Shown: positions 1 to 33,563 of the stretch, one piece after another
How the letters are laid out: each line of letters starts with the position of its first letter
Numbering within the stretch: the stretch's first letter is position 1
IMG/VR virus record: IMGVR_UViG_2541047945_000006
Source of the DNA: a virus
Lineage: Duplodnaviria; Heunggongvirae; Uroviricota; Caudoviricetes
Length of the DNA stretch: 33,563 nucleotides
Strand: one strand, 5' to 3'
The notes under the pieces: model-generated
The model's input: only the letters and a program-made list of their open reading frames with translations
Database searches by the model: none
What the model was told of the DNA's origin: nothing
Program-made: the position numbers and the translations under genes

Positions 1-1074
1 TCATTTGTCGATTTCAATTTTGTCCCATTCCCGTCCACGGCTGTCCCTATACCGCGCCGCCATTGAGTCTGATTTATGCCCGAGAAGACGTTGAGCAAAC
101 TTATCGCCAATCTGGTTCCGGTATAGCCTCGCTGACAGGCTACGCAGTTCATGGAATGTTGGCGGGTTTCCATCAAATGAGAGTCCAGATGCATTTCTCG
201 CCTTTGTAAAATACTTTGATACTGTTTTCGGGGAAAGCGGATCGTGATGCTTTGATGCGATTATAGTTTCACTGCTGCTGGCCTCCCTGCATTTCTGTAG
301 TGTATCAGCCAATGAGATATTGAGCGCGTCAATCGTTAGCGTTAGCGGAATGGCGAGTTTAGCCCCTGTTTTACTCTGTTCAATGTGAAGATGGTTGTCG
401 TTTATGTCTGACCATTTCATTCTGCACAAATCGCCGACTCTCTGCCCTGTAACGACGGCCAAATCCATCGCCAGCCTTAGCCAGATAGGGAGAGGTTCGG
501 CTGCATGGTAAATCTCGACATACTCATTAGCTGTCAGCCTTGAGCGCCTTACTTCTGACTTTGCTGTACGGGTTGCTGTTACCGGATTCGTTGCCACATG
601 CCCATCGGCTATTGCTTCACGAAAAACGTCAACAAGGGTTGACCTGATTAATTTTGCGGAAGCTGCTTTACCTTCTGCTACGTAGGTGTTTAGCATTGCT
701 GCCACTTCTTTCGTTGATATGTCAGTGAGCGGTTTGTCCGGCAATTTTCTTCGGATTGCCCTGATTTTGCTGGCGTAGTCGAGTAGAGTTTTCGGCCTGA
801 TCCCCCTTTCGGTGAGGATTCTTTCATATCGGTCAAGCCACACATGAAGAGTGATTGCGTCACCGCCTTTAATTCTGTCTATCAGTGATTTGCGTCCGCT
901 GTCTGAGAGTAACTCAATATTGGCCTGTATTGCTTCAGTAATTGCTATCCTCCTGTCTCTGCCTAATCCGAACTCTTTACCCGTCCTTGGGTCCCTGTAG
1001 CAGTAATATCCATTGTTTCTTATATAAAGGTTAGGGGGTAAATCCCGGCGCTCATGACTTCGCCTTCTTCCCAT
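1..1074 (-). CDS. int: Tyrosine site-specific integrase (lambda Int-like)
   Basis: 357-aa ORF, ATG at 1072-1074; closely matches lambda Int as I recall it (MGRRRSHERRDLPPNLYIRNNGYYCYRDP... HELRSLSARLY ... REWDKIEI). Stop codon is at window positions 1-3, so the att site lies outside the window. Confidence 0.93.
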   Translation of the reverse strand: MGRRRSHERRDLPPNLYIRNNGYYCYRDPRTGKEFGLGRDRRIAITEAIQANIELLSDSGRKSLIDRIKGGDAITLHVWLDRYERILTERGIRPKTLLDYASKIRAIRRKLPDKPLTDISTKEVAAMLNTYVAEGKAASAKLIRSTLVDVFREAIADGHVATNPVTATRTAKSEVRRSRLTANEYVEIYHAAEPLPIWLRLAMDLAVVTGQRVGDLCRMKWSDINDNHLHIEQSKTGAKLAIPLTLTIDALNISLADTLQKCREASSSETIIASKHHDPLSPKTVSKYFTKARNASGLSFDGNPPTFHELRSLSARLYRNQIGDKFAQRLLGHKSDSMAARYRDSRGREWDKIEIDK

Positions 1075-1270
1075 TTCTGATCCTCTTCAAAAGGCTACCT
1101 GTTACTGGTCGATTTAAGTCAACCTTTACCGCTGATTCGTGGAAAAGATACTCTCTTCCATCCTTAACCGGAGGAGGGAATATCCTGCACTCGCGTACCC
1201 ATCGACGAACTGTTTCAAGGCTTCTTGGGCGCCGCTGGCGTGCGTTCCACTCCTGAAGTGTTAAGTACAT
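1052..1270 (-). CDS. xis: Excisionase
   Basis: 72-aa ORF overlapping the int start; near-identical to lambda Xis from memory (MYLTLQEWNARQRRPRSLETVRRWVRECRIFPPPVKDGREYLFHESAVKVDLNRP...). Confidence 0.9.
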   Translation of the reverse strand: MYLTLQEWNARQRRPRSLETVRRWVRECRIFPPPVKDGREYLFHESAVKVDLNRPVTGSLLKRIRNGKKAKS

Positions 1271-1292
1271 CGCAAAGTCTCCGCAATTACAC

Positions 1293-1320
1293 GCAAGAAA
1301 AAGCCGCCATCAGGCGGCTT
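1293..1320 (-). terminator. Putative intrinsic terminator (GCCGCC-TGAT-GGCGGC hairpin followed by TTTTTCTT on the minus strand)
   Basis: Hairpin and U-run read directly on the minus strand; it overlaps the stop codon of the small ORF 1310-1477. Confidence 0.45.
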
Positions 1321-1477
1321 GGTGTTCTTTCAGTTCTTCAATTCGAATATTGGTTACGTCTGCATGTGCTATCTGCGCCCATATCATCCAGTGGTCATAG
1401 CAGTCGTTGATGTTCTCGGCTTCGATAACTCTGTTGAATGGTTCTCCATTCCATTCACCTGTGACTCGGAAGTGCAT
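1310..1477 (-). CDS. Hypothetical small protein (55 aa)
   Basis: Manual ORF (MHFRVTGEWNGEPFNRVIEAENINDCYDHWMIWAQIAHADVTNIRIEELKEHQAA), below the track length cutoff; ATG preceded by GGAG at about 8 nt. Confidence 0.4.
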   Translation of the reverse strand: MHFRVTGEWNGEPFNRVIEAENINDCYDHWMIWAQIAHADVTNIRIEELKEHQAA

Positions 1478-1487
1478 TTATCATCTC

Positions 1488-1515
1488 CATAAAACAAAAC
1501 TCGCCGTAGCGAGTT
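1488..1515 (-). terminator. Putative intrinsic terminator (AACTCGC-TACG-GCGAGTT hairpin plus U-rich tract on the minus strand)
   Basis: Inverted repeat 1498-1515 with A-rich plus-strand tract 1491-1497 (U-run on minus). Confidence 0.4.
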
Positions 1516-1635
1516 CAGATAAAAGAAATCCCCGCGAGTTCGAGGATTGTTATTGTCTTTGCTTCGTGCATTTGTCGCACTTTCAGCACCATCCAGATAG
1601 GCACATCCGTCCGCAATTAACACATATAGGCCACA

Positions 1636-1914
1636 TCATTTTTCCTCTTTTGGTTTATGAATCTGAATGGTCATGCCGCTTTGAGTGGTGACTACAACGA
1701 CAGAACCAGGCTGAAGACTGTTAAGATTGAATGCTTCGTAAAACGAATCCAAGGCCAGCGCTTTTTTATTCTTTCGGTTCCACCAACGCCATCCCTTGCT
1801 ACAGGCTACACTGACAATCCACTGCCCACTCCTGTAAGCCATATAAAACCAGATGAGCAAAACCTGAAGGAATGCTATCCAGTCAATAATCGTATATTTC
1901 GCGAAGGAGTCCAT
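1636..1914 (-). CDS. Hypothetical small hydrophobic protein
   Basis: ATG at 1912-1914 overlapping the stop of the upstream gene (TGATG) with AGGAGG 7 nt upstream; hydrophobic N-terminal half (IIDWIAFLQVLLIWFYMAY). Track ORF begins one codon earlier at a TTG. Confidence 0.55.
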   Translation of the reverse strand: MDSFAKYTIIDWIAFLQVLLIWFYMAYRSGQWIVSVACSKGWRWWNRKNKKALALDSFYEAFNLNSLQPGSVVVVTTQSGMTIQIHKPKEEK

Positions 1915-2819
1915 CAATTAACCTCCTGCGGCGGTTCCGGTAGCGGCATCCAGTGAGTTGCTTGCTCAATACCATTACCCGACTTAATCGTTGCATCTCC
2001 GCGCCGAAAAGTGCTTCCGGTATAGCGTGCGGAGCATATTAGCGGTTCAACCAGAGAGCTATCGAAATTCACCGAAATGAGCACGTTCTGATTCTTCTCA
2101 GGCATTCGCTCACTACAGCTTATCCAACTATCCGGAGTTACCGGATAGTTGCCCGATAGTGCATTCTGCTCCAGTGATGCTTTTACAAACCACGCTGCCT
2201 GAACTATAACGCCATGAATCCAGCGCAAATCAGCATCGCGATCTTTCTTTTTCATCTTTTCGCCACTTAAGGCCTTGCTTATGTGGCTGCGTACCAGGTC
2301 TTCATGTAATTCCTTCGTCTCCTCAATGGTGAAACCACCAGGCAGAAGAGCCGGAGTTACCGGAGAGCTGGTTGACGCTTCCGGGATTTCCCGAAAATTA
2401 TTGGTTGACGAATTCTTGCTTTCCCGAAAGTTTCCGGACTGAAGCATGGCGGTGCGGCAGGCGTTCCATATTTCGGCAGCAATATCGCGCTCGCTATCGG
2501 TTAATTTGTACGTGGAAACATAGCCAGAGAGCATTTCTACGTTTTCCGGAGTTGCTTCTTCCGGCACTACCGGCGCTGGCGGGGCGATGCGTCCAAGCAA
2601 CTTATTTACCTCTTTCGCCATCGCGTCATATTTATCTAAATGGCGATTAGCTTCTAAGCAGACTCGGCGCATCTGATCTGAGTTAACTCGTTTAACTGGA
2701 TCTGCTTCCAGCGATGCCAGCGCAATCCGTGCCAGTTCCATTTGTTCACCACGGGTAAGCCCGTTTTCAAGCGGATTTTTAATGAACAATTCAATACGTT
2801 CTTTGGTAATAGTGGTCAT
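1914..2819 (-). CDS. Phage protein with C-terminal DUF551-like region
   Basis: 301-aa ORF, AAGGAG SD 7 nt upstream; C-terminal W...SERMPE...HWMPLPEPP pattern recalls DUF551 proteins common in the accessory region of lambdoid prophages. Confidence 0.7.
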   Translation of the reverse strand: MTTITKERIELFIKNPLENGLTRGEQMELARIALASLEADPVKRVNSDQMRRVCLEANRHLDKYDAMAKEVNKLLGRIAPPAPVVPEEATPENVEMLSGYVSTYKLTDSERDIAAEIWNACRTAMLQSGNFRESKNSSTNNFREIPEASTSSPVTPALLPGGFTIEETKELHEDLVRSHISKALSGEKMKKKDRDADLRWIHGVIVQAAWFVKASLEQNALSGNYPVTPDSWISCSERMPEKNQNVLISVNFDSSLVEPLICSARYTGSTFRRGDATIKSGNGIEQATHWMPLPEPPQEVN

Positions 2820-2829
2820 GTGTTACTCC

Positions 2830-3093
2830 TTAACCCGCAGTGCTTTCAACTGATGAGGGGAACAAAATCTTTTCATCAAACCCTGCATTCATATCATGAA
2901 CAGCAACACACCAATCCATCGACGAACGATTATCAAGAGCCTCCATGATTTCATCCATGCGGCGTAGGTCATACAGGTAAATGCTTTTATCGCCAATGGT
3001 GTAAAAGCCAATTTTTTTCGGTGATGGACAGCGATCAAGAACGTCCTGTAATTCGCTCAACCATGCTTGTTCTTTTTTTGTCAAAGTTGCCAT
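2830..3093 (-). CDS. Hypothetical protein (87 aa)
   Basis: ATG at 3091-3093 with AAGGAG SD; tightly packed in the leftward operon. Confidence 0.55.
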   Translation of the reverse strand: MATLTKKEQAWLSELQDVLDRCPSPKKIGFYTIGDKSIYLYDLRRMDEIMEALDNRSSMDWCVAVHDMNAGFDEKILFPSSVESTAG

Positions 3094-3094
3094 A

Positions 3095-3619
3095 TCACTC
3101 TCCTTTGATGCGAATGCCAGTGGTACTCATTCTCCTGATTTCCCAGAGCACACGAGGAACACCACCGTTTCCGACCGGATCGCGTTTACTCCGCAGGGCG
3201 ACGCTTGATTCCGCCCAGCTTTTTCTTGGAGGAAGCTCTTTCACACGAACAAAACCAGCTGCGCGGAGAGATGCTCCTGATTCATCTGCCTGGGTGTACG
3301 TAATGCAACGTTGATAACCCATAGCCTTTGCTGCCCGCCAGACTTTACGTAAAAAATCGCAGATATAGCCCTTCATTTTTTCGTGCCAATCTCGATCATT
3401 CCCATTGCACCAACCATCAGGTGGAGTCCAGTTTTCTATCAGAGCAGCCATTTTCTTTGCTTTCGCCGGAGTAGCTGTTGCGGTATCGCAGTAATGACGA
3501 GTGTCAACCAACGTATCCATACCATCGATATCAAGTACGCAAAACCATGTGTGATTCGGCATTTCAACAGATGGTATTTGTTGCCCACGTCGACGTTTAT
3601 CAATAAGACATACACTCAC
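3095..3619 (-). CDS. Hypothetical phage protein; possibly Mom-like GNAT-fold DNA-modification protein
   Basis: 174-aa ORF with GTG start preceded by AAGGAGG; motif CITYTQADESGASLRAAGF resembles what I recall of Mom-family acyltransferase-like proteins. Family assignment is tentative. Confidence 0.6.
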   Translation of the reverse strand: MSVCLIDKRRRGQQIPSVEMPNHTWFCVLDIDGMDTLVDTRHYCDTATATPAKAKKMAALIENWTPPDGWCNGNDRDWHEKMKGYICDFLRKVWRAAKAMGYQRCITYTQADESGASLRAAGFVRVKELPPRKSWAESSVALRSKRDPVGNGGVPRVLWEIRRMSTTGIRIKGE

Positions 3620-3636
3620 TGCTTGCCTCCTTTACG

Positions 3637-3783
3637 CTACATCGCATTCAGATATTTGTTTTGATTCACTGATGGAAAAGAATTTCTCTTAAGCAACTCC
3701 TCTCTCGATGGCATTGGCTTTACGCGTTGGCTAATAATCATTTCTGCCGGAAGAATGCCGGGATTGTATGCAAGTCCTCTCAT
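3637..3783 (-). CDS. Hypothetical small protein (48 aa)
   Basis: Internal ATG of track ORF 3637-3933, preceded by GAGGA; lies 10 nt after the stop of the upstream ORF. Confidence 0.3.
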
Positions 3784-3793
3784 GGTAAATTCC

Positions 3794-4087
3794 TCAGTCA
3801 TTACTGATAGCGCCATAGCGTGAGCGGTAATTACGCAGGCGAGGGTCAATTTCAGGGAAGTGGGTATATGTGGCTTTGCGGAATGGTCGGATTGATGTCT
3901 GGTAAATTCGCTCGCGTTCTTCTTTCTCTGCAAGCCATATACAGTGGCGAAATTCCTTTTCCTCTTTCGTTTCCTGCGGTAGAGACATTATTCGATCGTA
4001 GTTTTTTCTGAATTTATCCAGCACCTCCGATACGGAATTGCCGGAACAGCGGCGTGGGTCATCCGCACCATACAGAGGCGCTGGCAT
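3794..4087 (-). CDS. Hypothetical protein (97 aa)
   Basis: ATG at 4085-4087 with AAGGA SD; fits the operon packing between ssb and downstream genes. Confidence 0.5.
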
Positions 4088-4110
4088 AATGGAATCCTTA
4101 TGTTGCTACT

Positions 4111-4494
4111 TTAGAAGGGAATTGAATCGTCGTATTCAGGATGATTTTGATGATTGCTACTTTGCTGCTGTTGGCTGTTTCCTGAAGTTGCAAATCCAAT
4201 CTTTGCATTCAGTAATTCAAGAGTGATTGATTGACCATTTTGCCCCTGATAAACATCAACCCTGATGTTTTCTCCGGTAATTTCCACAATGCCACCTTCA
4301 ACAAGAACACTACGGTAGTAATCCGCTTGCGCTCCCGGCTTGGCAAATACAACGGCGCTGTAGTTTGTCCATTCTTTCTTTTTTGTCTGGCGATCGTAAT
4401 ACTGAACGCCAGCACGGATGTTGAATCCGATATTTTCCCCGGCCTGAAACTCTCTTGCGGGCTTGTTTAGTCTTACAGTAATCGAATGTGCCAT
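4111..4494 (-). CDS. ssb: Single-stranded DNA-binding protein (phage SSB)
   Basis: OB-fold-like protein ending in the acidic SSB tail DDSIPF; start taken at the internal ATG (MAHSITVRLNK) that overlaps the erf stop (TAATG) rather than the track's upstream start at 4584. Confidence 0.82.
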   Translation of the reverse strand: MAHSITVRLNKPAREFQAGENIGFNIRAGVQYYDRQTKKKEWTNYSAVVFAKPGAQADYYRSVLVEGGIVEITGENIRVDVYQGQNGQSITLELLNAKIGFATSGNSQQQQSSNHQNHPEYDDSIPF

Positions 4495-5099
4495 TAAGCA
4501 GCCGCTCCTTCTAATTCGTCTCGTCTGATGTTGTAAACGTCCTGCGCTTTGTGCTGCTCCGGTGTGCCTTCGAGCATCTTCCACGCTTTGGCGAACGCCT
4601 GTTTAAGCTCTTCTACGGTGTTTTTCTGCATTGCTGCGTCAGTGAATGCCTTTAAAACCTGTTCAGGTGTAGGTGATGGCTTTGATTGCTTTGCTGCTGC
4701 GTTCTGCTGATGTTTATGCTCGTCTGTATCTGCATCTTTCGCATCATCTATGCCGAACAAACCATTGAGGCAATACTTGCGTGCATAAGAGCTTGTAGCT
4801 CCAGTAACTTGTGCAGAATCCATTCCTTTCTTGCTTTCTTCCTCTCGTGCAAGGGCGGTTGCCGTATGACTGTTTTCGCCATCGGTAATAGTTGCCGTGG
4901 CTTTCACGTAATACCGATCACCAATCAACACAACTTCATCGCTGATTGATAAAAACAGGCCATTCAGTAGCGGCTTAACGCCTTCAAGAATGTCTTCGCA
5001 GCTTCTGTATTTATATTTACCGAATGAGTTGTACTGATTCTTTGGCGCGTTCAGATTCTCCTGAATAGCTGCCAGTCTTGCGTAAAATTCTTTGCTCAT
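4494..5099 (-). CDS. erf: Single-strand annealing recombinase, Erf family
   Basis: Closely resembles P22 Erf as I recall it (MSKEFYARLA.IQE.LNAPKNQYNSFGKYKYRSCEDILEGVKPLL...). The track ORF starts at a TTG (5129); the first ATG is at 5097-5099. Confidence 0.8.
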   Translation of the reverse strand: MSKEFYARLAAIQENLNAPKNQYNSFGKYKYRSCEDILEGVKPLLNGLFLSISDEVVLIGDRYYVKATATITDGENSHTATALAREEESKKGMDSAQVTGATSSYARKYCLNGLFGIDDAKDADTDEHKHQQNAAAKQSKPSPTPEQVLKAFTDAAMQKNTVEELKQAFAKAWKMLEGTPEQHKAQDVYNIRRDELEGAAA

Positions 5100-5109
5100 A
5101 TGATTGTTC

Positions 5110-5280
5110 TCAGAATGGACATGGCCCAAGTAAATAACGCTGATTTAATACTTCAGTCTTTGCCGCATTTAAAAATACGCGAACACCTTCACGATCTCCC
5201 TTCTGGCGATACATTAACGCCTGCTGCGTGTACATGCGTCTCTGTAACTTGCTCTCCTTCACTGTGGTTGCAAGTGACAT
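5110..5280 (-). CDS. Hypothetical small protein (56 aa), kil/arf position
   Basis: ATG at 5278-5280 preceded by a strong AAGGAG SD; overlaps the alternative ORF 5189-5359 in another frame. Confidence 0.4.
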   Translation of the reverse strand: MSLATTVKESKLQRRMYTQQALMYRQKGDREGVRVFLNAAKTEVLNQRYLLGPCPF

Positions 5281-5359
5281 GAATATCTCCTTCATTACCG
5301 ATTAATTCTTTCATCTGACGAATGAATTCTTCGTCTGACCAGTTATCTGCAAAACTCAT
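5189..5359 (-). CDS. Hypothetical small protein (56 aa) translationally coupled to cIII
   Basis: ATG at 5357-5359 overlaps the cIII stop (ATGA); overlaps ORF 5110-5280 in a different frame, so one of the two may be spurious. Confidence 0.4.
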   Translation of the reverse strand: MSFADNWSDEEFIRQMKELIGNEGDIHVTCNHSEGEQVTETHVHAAGVNVSPEGRS

Positions 5360-5526
5360 GGACGGCCTTGTTGTTTCAAAATATCCCAAAGCTTTTCGAG
5401 CAAGCTTTTCATTCTTGGTTGTTTAAAGTCTGCTCCGGTTAAAATATTTTTTCGTGAATGCTGCACCGATAAAATCGGGTTGAAAGGGCGAACCGATGCC
5501 GCCCCTGCAATAGCGAACTGTTGCAT
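5356..5526 (-). CDS. cIII: CIII-like regulator (FtsH inhibitor that stabilises CII)
   Basis: 56-aa ORF (MQQFAIAGAASVRP...SLLEKLWDILKQQGRP) resembling lambda CIII (MQYAIAG...LIDILNQPG); AAGGAG SD 8 nt upstream. Confidence 0.7.
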   Translation of the reverse strand: MQQFAIAGAASVRPFNPILSVQHSRKNILTGADFKQPRMKSLLEKLWDILKQQGRP

Positions 5527-5590
5527 AGGATGCTCCTTCTGTTTGATTGCATAACGAAAACGCCTCAAGTGAAGCGTTATTGGTATGAAT

Positions 5591-5616
5591 ATAAAAAAGC
5601 CCTCACATCGGAGGGC
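5591..5616 (-). terminator. Putative intrinsic terminator in the pL operon (GCCCTC-CGATGT-GAGGGC plus UUUUUU)
   Basis: Hairpin 5599-5616 followed on the minus strand by a U-run; located 65 nt upstream of cIII. Confidence 0.5.
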
Positions 5617-5732
5617 AAAGAAGATTTCCAATAATCAGAACAAGTCGGCTCCTGTTTAGTTACGAGCGACATTGCTCCGTGTATTCACTCGTTGGAATGA
5701 ATACACAGTGCAGTGTTTATTCTGTTGTTTAT

Positions 5733-5761
5733 GCTAAAAATAAAGGCCGACTATGCGGCCT
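5733..5761 (-). terminator. Putative intrinsic terminator overlapping the stop of the 207-aa gene
   Basis: AGGCCG-CATAGT-CGGCCT hairpin followed by UUUAUUUUU on the minus strand. Confidence 0.45.
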
Positions 5762-6374
5762 CGGAAGGAAGTCCAATCATCTTATTCAAATCTTCTACCC
5801 GTAAAGCAGGAAGTGCTGTACTTGCTTTATCTGCTTCTTTTGGTAGCAATTCTTTGCTTTCAGGCCAAACTTCAATAAGTCGCTTAACTGTTGTGACTGA
5901 GTTCAAAGCAGCCCATACATTTGATTCGATATCCTTTTTCTTGGCTTCAAGTTTTTGTTGCAATGCGCAGATTTCATCAAACCTTTTTGTTATTTCGTGC
6001 TCTGCGTCAAACATGCATTTATCTTTGGTCGGAGTAGGGAGCAATATATCTTCGCCGTTGCCGTCTTTCCCATATGAATGCCATCCAACCCTTCTGCCAG
6101 ATACAGTCAGATAAATTGAAGTAGAACGAACATCGTATGAGTAAAATGAACATCCCAGTTTTTCAAGTTCTTCACTTATAGCTACTAACTTGGAATATAA
6201 ATGATCCACTTCCTCAGTTTTCTTTTTACCGCCAAACGCAATAACTCTGGCGTCAAGTGCAAGCTGGTTCTTTAACTTTGTTACTTCTTCAAGTTCAGTG
6301 AAAACCCCAGACTTAATTAAAGCGTTACGAGCGATTTCCTCTTTCATTCTCGTAGTTAAGCGGATTGATGACAT
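5751..6374 (-). CDS. Hypothetical protein (207 aa) in the pL operon between N/sieB and cIII
   Basis: ATG at 6372-6374 with GAGAGGAA SD; charged, coiled-coil-like N-terminus; no family recognised. Confidence 0.65.
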   Translation of the reverse strand: MSSIRLTTRMKEEIARNALIKSGVFTELEEVTKLKNQLALDARVIAFGGKKKTEEVDHLYSKLVAISEELEKLGCSFYSYDVRSTSIYLTVSGRRVGWHSYGKDGNGEDILLPTPTKDKCMFDAEHEITKRFDEICALQQKLEAKKKDIESNVWAALNSVTTVKRLIEVWPESKELLPKEADKASTALPALRVEDLNKMIGLPSEAA

Positions 6375-6385
6375 ATTAATTCCTC

Positions 6386-6589
6386 TCAAATAAGTGGTTT
6401 GCTGCCTAATTTCATTTTCTGGCGACCAACACAAGTCACCCCCATTTCACTGCGTGGCTTGCGGTAGTAAAGATTGTGCCTGTCTTTTAACCACATCAGG
6501 CTCGGTGGTTCTCGTGTACCCCTACAGCGAGAAATCGGATAAACTCTATTCACCCCTACAGAGAGCAAAAGAGAAACGCCGATGAACAA
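6386..6589 (-). other. ORF whose C-terminus resembles the lambda N C-terminus (possible N gene remnant)
   Basis: 67-aa track ORF ending ...YYRKPRSEMGVTCVGRQKMKLGSKPLI, which resembles the lambda N end (...WYSKPGERGITCSGRQKIKGKSIPLI) as I recall it; it lacks an arginine-rich motif. Confidence 0.4.
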
Positions 6590-7163
6590 CTCATGGTGGC
6601 AGGAACTAATGCATTTTTTCCTGCAAGGAATGACACTTAAACAGTTGATTCATATGCTAATCATCCTGATCATATTGATTATTGTTATGCCGGTAAGCGT
6701 AAAAGAATGGATAAACCTGCATAATCCAGAAATCCTTCCTCATTACTGGATGTATTACATCCTGTTGTTTTGCGTTAGCTATGTGCTTAACGGCGTTGTT
6801 AATTCCGCTTATCACGCTGTGACTGAAAGAATTGAGGTATTCGCTGCTCAGAAGCGCAAATCTAAAGAAGAGAAATACGTGCAAGATTTGTTTGATTCGT
6901 TAACTCTTGGAGAAAGAGCGTATTTGGCACTCGCTGTAGTCGCTAATAACCAGCTACAAACGGAAAAGGGAAGCCCTGAAGCAATCTCATTGCTCGAAAA
7001 AGGGCTTCTTATTCGGATACCTTCTGCTACTGGATATCCTGAAATCGACCGTTTTGTTATCCCAGAACGCTATAGAAATGAGTGCTACATTAGGTTTGCT
7101 GGGAAGAAAGACAGTCTTATGGATGAACTTATCGCTCAGGATAAGCACGGCAAAAACAAGTAA
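6582..7163 (+). CDS. sieB: Superinfection exclusion protein B
   Basis: 193-aa protein closely matching lambda/P22 SieB from memory (MNNSWWQELM.FFLQGMTLKQLIHMLIILI...); hydrophobic N-terminal region; convergent with N. Confidence 0.82.
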   Translation: MNNSWWQELMHFFLQGMTLKQLIHMLIILIILIIVMPVSVKEWINLHNPEILPHYWMYYILLFCVSYVLNGVVNSAYHAVTERIEVFAAQKRKSKEEKYVQDLFDSLTLGERAYLALAVVANNQLQTEKGSPEAISLLEKGLLIRIPSATGYPEIDRFVIPERYRNECYIRFAGKKDSLMDELIAQDKHGKNK

Positions 7164-7179
7164 TTAGCAAATTAATTTA

Positions 7180-7452
7180 TCATCTTGCTGTCAGTTGTTT
7201 TGATTTCCGATAGCCTGCCGCGTAAAGAGCTACATTTGGAAGACAAGTTGAGCCTTCATATTTTCTGGTCAACGTTGTCAGTGTTATTACTTCTGCTCTC
7301 ATTGCTGGTTTGCGCTTGCATTGCAAGACCACTCGTGAAGGGGTTGGCCTGTGTAGCTTGTCGGAGCTGATCGCCTCCTGACTTTGCAGATTTGCACGAC
7401 GAGCTCTACGGCGAGAAGCTGCGGTGCCTTTAAATTCTGTTTTTCTGGACAT
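7180..7452 (-). CDS. N: N-type transcription antiterminator with arginine-rich motif
   Basis: 90-aa ORF from ATG 7450-7452 (GGGAGGAA SD); N-terminal arginine-rich motif KGTAASRRRARRANLQ resembles phi21/P22 N; sits immediately downstream of a boxA/boxB nutL site. Confidence 0.7.
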   Translation of the reverse strand: MSRKTEFKGTAASRRRARRANLQSQEAISSDKLHRPTPSRVVLQCKRKPAMRAEVITLTTLTRKYEGSTCLPNVALYAAGYRKSKQLTAR

Positions 7453-7550
7453 AGATTCCTCCCGAATAAACTTTGGCGATGCAATCTCGAAGCCCCTCCT
7501 GAGACGGTTGCTTCGGCATTGCATCCCACAGCTTATGTGGTTGGGTGATC

Positions 7551-7596
7551 TGGCTTTTCAGCCACGTAGTCGAGTGTTCGACGTTGTTTAAAGAGC
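7551..7596 (-). promoter_or_regulatory. nutL: nutL-like site (boxA GCTCTTTAAACAA and boxB hairpin TGGC-TGAAAA-GCCA)
   Basis: Read on the minus strand between the pL candidate and N; boxA resembles the CGCTCTT(T)A consensus and boxB matches the nutR boxB loop at 10119-10132. Confidence 0.55.
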
Positions 7597-7642
7597 CTGC
7601 CAGTCTGTTCCGTTTGGCTTACAGCGTCCTGCTGATGAGTTA

Positions 7643-7690
7643 ACTTTATCGAAATGATAAATTAATGGCAATAGCAAAATGATAAATTGT
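7643..7690 (-). promoter_or_regulatory. OL operators and candidate pL (-35 TTGCCA, 17-bp spacer, -10 TAAAGT on minus)
   Basis: 17-bp palindrome TTTATCGAAATGATAAA at 7645-7661 and direct repeats AAATGATAAATT at 7652-7663 and 7677-7688; same GATAAA half-sites and -10 TAAAGT as in the OR region. Confidence 0.5.
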
Positions 7691-7865
7691 TTTAGTTTTC
7701 AAATATCCTGTTGATTATTATGGTTTTTTATTTGATTGCAGGAATTTATCAGAAGGAATAAAGAGACTTGAGGGGGATCAGAATTGCGCGTTTTAGTGAG
7801 TTGTATCTGTTTATTTTTCAACAAATACAATTGGTTATGGTGTTATTAGGTGTGGGGATCGTGAG

Positions 7866-7893
7866 GCAAAGAAAACCCGGCACTGAGGCCGGG
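7866..7893 (-). terminator. Intrinsic terminator after the cI-proximal cargo gene (CCCGGC-CTCAGT-GCCGGG plus UUUUCUUU)
   Basis: Perfect 6-bp GC stem followed by a U-run on the minus strand, 12 nt after the stop of ORF 7905-8951. Confidence 0.6.
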
Positions 7894-7904
7894 TTTGGAG
7901 TGCA

Positions 7905-8951
7905 TCACTCTGGTTCGCTGGGGAATATATTTATCAATTGTCCTGTTGAAATGTGTCCATTTTCTACAACCTCTAGGTATGAAATTTCAACAGTTGATTC
8001 TTTGGCTACAGCATTCAAAAACTCAAGAAGCTCATCAGTAGATGTTATGTCGGCTGAGGTTTTTATGGTGAAAGATTCACCATTTGAAACCCTTGTGACG
8101 TCAATATTTATGTCCTGATTTGTTTCTCCCGAGCGACGAACGCCCGTGACATAAAAGTTATCTCTTCTAGTTTCCTTTTTTCGATCAATTGATTGCCTTT
8201 GGTTTAAGGTATTCAACTGTTCTCTATTTACCACTCTCTGACCAATTGTTACCTTCTCAACTGACGAGTCTTGAGCAAGCTTTTTAAGCAACTTGCTTTT
8301 ACCATCCTCGCCGTGAGCCAGAACCTCTCTGCTAATGTTTGTTTGACCGCTAATCAACAACTTGAGCACATTGTCTTGTGCTTCGTTTACCGCTTTGGTG
8401 CTTTTTTCCACCAATTGCACCTGAGAATCTTGGTCATGTCGCTGTGTTTCGTAGTACTCATTGATCCACTTATAGCCTACCGTGCTGGCAGCTAAGACGA
8501 TAGCGGCGACGGCGCATAGTGCTTGCCTTCCTGTCATTTTGCCTATCGCTTGAGTTAACACTGTCACCACTCCGTTTACAATCGGATCTGAGTCACCATC
8601 CGCTTGGCTTGAGCCTTCGCTTATTCGGTAGACAATATCCAGCAAACCTTTCTCTGCATCTTTTAGCTTCTGCCGATTATGAGTGCTGTGACTGACTACC
8701 GTAAATGCTTTTTGTATTTCATGCGTAAGCTCTGCCATACCAAAAAGCATTGACGCAGTCAATGAAGAATTATATCTATTTGGATCGCCTTTTACATTAA
8801 TATTGATCTTTGGCCATCCACTGAAAACTACGCTAGGGAATGTGAAGTCGCTTGAGTCGATATCCTTCCTTCCGAGCATTTCTGTTACAAAAGATACAAA
8901 GTCGTCTTCTGACTTGATAACATATTGCGCAGGTTGATCAATCGCTGACAT
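7905..8951 (-). CDS. Uncharacterised 348-aa protein with one predicted transmembrane helix (rex-slot cargo)
   Basis: ATG at 8949-8951 with AAGGA SD, 76 nt downstream of the cI stop on the same strand; hydrophobic segment LCAVAAIVLAASTVGY mid-protein; no Walker A or other motif I recognise; unlike RexA/RexB. Confidence 0.8.
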   Translation of the reverse strand: MSAIDQPAQYVIKSEDDFVSFVTEMLGRKDIDSSDFTFPSVVFSGWPKININVKGDPNRYNSSLTASMLFGMAELTHEIQKAFTVVSHSTHNRQKLKDAEKGLLDIVYRISEGSSQADGDSDPIVNGVVTVLTQAIGKMTGRQALCAVAAIVLAASTVGYKWINEYYETQRHDQDSQVQLVEKSTKAVNEAQDNVLKLLISGQTNISREVLAHGEDGKSKLLKKLAQDSSVEKVTIGQRVVNREQLNTLNQRQSIDRKKETRRDNFYVTGVRRSGETNQDINIDVTRVSNGESFTIKTSADITSTDELLEFLNAVAKESTVEISYLEVVENGHISTGQLINIFPSEPE

Positions 8952-9027
8952 TCTTAATCCTTAACATCCATTCCTATCACCCAAACGTCTCTTCAGGCCA
9001 CTGGTTACCAGCTATGTGACGATGAAG

Positions 9028-9732
9028 TCACGAATTTTTCAGCCACTCCCTTGCCTCGATGTCATCCAGATGACGAGATTGCTTCAGAATACCAGCCACA
9101 TACTCCACCTTTGCTACTTGATGATAAGGCAACGTTATTGGCCTATGGTCCTGGTTGATGCTTGTAAACTGGTATTCTCCGTCTCTGTCATAGCCAAGAA
9201 CTTTGATCATGTTGTGTCCTTCAACGGTTCTGACAAACACCTCATCACCCGGGAATACTTTGGTGTTAGGCTCAATGAGTACATATTCTCCTGATTTTAT
9301 TCTAGGCCACATGCTGTCTCCTTTCACACGAAGACCAAAGGCATCTGGATCATCGCTATAAATCTTGAGCCACCCATCGCGCTCTTCGGTCATCTCGATG
9401 GCACCATCAACACCAAGAATTGCCTCACCAACCACGCGCACTAACCCTTTTCTTACCTGACCGACAAAAGTTAAAGAATCTGAGCATGATGCAATTGGTG
9501 TTACATCATGTACCAAATCAAGCCACCCATTAGGTAACCCAAGTGCGGCTTCGAATTTTCTTGCTAGTTTATCCCCTATGTTTCGAGTGCTTTTTTCACC
9601 GGAGACTTGCGTGAGTTGAGAAGGGCTAACTCCAAGCTTATCGGCAAAGCTTGCATTAGTGTTACCCGCGATTTTTTTATGCTCATCTAGCAAAAACGCC
9701 AGATTCGATTTGCGAATATCTTTGTTTTCCAT
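9028..9732 (-). CDS. cI: CI-type prophage repressor (HTH plus LexA-like S24 autopeptidase domain)
   Basis: 234-aa ORF; N-terminal HTH region and C-terminal S24 domain with the GDSMWP motif and a lysine further downstream; divergent from cro across an operator region. Confidence 0.9.
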   Translation of the reverse strand: MENKDIRKSNLAFLLDEHKKIAGNTNASFADKLGVSPSQLTQVSGEKSTRNIGDKLARKFEAALGLPNGWLDLVHDVTPIASCSDSLTFVGQVRKGLVRVVGEAILGVDGAIEMTEERDGWLKIYSDDPDAFGLRVKGDSMWPRIKSGEYVLIEPNTKVFPGDEVFVRTVEGHNMIKVLGYDRDGEYQFTSINQDHRPITLPYHQVAKVEYVAGILKQSRHLDDIEAREWLKNS

Positions 9733-9759
9733 CCCACGATTCTCCCTCTATTTAGCAAA

Positions 9760-9820
9760 TGGATAAATACGCATTTTGATAAATCTCCATTGCAGTTTAT
9801 TTATCAAAATGGTAAAGTTG
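9760..9820. promoter_or_regulatory. OR operator region with candidate pR (-35 TTGCAG 9790-9795, -10 TAAAGT 9813-9818)
   Basis: Inverted 12-mers ATTTTGATAAAT (9773-9784) and ATTTATCAAAAT (9799-9810), plus further GATAAAT copies; pRM for cI is presumably here on the minus strand. Confidence 0.55.
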
Positions 9821-9845
9821 CTCTGTGTGATAAACGGAGGCACTA

Positions 9846-10079
9846 ATGAGTAATGAACTACTACGCTGGCGAAAAGAGGCTTCTAGTGAGGAATGGAAGC
9901 GACTCGCCGCATTAGCGAATACTTCAGTTGGCTATCTTGATCAGATTGCATATGGGTTTCGAAGAGCTTCCCCAGATAAAGCGAATGCAATCGAAGAAGC
10001 CACTCGTAATTTCACGGGTTATAAACCTGTGAAAAAGGAAAATCTGGTGTTCGTATCGCGTAGAGCATCAGCAGCATAA
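9846..10079 (+). CDS. cro: Cro-like repressor
   Basis: 77-aa ORF divergent from cI, GGAGG SD; small HTH-type protein in the canonical position. Confidence 0.8.
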   Translation: MSNELLRWRKEASSEEWKRLAALANTSVGYLDQIAYGFRRASPDKANAIEEATRNFTGYKPVKKENLVFVSRRASAA

Positions 10080-10086
10080 GTAACCC

Positions 10087-10132
10087 CGCTCTTTGTAACA
10101 ACGGACATTCGTCCTACGTCGCTGAAAAGCGA
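10087..10132 (+). promoter_or_regulatory. nutR: nutR-like site (boxA CGCTCTTTGTAACAA, boxB TCGC-TGAAAA-GCGA)
   Basis: boxA-like sequence followed about 17 nt later by a boxB-like hairpin, just downstream of cro. Confidence 0.55.
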
Positions 10133-10217
10133 ATCCCAGAATATCTGACCAACTAAGGCCATATGCGTTTCCACGCATACCTTTCAACTAACTATTCACT
10201 ATTGGAAATATTAAGAA

Positions 10218-10514
10218 ATGACACAAGCAAGTTACAGCAAGCCAACACAGCGAGAAATTGATCGCGCTGAAACTGATTTACTCATCAACCTGTCAACGCT
10301 TACCAAGCGCGGTCTGGCAAAGATGATTGGCTGTCATGAATCGAAGATAAGCAGAACGGACTGGAGATTTATTGCTTCGGTCTTGTGTGCTTTCGGAATG
10401 GCATCAGACATCAGTCCGATTAGCAGGGCTTTTAAGTATGCGCTTGATGAAATCACAAAGAAAAAATCCCCGGTGGCCGCCGGGGACTCTAAGCAAATTG
10501 ATATGCAATTCTGA
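10218..10514 (+). CDS. cII: CII-like transcriptional activator
   Basis: 98-aa ORF resembling lambda CII in outline (HTH region ...SKISR..., C-terminal ...QIDMQF versus lambda ...QIQMEF). Confidence 0.78.
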   Translation: MTQASYSKPTQREIDRAETDLLINLSTLTKRGLAKMIGCHESKISRTDWRFIASVLCAFGMASDISPISRAFKYALDEITKKKSPVAAGDSKQIDMQF

Positions 10515-10546
10515 GGGAATTACTGGATCAATCCACAGGAGTCATT

Positions 10547-10708
10547 ATGACAAAACGTCGTAAGAAATACCAGGAAAAAGAAGAGATTCGACACCCTGAT
10601 TCACCTGAGGGATTAGTGGTAGCCGCAGCAAATAACAGGGCGTTCGCAGAGCGCCTTGTTGGTGTTTACAGACTAGCCAAAGCAGGAGTGAAACATGGGC
10701 GTCGTTAA
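10547..10708 (+). CDS. Hypothetical small basic protein (53 aa)
   Basis: Manual ORF (MTKRRKKYQEKEEIRHPDSPEG...) with AGGAG SD 7 nt upstream; its end overlaps the start of the O-like gene. Confidence 0.35.
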   Translation: MTKRRKKYQEKEEIRHPDSPEGLVVAAANNRAFAERLVGVYRLAKAGVKHGRR

Positions 10709-11516
10709 GTTAGCTGATTACAGGCCTCAACTGGAGGTCGTGGAGCATCGCGTGGCAGATACCGAAGATGGTTTCATGCGCGTTGCTAACGAGATTACCG
10801 ACAATCTGCTGATGGCTGATTTAACCGTCCGGCAGTTGAAGGTGATGCTCGCTATCATGCGCAAGACATACGGATTCAATAAGCCGATGGATCGACTCAC
10901 AAACACGCAGATAGCAGCCATGACAGGTATTCATCACACTCATGTTTGCGCTGCCAAGCGCCAGCTTATCGAGCGTAAATTCCTCATTGCTGATGGCGTG
11001 AAAATCGGAGTGAACAAGGTGGTTTCTCAGTGGATTAGCCAGGACAGCTTAACATTAGCTAAAACAGCTAATAAAACATTAGCCGAGTCGGCTAATGGGT
11101 ATAAGCCAAGTCAGCTAAACACAAAAGACAATATACAAAAGACAATAAATACAAATACCCCCTTACCCCCTAACGGGGGAGGCGATGGGCAGGTTAAACC
11201 TGAACGTCGCAAGGCAGAACGAATCGACTACGAATCCTTCCTGAACGCCTACAACACCGAAGTCGGTGACAGACTTCCACATGCTGTTGCGGTCAACGAG
11301 AAACGCAAACGCCGCCTGAAGAAAATCATCCCGCAACTGAAAACGCCAAACGTGGACGGTTTCAGAGCGTATGTCAGGGCGTTTGTGCATCAGGCCAAGC
11401 CGTTTTACTTCGGAGACAACGACACGGGATGGACGGCAGATTTTGATTACCTGCTGAGGGAAGATTCGTTAACGGGAGTACGGGAAGGGAAGTTTGCAGA
11501 CAGGGGGATTGCATGA
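10695..11516 (+). CDS. Replication initiator, lambda O-like N-terminal domain (P22 gene 18-like)
   Basis: N-terminus aligns with lambda O from memory (ADL..RQ.KV.LAI.RKTYG.NKPMDR.T..Q); contains iteron-like repeats and an AT-rich tract internally; AGGAG SD. Confidence 0.85.
11044..11156. repeat. Putative replication origin: palindromic 17-bp iterons plus AT-rich tract inside the O-like gene
   Basis: TTAGCTAAAACAGCTAA (11055-11071) and TTAGCCGAGTCGGCTAA (11079-11095), further AGCTAA copies, then an A/T-rich tract with ACAAAAGACAATA repeated (about 11117-11155). Confidence 0.5.
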
Positions 11517-12889
11517 AACAGGATATCGAAGCGAGCGTTATCGGTGGCCTGCTGATTGGTGGATTAACTCCAACCGCCAGCGACGTTCTGGCAACGCTGG
11601 AGCCGGAAGCGTTTTCAATTCCGCTCTACCGGAAAGCCTTCGAGGTTATCCGCAAGCAGGCGCGAAACAGAAACCTAATCGACGCGCTGATGGTTGCCGA
11701 GGCGTGCGGAGAGGAGCATTTCACGTCAATCCTGATGACCAGCAAGAACTGCCCGAGTGCCGCAAACCTGAAGGGATATGCCGGAATGGTCGCGGATAAC
11801 TATCACCGCCGTCTGGTGCTGGAAATCATGGATGAAATGCGTGAACCAATTCAGAGCGGAACCATCGACGCATCGAGTCAGGCGATGGATGAACTTGTAA
11901 AGCGTCTCTCAGCCATCAGAAAGCCCCGTGACGAGGTTAAACCGGTACGGTTAGGGGAAATCATCACCGACTACACTGACACGCTTGACAGGCGTCTGAG
12001 GAACGGAGAAGAGTCAGATACCCTGAAGACCGGAATCGAAGAACTTGATGCCATCACCGGAGGGATGAACGCGGAAGACCTGGTGATAATCGCTGCTCGT
12101 CCTGGTATGGGGAAAACCGAACTGGCGCTGAAGATTGCCGAAGGCGTTGCAAGCCGCGTTATTCCTGGTTCTGACGTCCGGCGCGGGGTATTGATTTTCT
12201 CAATGGAAATGAGCGCATTGCAGATTGCAGAGCGAAGCATTGCCAACGCCGGGAGGATGTCGGTTAGCGTACTGCGAAATCCTGCATCGATGGATGACGA
12301 AGGCTGGGCGCGTGTTGCTAACGGCATGAGTCAGCTTGCAGATTTGGATGTATGGGTAGTCGATGCCTCGCGGTTATCGGTAGAAGAAATTCGCTCAATC
12401 GCAGAGCGGCACAAACAGGAAAATCCAAACCTCTCACTCATCATGGCGGATTATCTTGGCCTGATTGAGAAGCCGAAAGCAGATCGCAACGACCTCGCAA
12501 TTGCTCACATCTCCGGAAGCCTGAAGGCGATGGCGAAAGACCTGAAAACGCCTGTTATCTCCCTAAGTCAGCTTTCGCGCGATGTTGAGAAGCGACCAAA
12601 CAAACGCCCGACAAACGCAGATTTGCGTGATTCAGGAAGCATTGAACAGGACGCAGACTCAATCATCATGCTCTATCGGGAAGCTGTATATGACGAGAAC
12701 AGTAGCGCCGCGCCATTTGCTGAAATCATCGTGACGAAAAACCGTTTTGGCTCGCTTGGTACGGTTTACCAGCGGTTCTGTAACGGACACTTTGTTGCAT
12801 GTGACCAGGATGAAGCCAGACAGATTTGCACAGCATCAAATGCACCTGCTGCGCGTGGCAGACGATATGCACAAGGGGCTGACGTATGA
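11513..12889 (+). CDS. DnaB-family replicative helicase (P22 gene 12-like)
   Basis: 458-aa ORF with DnaB N-terminal domain and RecA-like core, Walker [13 protein letters not shown]; start overlaps the O-like stop (ATGA). Confidence 0.9.
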
Positions 12890-12915
12890 CCATCTACATC
12901 ACTGAGCTAATAACA

Positions 12916-12946
12916 GGGGCTATTTACACAGTAGCCCTTTTTTATT
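12916..12946 (+). terminator. Intrinsic terminator after the replication genes (GGGGCTA...TAGCCCC plus TTTTTTT)
   Basis: Hairpin 12916-12937 followed by a T-run 12938-12944. Confidence 0.6.
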
Positions 12947-12970
12947 GGATTAAGAACGAGGGGGATCCTG

Positions 12971-13183
12971 ATGGACACCGTTAACGGAATGTGTTCAGAC
13001 GCACCGCGTGCCAAAAAATGTAAGTGCGGAAAATCACCGACAATATTCGACATGGAGAACGGGTGCCAAATCTACTGCGCTAACCACGCTGTTGTGGCGG
13101 CCGCGAATTATCGCAGTGCGGTAACGGAGTGGAATAACCTGAAATCTGTTAGAGAGGGAAGTCATGAAAAAACTAACCTTTGA
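12971..13183 (+). CDS. Hypothetical Cys-rich small protein
   Basis: 70-aa ORF with GGGGG SD; CxC...CxxxC spacing suggests a possible zinc-binding protein. Confidence 0.5.
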   Translation: MDTVNGMCSDAPRAKKCKCGKSPTIFDMENGCQIYCANHAVVAAANYRSAVTEWNNLKSVREGSHEKTNL

Positions 13184-13604
13184 AATTCGATCCCCAGCAC
13201 ATCAGCAAAACGCTATTCACGCAGTACAGCAAATCCTTCCAGACCCAACCAAACCAATCGTAGTAACCATTCAGGAACGCAACCGCAGCTTAGACCAAAA
13301 TCGGAAGCTTTGGGCTTGCCTTGGTGACGTTTCGCGTCAGGTTGAATGGCATGGTCGATGGCTGGATGCAGAAAGCTGGAAGTGCGTTTTTACAGCAGCA
13401 TTAAAGCAGCAGGACGTTGTTCCTAACCTTGCCGGGAATGGCTTTGTGGTAATAGGCCAGTCAACCAGCAGGATGCGTGTAAGCGAATTTGCGGAGCTAT
13501 TAGAGCTTATACAGGCATTTGGTACAGAGCATGGCGTTAAGTGGTCAGACGAAGCGCGACTGGCTCTGGAGTGGAAAGCGCGATGGGGAGATCGGGCTGC
13601 ATGA
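13164..13604 (+). CDS. ninB: NinB (Orf-family recombination mediator)
   Basis: 146-aa protein essentially matching lambda NinB as I recall it (MKKLTFEIRSPAHQQNAIHAVQQILPDPTKPIVVTIQERNRSLDQNRKLWACLGD...). Confidence 0.9.
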   Translation: MKKLTFEIRSPAHQQNAIHAVQQILPDPTKPIVVTIQERNRSLDQNRKLWACLGDVSRQVEWHGRWLDAESWKCVFTAALKQQDVVPNLAGNGFVVIGQSTSRMRVSEFAELLELIQAFGTEHGVKWSDEARLALEWKARWGDRAA

Positions 13605-14128
13605 CTATCAAATCAAATACGCCAGCACACGACAAGGACTGCTGGCAAACGCCGCTTTGGCTTTTTGATGCACTGGATATTGAGTTTGGATTCTGGCTGG
13701 ATTCGGCAGCGAGCGACAAAAACGCTCTGTGCGCTCACTGGCTAACTGAGGCTGATGACGCGCTAAATTCTGAGTGGATAAGCCACGGTGCAATCTGGAA
13801 TAACCCACCGTACAGCAATATCAGGCCGTGGGTGGAAAAAGCCGCTGAGCAGTGCATACAACAGCGACAGACGGTAGTTATGCTTGTGCCAGGGGATATG
13901 TCTGTCGGATGGTTCAGCAAGGCTCTGGAGAGTGTCGACGAAGTTCGCATTATCACTGATGGACGGATTAATTTTATCGAACCATCGACAGGGCTGGAGA
14001 AGAAGGGAAACAGTAAAGGCTCAATGCTGCTGATTTGGCGACCGTTCATCAGTCCTCGACGGATGTTTACTACCGTATCCAAAGCGGCATTGATGGCGAT
14101 CGGGCAGGGCGTCAGGAGGGCGGCATGA
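13601..14128 (+). CDS. DNA N6-adenine methyltransferase (phage Dam-like)
   Basis: NPPY catalytic motif (IWNNPPYSN); internal ATG at 13601 overlaps the ninB stop (ATGA), preferred over the track's upstream start. Confidence 0.82.
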
Positions 14129-14307
14129 GGCGACAGCGACGAAGTATCACCGACATAATCTGCGAAAACTGCAAATACCTTCCAACGAAACGCTCCAGAA
14201 ATAAACGCAAGCCAATCCCAAAAGAATCTGACGTAAAAACCTTCAATTACACGGCTCACCTGTGGGATATCCGGTGGCTTAGAGAACGTGCGAGGAAAAC
14301 AAGGTGA
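14125..14307 (+). CDS. ninE: NinE
   Basis: 60-aa ORF ([23 protein letters not shown]...) matching lambda NinE from memory; start overlaps the methyltransferase stop. Confidence 0.8.
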
Positions 14308-14474
14308 TTGACCCAAATCGAAGTTACGAACAAGAAAGCGTCGAGCGGGCTTTAACGTGCGCTAATTGCGGTCAGAAGCTGCATGTGCTGGAAGTTCACG
14401 TGTGCTCCGATTGCTGCGCAGAACTGATGAGCGATCCGAATAGCTCAATGTACGAGGAAGAAGACGATGAGTGA
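14304..14474 (+). CDS. ninF: NinF
   Basis: Manual 56-aa ORF with GTG start ([56 protein letters not shown]) matching lambda NinF from memory. Confidence 0.7.
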
Positions 14475-14736
14475 TTTCTCTGAGCTTATTTCCTTCAAAA
14501 AAGACAGAGAAGAAATGCGGACTGAATCTGTCTATTACGTTCAACACCGGAATAAACGCTCTGTGCTTGATCAGGAGCTGGTTATTACCGGAGACCTGGC
14601 ATTCAGAACATATAAGGCCAGCATGGAAATGAAGGATTTCCCTAAATGTGGTTCTGAAAGAGAAGCCGCGTTAAAGCTGGCAGAGTGGATGCAGAGAATG
14701 GCTGCTGCAATTGAGAATTACTGGAGCGAACCATAA
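14467..14736 (+). CDS. Hypothetical protein (89 aa) between ninF and ninG
   Basis: ORF with ATG overlapping the ninF stop; no family recognised. Confidence 0.55.
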
Positions 14737-15347
14737 TGGCTAAACCAGCGCGAAGACGATGTAAAAACGATGAATGCCGGGAATGGTTTCACCCTGCATT
14801 CGCTAATCAGTGGTGGTGCTCTCCAGAGTGTGGAACAAAGATAGCACTCGAACGACGAAGCAAAGAACGCGAAAAAGCGGAAAAAGCAGCAGAGAAGAAA
14901 CGACGACGAGAGGAACAGAAACAGAAAGATAAACTGAAGATTCGAAAACTCGCCTTAAAGCCCCGCAGTTACTGGATTAAACAAGCCCAGCAAGCCGTAA
15001 ACGCCTTCATCAGAGAAAGAGACCGCGACTTACCATGTATCTCGTGCGGAACGCTCACGTCTGCTCAGTGGGATGCCGGACATTACCGGACAACTGCTGC
15101 GGCACCTCAACTCCGATTTGATGAACGCAATATTCACAAGCAATGCGTGGTGTGCAACCAGCACAAAAGCGGAAATCTCGTTCCGTATCGCGTCGAACTG
15201 ATTAACCGCATCGGGCAGGAAGCAGTAGACGAAATCGAATCAAACCATAGCCGCCATCGCTGGACTGTCGAAGAGTGCAAGGCGATCAAGGCAGAGTACC
15301 AACAGAAACTCAAAGACCTGCGAAATAGCAGAAGTGAGGCCGCATGA
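14736..15347 (+). CDS. ninG: NinG/Rap-like Holliday-junction resolvase
   Basis: 203-aa Cys-rich protein matching lambda NinG in size and sequence character. Confidence 0.85.
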
Positions 15348-15550
15348 CGTTCTCAGTAAAAACCATTCCAGACATGCTCGTTGAAGCATACGGAAACCAG
15401 ACAGAAGTAGCACGCAGACTGAAATGTAGTCGCGGTACGGTCAGAAAATACGTTGATGATAAAGACGGGAAAATGCACGCCATCGTCAACGACGTTCTCA
15501 TGGTTCATCGCGGATGGAGTGAAAGAGATGCGCTATTACGAAAAAATTGA
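15344..15550 (+). CDS. ninH: NinH
   Basis: 68-aa ORF ([39 protein letters not shown]...) matching lambda NinH from memory. Confidence 0.82.
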
Positions 15551-16193
15551 TGGCAGCAAATACCGAAATATTTGGGTAGTTGGCGATCTGCACGGATGCT
15601 ACACGAACCTGATGAAAAAACTGGAGACGATAGGATTCGACACCAAAAAAGACCTGCTTATCTCGGTTGGCGATTTGGTTGATCGCGGTACAGAGAACGT
15701 CGAATGCCTGGAATTAATCACATTCCCCTGGTTCAGAGCTGTACGTGGAAACCATGAGCAAATGATGATTGATGGCTTATCAGAGCGTGGAAACGTCAAT
15801 CACTGGCTGTTTAATGGCGGTGGCTGGTTCTTTAATCTCGATTACGACAAAGAAATTCTGGCTAAAGCTCTTGCCCATAAAGCAGATGAACTTCCGTTAA
15901 TCATTGAACTGGTGAGTAAAGGTAAAAAATATGTCATCTGCCACGCCGATTATCCTTGTGACGAATACGAATTTGGAAAGCCAGTTGATTATCAGCAGGT
16001 AATCTGGAACCGCGAACGAATCAGCAACTCACAAGACGGGGTCGTGAAAGAAATCAAAGGCGCGGACACGTTCATCTTTGGTCATACGCCAGCAGTGAAA
16101 CCACTCAAATTTGCCAACCAGATGTATATCGATACTGGGGCAGTGTTCTGCGGAAATCTCACATTGATTCAGGTACAGGGAGAAGGCGCATGA
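15528..16193 (+). CDS. Ser/Thr protein phosphatase (lambda NinI-like)
   Basis: Calcineurin-like metallophosphatase motifs (GDLHG, GDLVDRG, GNHE); start taken at internal ATG 15528 (MRYYEKIDG) to give the 221-aa lambda-like protein. Confidence 0.85.
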
Positions 16194-16813
16194 GACTCGA
16201 AAGCGTAGCTAAATTTCATTCGCCAAAAAGCCCGATGATGAGTGACTCACCACGGGCCACGGCTTCTGACTCTCTTTCCGGTACTGATGTGATGGCTGCT
16301 ATGGGGATGGCGCAATCACAAGCCGGATTCGGAATGGCTGCATTCTGTGGTAAGCACGAACTCAGCCAGAACGACAAACAAAAGGCTATCAACTATCTGA
16401 TGCAATTTGCACACAAGGTATCGGGGAAATACCGTGGTGTGGCAAAGCTTGAAGGAAATACTAAGGCAAAGGTACTGCAAGTGCTCGCAACATTCGCTTA
16501 TGCGGATTATTGCCGTAGTGCCGCGACGCCGGGCGCAAGATGCAGAGATTGCCACGGTACAGGCCGTGCGGTTGATATAGCCAAAACGGAGCAGTGGGGG
16601 AGAGTTGTTGAGAAAGAGTGCGGAAGATGCAAAGGTGTCGGCTATTCAAGAATGCCAGCAAGCGCCGCATATCGCGCTGTAACGATGCTAATCCCAAACC
16701 TTACTCAACCCACCTGGTCACGCACTGTTAAGCCACTGTATGACGCTCTGGTGGCGCAATGCCACAAGGAAGAGTCAATCGCAGACAACATTTTGAATTC
16801 AGTTACACGTTAA
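16190..16813 (+). CDS. Q: Late-gene antiterminator Q
   Basis: 207-aa ORF matching lambda Q from memory, including the zinc-binding cysteines (CRDCHGTG...CGRCKG). Confidence 0.9.
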
Positions 16814-16855
16814 CAGCATGATTGCCACGGATGGCAACATATTAACGGCATGATA

Positions 16856-16884
16856 TTGACTTTTTGAATAAAGTTGGGTAAATT
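16856..16884 (+). promoter_or_regulatory. Late promoter pR' (-35 TTGACT, 17-bp spacer, -10 TAAATT) with associated qut region
   Basis: Near-consensus sigma70 elements directly downstream of Q; the sequence closely resembles the lambda pR' region as I recall it. Confidence 0.7.
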
Positions 16885-16891
16885 TGACCCA

Positions 16892-17086
16892 ACGATGGGT
16901 TAATTCGCTCGTTGTGGTAGTGAGATAAAAAGAGGCGGCGCTTACTACCGATTCCGCCTAGTTGGTCACTTCGACGTATCGTCTGGAACTCCAACCATCG
17001 CAGGCTGAGAGGTCTGTAAAATGCAATCCCGAAACAATTCGCAGGTAATAGTTAGAGCCTGCACAACGGTTTCGGGATTTTTTATT
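16892..17086 (+). ncRNA. 6S-RNA-like pR' leader transcript ending at tR' (hairpin 17025-17077 plus T-run)
   Basis: Predicted start about 16892; terminator stem ATCCCGAAAC...GTTTCGGGAT followed by TTTTTTATTT; resembles the lambda 6S RNA / tR' sequence from memory. Confidence 0.6.
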
Positions 17087-17087
17087 T

Positions 17088-17162
17088 GGGTCAGTCGTAT
17101 AAAGGTCATTACGGAAGGCTGTTAACCTTCTTATCGTGGTTCGAGTCCACGCTGTCCCGCCA
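17088..17162 (+). tRNA. tRNA-like gene, predicted anticodon GUU (Asn)
   Basis: Manual cloverleaf: acceptor GGGTCAG/CTGTCCC (one mismatch), U8, D-loop with GG, perfect 5-bp anticodon stem with loop CTGTTAA, T-arm CGTGG-TTCGAGT-CCACG, encoded GCCA 3' end. Confidence 0.5.
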
Positions 17163-17167
17163 AACAT

Positions 17168-17243
17168 GCTGGTTTAGCTCCAATGGTAGAGCGGTCGCCT
17201 TGTAAGCGAATGGGTAGCGGTTCAAGTCCGTTAACCAGCACCA
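17168..17243 (+). tRNA. tRNA-like gene, predicted anticodon UGU (Thr)
   Basis: Manual cloverleaf: perfect acceptor GCTGGTT/AACCAGC, D-arm GCTC/GAGC, anticodon loop CTTGTAA, T-loop TTCAAGT, encoded ACCA 3' end. Confidence 0.6.
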
Positions 17244-17361
17244 TAACTGAGCCGTAGCCACTGGCTATCCTGAATTCATCAGTGATAGTTACGCTGCGGC
17301 CTTCTTTTTTCCCCTTCCCAATATAAGAACTACGCAATCCGTTACTGGCGGAGGCGTTGCT

Positions 17362-17607
17362 ATGAAATCAATGGACAAAATCTCAACTGGCATTGCCTAC
17401 GGAACATCTGCTGGTAGTGCGGGATACTGGTTTTTGCAGTGGTTGGATCAGGTCAGTCCGTCACAGTGGGCTGCGATTGGAGTGCTTGGAAGCCTTGTGT
17501 TGGGTTTTCTCACTTATCTGACAAATCTGTATTTCAAAATCAGAGAAGACAGACGAAAGGCTGCGAGTGAACCGCCCCGGGTTTCCTGGAGAGTATTTTA
17601 TCTGTGA
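17362..17607 (+). CDS. S: Phage-21-type pinholin S21 with IS-altered C-terminus
   Basis: Dual-start MKSMDKI and SAR-type TM region match S21 from memory; the last codons (ARGE-stop in intact S21) are replaced by a read-through into the IS end ([13 protein letters not shown]). Confidence 0.8.
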
Positions 17608-17609
17608 AC

Positions 17610-18500
17610 TCAGGCTGCCAGATCATCGTTTCCGATGGAAGCATAATAAGCTTTTTCTGCTTCTGCCGGAGGAGTATGGCCCAGCCTTTCCAGCAATCGT
17701 CGATTGTTATACCAGTCCACCCACGTGAGTGTGGCCAGTTCCACTTCTGCACGGTTTTTCCAGCTCTTACGGTGTATTACCTCCGCTTTGTAAAGACCAT
17801 TGATGCTCTCCGCCATCGCGTTGTCATACGAGTCGCCTGTACTTCCTGTTGATGCCAGTAATCCGGCTTCCTTAAGCCGCTGTGTGTAGGCCAGCGATAC
17901 ATACTGAGAACCTTTATCACTGTGATGGACCGTGCCGGACGGTCGACGGGCCCATAACGCCTGCTCCAGTGCATCCAGCACGAATGTCGTCTCCATGGAC
18001 GATGAGACCCGCCACCCCACAATGTATCCGGCAAACACATCAATGATGAACGCCACATAGACGAAGCCCTGCCATGTGCTGACGTAAGTAAAATCAGCCA
18101 CCCACAGCTGGTCAGGTCGTTCTGCCACGAACTGACGGTTTACGCGGTCGCCTGCGGCAACGGCTTTCCGGCTGATGGTCGTACGGACCTTTTTACCCCG
18201 GAGAACACCGGCAAGTCCCATAACCGCCATGAGACGTGCCACAGTGCATCTGGCCACTCTGATACCTTCCCGTAACAACTGACGCCAGACTTTACGCACA
18301 CCGTATACCTTGTGATTTTCATCGTATACGCGCTGTATCTCTTTCTTCAGCCAGTCATCGCGCTGCGCACGGGCACTGCGTTTATCCGGATGATGTCGCT
18401 GTTGCTGACAGTGGTAATACGTTGACGGGGCAATATGCAGTTCGCTGCATAGCGGTCCGACCCCGTACTGCTCACGCAGCTTATCCAGCAGTGGCATCAT
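17610..18500 (-). CDS. IS3-family transposase OrfB (DDE integrase-like catalytic domain)
   Basis: 296-aa ORF of typical IS3-family OrfB character; overlaps orfA as expected for -1 frameshift fusion. Confidence 0.85.
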
Positions 18501-18823
18501 TTTTTCCAGAGGCGGTCGAACTCCGCCTTCGCAAAATAAGCGGAAGCCTGGCGAAGGATATCGTTACTGCGGCGCAGTTCACGATTTTCACGCTCCAGCT
18601 CTTTCAGACGCTGACGTTCAGCGGTGGTGAGCCCTCCATCACCGCCCCCGGTATCCCGCTCATGCTGGCGAACCCAGACACGCAGAGTCTCCGGCGTACA
18701 GCCAATCTTTGGAGCAATGGAACAAATTGTCGCCCATTGTGAGTCATATTCGCCCTGACTTTCCAGAACCATACGGACTGCCCGTTGACGGACTTCAGGG
18801 GAAAAACGAGTATTTTTAGTCAT
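18497..18823 (-). CDS. IS3-family transposase OrfA (HTH plus leucine zipper)
   Basis: 108-aa ORF ([57 protein letters not shown]...) that I recall as IS629/IS1203-type OrfA. Confidence 0.85.
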
Positions 18824-18889
18824 CCTGTTTACCTCTTTCTCAGGAAGTTTAGTCTCCAGGATTCCCGGGGCGGTTCAGAGAGGTGAATA

Positions 18890-19387
18890 ATGCCTCCATC
18901 ATTACGAAAAGCCGTTGCTGCTGCTATTGGTGGCGGGGCTATTGCCATAGCATCTGTGTTAATCACTGGCCCAAGTGGTAACGATGGTCTGGAAGGTGTG
19001 AGACATAATCCTTACAAAGACATAGTTGGTGTATGGACTGTATGTTACGGGCATACAGGAAAAGACATCATTCCCGGTAAAACGTATACCGAAGCAGAAT
19101 GCAAAGCCCTCCTGAATAAAGACCTTGCCACGGTCGCCAGACAAATTAACCCGTACATCAAAGTCGATATACCGGAAACAACGCGCGGCGCTCTTTACTC
19201 GTTCGTTTACAACGTGGGTGCAGGCAATTTCAGAACATCGACGCTTCTTCGCAAAATCAACCAGGGTGATATCAAAGGTGCGTGTGACCAGCTACGTCGC
19301 TGGACATACGCTGGCGGTAAGCAATGGAAAGGGCTGATGACCCGTCGTGATATTGAGCGTGAAGTCTGTTTGTGGGGGCAGCAATGA
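18890..19387 (+). CDS. R: SAR endolysin (phage 21 R21-like lysozyme)
   Basis: N-terminal Gly/Ala-rich signal-anchor-release domain ([18 protein letters not shown]) followed by a lysozyme domain; begins 10 nt after the IS end. Confidence 0.85.
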
Positions 19388-19821
19388 GCAGGTTAACCGC
19401 GATTATCTCCGCTCTGATTATCAGCATCATCGTCTGCCTGTCATGGGCTGTTAATCATTACCGTGATAACGCCATCGCCTACAAAGAGCAGCGCGATAAG
19501 GCCGCATCCACAATCGCTGACATGCAGAAGCGTCAACGTGATGTAGCAGAACTTGACGCCAGATACACAAAGGAGCTTGCTGATGCTAACGCGACTATCG
19601 AAAGTCTCCGTGCTGATGTTTCTGCTGGTCGTAAGCGCCTGCAAGTCGCCGCCACCTGTGCAAAGTCAACGACCGGAGCCAGCAGCATGGGCGATGGAGA
19701 AAGCCCAAGACTTACAGCAGATGCTGAACTCAATTATTACCGTCTACGAAGTGGAATCGACAGGATAACCGCGCAGGTTAACTACCTGCAGGAGTACATC
19801 AGGACGCAATGCCTTCGATGA
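19384..19821 (+). CDS. Rz: Rz i-spanin
   Basis: Start at internal ATG ([31 protein letters not shown]...) overlapping the R stop; resembles lambda Rz from memory. Confidence 0.8.
19583..19768 (+). CDS. Rz1: Rz1 o-spanin (lipoprotein) embedded in Rz in the +1 frame
   Basis: 61-aa ORF with lipobox LVVSAC and a proline-rich mature region, nested inside Rz. Confidence 0.65.
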
Positions 19822-19995
19822 TAGCGATAATTTTACTCATCATCCTTCACATCTGGCTCTGTAGACAGGGTGGTGATCACTTCTGGAGTAAATCCAGATT
19901 AAACATCTCATTGCTGATGCTTGATATTGAGCATCTGGCGCGCAGTAAGGGGCTGCGTTGAGATAAGAGCCAGTTCATTACAAATACCAGGATTT

Positions 19996-20023
19996 AGCCT
20001 CGCATTCGCGGGGCTTTTTTATA
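19996..20023 (+). terminator. Putative intrinsic terminator after the lysis cassette
   Basis: AGCCTCGC-ATTC-GCGGGGCT hairpin (one G-T pair) followed by TTTTTTAT. Confidence 0.5.
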
Positions 20024-20164
20024 TCTGAATTTCACAGCGCATCTCACGCGCATATTAACGAGAGCCTTTCAGTAAGCGAGCCTGAGAAATGCCGTTATAG
20101 GTGGCGACCTCTCTCGGGCGGCTTTTCTGTGAGACAGGCTCACTTTCTAAAAGGTAAAGACGCT

Positions 20165-20662
20165 ATGAAAGCAATCACGCTTTTTAATACACCGATTCGT
20201 GTTGATGAATCAGGAATGATCTGCCTCACTGATATGTGGAAAGCCAGTGGTAAAAGTGAATCTGAATCTCCGTACCACTACCTGCGAAACAAGCAGACCA
20301 AAGAGTTCTTAGCCGAGCTGGAGAAAAACCACGAATCTGTGGTTTTTACTGAGCGCGGTGTACACGGTGGAACATATGGCGGGAAGTTTGTTGCTTATGA
20401 TTATGCAGCATGGCTAAACCCCGGGTTCAAGTACGCGGCCTATAAAGTCCTCGATGACTACTTCACCGGAGAACTTCAGCATCGCAACAGCTTAAGTGCG
20501 CAGCTCAACATGAAATGTCATGAGTTTGACCAGAAGAAAGACATGGCGAGCTTCTGCGGACAAGGGCTGGCGGCATGGCGCTATACGAAGCCAGTGTTGG
20601 TCGCTGAGATTAACTCCCTGGCTAACCAGCTGCAGATTACGATCCCCGGGCTTCCGGGATGA
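20165..20662 (+). CDS. KilA-N domain protein (moron between lysis and packaging genes)
   Basis: Start at internal ATG (MKAITLFN...); KilA-N/APSES-like features (...GTYGGKFVAYDYAAWLNPGFKYAAYKVL...). Confidence 0.6.
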   Translation: MKAITLFNTPIRVDESGMICLTDMWKASGKSESESPYHYLRNKQTKEFLAELEKNHESVVFTERGVHGGTYGGKFVAYDYAAWLNPGFKYAAYKVLDDYFTGELQHRNSLSAQLNMKCHEFDQKKDMASFCGQGLAAWRYTKPVLVAEINSLANQLQITIPGLPG

Positions 20663-20916
20663 GTGATCGTGTCATTGAATGCGCCTCCAGAGCGGGGCGC
20701 GACTTCTCAGAGTTCATGAAAGGCGAGAAGGGCATGATGGAAGCATTGGCCTCGGTGGATGAGTTTGGCGAGCAGCTGCGCCTCAACGGCTGTGTCAATC
20801 ATCACTTTGTTAGCTACATGATGCGGAACTCGATCATGCAGGCATTCATGGACATGGCAAAAGCCGAGAGGAAAGAAGAGCGCCGGCGTAAGCGAGCGGA
20901 AGCAAAAGCGAAGTAG
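20659..20916 (+). CDS. Hypothetical protein (85 aa) with Arg/Lys-rich C-terminus
   Basis: Translationally coupled to the KilA-N gene (ATGA overlap). Confidence 0.5.
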   Translation: MSDRVIECASRAGRDFSEFMKGEKGMMEALASVDEFGEQLRLNGCVNHHFVSYMMRNSIMQAFMDMAKAERKEERRRKRAEAKAK

Positions 20917-21196
20917 CCATTACAAAGCCCATTTACGGGTGGGCTTGATAATGAAACCGGAATTTATTCTGGGCCACCAGTTAACGGCAGTACCACGAAA
21001 CAACCCAAGCCAGTAAGCGGGGAAATAACACTGGCAGCCACTGAAAGATGAACCTCCAGCCTTATGGCAAAAAAGATTCTTTGTGGTGGCGGACTGATGG
21101 AAAGACATCGGTTATTGCAGAGGCCATTCAATGAGCGGTCTCGACAATGAGTAAAAGCACAATATGTGAGGCAGAAACGAATTGGTTATATTGAGT

Positions 21197-21340
21197 TTAG
21201 GATGGATTTGAGCCCATAGGGAGTGGGAACGTAACCCAGCCCCCGAGGTAGAAGAGAGCGACATCGACCATGGTGAGTTCTTCGGTATTCGAGGTTAAGC
21301 GTTTTACCGTATTCATGAATTTTTCTGAATATTTCCTCAT
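21197..21340 (-). CDS. Hypothetical small protein (47 aa) inside the IR-bracketed segment
   Basis: ATG at 21338-21340 preceded by AGGGGG SD; the C-terminal codons are encoded by the left inverted repeat; taken from the tail of track ORF 21197-21889. Confidence 0.3.
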   Translation of the reverse strand: MRKYSEKFMNTVKRLTSNTEELTMVDVALFYLGGWVTFPLPMGSNPS

Positions 21341-21475
21341 GGCAACCCCCTTGCTTTTGGCTATATCGCTAACAACTTTTACTGCTTTTGGTATCAGTGG
21401 ATAAAACAAAAGTCCTACTGCTGTAATGTTTTTCACCACTTGAACGATATCGCTTCCGGCACTCCCTATGGGCTC
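21210..21475. repeat. Pair of perfect 16-bp inverted repeats (GAGCCCATAGGGAGTG / CACTCCCTATGGGCTC) bracketing a 266-bp segment
   Basis: Exact reverse complements at 21210-21225 and 21460-21475, in the non-coding region upstream of the small terminase gene. Confidence 0.7.
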
Positions 21476-21512
21476 GTAGGGAGATAGTTTAACTAAATAA
21501 AGAGAATAAGCA

Positions 21513-22040
21513 ATGGCACTCACCGACAAACAAGAAATGTTCTGTCGCGAGTACCTCATCGATTTAAACGCCACGCAAGCGGCTATTCGGGCGGGGTACA
21601 GCGCAAAGACAGCTAACCGTACCGCATCCGAAAACCTGTCAAAACATGACATCAAGTTAAGAATCGCCGAACTGAAAGCGCAACGCAATGATCTTGTTGG
21701 TATTAACGCAGAATATGTACTTAATCGCCTTATTGAAATCGACCAGATGGATGTGCTCGACATTCTCCTGCAAAACGGCGAGTTAAAGCCAATTAAAGAC
21801 TGGCCTAAGGTATGGCGCACAACGCTATCAGGAATGGATGTCGTGGAGATGGTATCCGCAGATAGCGCCGCACTTCTGAAGAAAATCAAATGGCCTGATA
21901 AGGTTAAAAACCTCGAACTTCTTGGTAAGCATGTTTCTGTTCAGGCGTTTAAAGAACAAGCTTCTCACGAATTAACAGGCAAAGACGGCGGCGCAATTCA
22001 GATTGAAACATCACCGATGAGCACTCTATTTGGAAAATGA
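21513..22040 (+). CDS. Terminase small subunit
   Basis: 175-aa ORF immediately upstream of and overlapping the large terminase (ATGA); N-terminal HTH-like region (MALTDKQEMFCREYLIDLNATQAAIRAGYS). Confidence 0.85.
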   Translation: MALTDKQEMFCREYLIDLNATQAAIRAGYSAKTANRTASENLSKHDIKLRIAELKAQRNDLVGINAEYVLNRLIEIDQMDVLDILLQNGELKPIKDWPKVWRTTLSGMDVVEMVSADSAALLKKIKWPDKVKNLELLGKHVSVQAFKEQASHELTGKDGGAIQIETSPMSTLFGK

Positions 22041-23452
22041 CCTCGATTAATCCTATCTTTGAACCGTTCATTGAGGCGCATCGCTACAAAGTCGCCAAAG
22101 GCGGTCGAGGTAGCGGTAAATCATGGGCAATTGCGAGGCTGCTTGTTGAAGCGGCGCGCCGACAGCCTGTGCGTATTCTCTGCGCTCGTGAACTGCAAAA
22201 CAGTATCAGCGATTCGGTAATCCGGTTGCTTGAAGACACCATCGAGCGGGAAGGGTATTCGGCTGAGTTTGAAATTCAGCGTTCCATGATTCGTCATCTC
22301 GGAACGAATGCTGAATTCATGTTCTACGGCATCAAAAACAACCCGACGAAGATTAAATCGCTCGAAGGCATTGATATCTGCTGGGTGGAAGAAGCGGAAG
22401 CGGTAACGAAGGAATCATGGGATATCCTGATACCAACCATCCGTAAGCCGTTCTCTGAAATATGGGTGAGCTTTAACCCGAAGAACATACTCGACGATAC
22501 CTATCAGCGATTCGTTGTAAATCCTCCCGATGATATTTGCCTGCTGACGGTGAACTACACCGACAACCCGCACTTTCCTGAGGTTCTCCGTCTGGAGATG
22601 GAAGAGTGTAAACGCAGAAATCCGACACTGTATCGTCACATCTGGCTTGGTGAGCCAGTAAGCGCAAGTGATATGGCAATCATCAAACGTGAATGGCTTG
22701 AAGCAGCAACCGATGCGCACAAGAAACTCGGATGGAAAGCGAAAGGCGCTGTTGTCTCTGCGCATGACCCATCAGATACAGGGCCAGATGCTAAAGGTTA
22801 TGCATCGCGTCACGGTTCGGTGGTTAAGCGCATTGCCGAAGGTCTGCTGATGGACATCAACGAGGGTGCTGACTGGGCTACTTCGCTGGCGATTGAAGAC
22901 GGCGCTGACCATTACCTGTGGGATGGTGATGGTGTTGGTGCCGGGCTACGCAGACAGACAACGGAAGCGTTCTCCGGCAAGAAAATCACCGCCACGATGT
23001 TCAAGGGCAGCGAATCGCCATTCGATGAAGATGCACCGTATCAGGCCGGAGCATGGGCTGATGAAGTCGTACAGGGCGACAACGTTCGCACTATTGGCGA
23101 TGTGTTCCGCAATAAGCGAGCGCAATTCTATTACGCGCTGGCTGACAGGCTGTATCTGACATATCGGGCGGTTGTCCACGGTGAGTATGCAGACCCCGAC
23201 GACATGCTGAGTTTCGACAAAGAAGCGATAGGCGAGAAGATGCTGGAGAAGCTGTTTGCAGAACTGACGCAGATTCAGCGCAAATTCAATAATAACGGGA
23301 AGCTGGAGCTTATGACTAAGGTCGAAATGAAGCAGAAGCTCGGTATTCCATCTCCTAACCTGGCTGATGCGTTGATGATGTGTATGCATTGCCCGGAGTC
23401 GGCTGCGCAACCCGACTATTCCAGTTACTCAATTCCTTGTGGTGTAGGTTGA
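22037..23452 (+). CDS. Terminase large subunit (headful type, Sf6/PBSX family)
   Basis: Walker A KGGRGSGKS near the N-terminus and C-terminal nuclease region; from memory closely resembles the Sf6-type large terminase. Confidence 0.92.
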   Translation: MTSINPIFEPFIEAHRYKVAKGGRGSGKSWAIARLLVEAARRQPVRILCARELQNSISDSVIRLLEDTIEREGYSAEFEIQRSMIRHLGTNAEFMFYGIKNNPTKIKSLEGIDICWVEEAEAVTKESWDILIPTIRKPFSEIWVSFNPKNILDDTYQRFVVNPPDDICLLTVNYTDNPHFPEVLRLEMEECKRRNPTLYRHIWLGEPVSASDMAIIKREWLEAATDAHKKLGWKAKGAVVSAHDPSDTGPDAKGYASRHGSVVKRIAEGLLMDINEGADWATSLAIEDGADHYLWDGDGVGAGLRRQTTEAFSGKKITATMFKGSESPFDEDAPYQAGAWADEVVQGDNVRTIGDVFRNKRAQFYYALADRLYLTYRAVVHGEYADPDDMLSFDKEAIGEKMLEKLFAELTQIQRKFNNNGKLELMTKVEMKQKLGIPSPNLADALMMCMHCPESAAQPDYSSYSIPCGVG

Positions 23453-23453
23453 T

Positions 23454-25652
23454 ATGGCAGAAAAAAAGATGACTGACTGGCATCGCAAGGTGCTGTGCAA
23501 CTTTGATAATGCCTGGTCAGCAACGCAGGATATGCGTGAGCAGATTATAGAAGCTCAACGCTTCGTCAGGGTGTCCGGCGCACAGTGGGAAGGCAGCACA
23601 AACGCTGGTTACTCATTTGATGAAGGCAGGTTTGAGCATTATCCGCGCTTTGAACTGAATAAGATTGCCCGTGAATGTGATCGCATCATTGGCGAGTATC
23701 GACAGAATCGCATCAGCGTTAAATTCAGACCGAAGGACGATAAGGCATCGGAAGCGTTAGCCGAAAAGATGAACGGCAAATTCCGCGCTGATTATCAGGA
23801 AACATCCGGTGGCGAAGCGTGTGATAACGCATTTGATGATGCTGTAACGGGCGGATTCGGTTGTTTCCGCATGTGTGCCGATTACGAAGATGAAATGGAT
23901 CCGAGTAACGAGCAGCGACGCATCAGCCTTCTTCCTGTTTACGACCCAGCGACATGCGTCTTCTTCGATCAGGACAGCAAGCAATATGACCGCTCTGATG
24001 CTATGTGGGCTATGGAAATGTTCTCCATGACGCCTAAAGCGTTCGAGGCTGAATACCCTGATTCCATCGCGGCAAGCCTTTCTCGTGATGACACTGGCAC
24101 TCAATATGACTGGTCAACTCCTGATGCTATCTATGTTGGTCGCTACTACGAAGTTCGCATAGAGAAGGTGAAGCTCACAGCATGGCGTAACCCTGTTAGC
24201 GGAGAAACGGCAATCTATGATGAAGATCAAATCAAAGATATTGTCGACGAGCTGACCGATGGCGCATTCGAACTGATTGGCGAGCGGACAGTGAAGAAAC
24301 GCCGCGTTTATTGCGGTCTTCTGTCTGGCGCTGAATGGCTGGAAGAACCGAAGCGTATTCCGGGTGAACATATTCCTCTCATCCCGGTATATGGGCGTCG
24401 CTCATTTGTTGATAATCAGGAGCGAATCGAAGGCCACGCTGCAAAAGCGATGGATGCACAGCGTCTTGAGAACCTGATGGTTTCCATGATTGCAGATAAC
24501 GCCACTCAGGCTGGCGGCGATGGCATTCCTGTAGTTGATGTTGACATGATTCCTGGTCCTCTTGCCACTCATTGGGCGGAGCGCAACAAAAAGCGCCCGG
24601 CGTTCCTGCCGATGGTCAGTCTGAAAAACAAAAACGGAGATATTACTGCGCAGGCTCAGGTCAGCAGTTATACGCCTCCGACACAAATGCCGCCAGCTCT
24701 TGCCGGGCTATTGCAGTACACCGGAACGGCTATTCAGCAAATTACAGGTGCGTCGCAGCTTGAGAACATGCCGAGCAACGTCGCCACCGATACCGTTGAT
24801 AGCATCTTTAACAGGATGGACACGCAGTCCTATATCTACATGGACAACATGGCTAAATCCATGCGCCGCGCTGGCGTTGTGTGGCTTTCTATGGCGCGTG
24901 AGGTCTATGGCAGCGATACGCCAATGCGCATCGTTAATGAGGACGGCAGCGATGACGTGGCGCTGATGACTGGTGAAGTGATTGACCGTCAGACAGGGCA
25001 GGTTATCGCGCTTAACGACCTTTCGCAGGGTAACTATGAAGTGACTGTCGATGTTGGTCAGTCGTTCGCTACTCGCCGTGATGCAACGGTTAAGTCGTTA
25101 CTTTCCATGCTGGCACTTATCCCGCCAGGAACGCCGAAGCATGACCTTGTATCGTCGATGATTCTCGACAATATGGACGGCGAAGGGATGGACGACCTGA
25201 AAGAATACAACCGCAATCAGTTGCTTCTGTCTGGCGTTATCAAGCCGAGAACGCCTGAAGAACAGCAGATGGTTGAACAGGCGAAACAACAACAGGCCAG
25301 TCAGCCAGATCCGGCTATGGTTGCAGCGCAAGGTCAGCTTCTTGCTGGTCAGGCTGAATTGCAGAAAGCGCAGAACGAACAGGCAGCCATTCAGGTTAAA
25401 GCATTCCAGGCACAGACTGATGCTCAGGTTGCAGCGGCAAACGTTGTGAAAATCCTCGCATCTGCCGATAGCCAGCAGAAATCTGATATCCGCGAGGCTC
25501 TGAAACTGCTCGGACAGTTCCAGCAACAGCAAGGAGACAATGCCCGTGCTGATGCAGAGCTTGTCCTGAAAAGTCAGGCACAGGGACATGCGCAGCGCAT
25601 GGACATCAGCAGCATCCTGCAAAAATCAACTCAGCAACAACCACAGCAGTAA
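23454..25652 (+). CDS. Portal protein (P22 gp1-like)
   Basis: 732-aa ORF; the Gln-rich C-terminal barrel region (PEEQQ...AQGQLLAGQAELQKAQNEQ...RMDISSILQ) resembles P22 portal from memory. Confidence 0.9.
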   Translation: MAEKKMTDWHRKVLCNFDNAWSATQDMREQIIEAQRFVRVSGAQWEGSTNAGYSFDEGRFEHYPRFELNKIARECDRIIGEYRQNRISVKFRPKDDKASEALAEKMNGKFRADYQETSGGEACDNAFDDAVTGGFGCFRMCADYEDEMDPSNEQRRISLLPVYDPATCVFFDQDSKQYDRSDAMWAMEMFSMTPKAFEAEYPDSIAASLSRDDTGTQYDWSTPDAIYVGRYYEVRIEKVKLTAWRNPVSGETAIYDEDQIKDIVDELTDGAFELIGERTVKKRRVYCGLLSGAEWLEEPKRIPGEHIPLIPVYGRRSFVDNQERIEGHAAKAMDAQRLENLMVSMIADNATQAGGDGIPVVDVDMIPGPLATHWAERNKKRPAFLPMVSLKNKNGDITAQAQVSSYTPPTQMPPALAGLLQYTGTAIQQITGASQLENMPSNVATDTVDSIFNRMDTQSYIYMDNMAKSMRRAGVVWLSMAREVYGSDTPMRIVNEDGSDDVALMTGEVIDRQTGQVIALNDLSQGNYEVTVDVGQSFATRRDATVKSLLSMLALIPPGTPKHDLVSSMILDNMDGEGMDDLKEYNRNQLLLSGVIKPRTPEEQQMVEQAKQQQASQPDPAMVAAQGQLLAGQAELQKAQNEQAAIQVKAFQAQTDAQVAAANVVKILASADSQQKSDIREALKLLGQFQQQQGDNARADAELVLKSQAQGHAQRMDISSILQKSTQQQPQQ

Positions 25653-25742
25653 TTAACCCATAACGTGCAATGGCTGTCTTTATGAGGCCTGGCACCCTAT
25701 TGCCTTCCGATGGGCTGAACATCGAGTAAACAGGGGTAACAA

Positions 25743-26636
25743 ATGGACCAGATGGCAGAAAACACACCAGAAGTTGAAATCGAAACCGACGCGTCAGAGC
25801 AGATTCCTGATGATGTCGAACTGGCTGAAGAAGTCGAAACAGAAGATGGCAGTGAGTCCTCCGGCAATGATGCAGAGGAAGCTACTGAAACTGATGACGA
25901 CGAATCAGAACAGGAATTCTACTTTGGTGACGAAAAGCTGGATTCGCCAACCAGTGAAGATAGCGCAGAGCATGGACTGGTAAAACACCTGCGCAAGACG
26001 ATTAAAGAGAAAGACCGCGAGCTGAAAGAGCTGATGCGTCAGTCTCAGAAACCCGTCGAGCAGCAGCCGGTAATCACTCAACCACCGCGAATGCCAAAAC
26101 TGGATGATGAGGACATCGGTTTCGATGAAGAAATCTATCAGCAACGCATGGCTAAGTGGGCAGAGGATAACGGCAAGTACCAGGAGCAAATACGAGAGCG
26201 GAAACGAGAGGAAGAGGCGCGTACCGCAACGCTTCAGCAGAAAGCAGCCAATTACATGCATAGAGTAAAAGCACTGAAAGTGGCTGGCTACCAAGATGCA
26301 GAGCAGGCTGTACGCGAAGATGTTCCTGTTCACATTCAGGACATGATCCTTCTTGAGTCAGAGAAGCCGGAAATCGTTGTTCTGGCACTCGGCCGCAACG
26401 CTGAACTGCGCAAGCAACTGGCAGAAGCTACCAACCCCGTAGCAATTGGTCGTCTGCTGGAACGTATCGAATCTAAGGCCAGAATCATGCCAAAAGCAAA
26501 AACCACGGCAGCCACAACCCCGACAGTTAAGGGGAGCAACGGCGCAGTAATCAATAACCTCGACAAACTGAAAGCCAAGGCGCTGGAAACTGGTGACTGG
26601 ACGCCGTATTTCGCCGCTAAAAAGGCAAAAAAATAA
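25743..26636 (+). CDS. Scaffolding protein
   Basis: 297-aa highly acidic, helical protein located between portal and coat genes. Confidence 0.78.
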   Translation: MDQMAENTPEVEIETDASEQIPDDVELAEEVETEDGSESSGNDAEEATETDDDESEQEFYFGDEKLDSPTSEDSAEHGLVKHLRKTIKEKDRELKELMRQSQKPVEQQPVITQPPRMPKLDDEDIGFDEEIYQQRMAKWAEDNGKYQEQIRERKREEEARTATLQQKAANYMHRVKALKVAGYQDAEQAVREDVPVHIQDMILLESEKPEIVVLALGRNAELRKQLAEATNPVAIGRLLERIESKARIMPKAKTTAATTPTVKGSNGAVINNLDKLKAKALETGDWTPYFAAKKAKK

Positions 26637-26654
26637 CCTATCGGAGCATTAAGC

Positions 26655-27908
26655 ATGGCTAACCAATTAGCAAAAGACCTTGAAATCATGTTCGAAAACT
26701 ACGTTGAAGGCTTTGAGGCCGCCTGCGTAGTTTCCCGTAACGCTAAAAAATTCCGTCCCGGTGATACAGCAATGCAGCGAGCAGGTGATGTTCTGTATCG
26801 TCCGCAGCATTACCACATGAACATTGAGGAAGGCCTCGACCTCAGCAGCAAAACGCCAACAGCACTGGTTCAGCGCCTTGTTCCTTCTGTGTTCAAGGAG
26901 CCGAAAAACATTCTGTACACTCTGGATGCGCGTGAAATGCGTGACCCGGAACATAAAACTGAAGCTGGTCGCGCCGCAGGTATGCGCCTTGCTGCACAGA
27001 TTGACTCTGACCTGATTTCCATGGTCACGCAGCGTGCTACTAACGTGATCACAATGGCTGACTCAACCACTGGTTCACAGGGCCGTGATTTGTGGAACTG
27101 TGCGGCAGGCATTGATGCCACCATGACGGCGATTGGTGTACCACAGGGTATCAACCGCCGCTCTTTCTGGAACCCCTTCAACTACAAAGACCTTGCTGGC
27201 GAGCTTGGTCACCGTGCCTATGCTCAGGGCGCAACCCTGACAGCATACGAAAAAGCGCAGATCCCTCCTGTTGCGTCCTTCGATAGCTACAAGACCGATA
27301 TTTCTGGTCGTGTTCCGAAGGGTACAGCAACTTCCCTGACGCTGGCGGCTGAACCTGCGCACAAGGTTGAAGCGAAAGATGCCAACGATATGCCAGTGGA
27401 TAACCGACAGGGGACTATTACGGTATCTGCATCTGGGTTGCAGGTTGGCGATGCGTTCACCATTGCTGGCGTGAATTCTGTACACCAGATCACCAAAGAC
27501 ACCACCGGGCAGCCGCAGGTATTCCGCGTTCTGGCAGTAAGCGGAACGACAGTAACTATCTCCCCGAAAATTCTGCCGCCTGACAACGCAGATGTCGCCA
27601 GCCGTCCATATGCAAACGTTGATGCTAACGCGGCAAATGGTGCAGCAATTACCATTCTCAACAAAAATGCCGCACCGGCTAACCTGTTCTGGGCTGATGG
27701 TTCTGTTGAACTGATGTACGGCAAACTGGCGTTCCCGACTGGTCAGGGTCCACAGGTAATGACAGCAACCACCGAGCAGGGCGCTACGCTGATCATGTCT
27801 TACGCCTTCGACCATATCAAAGGCGTAACCACTGCGCGTTTCACCACTCTGTACGGTTGCTCTGTACTGGTTCCTGAATATACGGGCATCGTTATTGCCG
27901 GGCAGTAA
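26655..27908 (+). CDS. Major capsid (coat) protein
   Basis: 417-aa ORF in the canonical position with strong SD; followed by a strong terminator/attenuator. Confidence 0.85.
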   Translation: MANQLAKDLEIMFENYVEGFEAACVVSRNAKKFRPGDTAMQRAGDVLYRPQHYHMNIEEGLDLSSKTPTALVQRLVPSVFKEPKNILYTLDAREMRDPEHKTEAGRAAGMRLAAQIDSDLISMVTQRATNVITMADSTTGSQGRDLWNCAAGIDATMTAIGVPQGINRRSFWNPFNYKDLAGELGHRAYAQGATLTAYEKAQIPPVASFDSYKTDISGRVPKGTATSLTLAAEPAHKVEAKDANDMPVDNRQGTITVSASGLQVGDAFTIAGVNSVHQITKDTTGQPQVFRVLAVSGTTVTISPKILPPDNADVASRPYANVDANAANGAAITILNKNAAPANLFWADGSVELMYGKLAFPTGQGPQVMTATTEQGATLIMSYAFDHIKGVTTARFTTLYGCSVLVPEYTGIVIAGQ

Positions 27909-27913
27909 TTTTA

Positions 27914-27938
27914 GTGGGGCTTCGGCCCCATTTTTATT
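27914..27938 (+). terminator. Intrinsic terminator/attenuator after the coat gene (GTGGGGC-TTCG-GCCCCA plus TTTTTATT)
   Basis: GC-rich hairpin with a TTCG loop and a T-run directly after the coat stop. Confidence 0.65.
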
Positions 27939-27949
27939 GGGAGAAGACA

Positions 27950-28138
27950 ATGGCACGAACAATGCTCTATAAGCCTGGCAACATGATCACCTGTGGTCAG
28001 TTTGCTGTCGATTACATCATTGTTGATGACGAAGAAGTTAAATCTCACCTGAAAAAAGGCTGGGTAAAAACCCCTGAAGAAACCGCAACGAAGCAAAAAG
28101 TGGCTAAGGCGGAAGAAGATGGCGAAAACGAAGGGTGA
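27950..28138 (+). CDS. Hypothetical small protein (62 aa)
   Basis: Internal ATG of track ORF 27914-28138, preceded by GGGAG; downstream of the coat terminator. Confidence 0.45.
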   Translation: MARTMLYKPGNMITCGQFAVDYIIVDDEEVKSHLKKGWVKTPEETATKQKVAKAEEDGENEG

Positions 28139-28580
28139 TCTCGTTCTTAAGGCTTTACGAAAAGCCGGGCTGTATTCCAATGCCACGTTGATAGATGCTG
28201 ACCCTCAGGCAATTGAAGATGCCATTAATGACCTCGAAGACATGATGGCAGCATGGCAGGAGAAAGGTATCGAGCTTGGGTATCAGTTTGCTGATACAGA
28301 AAACGGCATCATGCCGTTACCTGACGATGATTCAGGTATCCCTGCATGGGCAAATGATGGCGTCGCTTTGAAACTCGCTGTGCAAGTGTGCATGGATAAC
28401 GTCATTCAGCCGTCAGACGCTCTCCTTACCGCTGCTGACAGTGCATATCAAACAATCTGTATCGCTTTAACCAAAATACCACCACTTGAGCGGCGAAATG
28501 ACATGCCTCGCGGTAGTGGTAACAAAAGCGCGTTTACGTGGAATCGGTTTTACATCGAGAAAGATGATTCGAGTACGTGA
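28119..28580 (+). CDS. Head completion / tail adaptor protein (P22 gp4-like)
   Basis: 153-aa ORF; N-terminus (KTKGDLV..ALRK.G...ATL.D..PQ...DA..DLE.MMA.W) resembles P22 gp4 from memory. Confidence 0.78.
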   Translation: MAKTKGDLVLKALRKAGLYSNATLIDADPQAIEDAINDLEDMMAAWQEKGIELGYQFADTENGIMPLPDDDSGIPAWANDGVALKLAVQVCMDNVIQPSDALLTAADSAYQTICIALTKIPPLERRNDMPRGSGNKSAFTWNRFYIEKDDSST

Positions 28581-28589
28581 GGTGAATAA

Positions 28590-30008
28590 ATGCCAATTCA
28601 GCAACTTCCGCTTATGAAAGGTGTCGGCAAAGACTTTCGAAACGCCGACTATATCGACTATCTGCCAGTGAATATGTTGGCTACACCCAAAGAAATCCTC
28701 AACAGCAGCGGATATCTTCGCTCATTCCCGGGCATTGCCAAACGCTCTGATGTAAACGGCGTATCGCGCGGCGTCGAGTACAACATGGCGCAGAATGCTG
28801 TTTATCGTGTGTGTGGCGGCAAGCTCTACAAAGGCGAAAGCGAAGTCGGTGATGTCGCCGGAAGTGGTCGTGTATCAATGGCGCATGGTCGGACATCACA
28901 GGCGGTAGGCGTTAATGGTCGACTGGTCGAGTATCGCTATGATGGCACGGTTAAAACAGTCTCAAACTGGCCTACAGACAGCGGATTCACTCAGTATGAG
29001 TTAGGTTCAGTCCGCGATATTACGCGCTTACGTGGGCGTTATGCGTGGTCAAAAGACGGAACTGATTCATGGTTTATCACTGACCTTGAAGACGAATCAC
29101 ATCCTGACCGTTACAGCGCACAATATCGTGCCGAGTCTCAGCCTGACGGCATCATCGGCATCGGAACATGGCGAGACTTCATCGTCTGCTTTGGTTCATC
29201 GACGATTGAATATTTCTCCCTGACGGGGGCAACCACCGTTGGTGCCGCTTTGTATGTCGCACAGCCATCGCTGATGGTGCAGAAAGGCATTGCCGGAACT
29301 TACTGCAAAACGCCGTTTGCTGATTCGTATGCGTTTATCAGCAATCCGGCAACGGGTGCGCCGTCTGTATACATCATCGGATCAGGTCAGGTATCACCAA
29401 TCGCCAGCGCGAGCATTGAGAAAATCCTCCGCTCCTACACTGCTGATGAACTGGCTGATGGCGTGATGGAATCGTTGCGGTTTGATGCTCATGAATTGCT
29501 GATTATCCACCTTCCGCGCCATGTTCTTGTTTACGACGCATCTTCAAGCGCCAATGGTCCGCAATGGTGTGTACTGAAAACAGGCTTGTATGACGATGTG
29601 TACCGCGCTATCGACTTCATTTACGAAGGAAATCAGATAACGTGCGGCGATAAGCTGGAATCGGTGACCGGGAAATTGCAGTTCGATATCAGCAGCCAGT
29701 ACGACAAGCAGCAGGAACACCTGCTGTTTACTCCGTTGTTCAAAGCGGATAACGCCAGAGTGTTTGACTTTGAGGTTGAATCGTCAACTGGCGTTGCGCA
29801 GTACGCCGACCGCCTTTTTCTCTCTGCAACCACTGACGGCATCAATTACGGGCGTGAGCAGATGATTGAGCAGAATGAACCGTTCGTTTACGACAAACGC
29901 GTTTTGTGGAAGCGCGTCGGGCGAATAAGGAAAAATGTCGGCTTCAAATTGCGCGTTATCACTAAGTCACCTGTCACTCTGTCAGGCTGCCAGATAAGGA
30001 TCGAGTAA
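28590..30008 (+). CDS. Tail accessory factor (P22 gp10-like)
   Basis: 472-aa ORF closely matching P22 gp10 from memory ([46 protein letters not shown]...). Confidence 0.85.
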
Positions 30009-30961
30009 TGGCTGATTCGAATCTCAATGAGCCGGTAATCATTCAGGCTACACGACTCGACACATCAGTCCTTCCACGCAATATCTTCTCGCAGTCATAT
30101 CTGCTGTACGTTATCGCACAGGGTGCTGATGTTGGTAACGTGGCTAACAAGGCCAACGAAGCAGGGAAGGGGGCTTATGATGCACAGGTGAAGAATGATG
30201 AGCAGGATGTCACCCTTGCAGACCATGAATCAAGAATTGCTGCTGCTGAAGCAATTCTCGTCAATCATGAACATAGAATCGCAGCAGCGGAAAGCACTCT
30301 TGCAGATCATGAAACAAGGATTACGGCTGCCGAAACAGAGCTGGCTGATCACGAGACGCGAATTGCTGCCAATGAATCTGAGTTAGCAAACCATGATGCG
30401 CGAATAACTCAGAATACAACCGATATCAACGCACTTGATACCAGGCTCACAGCGGCAGAGGGAAGTATTTCGACGCTACAAAGCACAGTTGGTGATCACT
30501 CAACAAGAATATCTGCGCTTGAGTATGCCACCACGCGCAAGAAATCAGAGGTTGTTTACTCAGGAGTATCGGTAACCATTCCAACAGCGCCGACCAACCT
30601 TGTTAGCCTGCTGAAAACGCTCACGCCGTCATCCGGGACGTTGGCACCATTCTTCGATACTGATAACAACAAGATGGTTGTTTTCAACGAGAACAAAACC
30701 CTGTTCTTCAAGCTGTCGATTGTCGGGACGTGGCCCAGCGGAACCGCAAACAGGTCAATGCAGCTAACCTTTTCCGGATCTGTTCCTGACACACTGGTAA
30801 GCAGTCGCAACTCGGCGACAACAACCGATAACATCCTGTTAGCTACGTTCTTCAGCGTGGATAAAGACGGCTTTCTTGCCACAAATGGCAGCACGTTAAC
30901 CATTCAGTCAAATGGTGCGGCGTTTACTGCCACAACCATCAAGATAATCGCGGAGCAGTGA
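30008..30961 (+). CDS. Tail needle (P22 gp26 / Sf6 gp9-like) with C-terminal knob domain
   Basis: N-terminus matches gp26 ([34 protein letters not shown]); a central coiled coil of five 14-aa repeats ([11 protein letters not shown]..); about 140-aa Ser/Thr-rich C-terminal domain. Confidence 0.8.
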
Positions 30962-31416
30962 TGATTCAGTTCAAACCAACGCGAAACATCGACCTGATAG
31001 AAGCCGTAGGAAATCACCCTGACATTATCGCCGGGAGCAACAACGGTGATGGATACGACTACAAACCTGATTGCCGTTACTTTGAGGTGAATGTGCACGG
31101 GCAGTTCGGCGGCATTGTTTACTATCAGGAGATTCAGCCGCTGACATTCGATTGCCACGCCATGTACCTGCCAGAGGTTCGCGGATTCAGCAAGGAAATC
31201 GGTCTGGCGTTCTGGCGATACATTCTGACTAACACCACCGTTCAGTGCGTCACATCGTTCGCTGCGCGCAAATTCCGCCACGGTCAGATGTACTGCGCAA
31301 TGATTGGCCTTAAGCGTGTAGGAACCATCAAGAAATACTTCAAAGGCGTGGATGACGTGACGTTTTACAGCGCAACACGCGAAGAACTAATCGACTTCCT
31401 GAATCACGGGAGATAG
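30958..31416 (+). CDS. Head assembly protein, gp14-like (assigned by position)
   Basis: 152-aa ORF between the needle and gp7-like genes, translationally coupled; assignment rests on synteny with P22. Confidence 0.55.
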
Positions 31417-31418
31417 CC

Positions 31419-32111
31419 ATGTTATATGCATTTAAGCTGGGCAGAAAACTGCGCGGCGAGGAACCTTATTGCCCTGAAAAAGGCGGGAAAGGTGGCAGCT
31501 CTGATAAAAGCGCAAAGTATGCAGCAAAAGCTCAGAAGTATGCAGCAGACCTGCAAAATCAGCAGTTCAACACCATCATGAACAACCTGAAGCCGTTTAC
31601 TCCTCTGGCTGATAAGTATGTCGGCAGCCTCGAGAACTTATCGTCTCTGGAAGGGCAAGGTCAGGCACTTAACCAGTATTACAACTCTCAGCAGTACAAA
31701 GATCTTGCTGGTCAGGCTCGCTATCAGAGTCTGGCGGCAGCGGAAGCAACAGGTGGATTGGGTTCCACTGCAACCGGTAATCAGTTAGCAACAATCGCAC
31801 CAACGCTTGGTCAGCAGTGGCTGTCTGGTCAGATGAACAACTACCAGAATCTGGCAAACGTTGGGCTTGGTGCTCTGCAAGGTCAGGCAAACGCAGGGCA
31901 GACATATGCCAACAACATGAGTCAGATTTCGCAGCAAAGTGCGGCTCTTGCAGCGGCAAATGCCAACAGACCATCAGCAATGCAATCTGCTATTGGCGGA
32001 GGTGCGTCTGGTGCTATTGCTGGGGCCGGACTTGCGAAATTAATTGGTTCATCAACTCCGTGGGGGGCTGCGATCGGCGGCGGTCTTGGTCTGCTTGGCT
32101 CGTTGTTTTAA
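31419..32111 (+). CDS. DNA ejection protein (P22 gp7-like)
   Basis: 230-aa ORF closely matching P22 gp7 from memory (MLYAF.LGRKLRGEEP.YPEKGGKGGSSDKSAKYAA.AQKYAADLQNQQFNTIMNNLKPFTPLADKYVG...). Confidence 0.82.
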   Translation: MLYAFKLGRKLRGEEPYCPEKGGKGGSSDKSAKYAAKAQKYAADLQNQQFNTIMNNLKPFTPLADKYVGSLENLSSLEGQGQALNQYYNSQQYKDLAGQARYQSLAAAEATGGLGSTATGNQLATIAPTLGQQWLSGQMNNYQNLANVGLGALQGQANAGQTYANNMSQISQQSAALAAANANRPSAMQSAIGGGASGAIAGAGLAKLIGSSTPWGAAIGGGLGLLGSLF

Positions 32112-32121
32112 GGGGTAATCA

Positions 32122-33329
32122 ATGGCTACGTGGCAACAGGGTATTAATTCTGGTGGTTTTCTGGCTGGCATTGGTGCGCAAAACGAGAATGCGCCAAAGG
32201 CAAGCGACATTAACGCAACGCTTGGTCTGATCCGCGAAAACAATGAACTGGCTCGCTCAGGTGCAAATAACGTTGGTCTGACCGCGTTACGTGGTCTGGC
32301 TGGAGTTGCTGATATTTACAATCAGGAACAGCAACAGAAAGCGATTAGTGCGTTCAATAAGGTTCACGCTGATGCATGGGCTTCTGGTGATCCATCGGGA
32401 CTATTTAAGTTTGCCAAGGAAAATCCAGCGTTTGTTGCACAGGCACAACAGGCGTTTTCCGGTCTTAATGAGCAGCAACGTAACGATATGGGCGATTTAG
32501 CCATGAGGGCTAACGTCGCTCTTTCTCAGGGACCGGAAGCCTACAGTAAATTCATTACTGACAACAAGGACAGGTTAAATCGCGTTGGTGCTAATGCTGA
32601 CTGGATGATTCAGACAGGTATCCAGAATCCAGAGCAGCTATCACACATGCTGACTACTATGACGCTAGGGGCTGTTGGTCCGGATAAAATGCTGGATTAT
32701 CAGGATAAGATGGTTGGTCGCCAACTTGAGAAAGGGCGATTGGATGAAAGCATCCGTCAGGCTGACATGGAGAACGCGAGAGGATGGGCAAATATCCAAA
32801 ACGCTCAACTAGACAGGGCTCAGCGGGCACAAATGCATAATGATAACGTAGCCCTGAAGTTGCAGGAATTAGGGATGAAACAACAGGAAAGCGGAAAGAT
32901 TGACCCAAAACTTGTTCGAGATCTGAATAGTGATATTAATGGGTTCTCAAAGAATTATTCTGCAATGCGCAGTGCTTCTGACAACCTACAAGCCCTTGGG
33001 AAGCGCAACACTCCAGCCGCGCAGTTGGGAATGATTTTCAACTATATGAAATCGCTGGATCCGCAATCTGTGGTACGCGAAGGTGAGCAAGTGCAGGTAA
33101 AACGCACTGATGGAATATTCGGCACACTTGGTAACTATGTTAGCCAATTATCTAACGGCAAGATGCTGAATAATGAGCAAGTCCAAGACTTAATCAACAC
33201 CTCAAAACTGATGGCAAATACTGAAGGCGAAAAGTTTAACCAGCAAATGGATGATTATCTTTCAACTTATGGAGATTCTCTCCCCAGCGGACTAACTAAG
33301 CAATTGCAATCCAGAAAAGCCAAGCTGTA
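32122..33329 (+). pseudogene. DNA ejection protein gene (P22 gp20-like) truncated by IS insertion
   Basis: gp20-like ORF in the syntenic position; the reading frame runs into the IS end at 33330, giving the same foreign tail [12 protein letters not shown] seen on the holin; P22 gp20 is about 470 aa versus about 403 native residues here. Confidence 0.75.
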
Positions 33330-33563
33330 TGAACCGCCCCGGGTTTCCTGGAGAGTATTTTATCTGTGAACTCAGGCTGCCAGATCATCGTTTCCGATGG
33401 AAGCATAATAAGCTTTTTCTGCTTCTGCCGGAGGAGTATGGCCCAGCCTTTCCAGCAATCGTCGATTGTTATACCAGTCCACCCACGTGAGTGTGGCCAG
33501 TTCCACTTCTGCACGGTTTTTCCAGCTCTTACGGTGTATTACCTCCGCTTTGTAAAGACCATT
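33330..33563 (-). mobile_element. Second IS629-like copy, same orientation as the first, cut by the window edge
   Basis: Sequence 33330-33563 matches 17568-17801 along its whole length by eye, starting with the same terminal repeat TGAACCGCCCCGGGTTTCCTGGAGA. Confidence 0.85.
33372..33563 (-). CDS. IS3-family transposase OrfB, 3' portion only (partial at window edge)
   Basis: Placed by offset identity with orfB of the first IS copy (17610-18500). Confidence 0.7.
   Translation of the reverse strand, partial: NGLYKAEVIHRKSWKNRAEVELATLTWVDWYNNRRLLERLGHTPPAEAEKAYYASIGNDDLAA

Follow-up and report, generated by a model that had tools for sequence, protein, structure and literature searches.

A perfect inverted repeat brackets a small minus-strand open reading frame (ORF) immediately upstream of the terminase genes of a prophage, which raises the question of what such a structure is doing at this position. 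The window (the whole stretch of viral DNA that was analysed, 33,563 nt) is a lambdoid, P22-like prophage. An earlier note on this DNA had drawn attention to perfect 16-bp inverted repeats around the small ORF, and these were confirmed: the left arm GAGCCCATAGGGAGTG (21210-21225) and the right arm CACTCCCTATGGGCTC (21460-21475) are 100% complementary over 16 nt each and lie 234 nt apart. This was the longest perfect inverted repeat found in the whole 33.5-kb window with gaps of up to 500 nt, the runners-up having 13 nt. A length of 16 nt was attained in one of 300 windows simulated with a first-order Markov model, giving a chance of about 0.3% per window. The 16-nt inverted repeat is real and non-random. 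Its coordinates and those of the associated features are collected in Table 1.

Table 1 Features of the cassette and its surroundings in the window
Feature	Position	Strand	Remarks
Whole cassette	21151-21512	minus	Segment unique to a rare prophage type, from the conserved junction (to 21150) to the terS start codon (21513)
Candidate sigma-70 promoter	21486-21513	minus	-35 TTGCTT 21513-21508, 16-nt spacer, -10 TAAACT 21491-21486
5' strand of outer helix (right arm), GAGCCCAUAGGGAGUG	21460-21475	minus	16/16 pairs kept in 8/8 variants
Local 7-bp hairpin, CUCCCUA / UAGGGAG	21462-21483	minus	Competes for the 5' arm; window-type variant only
5' strand of inner helices, GGA + AGCGAUAUCG.UCA..UGGUGA	21433-21457	minus	In the leader; RNAalifold consensus
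In-frame GTG	21434-21436	minus	Only upstream start candidate common to all variants; 79-aa product in the window
Shine-Dalgarno sequence AAGGGGG	21346-21352	minus	5 nt before the ATG; same in 8/8 variants
47-codon ORF and stop, MRKYSEKFMNTVKRLTSNTEELTMVDVALFYLGGWVTFPLPMGSNPS	21197-21340	minus	ATG 21340-21338, stop 21199-21197
3' strand of inner helix, UCACCAUGGUCGAUGUCGCU	21257-21276	minus	Inside the ORF, codons ~22-28 (L-T-M-V-D-V-A)
UCC pairing with leader GGA	21226-21228	minus	Brings the outer helix to 19 bp; invariant (alignment pairs 29-31 / 258-260)
3' strand of outer helix (left arm), CACUCCCUAUGGGCUC	21210-21225	minus	Overlaps ORF codons 39-44

The genes of the prophage were mapped around the repeat. 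Rightwards, the order is the Q antiterminator, two tRNAs, the lysis genes, a KilA-N/ORF11CD3 protein (20129-20662), an 85-aa phrog_875 protein and then the segment that carries the repeat; to the right of it follow the Terminase_2 small subunit (terS, 21513-22040), the large terminase and the portal. Megablast searches showed that 21100-21150 is common to HK97, HK022, HK620 and many P22-like phages, and that the sequence from about 21494-21507 (the terS start) onwards is common to hundreds of prophages. Of 5,426 complete E. coli genomes, two contain the interior, each as a single copy, and it was absent from sequenced phage isolates when these were searched with tblastn and blastn. Lysogens with the unit are E. 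coli MMC-J-0105 (NZ_CM128543.1, about 1,600,850-1,601,180) and A11 (NZ_CP028763.1). Sister prophages with the same flanks carry unrelated minus-strand genes in the slot, one of 78 aa (L003) and one of 72 aa (L004). Given the shared flanks and the unrelated genes between them, positions ~21151-21512 therefore behave as an exchangeable accessory cassette, a gene that related phages may carry, lack or have exchanged for another within one and the same pair of neighbours, and hence a moron in the sense applied to P22-like phages (PMC2629481). The earlier statement that nothing in the standard lambdoid map explains the unit does not hold for its position, which is a known variable moron slot that sister prophages fill.

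Relatives were sought at the protein and DNA levels. A search of 5.8 billion proteins gave six clusters, whose contigs were examined, and together with DNA-pattern scans of viral, genome and metagenome collections this gave 17 loci representing eight sequence variants, from genomes, viromes and metagenomes. The repeat helix is present in all eight variants. A hit of the genome pattern scan in Chelativorans (L016) was discarded as a chance match, having only a 20-mer in common. Scans of metagenome and viral collections with a two-arm pattern, and a protein-based locus search, returned only copies of the known variants. The family is very rare, with eight variants across all the collections searched, and these are closely related (mean column identity 92%).

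The geometry of the unit is constant. Measured from the start of the 5' arm through to the end of the 3' arm, the unit is exactly 266 nt long in all variants, with the ATG at offset 135. Homology between variants stops 2-5 nt past the 3' arm, and as a consequence the peptide tails beyond it are not conserved and the products range from 47 to 68 aa (62-68 aa in the relatives). On the other side homology runs for at least 100 nt past the right arm, through a promoter-like motif and into the first ~50-100 nt of antisense terS. This is so even where terS is a decayed remnant and the functional terminase lies elsewhere (L005, L007, L008 and L009). The unit always adjoins terS 5' sequence; in L005, L007 and L008 it is no longer beside a functional terS, and it persists in decayed prophage remnants, beside a truncated terS in L009 and beside Ivy in L007. 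All 17 loci are collinear with their flank and in one orientation.

The possibility of an RNA structure was investigated by folding the region, a check that had been proposed earlier. RNAalifold, applied to the minus-strand sequences of the variants, extended the 16-bp repeat to 38 long-range pairs: the repeat is followed by a 2-nt bulge, 3 bp, an excursion of about 28 nt on the 3' side and 19 further pairs, which join leader nt 21-42 to ORF codons ~22-28. The predicted fold of the window RNA has an energy of -86.7 kcal/mol, compared with -68.5 ± 5.2 kcal/mol for dinucleotide shuffles (z = -3.5). Over the eight-variant alignment 303 of the 304 pair cells are paired, 282 of them as Watson-Crick pairs and 21 as G·U on the minus-strand RNA; inner helix 2 is 99.3% paired, and eight of its pairs vary on one side only. 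When the partner strand was slid by 1-3 columns, pairing dropped to 33-47%.

Twelve pairs vary. Two of these are changed on both sides in L007 (G-C to A-U and C-G to U-A), and a third covarying pair is C-G in the window, U-G in most variants and U-A in L005; it is pairs 3, 4 and 5 of the 5' arm in the outer helix that covary with the 3' arm. The remaining nine are one-sided, and their changed cells stay paired as G·U with a single exception (U·C in L007). The covariation statistics are modest, the observed values being reached by 11-12 of 500 column shuffles, and most of the helix is uninformative because the core 11 bp of each arm never vary. Substitutions in the 3' arm keep the pairing even though they turn PMGS of the peptide into PMDL or PMSS.

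The variable pairs also indicate a strand. The 21 cells that are G·U in the minus-strand RNA would each be an A·C mismatch in the plus-strand RNA. They represent about 11 independent one-sided transitions, every one of them on the side where G·U is tolerated, an asymmetry for which we estimate from the pair counts p ~5e-4 under an unbiased process. The minus-strand RNA is predicted to be more stable than the plus-strand RNA in seven of the eight variants; the outer helix is predicted on both strands, with P 0.76-0.99. Because G·U is tolerated on that strand only, the helix appears to be selected in the minus-strand RNA, and the inverted repeat is most likely the DNA footprint of a conserved minus-strand RNA helix. 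Rfam had no family for the region at the gathering threshold and nothing meaningful at E values up to 10.

The right repeat had also been described as lying within a longer hairpin. This hairpin, CTCCCTA (21462-21468) with TAGGGAG (21477-21483), is present in the window sequence but missing from the seven other variants, which read CTGCTTC-ACGAGTCC at this site, so that it cannot form. As no other variant has it, it was rejected as part of a conserved mechanism. The window-type variant contains three copies of TAGGGAG, the third of which is not conserved.

The 47-aa minus-strand ORF with a strong Shine-Dalgarno (SD) sequence was also confirmed as an ORF, the SD reading AAGGGGG; both the SD (AAGGGGG-N5-ATG) and the ATG are invariant in all eight variants. 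The statement that the last five codons of the ORF are encoded by the left repeat was wrong: the left arm corresponds to residues 39-44 (P-L-P-M-G-S), and the final three codons and the stop fall outside it. The conserved core of the peptide is M[KR]K..EK..NTVK.LT..TEE..MVDVA.FYLG.WVTFPLPM. With dN/dS of 0.19 and variable columns distributed 9/6/17 over the three codon positions in the eight variants, an excess at third positions, the 47-codon ORF is under purifying selection. The N-terminal half of the peptide is charged and the C-terminal half moderately hydrophobic; the best 19-aa Kyte-Doolittle mean is 1.45 in the window and up to 1.66 in a relative (P0006), which is borderline against 2.52 for Hok.

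For the 47-aa, 62-aa and 108-aa products, searches of Pfam, NCBIfam and PADLOC returned no family and no toxin or defence homology, and PHROGs gave only an unnamed family, phrog_36259 (a 120-position profile). A HMMER profile searched against 1.84 billion representatives returned the family itself and two proteins with PG_binding-like repeats. The latter were judged unconvincing as relatives, their scores being the sum of six to seven weak repeat matches to the stretch encoded by the leader.

The sequence between the right arm and terS was inspected for transcription signals. The -35 of the candidate promoter in the window (Table 1) overlaps the first base of the terS ATG; it matches the consensus at 7 of 12 positions and has three extra bases before the arm, and a promoter scan of the window called nothing in 20900-21700. 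A motif of the form TTGATA/TTGCTA-16-TAAACT/TAAAAT matches at 9 of 12 positions in five of seven variants (L005, L006, L008, L009 and L014), and is absent in L007. In the five, its -10 ends 6-7 nt ahead of the first base of the 5' arm, so that the predicted +1 is the first base of the helix. Another candidate, TTAACA-17-TATCAG after TG in an invariant part of the leader, lacks the T at position 6 of the -10 and was not counted. No intrinsic terminator was found after the 3' arm in a scan of the window, and no conserved antisense promoter or terminator was found on either strand in any variant, which leaves no antitoxin candidate; the divergent flank carries no direct repeat of the element. Since the promoter position coincides with the helix start, and homology ends at the 3' arm, the helix is read as joining the two ends of one transcript.

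The reading that we prefer, with a probability of roughly 0.5, is that the cassette is an independently transcribed moron and that the two ends of its mRNA would pair with each other, in the manner of the hok and aapA1 type I toxin mRNAs. Transcription would run leftwards, in antisense to the late operon, and start from a weak sigma-70 promoter that belongs to the cassette and abuts the terS start codon. The transcript of about 266 nt would begin at the right arm or only a few bases from it and would have its functional end at the left arm; a leader of about 120 nt would be followed by the SD and the ATG of the 47-aa peptide. The first ~43 nt of the RNA would pair with the second half of the ORF and the 3' arm, and the resulting long-range helix, about 38 bp with interruptions, would hold the entire message together as one compact domain.

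As in hok and aapA1 mRNAs, such a closing helix would most likely stabilise the full-length message by burying both ends, no intrinsic terminator then being required, and limit or delay the output of a potentially harmful small protein: translation would be limited by the fold-back helix because ribosomes would have to melt ~38 bp to complete the ORF. If nucleases trimmed either end, a different fold would be expected. Expression would come from the prophage, and during lytic growth the fully complementary convergent late transcript would silence the gene. From the sequence we infer the transcription of the unit, its start site and 3' end, the stabilising or translation-limiting role of the helix and any toxicity of the product. 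A bolder version would see here a new family of fold-back small-protein or toxin mRNAs in enterobacterial P22-like and lambdoid prophages, in which a 5'-3' clamp, without a terminator, sets the limits of the transcript and stabilises it and the convergent late transcript is an antisense off-switch on induction, making the unit a type I-like module in the lysogeny/lysis decision; this we hold to be decidedly unlikely.

Other explanations of the same data were considered. The 47-aa ORF is the 3' portion of a longer open frame, and the real product may be longer, either 79 aa from GTG 21436 or 108 aa from GTG 21523, with the helix as a secondary mRNA feature within or beside the coding sequence, serving stability for example, and not as a clamp that closes a mini-ORF. 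In agreement with this, the leader is open in the frame of the ORF from the 5' arm in all eight variants and has dN/dS of 0.29 in that frame, with variable columns of 13/6/16 per codon position; PGAP (a 108-aa CDS, 21197-21523, WP_024244326.1) and PHROGs (phrog_36259) each treat the region as one protein, the P0004 protein is called from GTG 21436, and AlphaFold2 folds the 93-aa frame as four helices and nothing else. The confidence of that model is low, however (pLDDT 58, pTM 0.33; below 55 for the helix predicted at the hydrophobic segment), and the bias in codon position in the leader is not significant by our own chi-square on the column counts (p ~0.1). Neither of the two GTG codons has an SD ahead of it and GTG 21436 is buried in the inner helix, whereas the internal ATG has a strong and invariant one. 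The 108-aa form is impossible in L008, L009 and L013 because a stop directly precedes the 5' arm. Moreover, homologues from outside the family are lacking among the 1.84 billion representatives, weak repeat matches apart, and a longer protein would relabel the ORF while leaving the helix unexplained. The 47-aa product is favoured over an N-terminally extended form on these sequence features, and the longer protein is considered unlikely.

There is a small chance that the helix is instead a site of processing or decay by RNase III, acting on the minus-strand message or on the late transcript of the plus strand just upstream of terS. The near-perfect duplex of 16+3 bp, extended by further helices, is long enough for the duplex-length requirement of an RNase III substrate, it is predicted on both strands and it lies 37 nt upstream of the terS ATG. 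Against a site on the plus strand stand the 21 A·C mismatches that replace G·U, the weaker fold in seven of the eight variants and the units in L005, L007 and L008 that have lost a functional terS as neighbour. On the minus strand, cleavage would remove the stop codon and the 5' end and keep the peptide low, and this form is compatible with the fold-back message.

An element acting as DNA, whether a MITE-like unit, an invertible switch or a pair of packaging or regulatory protein sites, was suggested in the earlier note and has on its side the perfect repeat around a short segment beside the packaging genes and the three copies of TAGGGAG in the window-type variant. Much else speaks against it. 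Each of the two carriers among the 5,426 E. coli genomes has a single copy, and phage isolates have none, where a MITE would be expected in several copies per genome or at unrelated sites. No target-site duplication is seen, the flanks ...GGATGGATTT and GTAGGGAGAT... sharing none. Homology passes the right arm into the promoter and the terS remnant, a switch would be expected to occur in both orientations but all 17 loci have the same one, and no invertase gene adjoins the cassette. With asymmetric homology, a single copy, a constant orientation and no target duplication, a MITE-like or invertible element is ruled out. For protein sites, the third TAGGGAG is not conserved and the substitutions preserve RNA pairing via G·U, which DNA recognition or DNA hairpins would not tolerate; tolerance of G·U on one strand is the signature of an RNA and not of a DNA site. 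Any explanation at the DNA level is thus extremely improbable. As improbable is a chance or relic palindrome without function. The family is indeed tiny and young, and the invariant 11-bp arm cores tell little, but the low chance per window, the near-complete pairing in spite of 12 variable pairs and compensatory changes made at the cost of amino-acid changes all argue otherwise. Of the three options in the earlier note, the evidence comes nearest to a small toxin-like gene between structured flanks: these do make up one RNA helix, supported by covariation, while the toxin-like nature that had been suggested for the gene finds no homology to back it.

The proposed fold-back message was compared with known systems. 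The full-length hok mRNA has a long-distance helix between its 5' and 3' ends (tac/fbi), and is stable and translationally inert until 3' trimming (PMC9841398). The proposed message resembles it in size (a few hundred nt, encoding about 50 aa), in its compact and highly structured form, in the predicted pairing of its extreme 5' end with its 3' end, in being carried on a mobile genetic element and in having an open frame upstream of the small ORF, cf. mok (PMC9841398). Among the differences, sequence homology is lacking, and the 3' arm is part of the coding sequence instead of a 3' UTR. The upstream frame and the ORF share one phase, where those of hok overlap in different phases. The hydrophobic segment, at the C-terminal end, is far less pronounced than in Hok, and no Sok-like antisense gene was found at the unit. 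An SD lock like that of hok was looked for by comparing SD accessibility in full-length and truncated RNA and no effect was seen: by thermodynamic prediction the SD of the full-length RNA is about half accessible, with a mean unpaired probability of 0.35-0.60 that does not shift when either arm is removed (seven variants), so that the SD is predicted to be neither sequestered nor sensitive to truncation.

The aapA1 mRNA of Helicobacter pylori is about 250 nt long, and a long-distance 5'-3' interaction explains its stability and sequesters the SD, leaving it inert until 3' trimming activates translation (PMC5416894). In the present unit the ends are likewise predicted to be closed by long-distance pairing, over 266 nt from arm to arm; in contrast to aapA1/IsoA1, sequestration of the SD and activation by 3' trimming are unsupported in silico, no antisense RNA was identified, and host and genetic context differ. 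Of the usual marks of a type I toxin-antitoxin system, the unit thus has a small ORF (<~60 aa) with its own ribosome-binding site and, in silico and by comparison, end-to-end pairing of the mRNA. Size, mobile-element context and persistence in decayed prophage remnants (L007, L009) are further points in common with hok and aapA1. It lacks homology to any toxin or antitoxin RNA family in Pfam, NCBIfam, PADLOC and Rfam. Because the SD is predicted to be about half accessible, no antisense gene and no toxin homology were found, and hydrophobicity is borderline, the unit is not classed here as a type I toxin-antitoxin system; we propose that it works like one in just one way, its fold-back helix stabilising the message and limiting its translation.

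In phage lambda, bor is a gene expressed in the lysogen from the opposite strand, just downstream of Rz. We take the cassette to share its map position and orientation. Like other lambdoid morons, it is a small accessory gene between the lysis and packaging genes that runs against the late operon, apparently from its own promoter, and is present, absent or replaced among otherwise syntenic phages. Unlike them, it showed no intrinsic terminator in the scan, being delimited by a long-range RNA helix, and its product has no relation to Bor or to other named families. In rRNA precursors and at sites in phages T7 and lambda, the sequences on either side of a functional RNA form RNase III processing stems. 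The long duplex built from sequences that flank a functional unit is common to both cases, but here the 3' strand is coding sequence and there is no sign of a longer precursor.

Rfam has no entry for the element, and databases list its protein only as a hypothetical protein or an unnamed PHROG. If the fold-back reading is right, the hypothetical protein phrog_36259 would be a small-ORF cassette whose main conserved feature is its RNA architecture. It would be a new and unrelated case of the 5'-3' fold-back design, characterised so far mainly in type I toxin mRNAs, and one placed at the lysis-packaging junction of a temperate phage. It would also add a candidate to the small proteins or toxins expressed by lysogens, and could offer a compact model of about 270 nt for the control of mRNA stability and translation by end-to-end pairing. 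The immediate impact is modest, as the family is very rare, with only eight variants, and its role is a prediction from sequence.

Two smaller observations concern the plus strand. The phage late transcript is complementary to the unit but does not count as a dedicated antitoxin. In L008 alone, a plus-strand hairpin followed by T8, a terminator, is present in the terS remnant.

In the sister prophages L003 and L004, which share the flanks of the element, the small acidic genes beside terS are unrelated, yet they occupy precisely the slot of the element. Because unrelated genes fill exactly one slot, with some 25 nt between their starts and the ATG of terS, this slot is a cassette hot spot. Any promoter of the two genes would have to be antisense, within the 5′ coding region of terS.

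terS begins with a stretch of ~40 nt that folds into a hairpin. At L008, one of the variant loci with a decayed terS, the remnant is non-coding and the hairpin is retained and followed by T8, giving a plus-strand terminator-like site. At L007 the diverged remnant has a 14-bp stem, better still than the original hairpin. Retention of the terS remnant may reflect a role as RNA or promoter rather than a coding one. L007 and L008 also have a conserved ORF with the pattern MG[FL]FDALKDMVTSKEP...GGHDHRYNTG.DRTPAQREGDKKRREG, for which NCBIfam gave no match.

Within the leader of the element, a 26-nt stretch is unchanged in seven of the eight variants, synonymous positions included. It is overlapped on the plus strand by a TTAACA-17-TATCAG motif with TG ahead, and its role may be that of a binding site or of an antisense promoter. 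The leader-encoded peptide GSAGSDIVQVVKNITAVGLLFYPLIPK weakly resembles the repeats in two multi-repeat, PG_binding-like proteins from the profile search (P0007 and P0008); the resemblance reaches significance only when 6-7 repeats are summed, and is probably spurious.

Features of the window and related loci
Feature	Position	Strand or location
26-nt leader stretch, TATCCACTGATACCAAAAGCAGTAAA	window 21378-21403	minus
Leader-encoded peptide	window 21400-21470	
Hairpin, start of terS	window 21516-21555; L008 4788-4830; L007 ~1160-1200	
Conserved 58-aa ORF	L007 956-1132; L008 4586-4762	same strand as element, upstream
Small acidic gene, 78 aa	L003 2680-2916	minus
Small acidic gene, 72 aa	L004 2877-3095	minus
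Two tRNA genes	window 17088-17240	between Q antiterminator and lysis genes
IS3-family insertion, 1,310 bp	window 17568-18877	
orfA of insertion	window 18823-18497	minus
orfB of insertion	window 18500-17610	minus
ALIL frameshift pseudoknot of insertion	window 18426-18542	

The IS3-family insertion is absent from a prophage of E. coli MMC-J-0105 that is elsewhere 99.9-100% identical to the window. The site of insertion, flagged by a 3-bp duplication, lies some 10 nt ahead of where the class II holin gene ends, and the prophage of the window is thus probably lysis-impaired. The two tRNA genes are annotated in the matching RefSeq prophage as tRNA-Asn and tRNA-Thr.

Follow-up and report, generated by a model that had tools for sequence, protein, structure and literature searches.

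What kind of protein is encoded by a reading frame that begins like the tail needle of phage P22, runs on through tandem repeats and ends in a domain rich in serine, threonine and asparagine, and might its tip, or the number of its repeats, set host range or the triggering of DNA ejection? Here, we propose that the product of 30008-30961 in the window (the whole 33,563-nucleotide stretch of viral DNA analysed) is the tail needle of a P22-like prophage, of the HS1 allele, forming a predicted trimeric fibre with a plug, a shaft and a knob (probability about 0.95). This architecture, the expanded coiled coil included, is already in the literature and the gene is an ordinary one that adds nothing new, since previous work covers the cloning of the HS1-type needle, a crystal structure of its knob and tests of that knob in chimeric phages. 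Of wider use is the length of the shaft, for which we describe many natural variants in heptad steps, with their recombination junctions, beyond the previously reported lengths of 11 and 16 heptads. This natural ladder is a ready series for testing needle length against the timing of DNA ejection in podoviruses, a question left by an earlier study (Leavitt et al. 2013, PMC3741392).

The needle gene and its prophage

The window is a P22-like prophage of the Lederbergvirus type (Table 1). Its left part holds, in order, an integrase, an ERF recombinase, SieB, N and a cI-like repressor; its middle holds O-like and DnaB-like replication genes, nin genes and Q; and its right part holds lysis genes, the small and large terminase, a P22-type portal, scaffold and coat, followed by gp4 to gp20. 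Within this last module the order is gp4, gp10, needle, gp14, gp7, gp20, and the Pfam matches that flank the needle (P22_Tail-4, Phage_stabilise, DUF2824, P22_gp7 and Inj_translocase, in that order) place the gene after gp10 and before gp14, gp7 and gp20, which is the position of the P22 gp26-type needle family. The order gp10, needle, gp14-like is common to Sf6, HS1 and Escherichia coli strain Combat2C1. In the list of open reading frames, the needle gene is the sole long one at the locus. It is tightly coupled to both neighbours, its ATG sharing letters with the stop of the gp10 gene before it (472 aa; TAATG) and its stop with the ATG of the gp14-like gene behind it (TGATG), an arrangement typical of phage virion modules. 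Two minus-strand frames, at 30556-30903 and 30904-31281, were taken as shadows of the needle reading frame.

Table 1. Features of the window and of the needle, with the evidence on which each is placed
Feature	Position (nt)	Residues (aa)	Strand	Evidence or remark
Integrase	1-1074			Left end of the prophage map
IS629/IS1203-like element, 1,310 bp	17568-18877			Inside the last codons of the S21-like pinholin gene (holin 3' end)
gp10 tail hub gene, partner of the needle (predicted to be plugged by it)	28590-30008		+	PF11134 at 3.6e-301
Tail needle gene, 317 aa and stop; HS1-type ortholog of P22 gene 26 and Sf6 gene 9	30008-30961	1-317	+	ORF, HS1 identity, PHROG matches
N-terminal domain, homologous to the hub-plugging gp26 helical hairpin	30008-30214	1-69	+	gp26 structure matches
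Five tandem 14-aa (42-bp) repeats, two heptads each	30215-30424	70-139	+	Unit table, shuffles, TRF
Repeat unit 1		70-83		
Repeat unit 2		84-97		
Repeat unit 3		98-111		
Repeat unit 4		112-125		
Repeat unit 5		126-139		
Shaft after the repeats; heptad register unbroken, 14-aa repeat unrecognisable	30425-30523		+	Heptad layout
Sf6-type tail needle knob, 145 aa	30524-30958	173-317	+	PF16532; PDB 4K6B, 3RWN
gp14-like gene (DUF2824), directly 3' of the needle, start coupled to the needle stop	30961-31416		+	PF11039 at 3e-53
Second IS629/IS1203-like copy	From 33330; window ends within the element			Interrupts the gp20 ejection-protein gene

Because of the IS629-like insertions at the 3' end of the holin gene and in gene 20, the prophage appears defective, and for that reason infectious virions containing this copy of the needle may never form. 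The junction between gp20 and the insertion element was absent from the complete E. coli genomes of the collection searched, and a PADLOC search of the unannotated open reading frames of the early region returned no match.

The gene itself is far from rare. Of 5,426 complete E. coli genomes, 164 have it at its full length of 954 bp and 943 match at least part of it; in one E. coli strain, where the gene is 99.4% identical and lies in the same order, NCBI names it "tail needle knob protein". The isolated phages vB_EcoP-720R6, JEP4 and Gally have the needle at 96-98% protein identity, as do at least 70 IMG/VR contigs at 95-100%.

Two PHROG families, "tail needle knob" (1e-134) and "tail needle protein" (9e-59), identify the product, and its two ends can be assigned separately. 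At the N-terminus, residues 1-128 (to about 130) match the P22 gp26 structures 2POH, 3C9I, 4ZKP and 8EAP with E-values of 1e-41 to 1e-47 (phmmer against the sequences of solved structures), and over residues 1-69 the identity is 55/69 to P22 gp26, 64/69 to Sf6 gp9 and 65/69 to HK620 gp26, so that the description of the first 70 or so residues as gp26-like in the initial annotation was correct. The conserved hub-binding domain of gp26-type needles (about 60 residues) is thus present, together with the motif N63-x-x-Q66-D67 (30194-30208), whose N63, Q66 and D67 are invariant in the needle alignment. In P22 gp26 the NxxQD motif coordinates Ca2+ in the polar core (PMC13580157).

The C-terminal domain has no counterpart in these gp26 needles. 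Serine, threonine and asparagine make up 35% of residues 173-317, against 23% of the remaining protein, and a forced alignment finds only 22/145 identical residues in P22 gp26 and 19/145 in HK620 gp26. A Ser/Thr/Asn-rich domain of about 140 residues with no counterpart in the 233-residue P22 needle had been noted from the sequence at the outset, and this is borne out. Although P22 gp26 (2POH, 3C9I) shares the homologous plug domain, the NxxQD Ca2+ motif, heptad pairs of the DHExRI type and the gene position, it ends not in a jelly-roll knob but in a helical domain unrelated to it. In the window, by contrast, residues 165-317 differ at only one to three positions from two solved knobs, that of HS1 (4K6B, E = 1e-89) and that of Sf6 gene 9 (3RWN, E = 9e-89), and the Pfam family PF16532 (Phage_tail_NK) is matched over profile positions 1-175 of 175 (E = 4.1e-107, 355.9 bits against a cut-off of 27). 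The knob is identical to that of HS1 at 144/145 positions and to that of Sf6 at 143/145. The sole difference from HS1, V219D, is a polymorphism found in 19 of 208 relatives.

The HS1 knob, solved at 1.1 Å, is a trimer with a TNF-like jelly-roll fold in which three glutamates are bound (PMC3741392). All nine published ligand residues are kept in the window: the six that contact L-glutamate (E181, K235, S283, D285, L290 and K312, in HS1 numbering) and the distal triad S266-R267-N268 of the phosphate site, which has the same numbering as in HS1 (lists in PMC3741392). Given the 144/145 identity to 4K6B, the last 145 residues would fold as a TNF-like homotrimeric jelly-roll, with three L-glutamates at the subunit interfaces.

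As a whole, the protein is closest to the needle of the HS1 prophage (E. coli HS, EcHS_A0316, a 954-bp gene), which is also 317 residues long and 96% identical (305/317). The two share the same five 14-residue repeats, the 16-heptad shaft, the ligand-binding residues and the position between gp10 and gp14, and are separated by twelve substitutions: V8E, T40A, Q54K, R62K, E78A, T83I, I85V, E100D, D107A, A138T, D141N and V219D. The prophages themselves differ in integration site, lysis genes and IS insertions. The published HS1 needle is 98% identical to Sf6 in its N-terminal domain and 99% in its knob, and its helical core has 16 heptads with a predicted length of about 210 Å, as against 11 heptads in Sf6 and P22 (Leavitt et al. 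2013, PMC3741392). Sf6 gp9 has the same architecture as the window needle in 282 residues. The window needle has 35 more shaft residues, equal to two 14-residue units and one heptad, and in contrast to the two end domains the shafts are only about 45-50% identical.

A shaft built of heptad pairs

The middle of the protein consists of five tandem repeats, as the initial annotation had it, and these are statistically plain: residue identity at a lag of 14 is 0.61, compared with 0.11 +/- 0.04 in shuffled sequences, none of 10,000 of which reached that value. Units 1-4 are 57-79% identical to each other at the protein level. Unit 5 is more distant, at 36-50% identity to these four, and residues 140-153 form a faint, barely recognisable sixth. 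The repeats had also been described as visible at the DNA level, with a period of 42 bp. The period is genuine and old, and its units are diverged, with 48-76% nucleotide identity and with TRF reporting only 3.0 copies at 68% matches (30211-30334).

Each unit is a pair of heptads of the form L-x-x-H-x-x-x-I-x-x-A-x-x-x, in which position a is Leu or Ile and position d alternates between His and Ala or Asn. It is this alternation of His and Ala at the core d position that makes the period 14 residues. Position a is aliphatic (Leu, Ile or Val) at 15 consecutive heptads without a stutter (residues 70-168), and six His layers lie in the core, at H73, H87, H101, H115, H129 and H164. The continuous heptad-repeat shaft expected of the gp26-type family is thus present in the sequence, a trimeric state being predicted. 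The needle also has the dimensions of the HS1-type allele, namely 317 residues with 109 between the landmarks NDEQD and EYATTRKK, a spacing found as well in HS1 and in 76 related loci that were parsed, compared with 74 in Sf6. In sum, the initial annotation was right to see a tail needle whose coiled coil is lengthened and whose C-terminal domain is of the knob type, and the protein is an HS1-type needle of 16 heptads with a PF16532 knob.

A ladder of shaft lengths

Copy number was then compared among relatives, with the shaft measured as the distance from NDEQD to EYATTRKK in the best 120 clusters of a protein collection that contains roughly 2,400 homologues (Table 2). Among these clusters, spacings range from 46 to 137 residues and follow 74+7n in every class with more than one cluster; the off-register spacings of 77, 90, 101 and 108 (protein lengths of 285, 298, 309 and 316 residues) are represented by single clusters each. 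Needle lengths among relatives accordingly run from 254 to 345 residues, or about 7 to 20 heptads, which modestly extends the published "11 versus 16 heptads". Repeat number is thus variable among relatives, and of the two observations that the initial annotation had set against its own proposal, an invariant repeat number and a C-terminal domain aligning fully with a known knob, only the second was made: the domain aligns end to end with a solved knob.

Table 2. Spacing between the NDEQD and EYATTRKK landmarks in the best 120 clusters of the protein collection
Spacing (aa)	Clusters	Heptads relative to Sf6
46	11	-4
60	2	-2
74	24	0
81	9	+1
88	2	+2
95	31	+3
102	1	+4
109	25	+5
123	1	+7
130	1	+8
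137	1	+9

How might these lengths have arisen? Read unit by unit, the shafts reveal several different junctions. The 303-residue class has at least two origins, one in a fusion of unit 1 with unit 2 and another in a fusion of unit 4 with unit 5; in the 289-residue form units 1 and 3 are fused, and in the 345-residue form units 1 and 2 are duplicated. In the Sf6 lineage, the forms of 254, 310 and 338 residues correspond to the deletion, duplication and triplication of one 28-residue block. Two loci, L103 (345 residues) and L106 (338 residues), contain perfect 84-bp duplications, and since the blocks are identical at the nucleotide level these duplications are recent. From such junctions we infer that unequal recombination or slippage between units is the likely source of the length variants, adding or removing whole heptad pairs with the register intact. 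Short stretches of DNA identity between the units, around the DHE(T/S)RI codons, would account for gain and loss in register and, in turn, for the ladder of natural shaft lengths. Repetition thus makes shaft length evolvable in register.

The window allele is itself length-stable and not especially unstable, because its units share only short exact DNA matches, around the same codons, amid an identity of 48-76%. All 77 parsed IMG/VR copies at 95-100% identity are 317 residues long, two of them identical to the window protein, and a search of IMG/VR for the 303-residue variant returned the 317- and 282-residue forms only.

What needle length and needle tip might do

In light of the window product being an HS1-type needle, what might be the role of its parts? 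By analogy with published work on P22, Sf6 and HS1, three copies would form a trimer whose N-terminal helical hairpins (residues 1 to about 60) insert into the hexameric gp10 hub, sealing the portal channel and retaining the packaged DNA; in the cryoEM structure of the Sf6 tail, the needle N-terminal hairpins form a quasi-sixfold plug in the hexameric hub (PMC9728967). The trimeric coiled coil of about 16 heptads (residues 63 to about 172) would be the shaft, projecting beyond the tailspikes and exceeding the Sf6 and P22 shafts by about five heptads, or some 50 Å. The knob or needle would then probably be the first part to reach the outer membrane during infection, and expulsion of the needle from the hub would be required before the ejection proteins and DNA can leave.

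As for the meaning of shaft length, we lean slightly towards its variation being a neutral by-product, in which a coiled coil built of repeats tolerates the gain and loss of units in register. Consistent with this, only in-register variants recur, the off-register lengths being confined to single clusters, and isolated, viable phages have needles of 11, 12 or 16 heptads. Two lengths dominate, with 3,620 members in the 282-residue class and 1,430 in the 317-residue class in the largest clusters of the protein collection. Against neutrality, Bhardwaj and colleagues are said to have found in 2009 that the stability of the needle rises with the length of its coiled coil, and such a dependence would make length non-neutral.

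A second option is that the shaft is an adaptive ruler, the number of heptads being selected for timely contact with the outer membrane in relation to the length of the tailspike and the thickness of the O-antigen or capsule. We consider this unlikely, for all that several observations agree with it: natural lengths form a ladder of heptad quanta from 254 to 345 residues, independent deletions through different junctions have arrived at the same 303-residue length, and the variants at both extremes of length occur within virion modules that look complete, the 254-residue form in two different capsid and terminase backgrounds. The relation to tailspikes was surveyed in 160 IMG/VR loci with 10-kb flanks (77 with a 317-residue and 77 with a 282-residue needle), in which tailspikes were located through their conserved head-binding domain and their receptor-binding parts clustered. 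The median tailspike has 690 residues beside the long needle and 653 beside the short one, a slight difference that is not significant (Mann-Whitney p = 0.06) and is uncorrected for relatedness. Five tailspike clusters, moreover, hold both needle length classes, and the rarer length classes are mostly single clusters, both of which speak against a ruler. More doubtful still is its fuller version, an evolvable ruler in which recombination among 42-bp units would generate shafts of 7 to 20 heptads and selection would then fit their reach to the length of the tailspike or to how deep a layer of O-antigen or capsule the host has, thereby timing ejection.

It is very improbable that the knob, the repeat number or both determine receptor binding or host range, as the initial annotation had suggested for the distal domain and the repeat number. 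In favour of it are the position expected of the knob at the very tip of the tail, a fold in common with the receptor-binding knobs of adenovirus and PRD1 (PMC3741392), the dependence of Sf6 on the secondary receptors OmpA and OmpC (PMC9728967) and a Shigella-specific function of the knob that the authors of the 2013 study left open (PMC3741392). Against it, P22 given the knob of Sf6 or of HS1 still infects Salmonella normally, its host specificity unchanged by the swap, and among P22-like phages the knobs are less than 5% different (PMC3741392). The likeness to adenovirus and PRD1 extends to a TNF-like trimeric jelly-roll that ends a trimeric shaft (PMC3741392). Those knobs bind receptors, whereas the needle knob is not known to, and no sequence similarity was found between them and the window needle.

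The tailspike survey also argues against a host-range role, in agreement with the published chimeras. In the 130 loci with a tailspike, the receptor-binding parts fall into 85 clusters, and each needle class (317 and 282 residues) is found with some 40 tailspike types or more, while in most sampled loci the needle is at least 97% identical to the query within its length class. With so many tailspike clusters for each needle class, similar needles serve phages with very many O-antigen specificities.

What stands of the earlier suggestion is the part that concerned the tip and ejection. The needle tip of the window, by the same analogy, would modulate the speed of delivery and would not choose the host. 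In the published chimeras, in which either the needle tip of P22 was replaced by the HS1 knob or most of its needle by Sf6 sequence, phage with the HS1 knob released K+ at 40-70% of the wild-type rate, a result that points to a role in the kinetics of delivery (PMC3741392).

Length variation and spread of the knob-type needles

Length variants of the needle that stay in register occur naturally, as three sizes (345, 338 and 254 aa) were found in other E. coli prophages, each within a complete-looking virion module (see table). One of the prophages with the 254-aa needle (L104) also has an HNH_3 endonuclease gene between its gp4 and gp10 genes.

Other variants fall off register. Four protein clusters, P0052 (285 aa), P0050 (298 aa), P0055 (309 aa) and P0008 (316 aa), one for each length, have shafts that differ from those of other needles by a non-multiple of seven; possible explanations are errors in sequencing, gene decay or stutter-tolerant coiled coils.

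In a 2013 study, knob-type needles were seen only in P22-like phages of Escherichia and Shigella (Leavitt et al. 2013; PMC3741392). We find a wider spread, with knob-type needles carrying a gp26-like N-terminus in phages or prophages of Salmonella, Citrobacter, Klebsiella, Serratia, Aeromonas and Shewanella, based on four loci (L004, Salmonella phage S9-5; L008, Aeromonas phage 4_4512; L011 and L012, Citrobacter), two search matches (H28 and H33) and protein clusters P0064-P0071 and P0116. The E. coli O157:H7 86-24 lineage has a needle-knob pseudogene (L003), truncated at its N-terminal end, in a small P22-like remnant adjoining intS, in agreement with the remnant mentioned previously (PMC3741392). 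This pseudogene is common to many O157:H7 genomes and covers bases 507-954 of the needle gene in the window at 93.8% identity.

IS copies and the state of the prophage

The window carries an IS629/IS1203-like element of the IS3 family, whose terminal inverted repeats start TGAACCGCCCCGGG. The insertion point falls within the 3'-terminal codons of an S21-like pinholin ORF, the final 12 residues of which are encoded by the IS. The element lies just upstream of a SAR-endolysin-like gene, and probably disturbs lysis-gene expression. An end of a second copy interrupts the gp20 ejection-protein ORF, and the resulting gp20::IS junction was found in none of the complete E. coli genomes of our collection. 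The window stops within this gp20-cutting copy, and together these features suggest a contig break at a repeat and a defective prophage.

Genes of the early and nin regions

Between the N gene and the cI-like repressor gene, in the place where lambda has rexAB, lies an ORF of 348 aa, which is a candidate lysogen-expressed moron. It had no match in Pfam or PADLOC, its sole match being PHROG 6191, of unknown function. The early region also encodes a protein with an Nmad5 (nucleotide-modification-associated) domain, and the nin region a Dam-type N6-adenine methyltransferase.

Coordinates of the features (in the window, or in the relative's own locus where an L-number is given)
Feature	Coordinates	Strand	Remarks
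345-aa needle, repeat region	L103 10204-10411		repeat units 1-2 duplicated, perfect 84-bp copy
338-aa needle, repeat region	L106 10293-10568		84-bp block, 3.3 copies at 98% matches
254-aa needle	L104 and L105 10001-10765		matching deletion
HNH_3 endonuclease	L104 8120-8635
Needle-knob pseudogene	L003 2912-3448
Nmad5 domain protein	5754-6434	-
N	7183-7524
348-aa ORF	7908-8951	-
cI-like repressor	9031-9732
Dam-type methyltransferase	13541-14125	+
S21-like pinholin ORF	17362-17607
IS629/IS1203-like element	17568-18877	-	1,310 bp
orfB of IS	17610-18500
OrfA of IS	18497-18823
SAR-endolysin-like gene	18890-19387
gp20 ORF	32122-33369
Second IS copy, end	33330-33563		234 nt, 100% identical to 17568-17801

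Follow-up and report, generated by a model that had tools for sequence, protein, structure and literature searches.

Does the insertion sequence (IS) at the right end of this stretch of DNA truly interrupt an ejection gene of a P22-like phage, how did it come there, and can the prophage still deliver its DNA? The stretch (hereafter the window, 33,563 nt) is part of a P22-like (Lederbergvirus) prophage located between torS and torT in two isolates, E. coli UMEA 3609-1 and UMEA 3592-1. An earlier sequence-only reading of the window had suggested that two copies of the same IS lie in it, one in the holin gene and one in a gene resembling gene 20 of P22. On the basis of the current results, we consider it highly likely that IS629 transposed into gene 20 of this prophage, beside an independent copy at the holin site, and that ejection was very probably disabled as a result. 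The features on which this analysis is built are collected in Table 1.

Table 1. Features of the two IS629 copies and of the interrupted genes (positions refer to the window unless a locus label is given).
Feature	Position	Strand	Details
gp7 ejection-protein homologue	31419-32111	+	PF25688 P22_gp7, E=4e-133; directly upstream of gene 20
Gene 20::IS629 fusion ORF	32122-33369	+	415 aa
Phage-21-type class II holin::IS fusion	17362-17607	+	81 aa, PF04971
Lysozyme gene	18878-19387 region		165 aa; starts 10 nt after IS copy 1
IS629 copy 1	17568-18877	-	Complete, 1310 bp
orfA of IS629 copy 1	18497-18823	-	108 aa, HTH_Tnp_1
orfB of IS629 copy 1	17610-18500	-	296 aa, rve DDE domain
ALIL frameshift pseudoknot RF01497	18426-18542		Inside copy 1, 120 bits
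Left GAG of 3-bp target duplication, copy 1	17565-17567		
Right GAG of 3-bp target duplication, copy 1	18878-18880		
IS629 copy 2	33330-33563	-	First 234 nt from the orfB-side end; terminal repeat TGAACCGCCCCGGG...
Left GTA of 3-bp target duplication, copy 2	33327-33329		
Right GTA of 3-bp target duplication, copy 2	L003 12557-12559; L014 5095-5097		Outside the window; adjoins the opposite IS end
Segment bracketed by the direct IS629 copies	18878-33329	+	14,452 bp

A repeat search detected one direct-repeat family in the window, whose two members (17568-17801 and 33330-33563; 234 nt each, 100% identical) were spaced 15,762 bp from start to start. A perfect repeat of 234 nt is not a matter of chance, and it bore out the previous statement that an identical IS end begins at 33330 in the same orientation as the copy at the holin. 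The complete first copy was 99.9% identical over positions 1-1310 to features that the depositors of LC567824.1 and LC567828.1 had annotated as 'IS3 family IS629', and counterparts with 100% identity were present in many E. coli genomes. Matches to rve, rve_3 and HTH_21 (Pfam) were found besides HTH_Tnp_1, and the terminal inverted repeats were imperfect with 41-nt arms (repeat pair I2). Copy 1 also showed the organization by which members of the IS3 family are recognized, that is, orfA and orfB with a programmed -1 frameshift signal. The target duplications made by IS629 are 3-4 bp long (PMC3271280), and both copies carried a duplication of 3 bp (GAG/GAG and GTA/GTA). Judged by the identity of 99.9% to annotated IS629, the domain content and the frameshift pseudoknot, the repeated element is IS629 of the IS3 family. 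It should be noted that in GCA_000461415.1 copy 1 is interrupted by 1130 N (L004 10302-11431), whereas it is complete in the window. A terminator and promoter scan of the IS region gave a background level only.

The identity of the interrupted gene was supported by several lines of evidence. The Pfam family PF16928 (Inj_translocase, 'DNA/protein translocase of phage P22 injectosome') matched residues 12-219 of the ORF with 355 bits (cut-off 29.7; E=1.7e-106). By tblastn, the product was 87.7% identical to that of P22 gene 20 over amino acids 1-212 and 78% identical to that of the annotated gene 20 of HK620 over residues 1-272, and PHROG 917/2534 ('released from the phage upon host infection') matched the ORF as well. 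The surrounding genes followed the order 14-7-20-16, with gp14 (DUF2824), gp7 (PF25688) and a 707-aa protein of the gp16 type (PHROG 770), and the gene order from terminase to tailspike was that of P22-like phages. Judged by similarity and gene order, the interrupted ORF is a true homologue of P22 gene 20, in agreement with the sequence-only reading. The C-terminal half of the gene is mosaic, and the version present here is common to the phages E212, EC.P3, S.Kent 1-2-1 and SEN22; the gp20 of SEN22 showed an overall identity of 74-77% (tblastn and alignment), and gene 20 of E212 is 99.3% identical to the uninterrupted allele of E. coli EC45.

The fusion ORF encodes the native gp20 residues 1-404 followed by 11 residues of IS origin, with the stop codon located within the IS. 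The intact allele is 1350 nt long and encodes 449 aa, so that the fusion loses 45 residues (DIQQPAQQQTQQATSGGQTFREGMTAKNPKTGQKIIYRNGQWQPM). A cut within the gene at about residue 403 had been proposed before; the truncation stands, and the position has to be shifted by one residue, since the target DNA continues with TGAA like the end of the IS and E404 is thereby regenerated, which makes the shared prefix 404. The foreign tail is the same as that of the holin ORF, also as previously stated, because the two genes enter the IS end in one and the same reading frame. When the whole collection was searched for exact matches to the 415-aa protein, only two contigs were returned, KE702425.1 (GCA_000461415.1) and KE702417.1 (GCA_000461395.1), which according to NCBI belong to E. 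coli UMEA 3609-1 and UMEA 3592-1, and the two fusion proteins, that of gene 20 and that of the holin, were found together in exactly these two isolates. In the 90% identity cluster (632 members), the 14 other members listed were all 443 or 449 aa in length, and among those listed a length of 415 aa occurred only here. The 415-aa 'DNA transfer protein' in the database should thus be regarded as an IS fusion and not as a natural variant of gp20. As a side observation, the two fusion proteins have NCBI accession numbers that differ by 266 in one isolate and by 18 in the other, which probably reflects contig ordering; despite this spacing, the gene neighbourhoods reported for the two isolates are the same.

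What the loss of 45 residues would mean for the protein can be approached from its relatives. A homologue search with the C-terminal half gave 23 matches, mostly partial proteins, in which the tail motif was conserved. The last 18 residues, NPKTGQK(I/L)IYRNG(Q/K)WQ(P/Q)M, were kept in homologues only 57-77% identical, and the preceding linker varied freely. One homologue (P0010) had a quite different tail. In an AlphaFold2 model of residues 128-449, which was shallow (9 sequences) and had a mean pLDDT of 64.8, the last helix ended at ~397, the pLDDT was below 50 for residues ~408-423, and residues 429-448 formed a small three-stranded sheet (pLDDT 76-82). From this model we infer that the IS would remove a tethered linker and a small terminal module, and that the helical domain itself would be left intact.

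In P22, gp20 is required for DNA delivery (PMC10461980; PMC8402733). It spans the periplasm as a dodecameric channel, and its tail (residues 436-471) has been modelled beside the N-terminus of gp16 and the inner membrane (bioRxiv 10.64898/2026.09.03.749273). Two amber mutations of P22, amH1032 and amL100, remove 33 and 66 C-terminal amino acids of gp20 and lead to non-functional virions, and gp20 and gp16 have to match each other (PMC10461980). Since P22 gp20 without its last 33 or 66 residues is non-functional, a loss of infectivity is likely here too, with the amber data to be read as coming from a different mosaic class, in which the C-terminal half of gp20 is not confidently alignable with the one studied here. 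By this analogy, the truncation by 45 residues very probably abolishes DNA delivery and the phage would be disabled, which gives a firmer footing to the earlier suggestion of a prophage that is probably non-infectious. Particles of the prophage would most likely assemble yet fail at the step of DNA delivery.

The insertion might also affect the next gene. The gene 16 homologue downstream was intact (707 aa), and it normally starts 16 nt before gene 20 ends; loss of this overlap may lower the translation of gene 16. A polar effect of IS629 on gene 16 is doubtful, because a lambdoid O157 phage carrying stx2::IS629 in its late operon was still plaque-forming and kept the IS, which was not strongly polar (PMC7430833). 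A Q-type antiterminator is present in the prophage.

Some of these observations would suit a milder view of the insertion, namely, that the truncated gp20 still works, or that excision restores gene 20 often enough for infectious particles to be made. The last helix predicted in the C-terminal domain ends ahead of the cut, and only the tethered linker and small module are taken away; the divergent tail of P0010 points in the same direction, and gp20 tolerates extensive mosaic exchange (PMC10461980). The plaque-forming stx2::IS629 phage shows that IS629 need not be polar. In addition, IS629 undergoes precise excision when the level of transposase or IEE is raised (bioRxiv 10.1101/2023.06.07.543989), and precise excision of IS629 would restore gene 20. 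However, the removal of just 33 C-terminal residues is enough to make P22 gp20 non-functional, the terminal motif is conserved across diverged gp20 homologues, none of the 14 other cluster members listed has the shortened length, and the prophage genome is at or above the P22 headful size (see below). We therefore regard a still functional phage as unlikely and retain the reading that ejection was disabled. The locus also provides a natural C-terminal truncation within this gp20 class, which could be used to ask whether the conserved module serves the gp20-gp16 junction.

The size of the prophage was estimated from its attachment sites. The window starts 83 nt to the right of an att core of 11 nt (CTTTAGGTGAA), and in a relative with 98.9% identity this core is present again ~72 nt upstream of torT (L025 5517), which corresponds to ~9.9 kb right of the window end; attR was not found within the locus of the strain itself and was placed with the help of this relative. 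With the right end taken from the relative, the prophage would be ~43,482 bp long, of which 2,626 bp are accounted for by the two IS copies and their duplications. The headful of P22 is 43,400 +/- 750 bp and is independent of genome length (PMC8402733). Because a genome of ~43.5 kb is about as large as this headful, packaged DNA would have little or no terminal redundancy if the capsid holds a P22-like amount, which we infer to be a second, independent handicap.

The prophage also carries a number of other genes that deserve mention. A 348-aa ORF on the minus strand (7905-8951) lies between an N-like gene and the cI-type repressor gene; its only match was PHROG 6191 (unknown function), with no match in Pfam or PADLOC, and its position, reminiscent of that of lambda rexAB, points to an accessory or defence gene. 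The place that sieA occupies in P22, between gene 16 and the Mnt/Arc genes for immunity, is taken here by two genes on the opposite strand (L003 15161-16419, ~4 to 5.3 kb past the right end of the window), one for a PIN-domain protein of 182 aa and the other, overlapping it, for a 239-aa protein; their products matched only PHROGs of unknown function and neither had a PADLOC match. A tRNA-Asn (GTT) and a tRNA-Thr (TGT) are located between the Q-type antiterminator and the holin (17088-17243). A protein with the nucleotide modification associated domain 5 (Nmad5; 5751-6434, minus strand) in the early-left region and a Dam-family methylase (~13600-14128, plus strand) in the nin region together hint at DNA modification. 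Finally, an acyltransferase of 199 aa is encoded directly downstream of the tailspike gene (L003 20240-20839, ~8.8 kb right of the window end); it is likely an O-antigen-modifying gene of lysogenic conversion, which would stay expressed even in a defective prophage.

The upstream copy of IS629 had been described as lying in the holin gene. An insertion is indeed present there, in the same orientation as copy 2, but the damage had been overstated: the intact holin has 71 aa and the IS replaces only its last three native codons (RGE). Holin function may therefore be preserved, perhaps with a change in timing, and this IS copy may be nearly harmless. In O121:H19 FWSEC0006 (L005 3215-4524) and O145:NM FWSEC0002 (L006 3161-4470), an IS629-type element was found 2 nt past the stop codon of an S21-type holin gene, in the same orientation as here, with a GTC duplication and in unrelated prophages. 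With this, the holin/endolysin boundary counts two independent insertions and may be either a selected target or a regional hot spot. A broader view would be that the two IS629 insertions represent a recurrent, possibly selected, route of prophage domestication, with the boundary as a hot spot or selected target for IS629; we give this view only a slim chance. If it were true, the gene 20 insertion and the oversize genome would lock the prophage in, and immunity, SieB, the tailspike-linked acyltransferase and other accessory genes would be kept.

We also examined how copy 2 is joined to gene 20. What stops the window inside copy 2 is a scaffold gap, a run of N in its source. With copy 1 complete, the window fits GCA_000461395.1, in which this gap opens 235 nt into copy 2. 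The part within the window, in direct orientation relative to copy 1, includes the 3' end of the minus-strand orfB, and its 234 nt were 100% identical to the first 234 nt of copy 1. Such an ending raises the question of an assembly or scaffolding artefact, in which gene 20 would be intact or the IS end misjoined and no second copy would exist here; the window does end in the IS exactly at a scaffold gap, and a multi-copy IS is a classic cause of contig breaks. The scaffolds themselves speak against this. In both of them the IS end enters a run of N (1030 N and 815 N), past which the opposite end of the IS (...CCCGGGGCGGTTCA) is present for 80 or 236 nt, identical to copy 1, and then GTA and TGAAGATATTCAGCAG... 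are found. The left flank of the insertion is ...AAGCTGTA, and GTA is therefore duplicated, giving the layout CTGTA/IS/GTATGAAGAT. The assembled ends of copy 2 amounted to 238+80 nt in one assembly and 235+236 nt in the other, all equal to copy 1, with the interior represented by N (815-1030 N); with the estimated gaps included, the spans come to 1348 and 1286 bp, one above and one below the expected 1310 bp, and fit one copy. In two isolates, each assembled independently, the assembly thus runs from unique sequence into the IS at both junctions, the 3-bp duplication is perfect, and beyond the gap the gene resumes with its exact remainder. As the two assemblies agree on both junctions, an artefact is very improbable and was rejected.

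The insertion point lies after nucleotide 1208 of the 1350-nt gene 20, and the corresponding empty site was available in E. coli EC45, which showed 100% identity over 1934 nt up to the junction and 99.84% identity over 5.66 kb past it. The two alignments overlapped by 7 nt, GTATGAA (GTA plus TGAA), and joining the 5' part in the window to the remainder after the IS, minus one GTA, gave exactly the 449-aa protein of EC45. The sequence-only reading had allowed for the right-hand IS being a separate insertion outside gene 20. The rightward extension found instead the far IS end, the GTA duplication, the untouched remainder of gene 20 and, past the gap, an intact gene 16, and copy 2 therefore entered gene 20 by a simple copy-in event that duplicated 3 bp (GTA). 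Since removal of the IS rebuilds the EC45 protein exactly, the insertion is recent and clean. The junction between gene 20 and the IS was absent among 5,426 complete E. coli genomes. In a separate observation, the gene 20 target sequence continues on the right of the IS with TGAA, the same four bases as the IS629 end (33330-33333; L001 7931-7934), and TGAA also occurs 2-3 nt right of the duplication at both holin-site insertions, which may be due to chance or to a weak preference for targets resembling the IS end.

The arrangement of two identical IS copies in direct orientation around a DNA segment recalls a composite transposon that arrived as a unit with its 14.4 kb, or a product of IS-IS recombination, but this is hardly credible and was rejected, as each copy has its own matching duplication and no outer duplication is shared (GAG left of copy 1 vs GTA right of copy 2), the bracketed genes keep the usual late-operon order of P22-like phages and are collinear with uninterrupted relatives, and taking out each IS restores the intact reading frames of holin and gene 20. 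Because each IS is flanked by its own duplication, GAG or GTA, copies 1 and 2 are independent insertions between which no recombination has occurred so far.

Long direct repeats are a substrate for RecA-dependent homologous deletion. The segment between the two copies contains the genes for endolysin, Rz, the KilA-N protein, the small and large terminase, portal, scaffold, coat, gp4, gp10, tail needle, gp14 and gp7 and the 5' 90% of gene 20. Recombination between the 1310-bp copies would delete 15,762 bp, from the endolysin gene through most of gene 20. The sequence-only reading had considered the bracketed segment prone to deletion; the interval and the inference are sound, and an IS-mediated deletion is a reasonable prediction; the full interval is retained in both sequenced isolates. 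No record among 5,426 complete E. coli genomes covered a synthetic deletion joint (holin'-IS629-'gene 20). The best matches to this query were PSS-11, in which an unrelated IS lies downstream of an intact lysis cassette, and the O121/O145 prophages with the IS just after the holin stop. The predicted 15.8-kb deletion could be sought in related isolates.

Taken together, insertions of IS629 into prophages, duplications of 3-4 bp, excision and prophage decay driven by repeats are already well documented, and the present case, in which the element equals copies and the target gene equals alleles already on record, adds a particular site in two presumably clonal isolates, with no new element or mechanism. 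It is an ordinary example of prophage decay, whose value lies mainly in annotation and strain biology: the prophage of UMEA 3592-1 and UMEA 3609-1 looks complete and is very probably defective in DNA delivery. Among the closest known systems are IS629 insertions in lambdoid prophages of E. coli (the IS1203/IS3411 isoforms; stx2::IS629 or IS1203v in O157:H7), which involve the same element (99.9-100% over 1310 bp), the same 3-bp duplication, the same orfA/orfB frameshift layout and, likewise, the interruption of a late-operon gene of a lambdoid prophage. In contrast with stx2::IS629, the target here is the ejection gene 20 of a P22-like prophage in UMEA isolates that are not O157. The amber mutants amH1032 and amL100 of P22 are also C-terminal truncations of gp20 and, with 33 and 66 aa, are similar in size to the 45 aa lost here; the present case differs from them in the C-terminal mosaic class, in the addition of 11 foreign residues and in the displacement of gene 16 by 1.3 kb from the end of gene 20 translation. 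The deletion between prophages in O157:H7 FRIK1275/1625 (PMC7430833) likewise involved long identical direct repeats in prophage DNA; there the deletion has taken place, whereas here it is only predicted and both isolates keep the interval.
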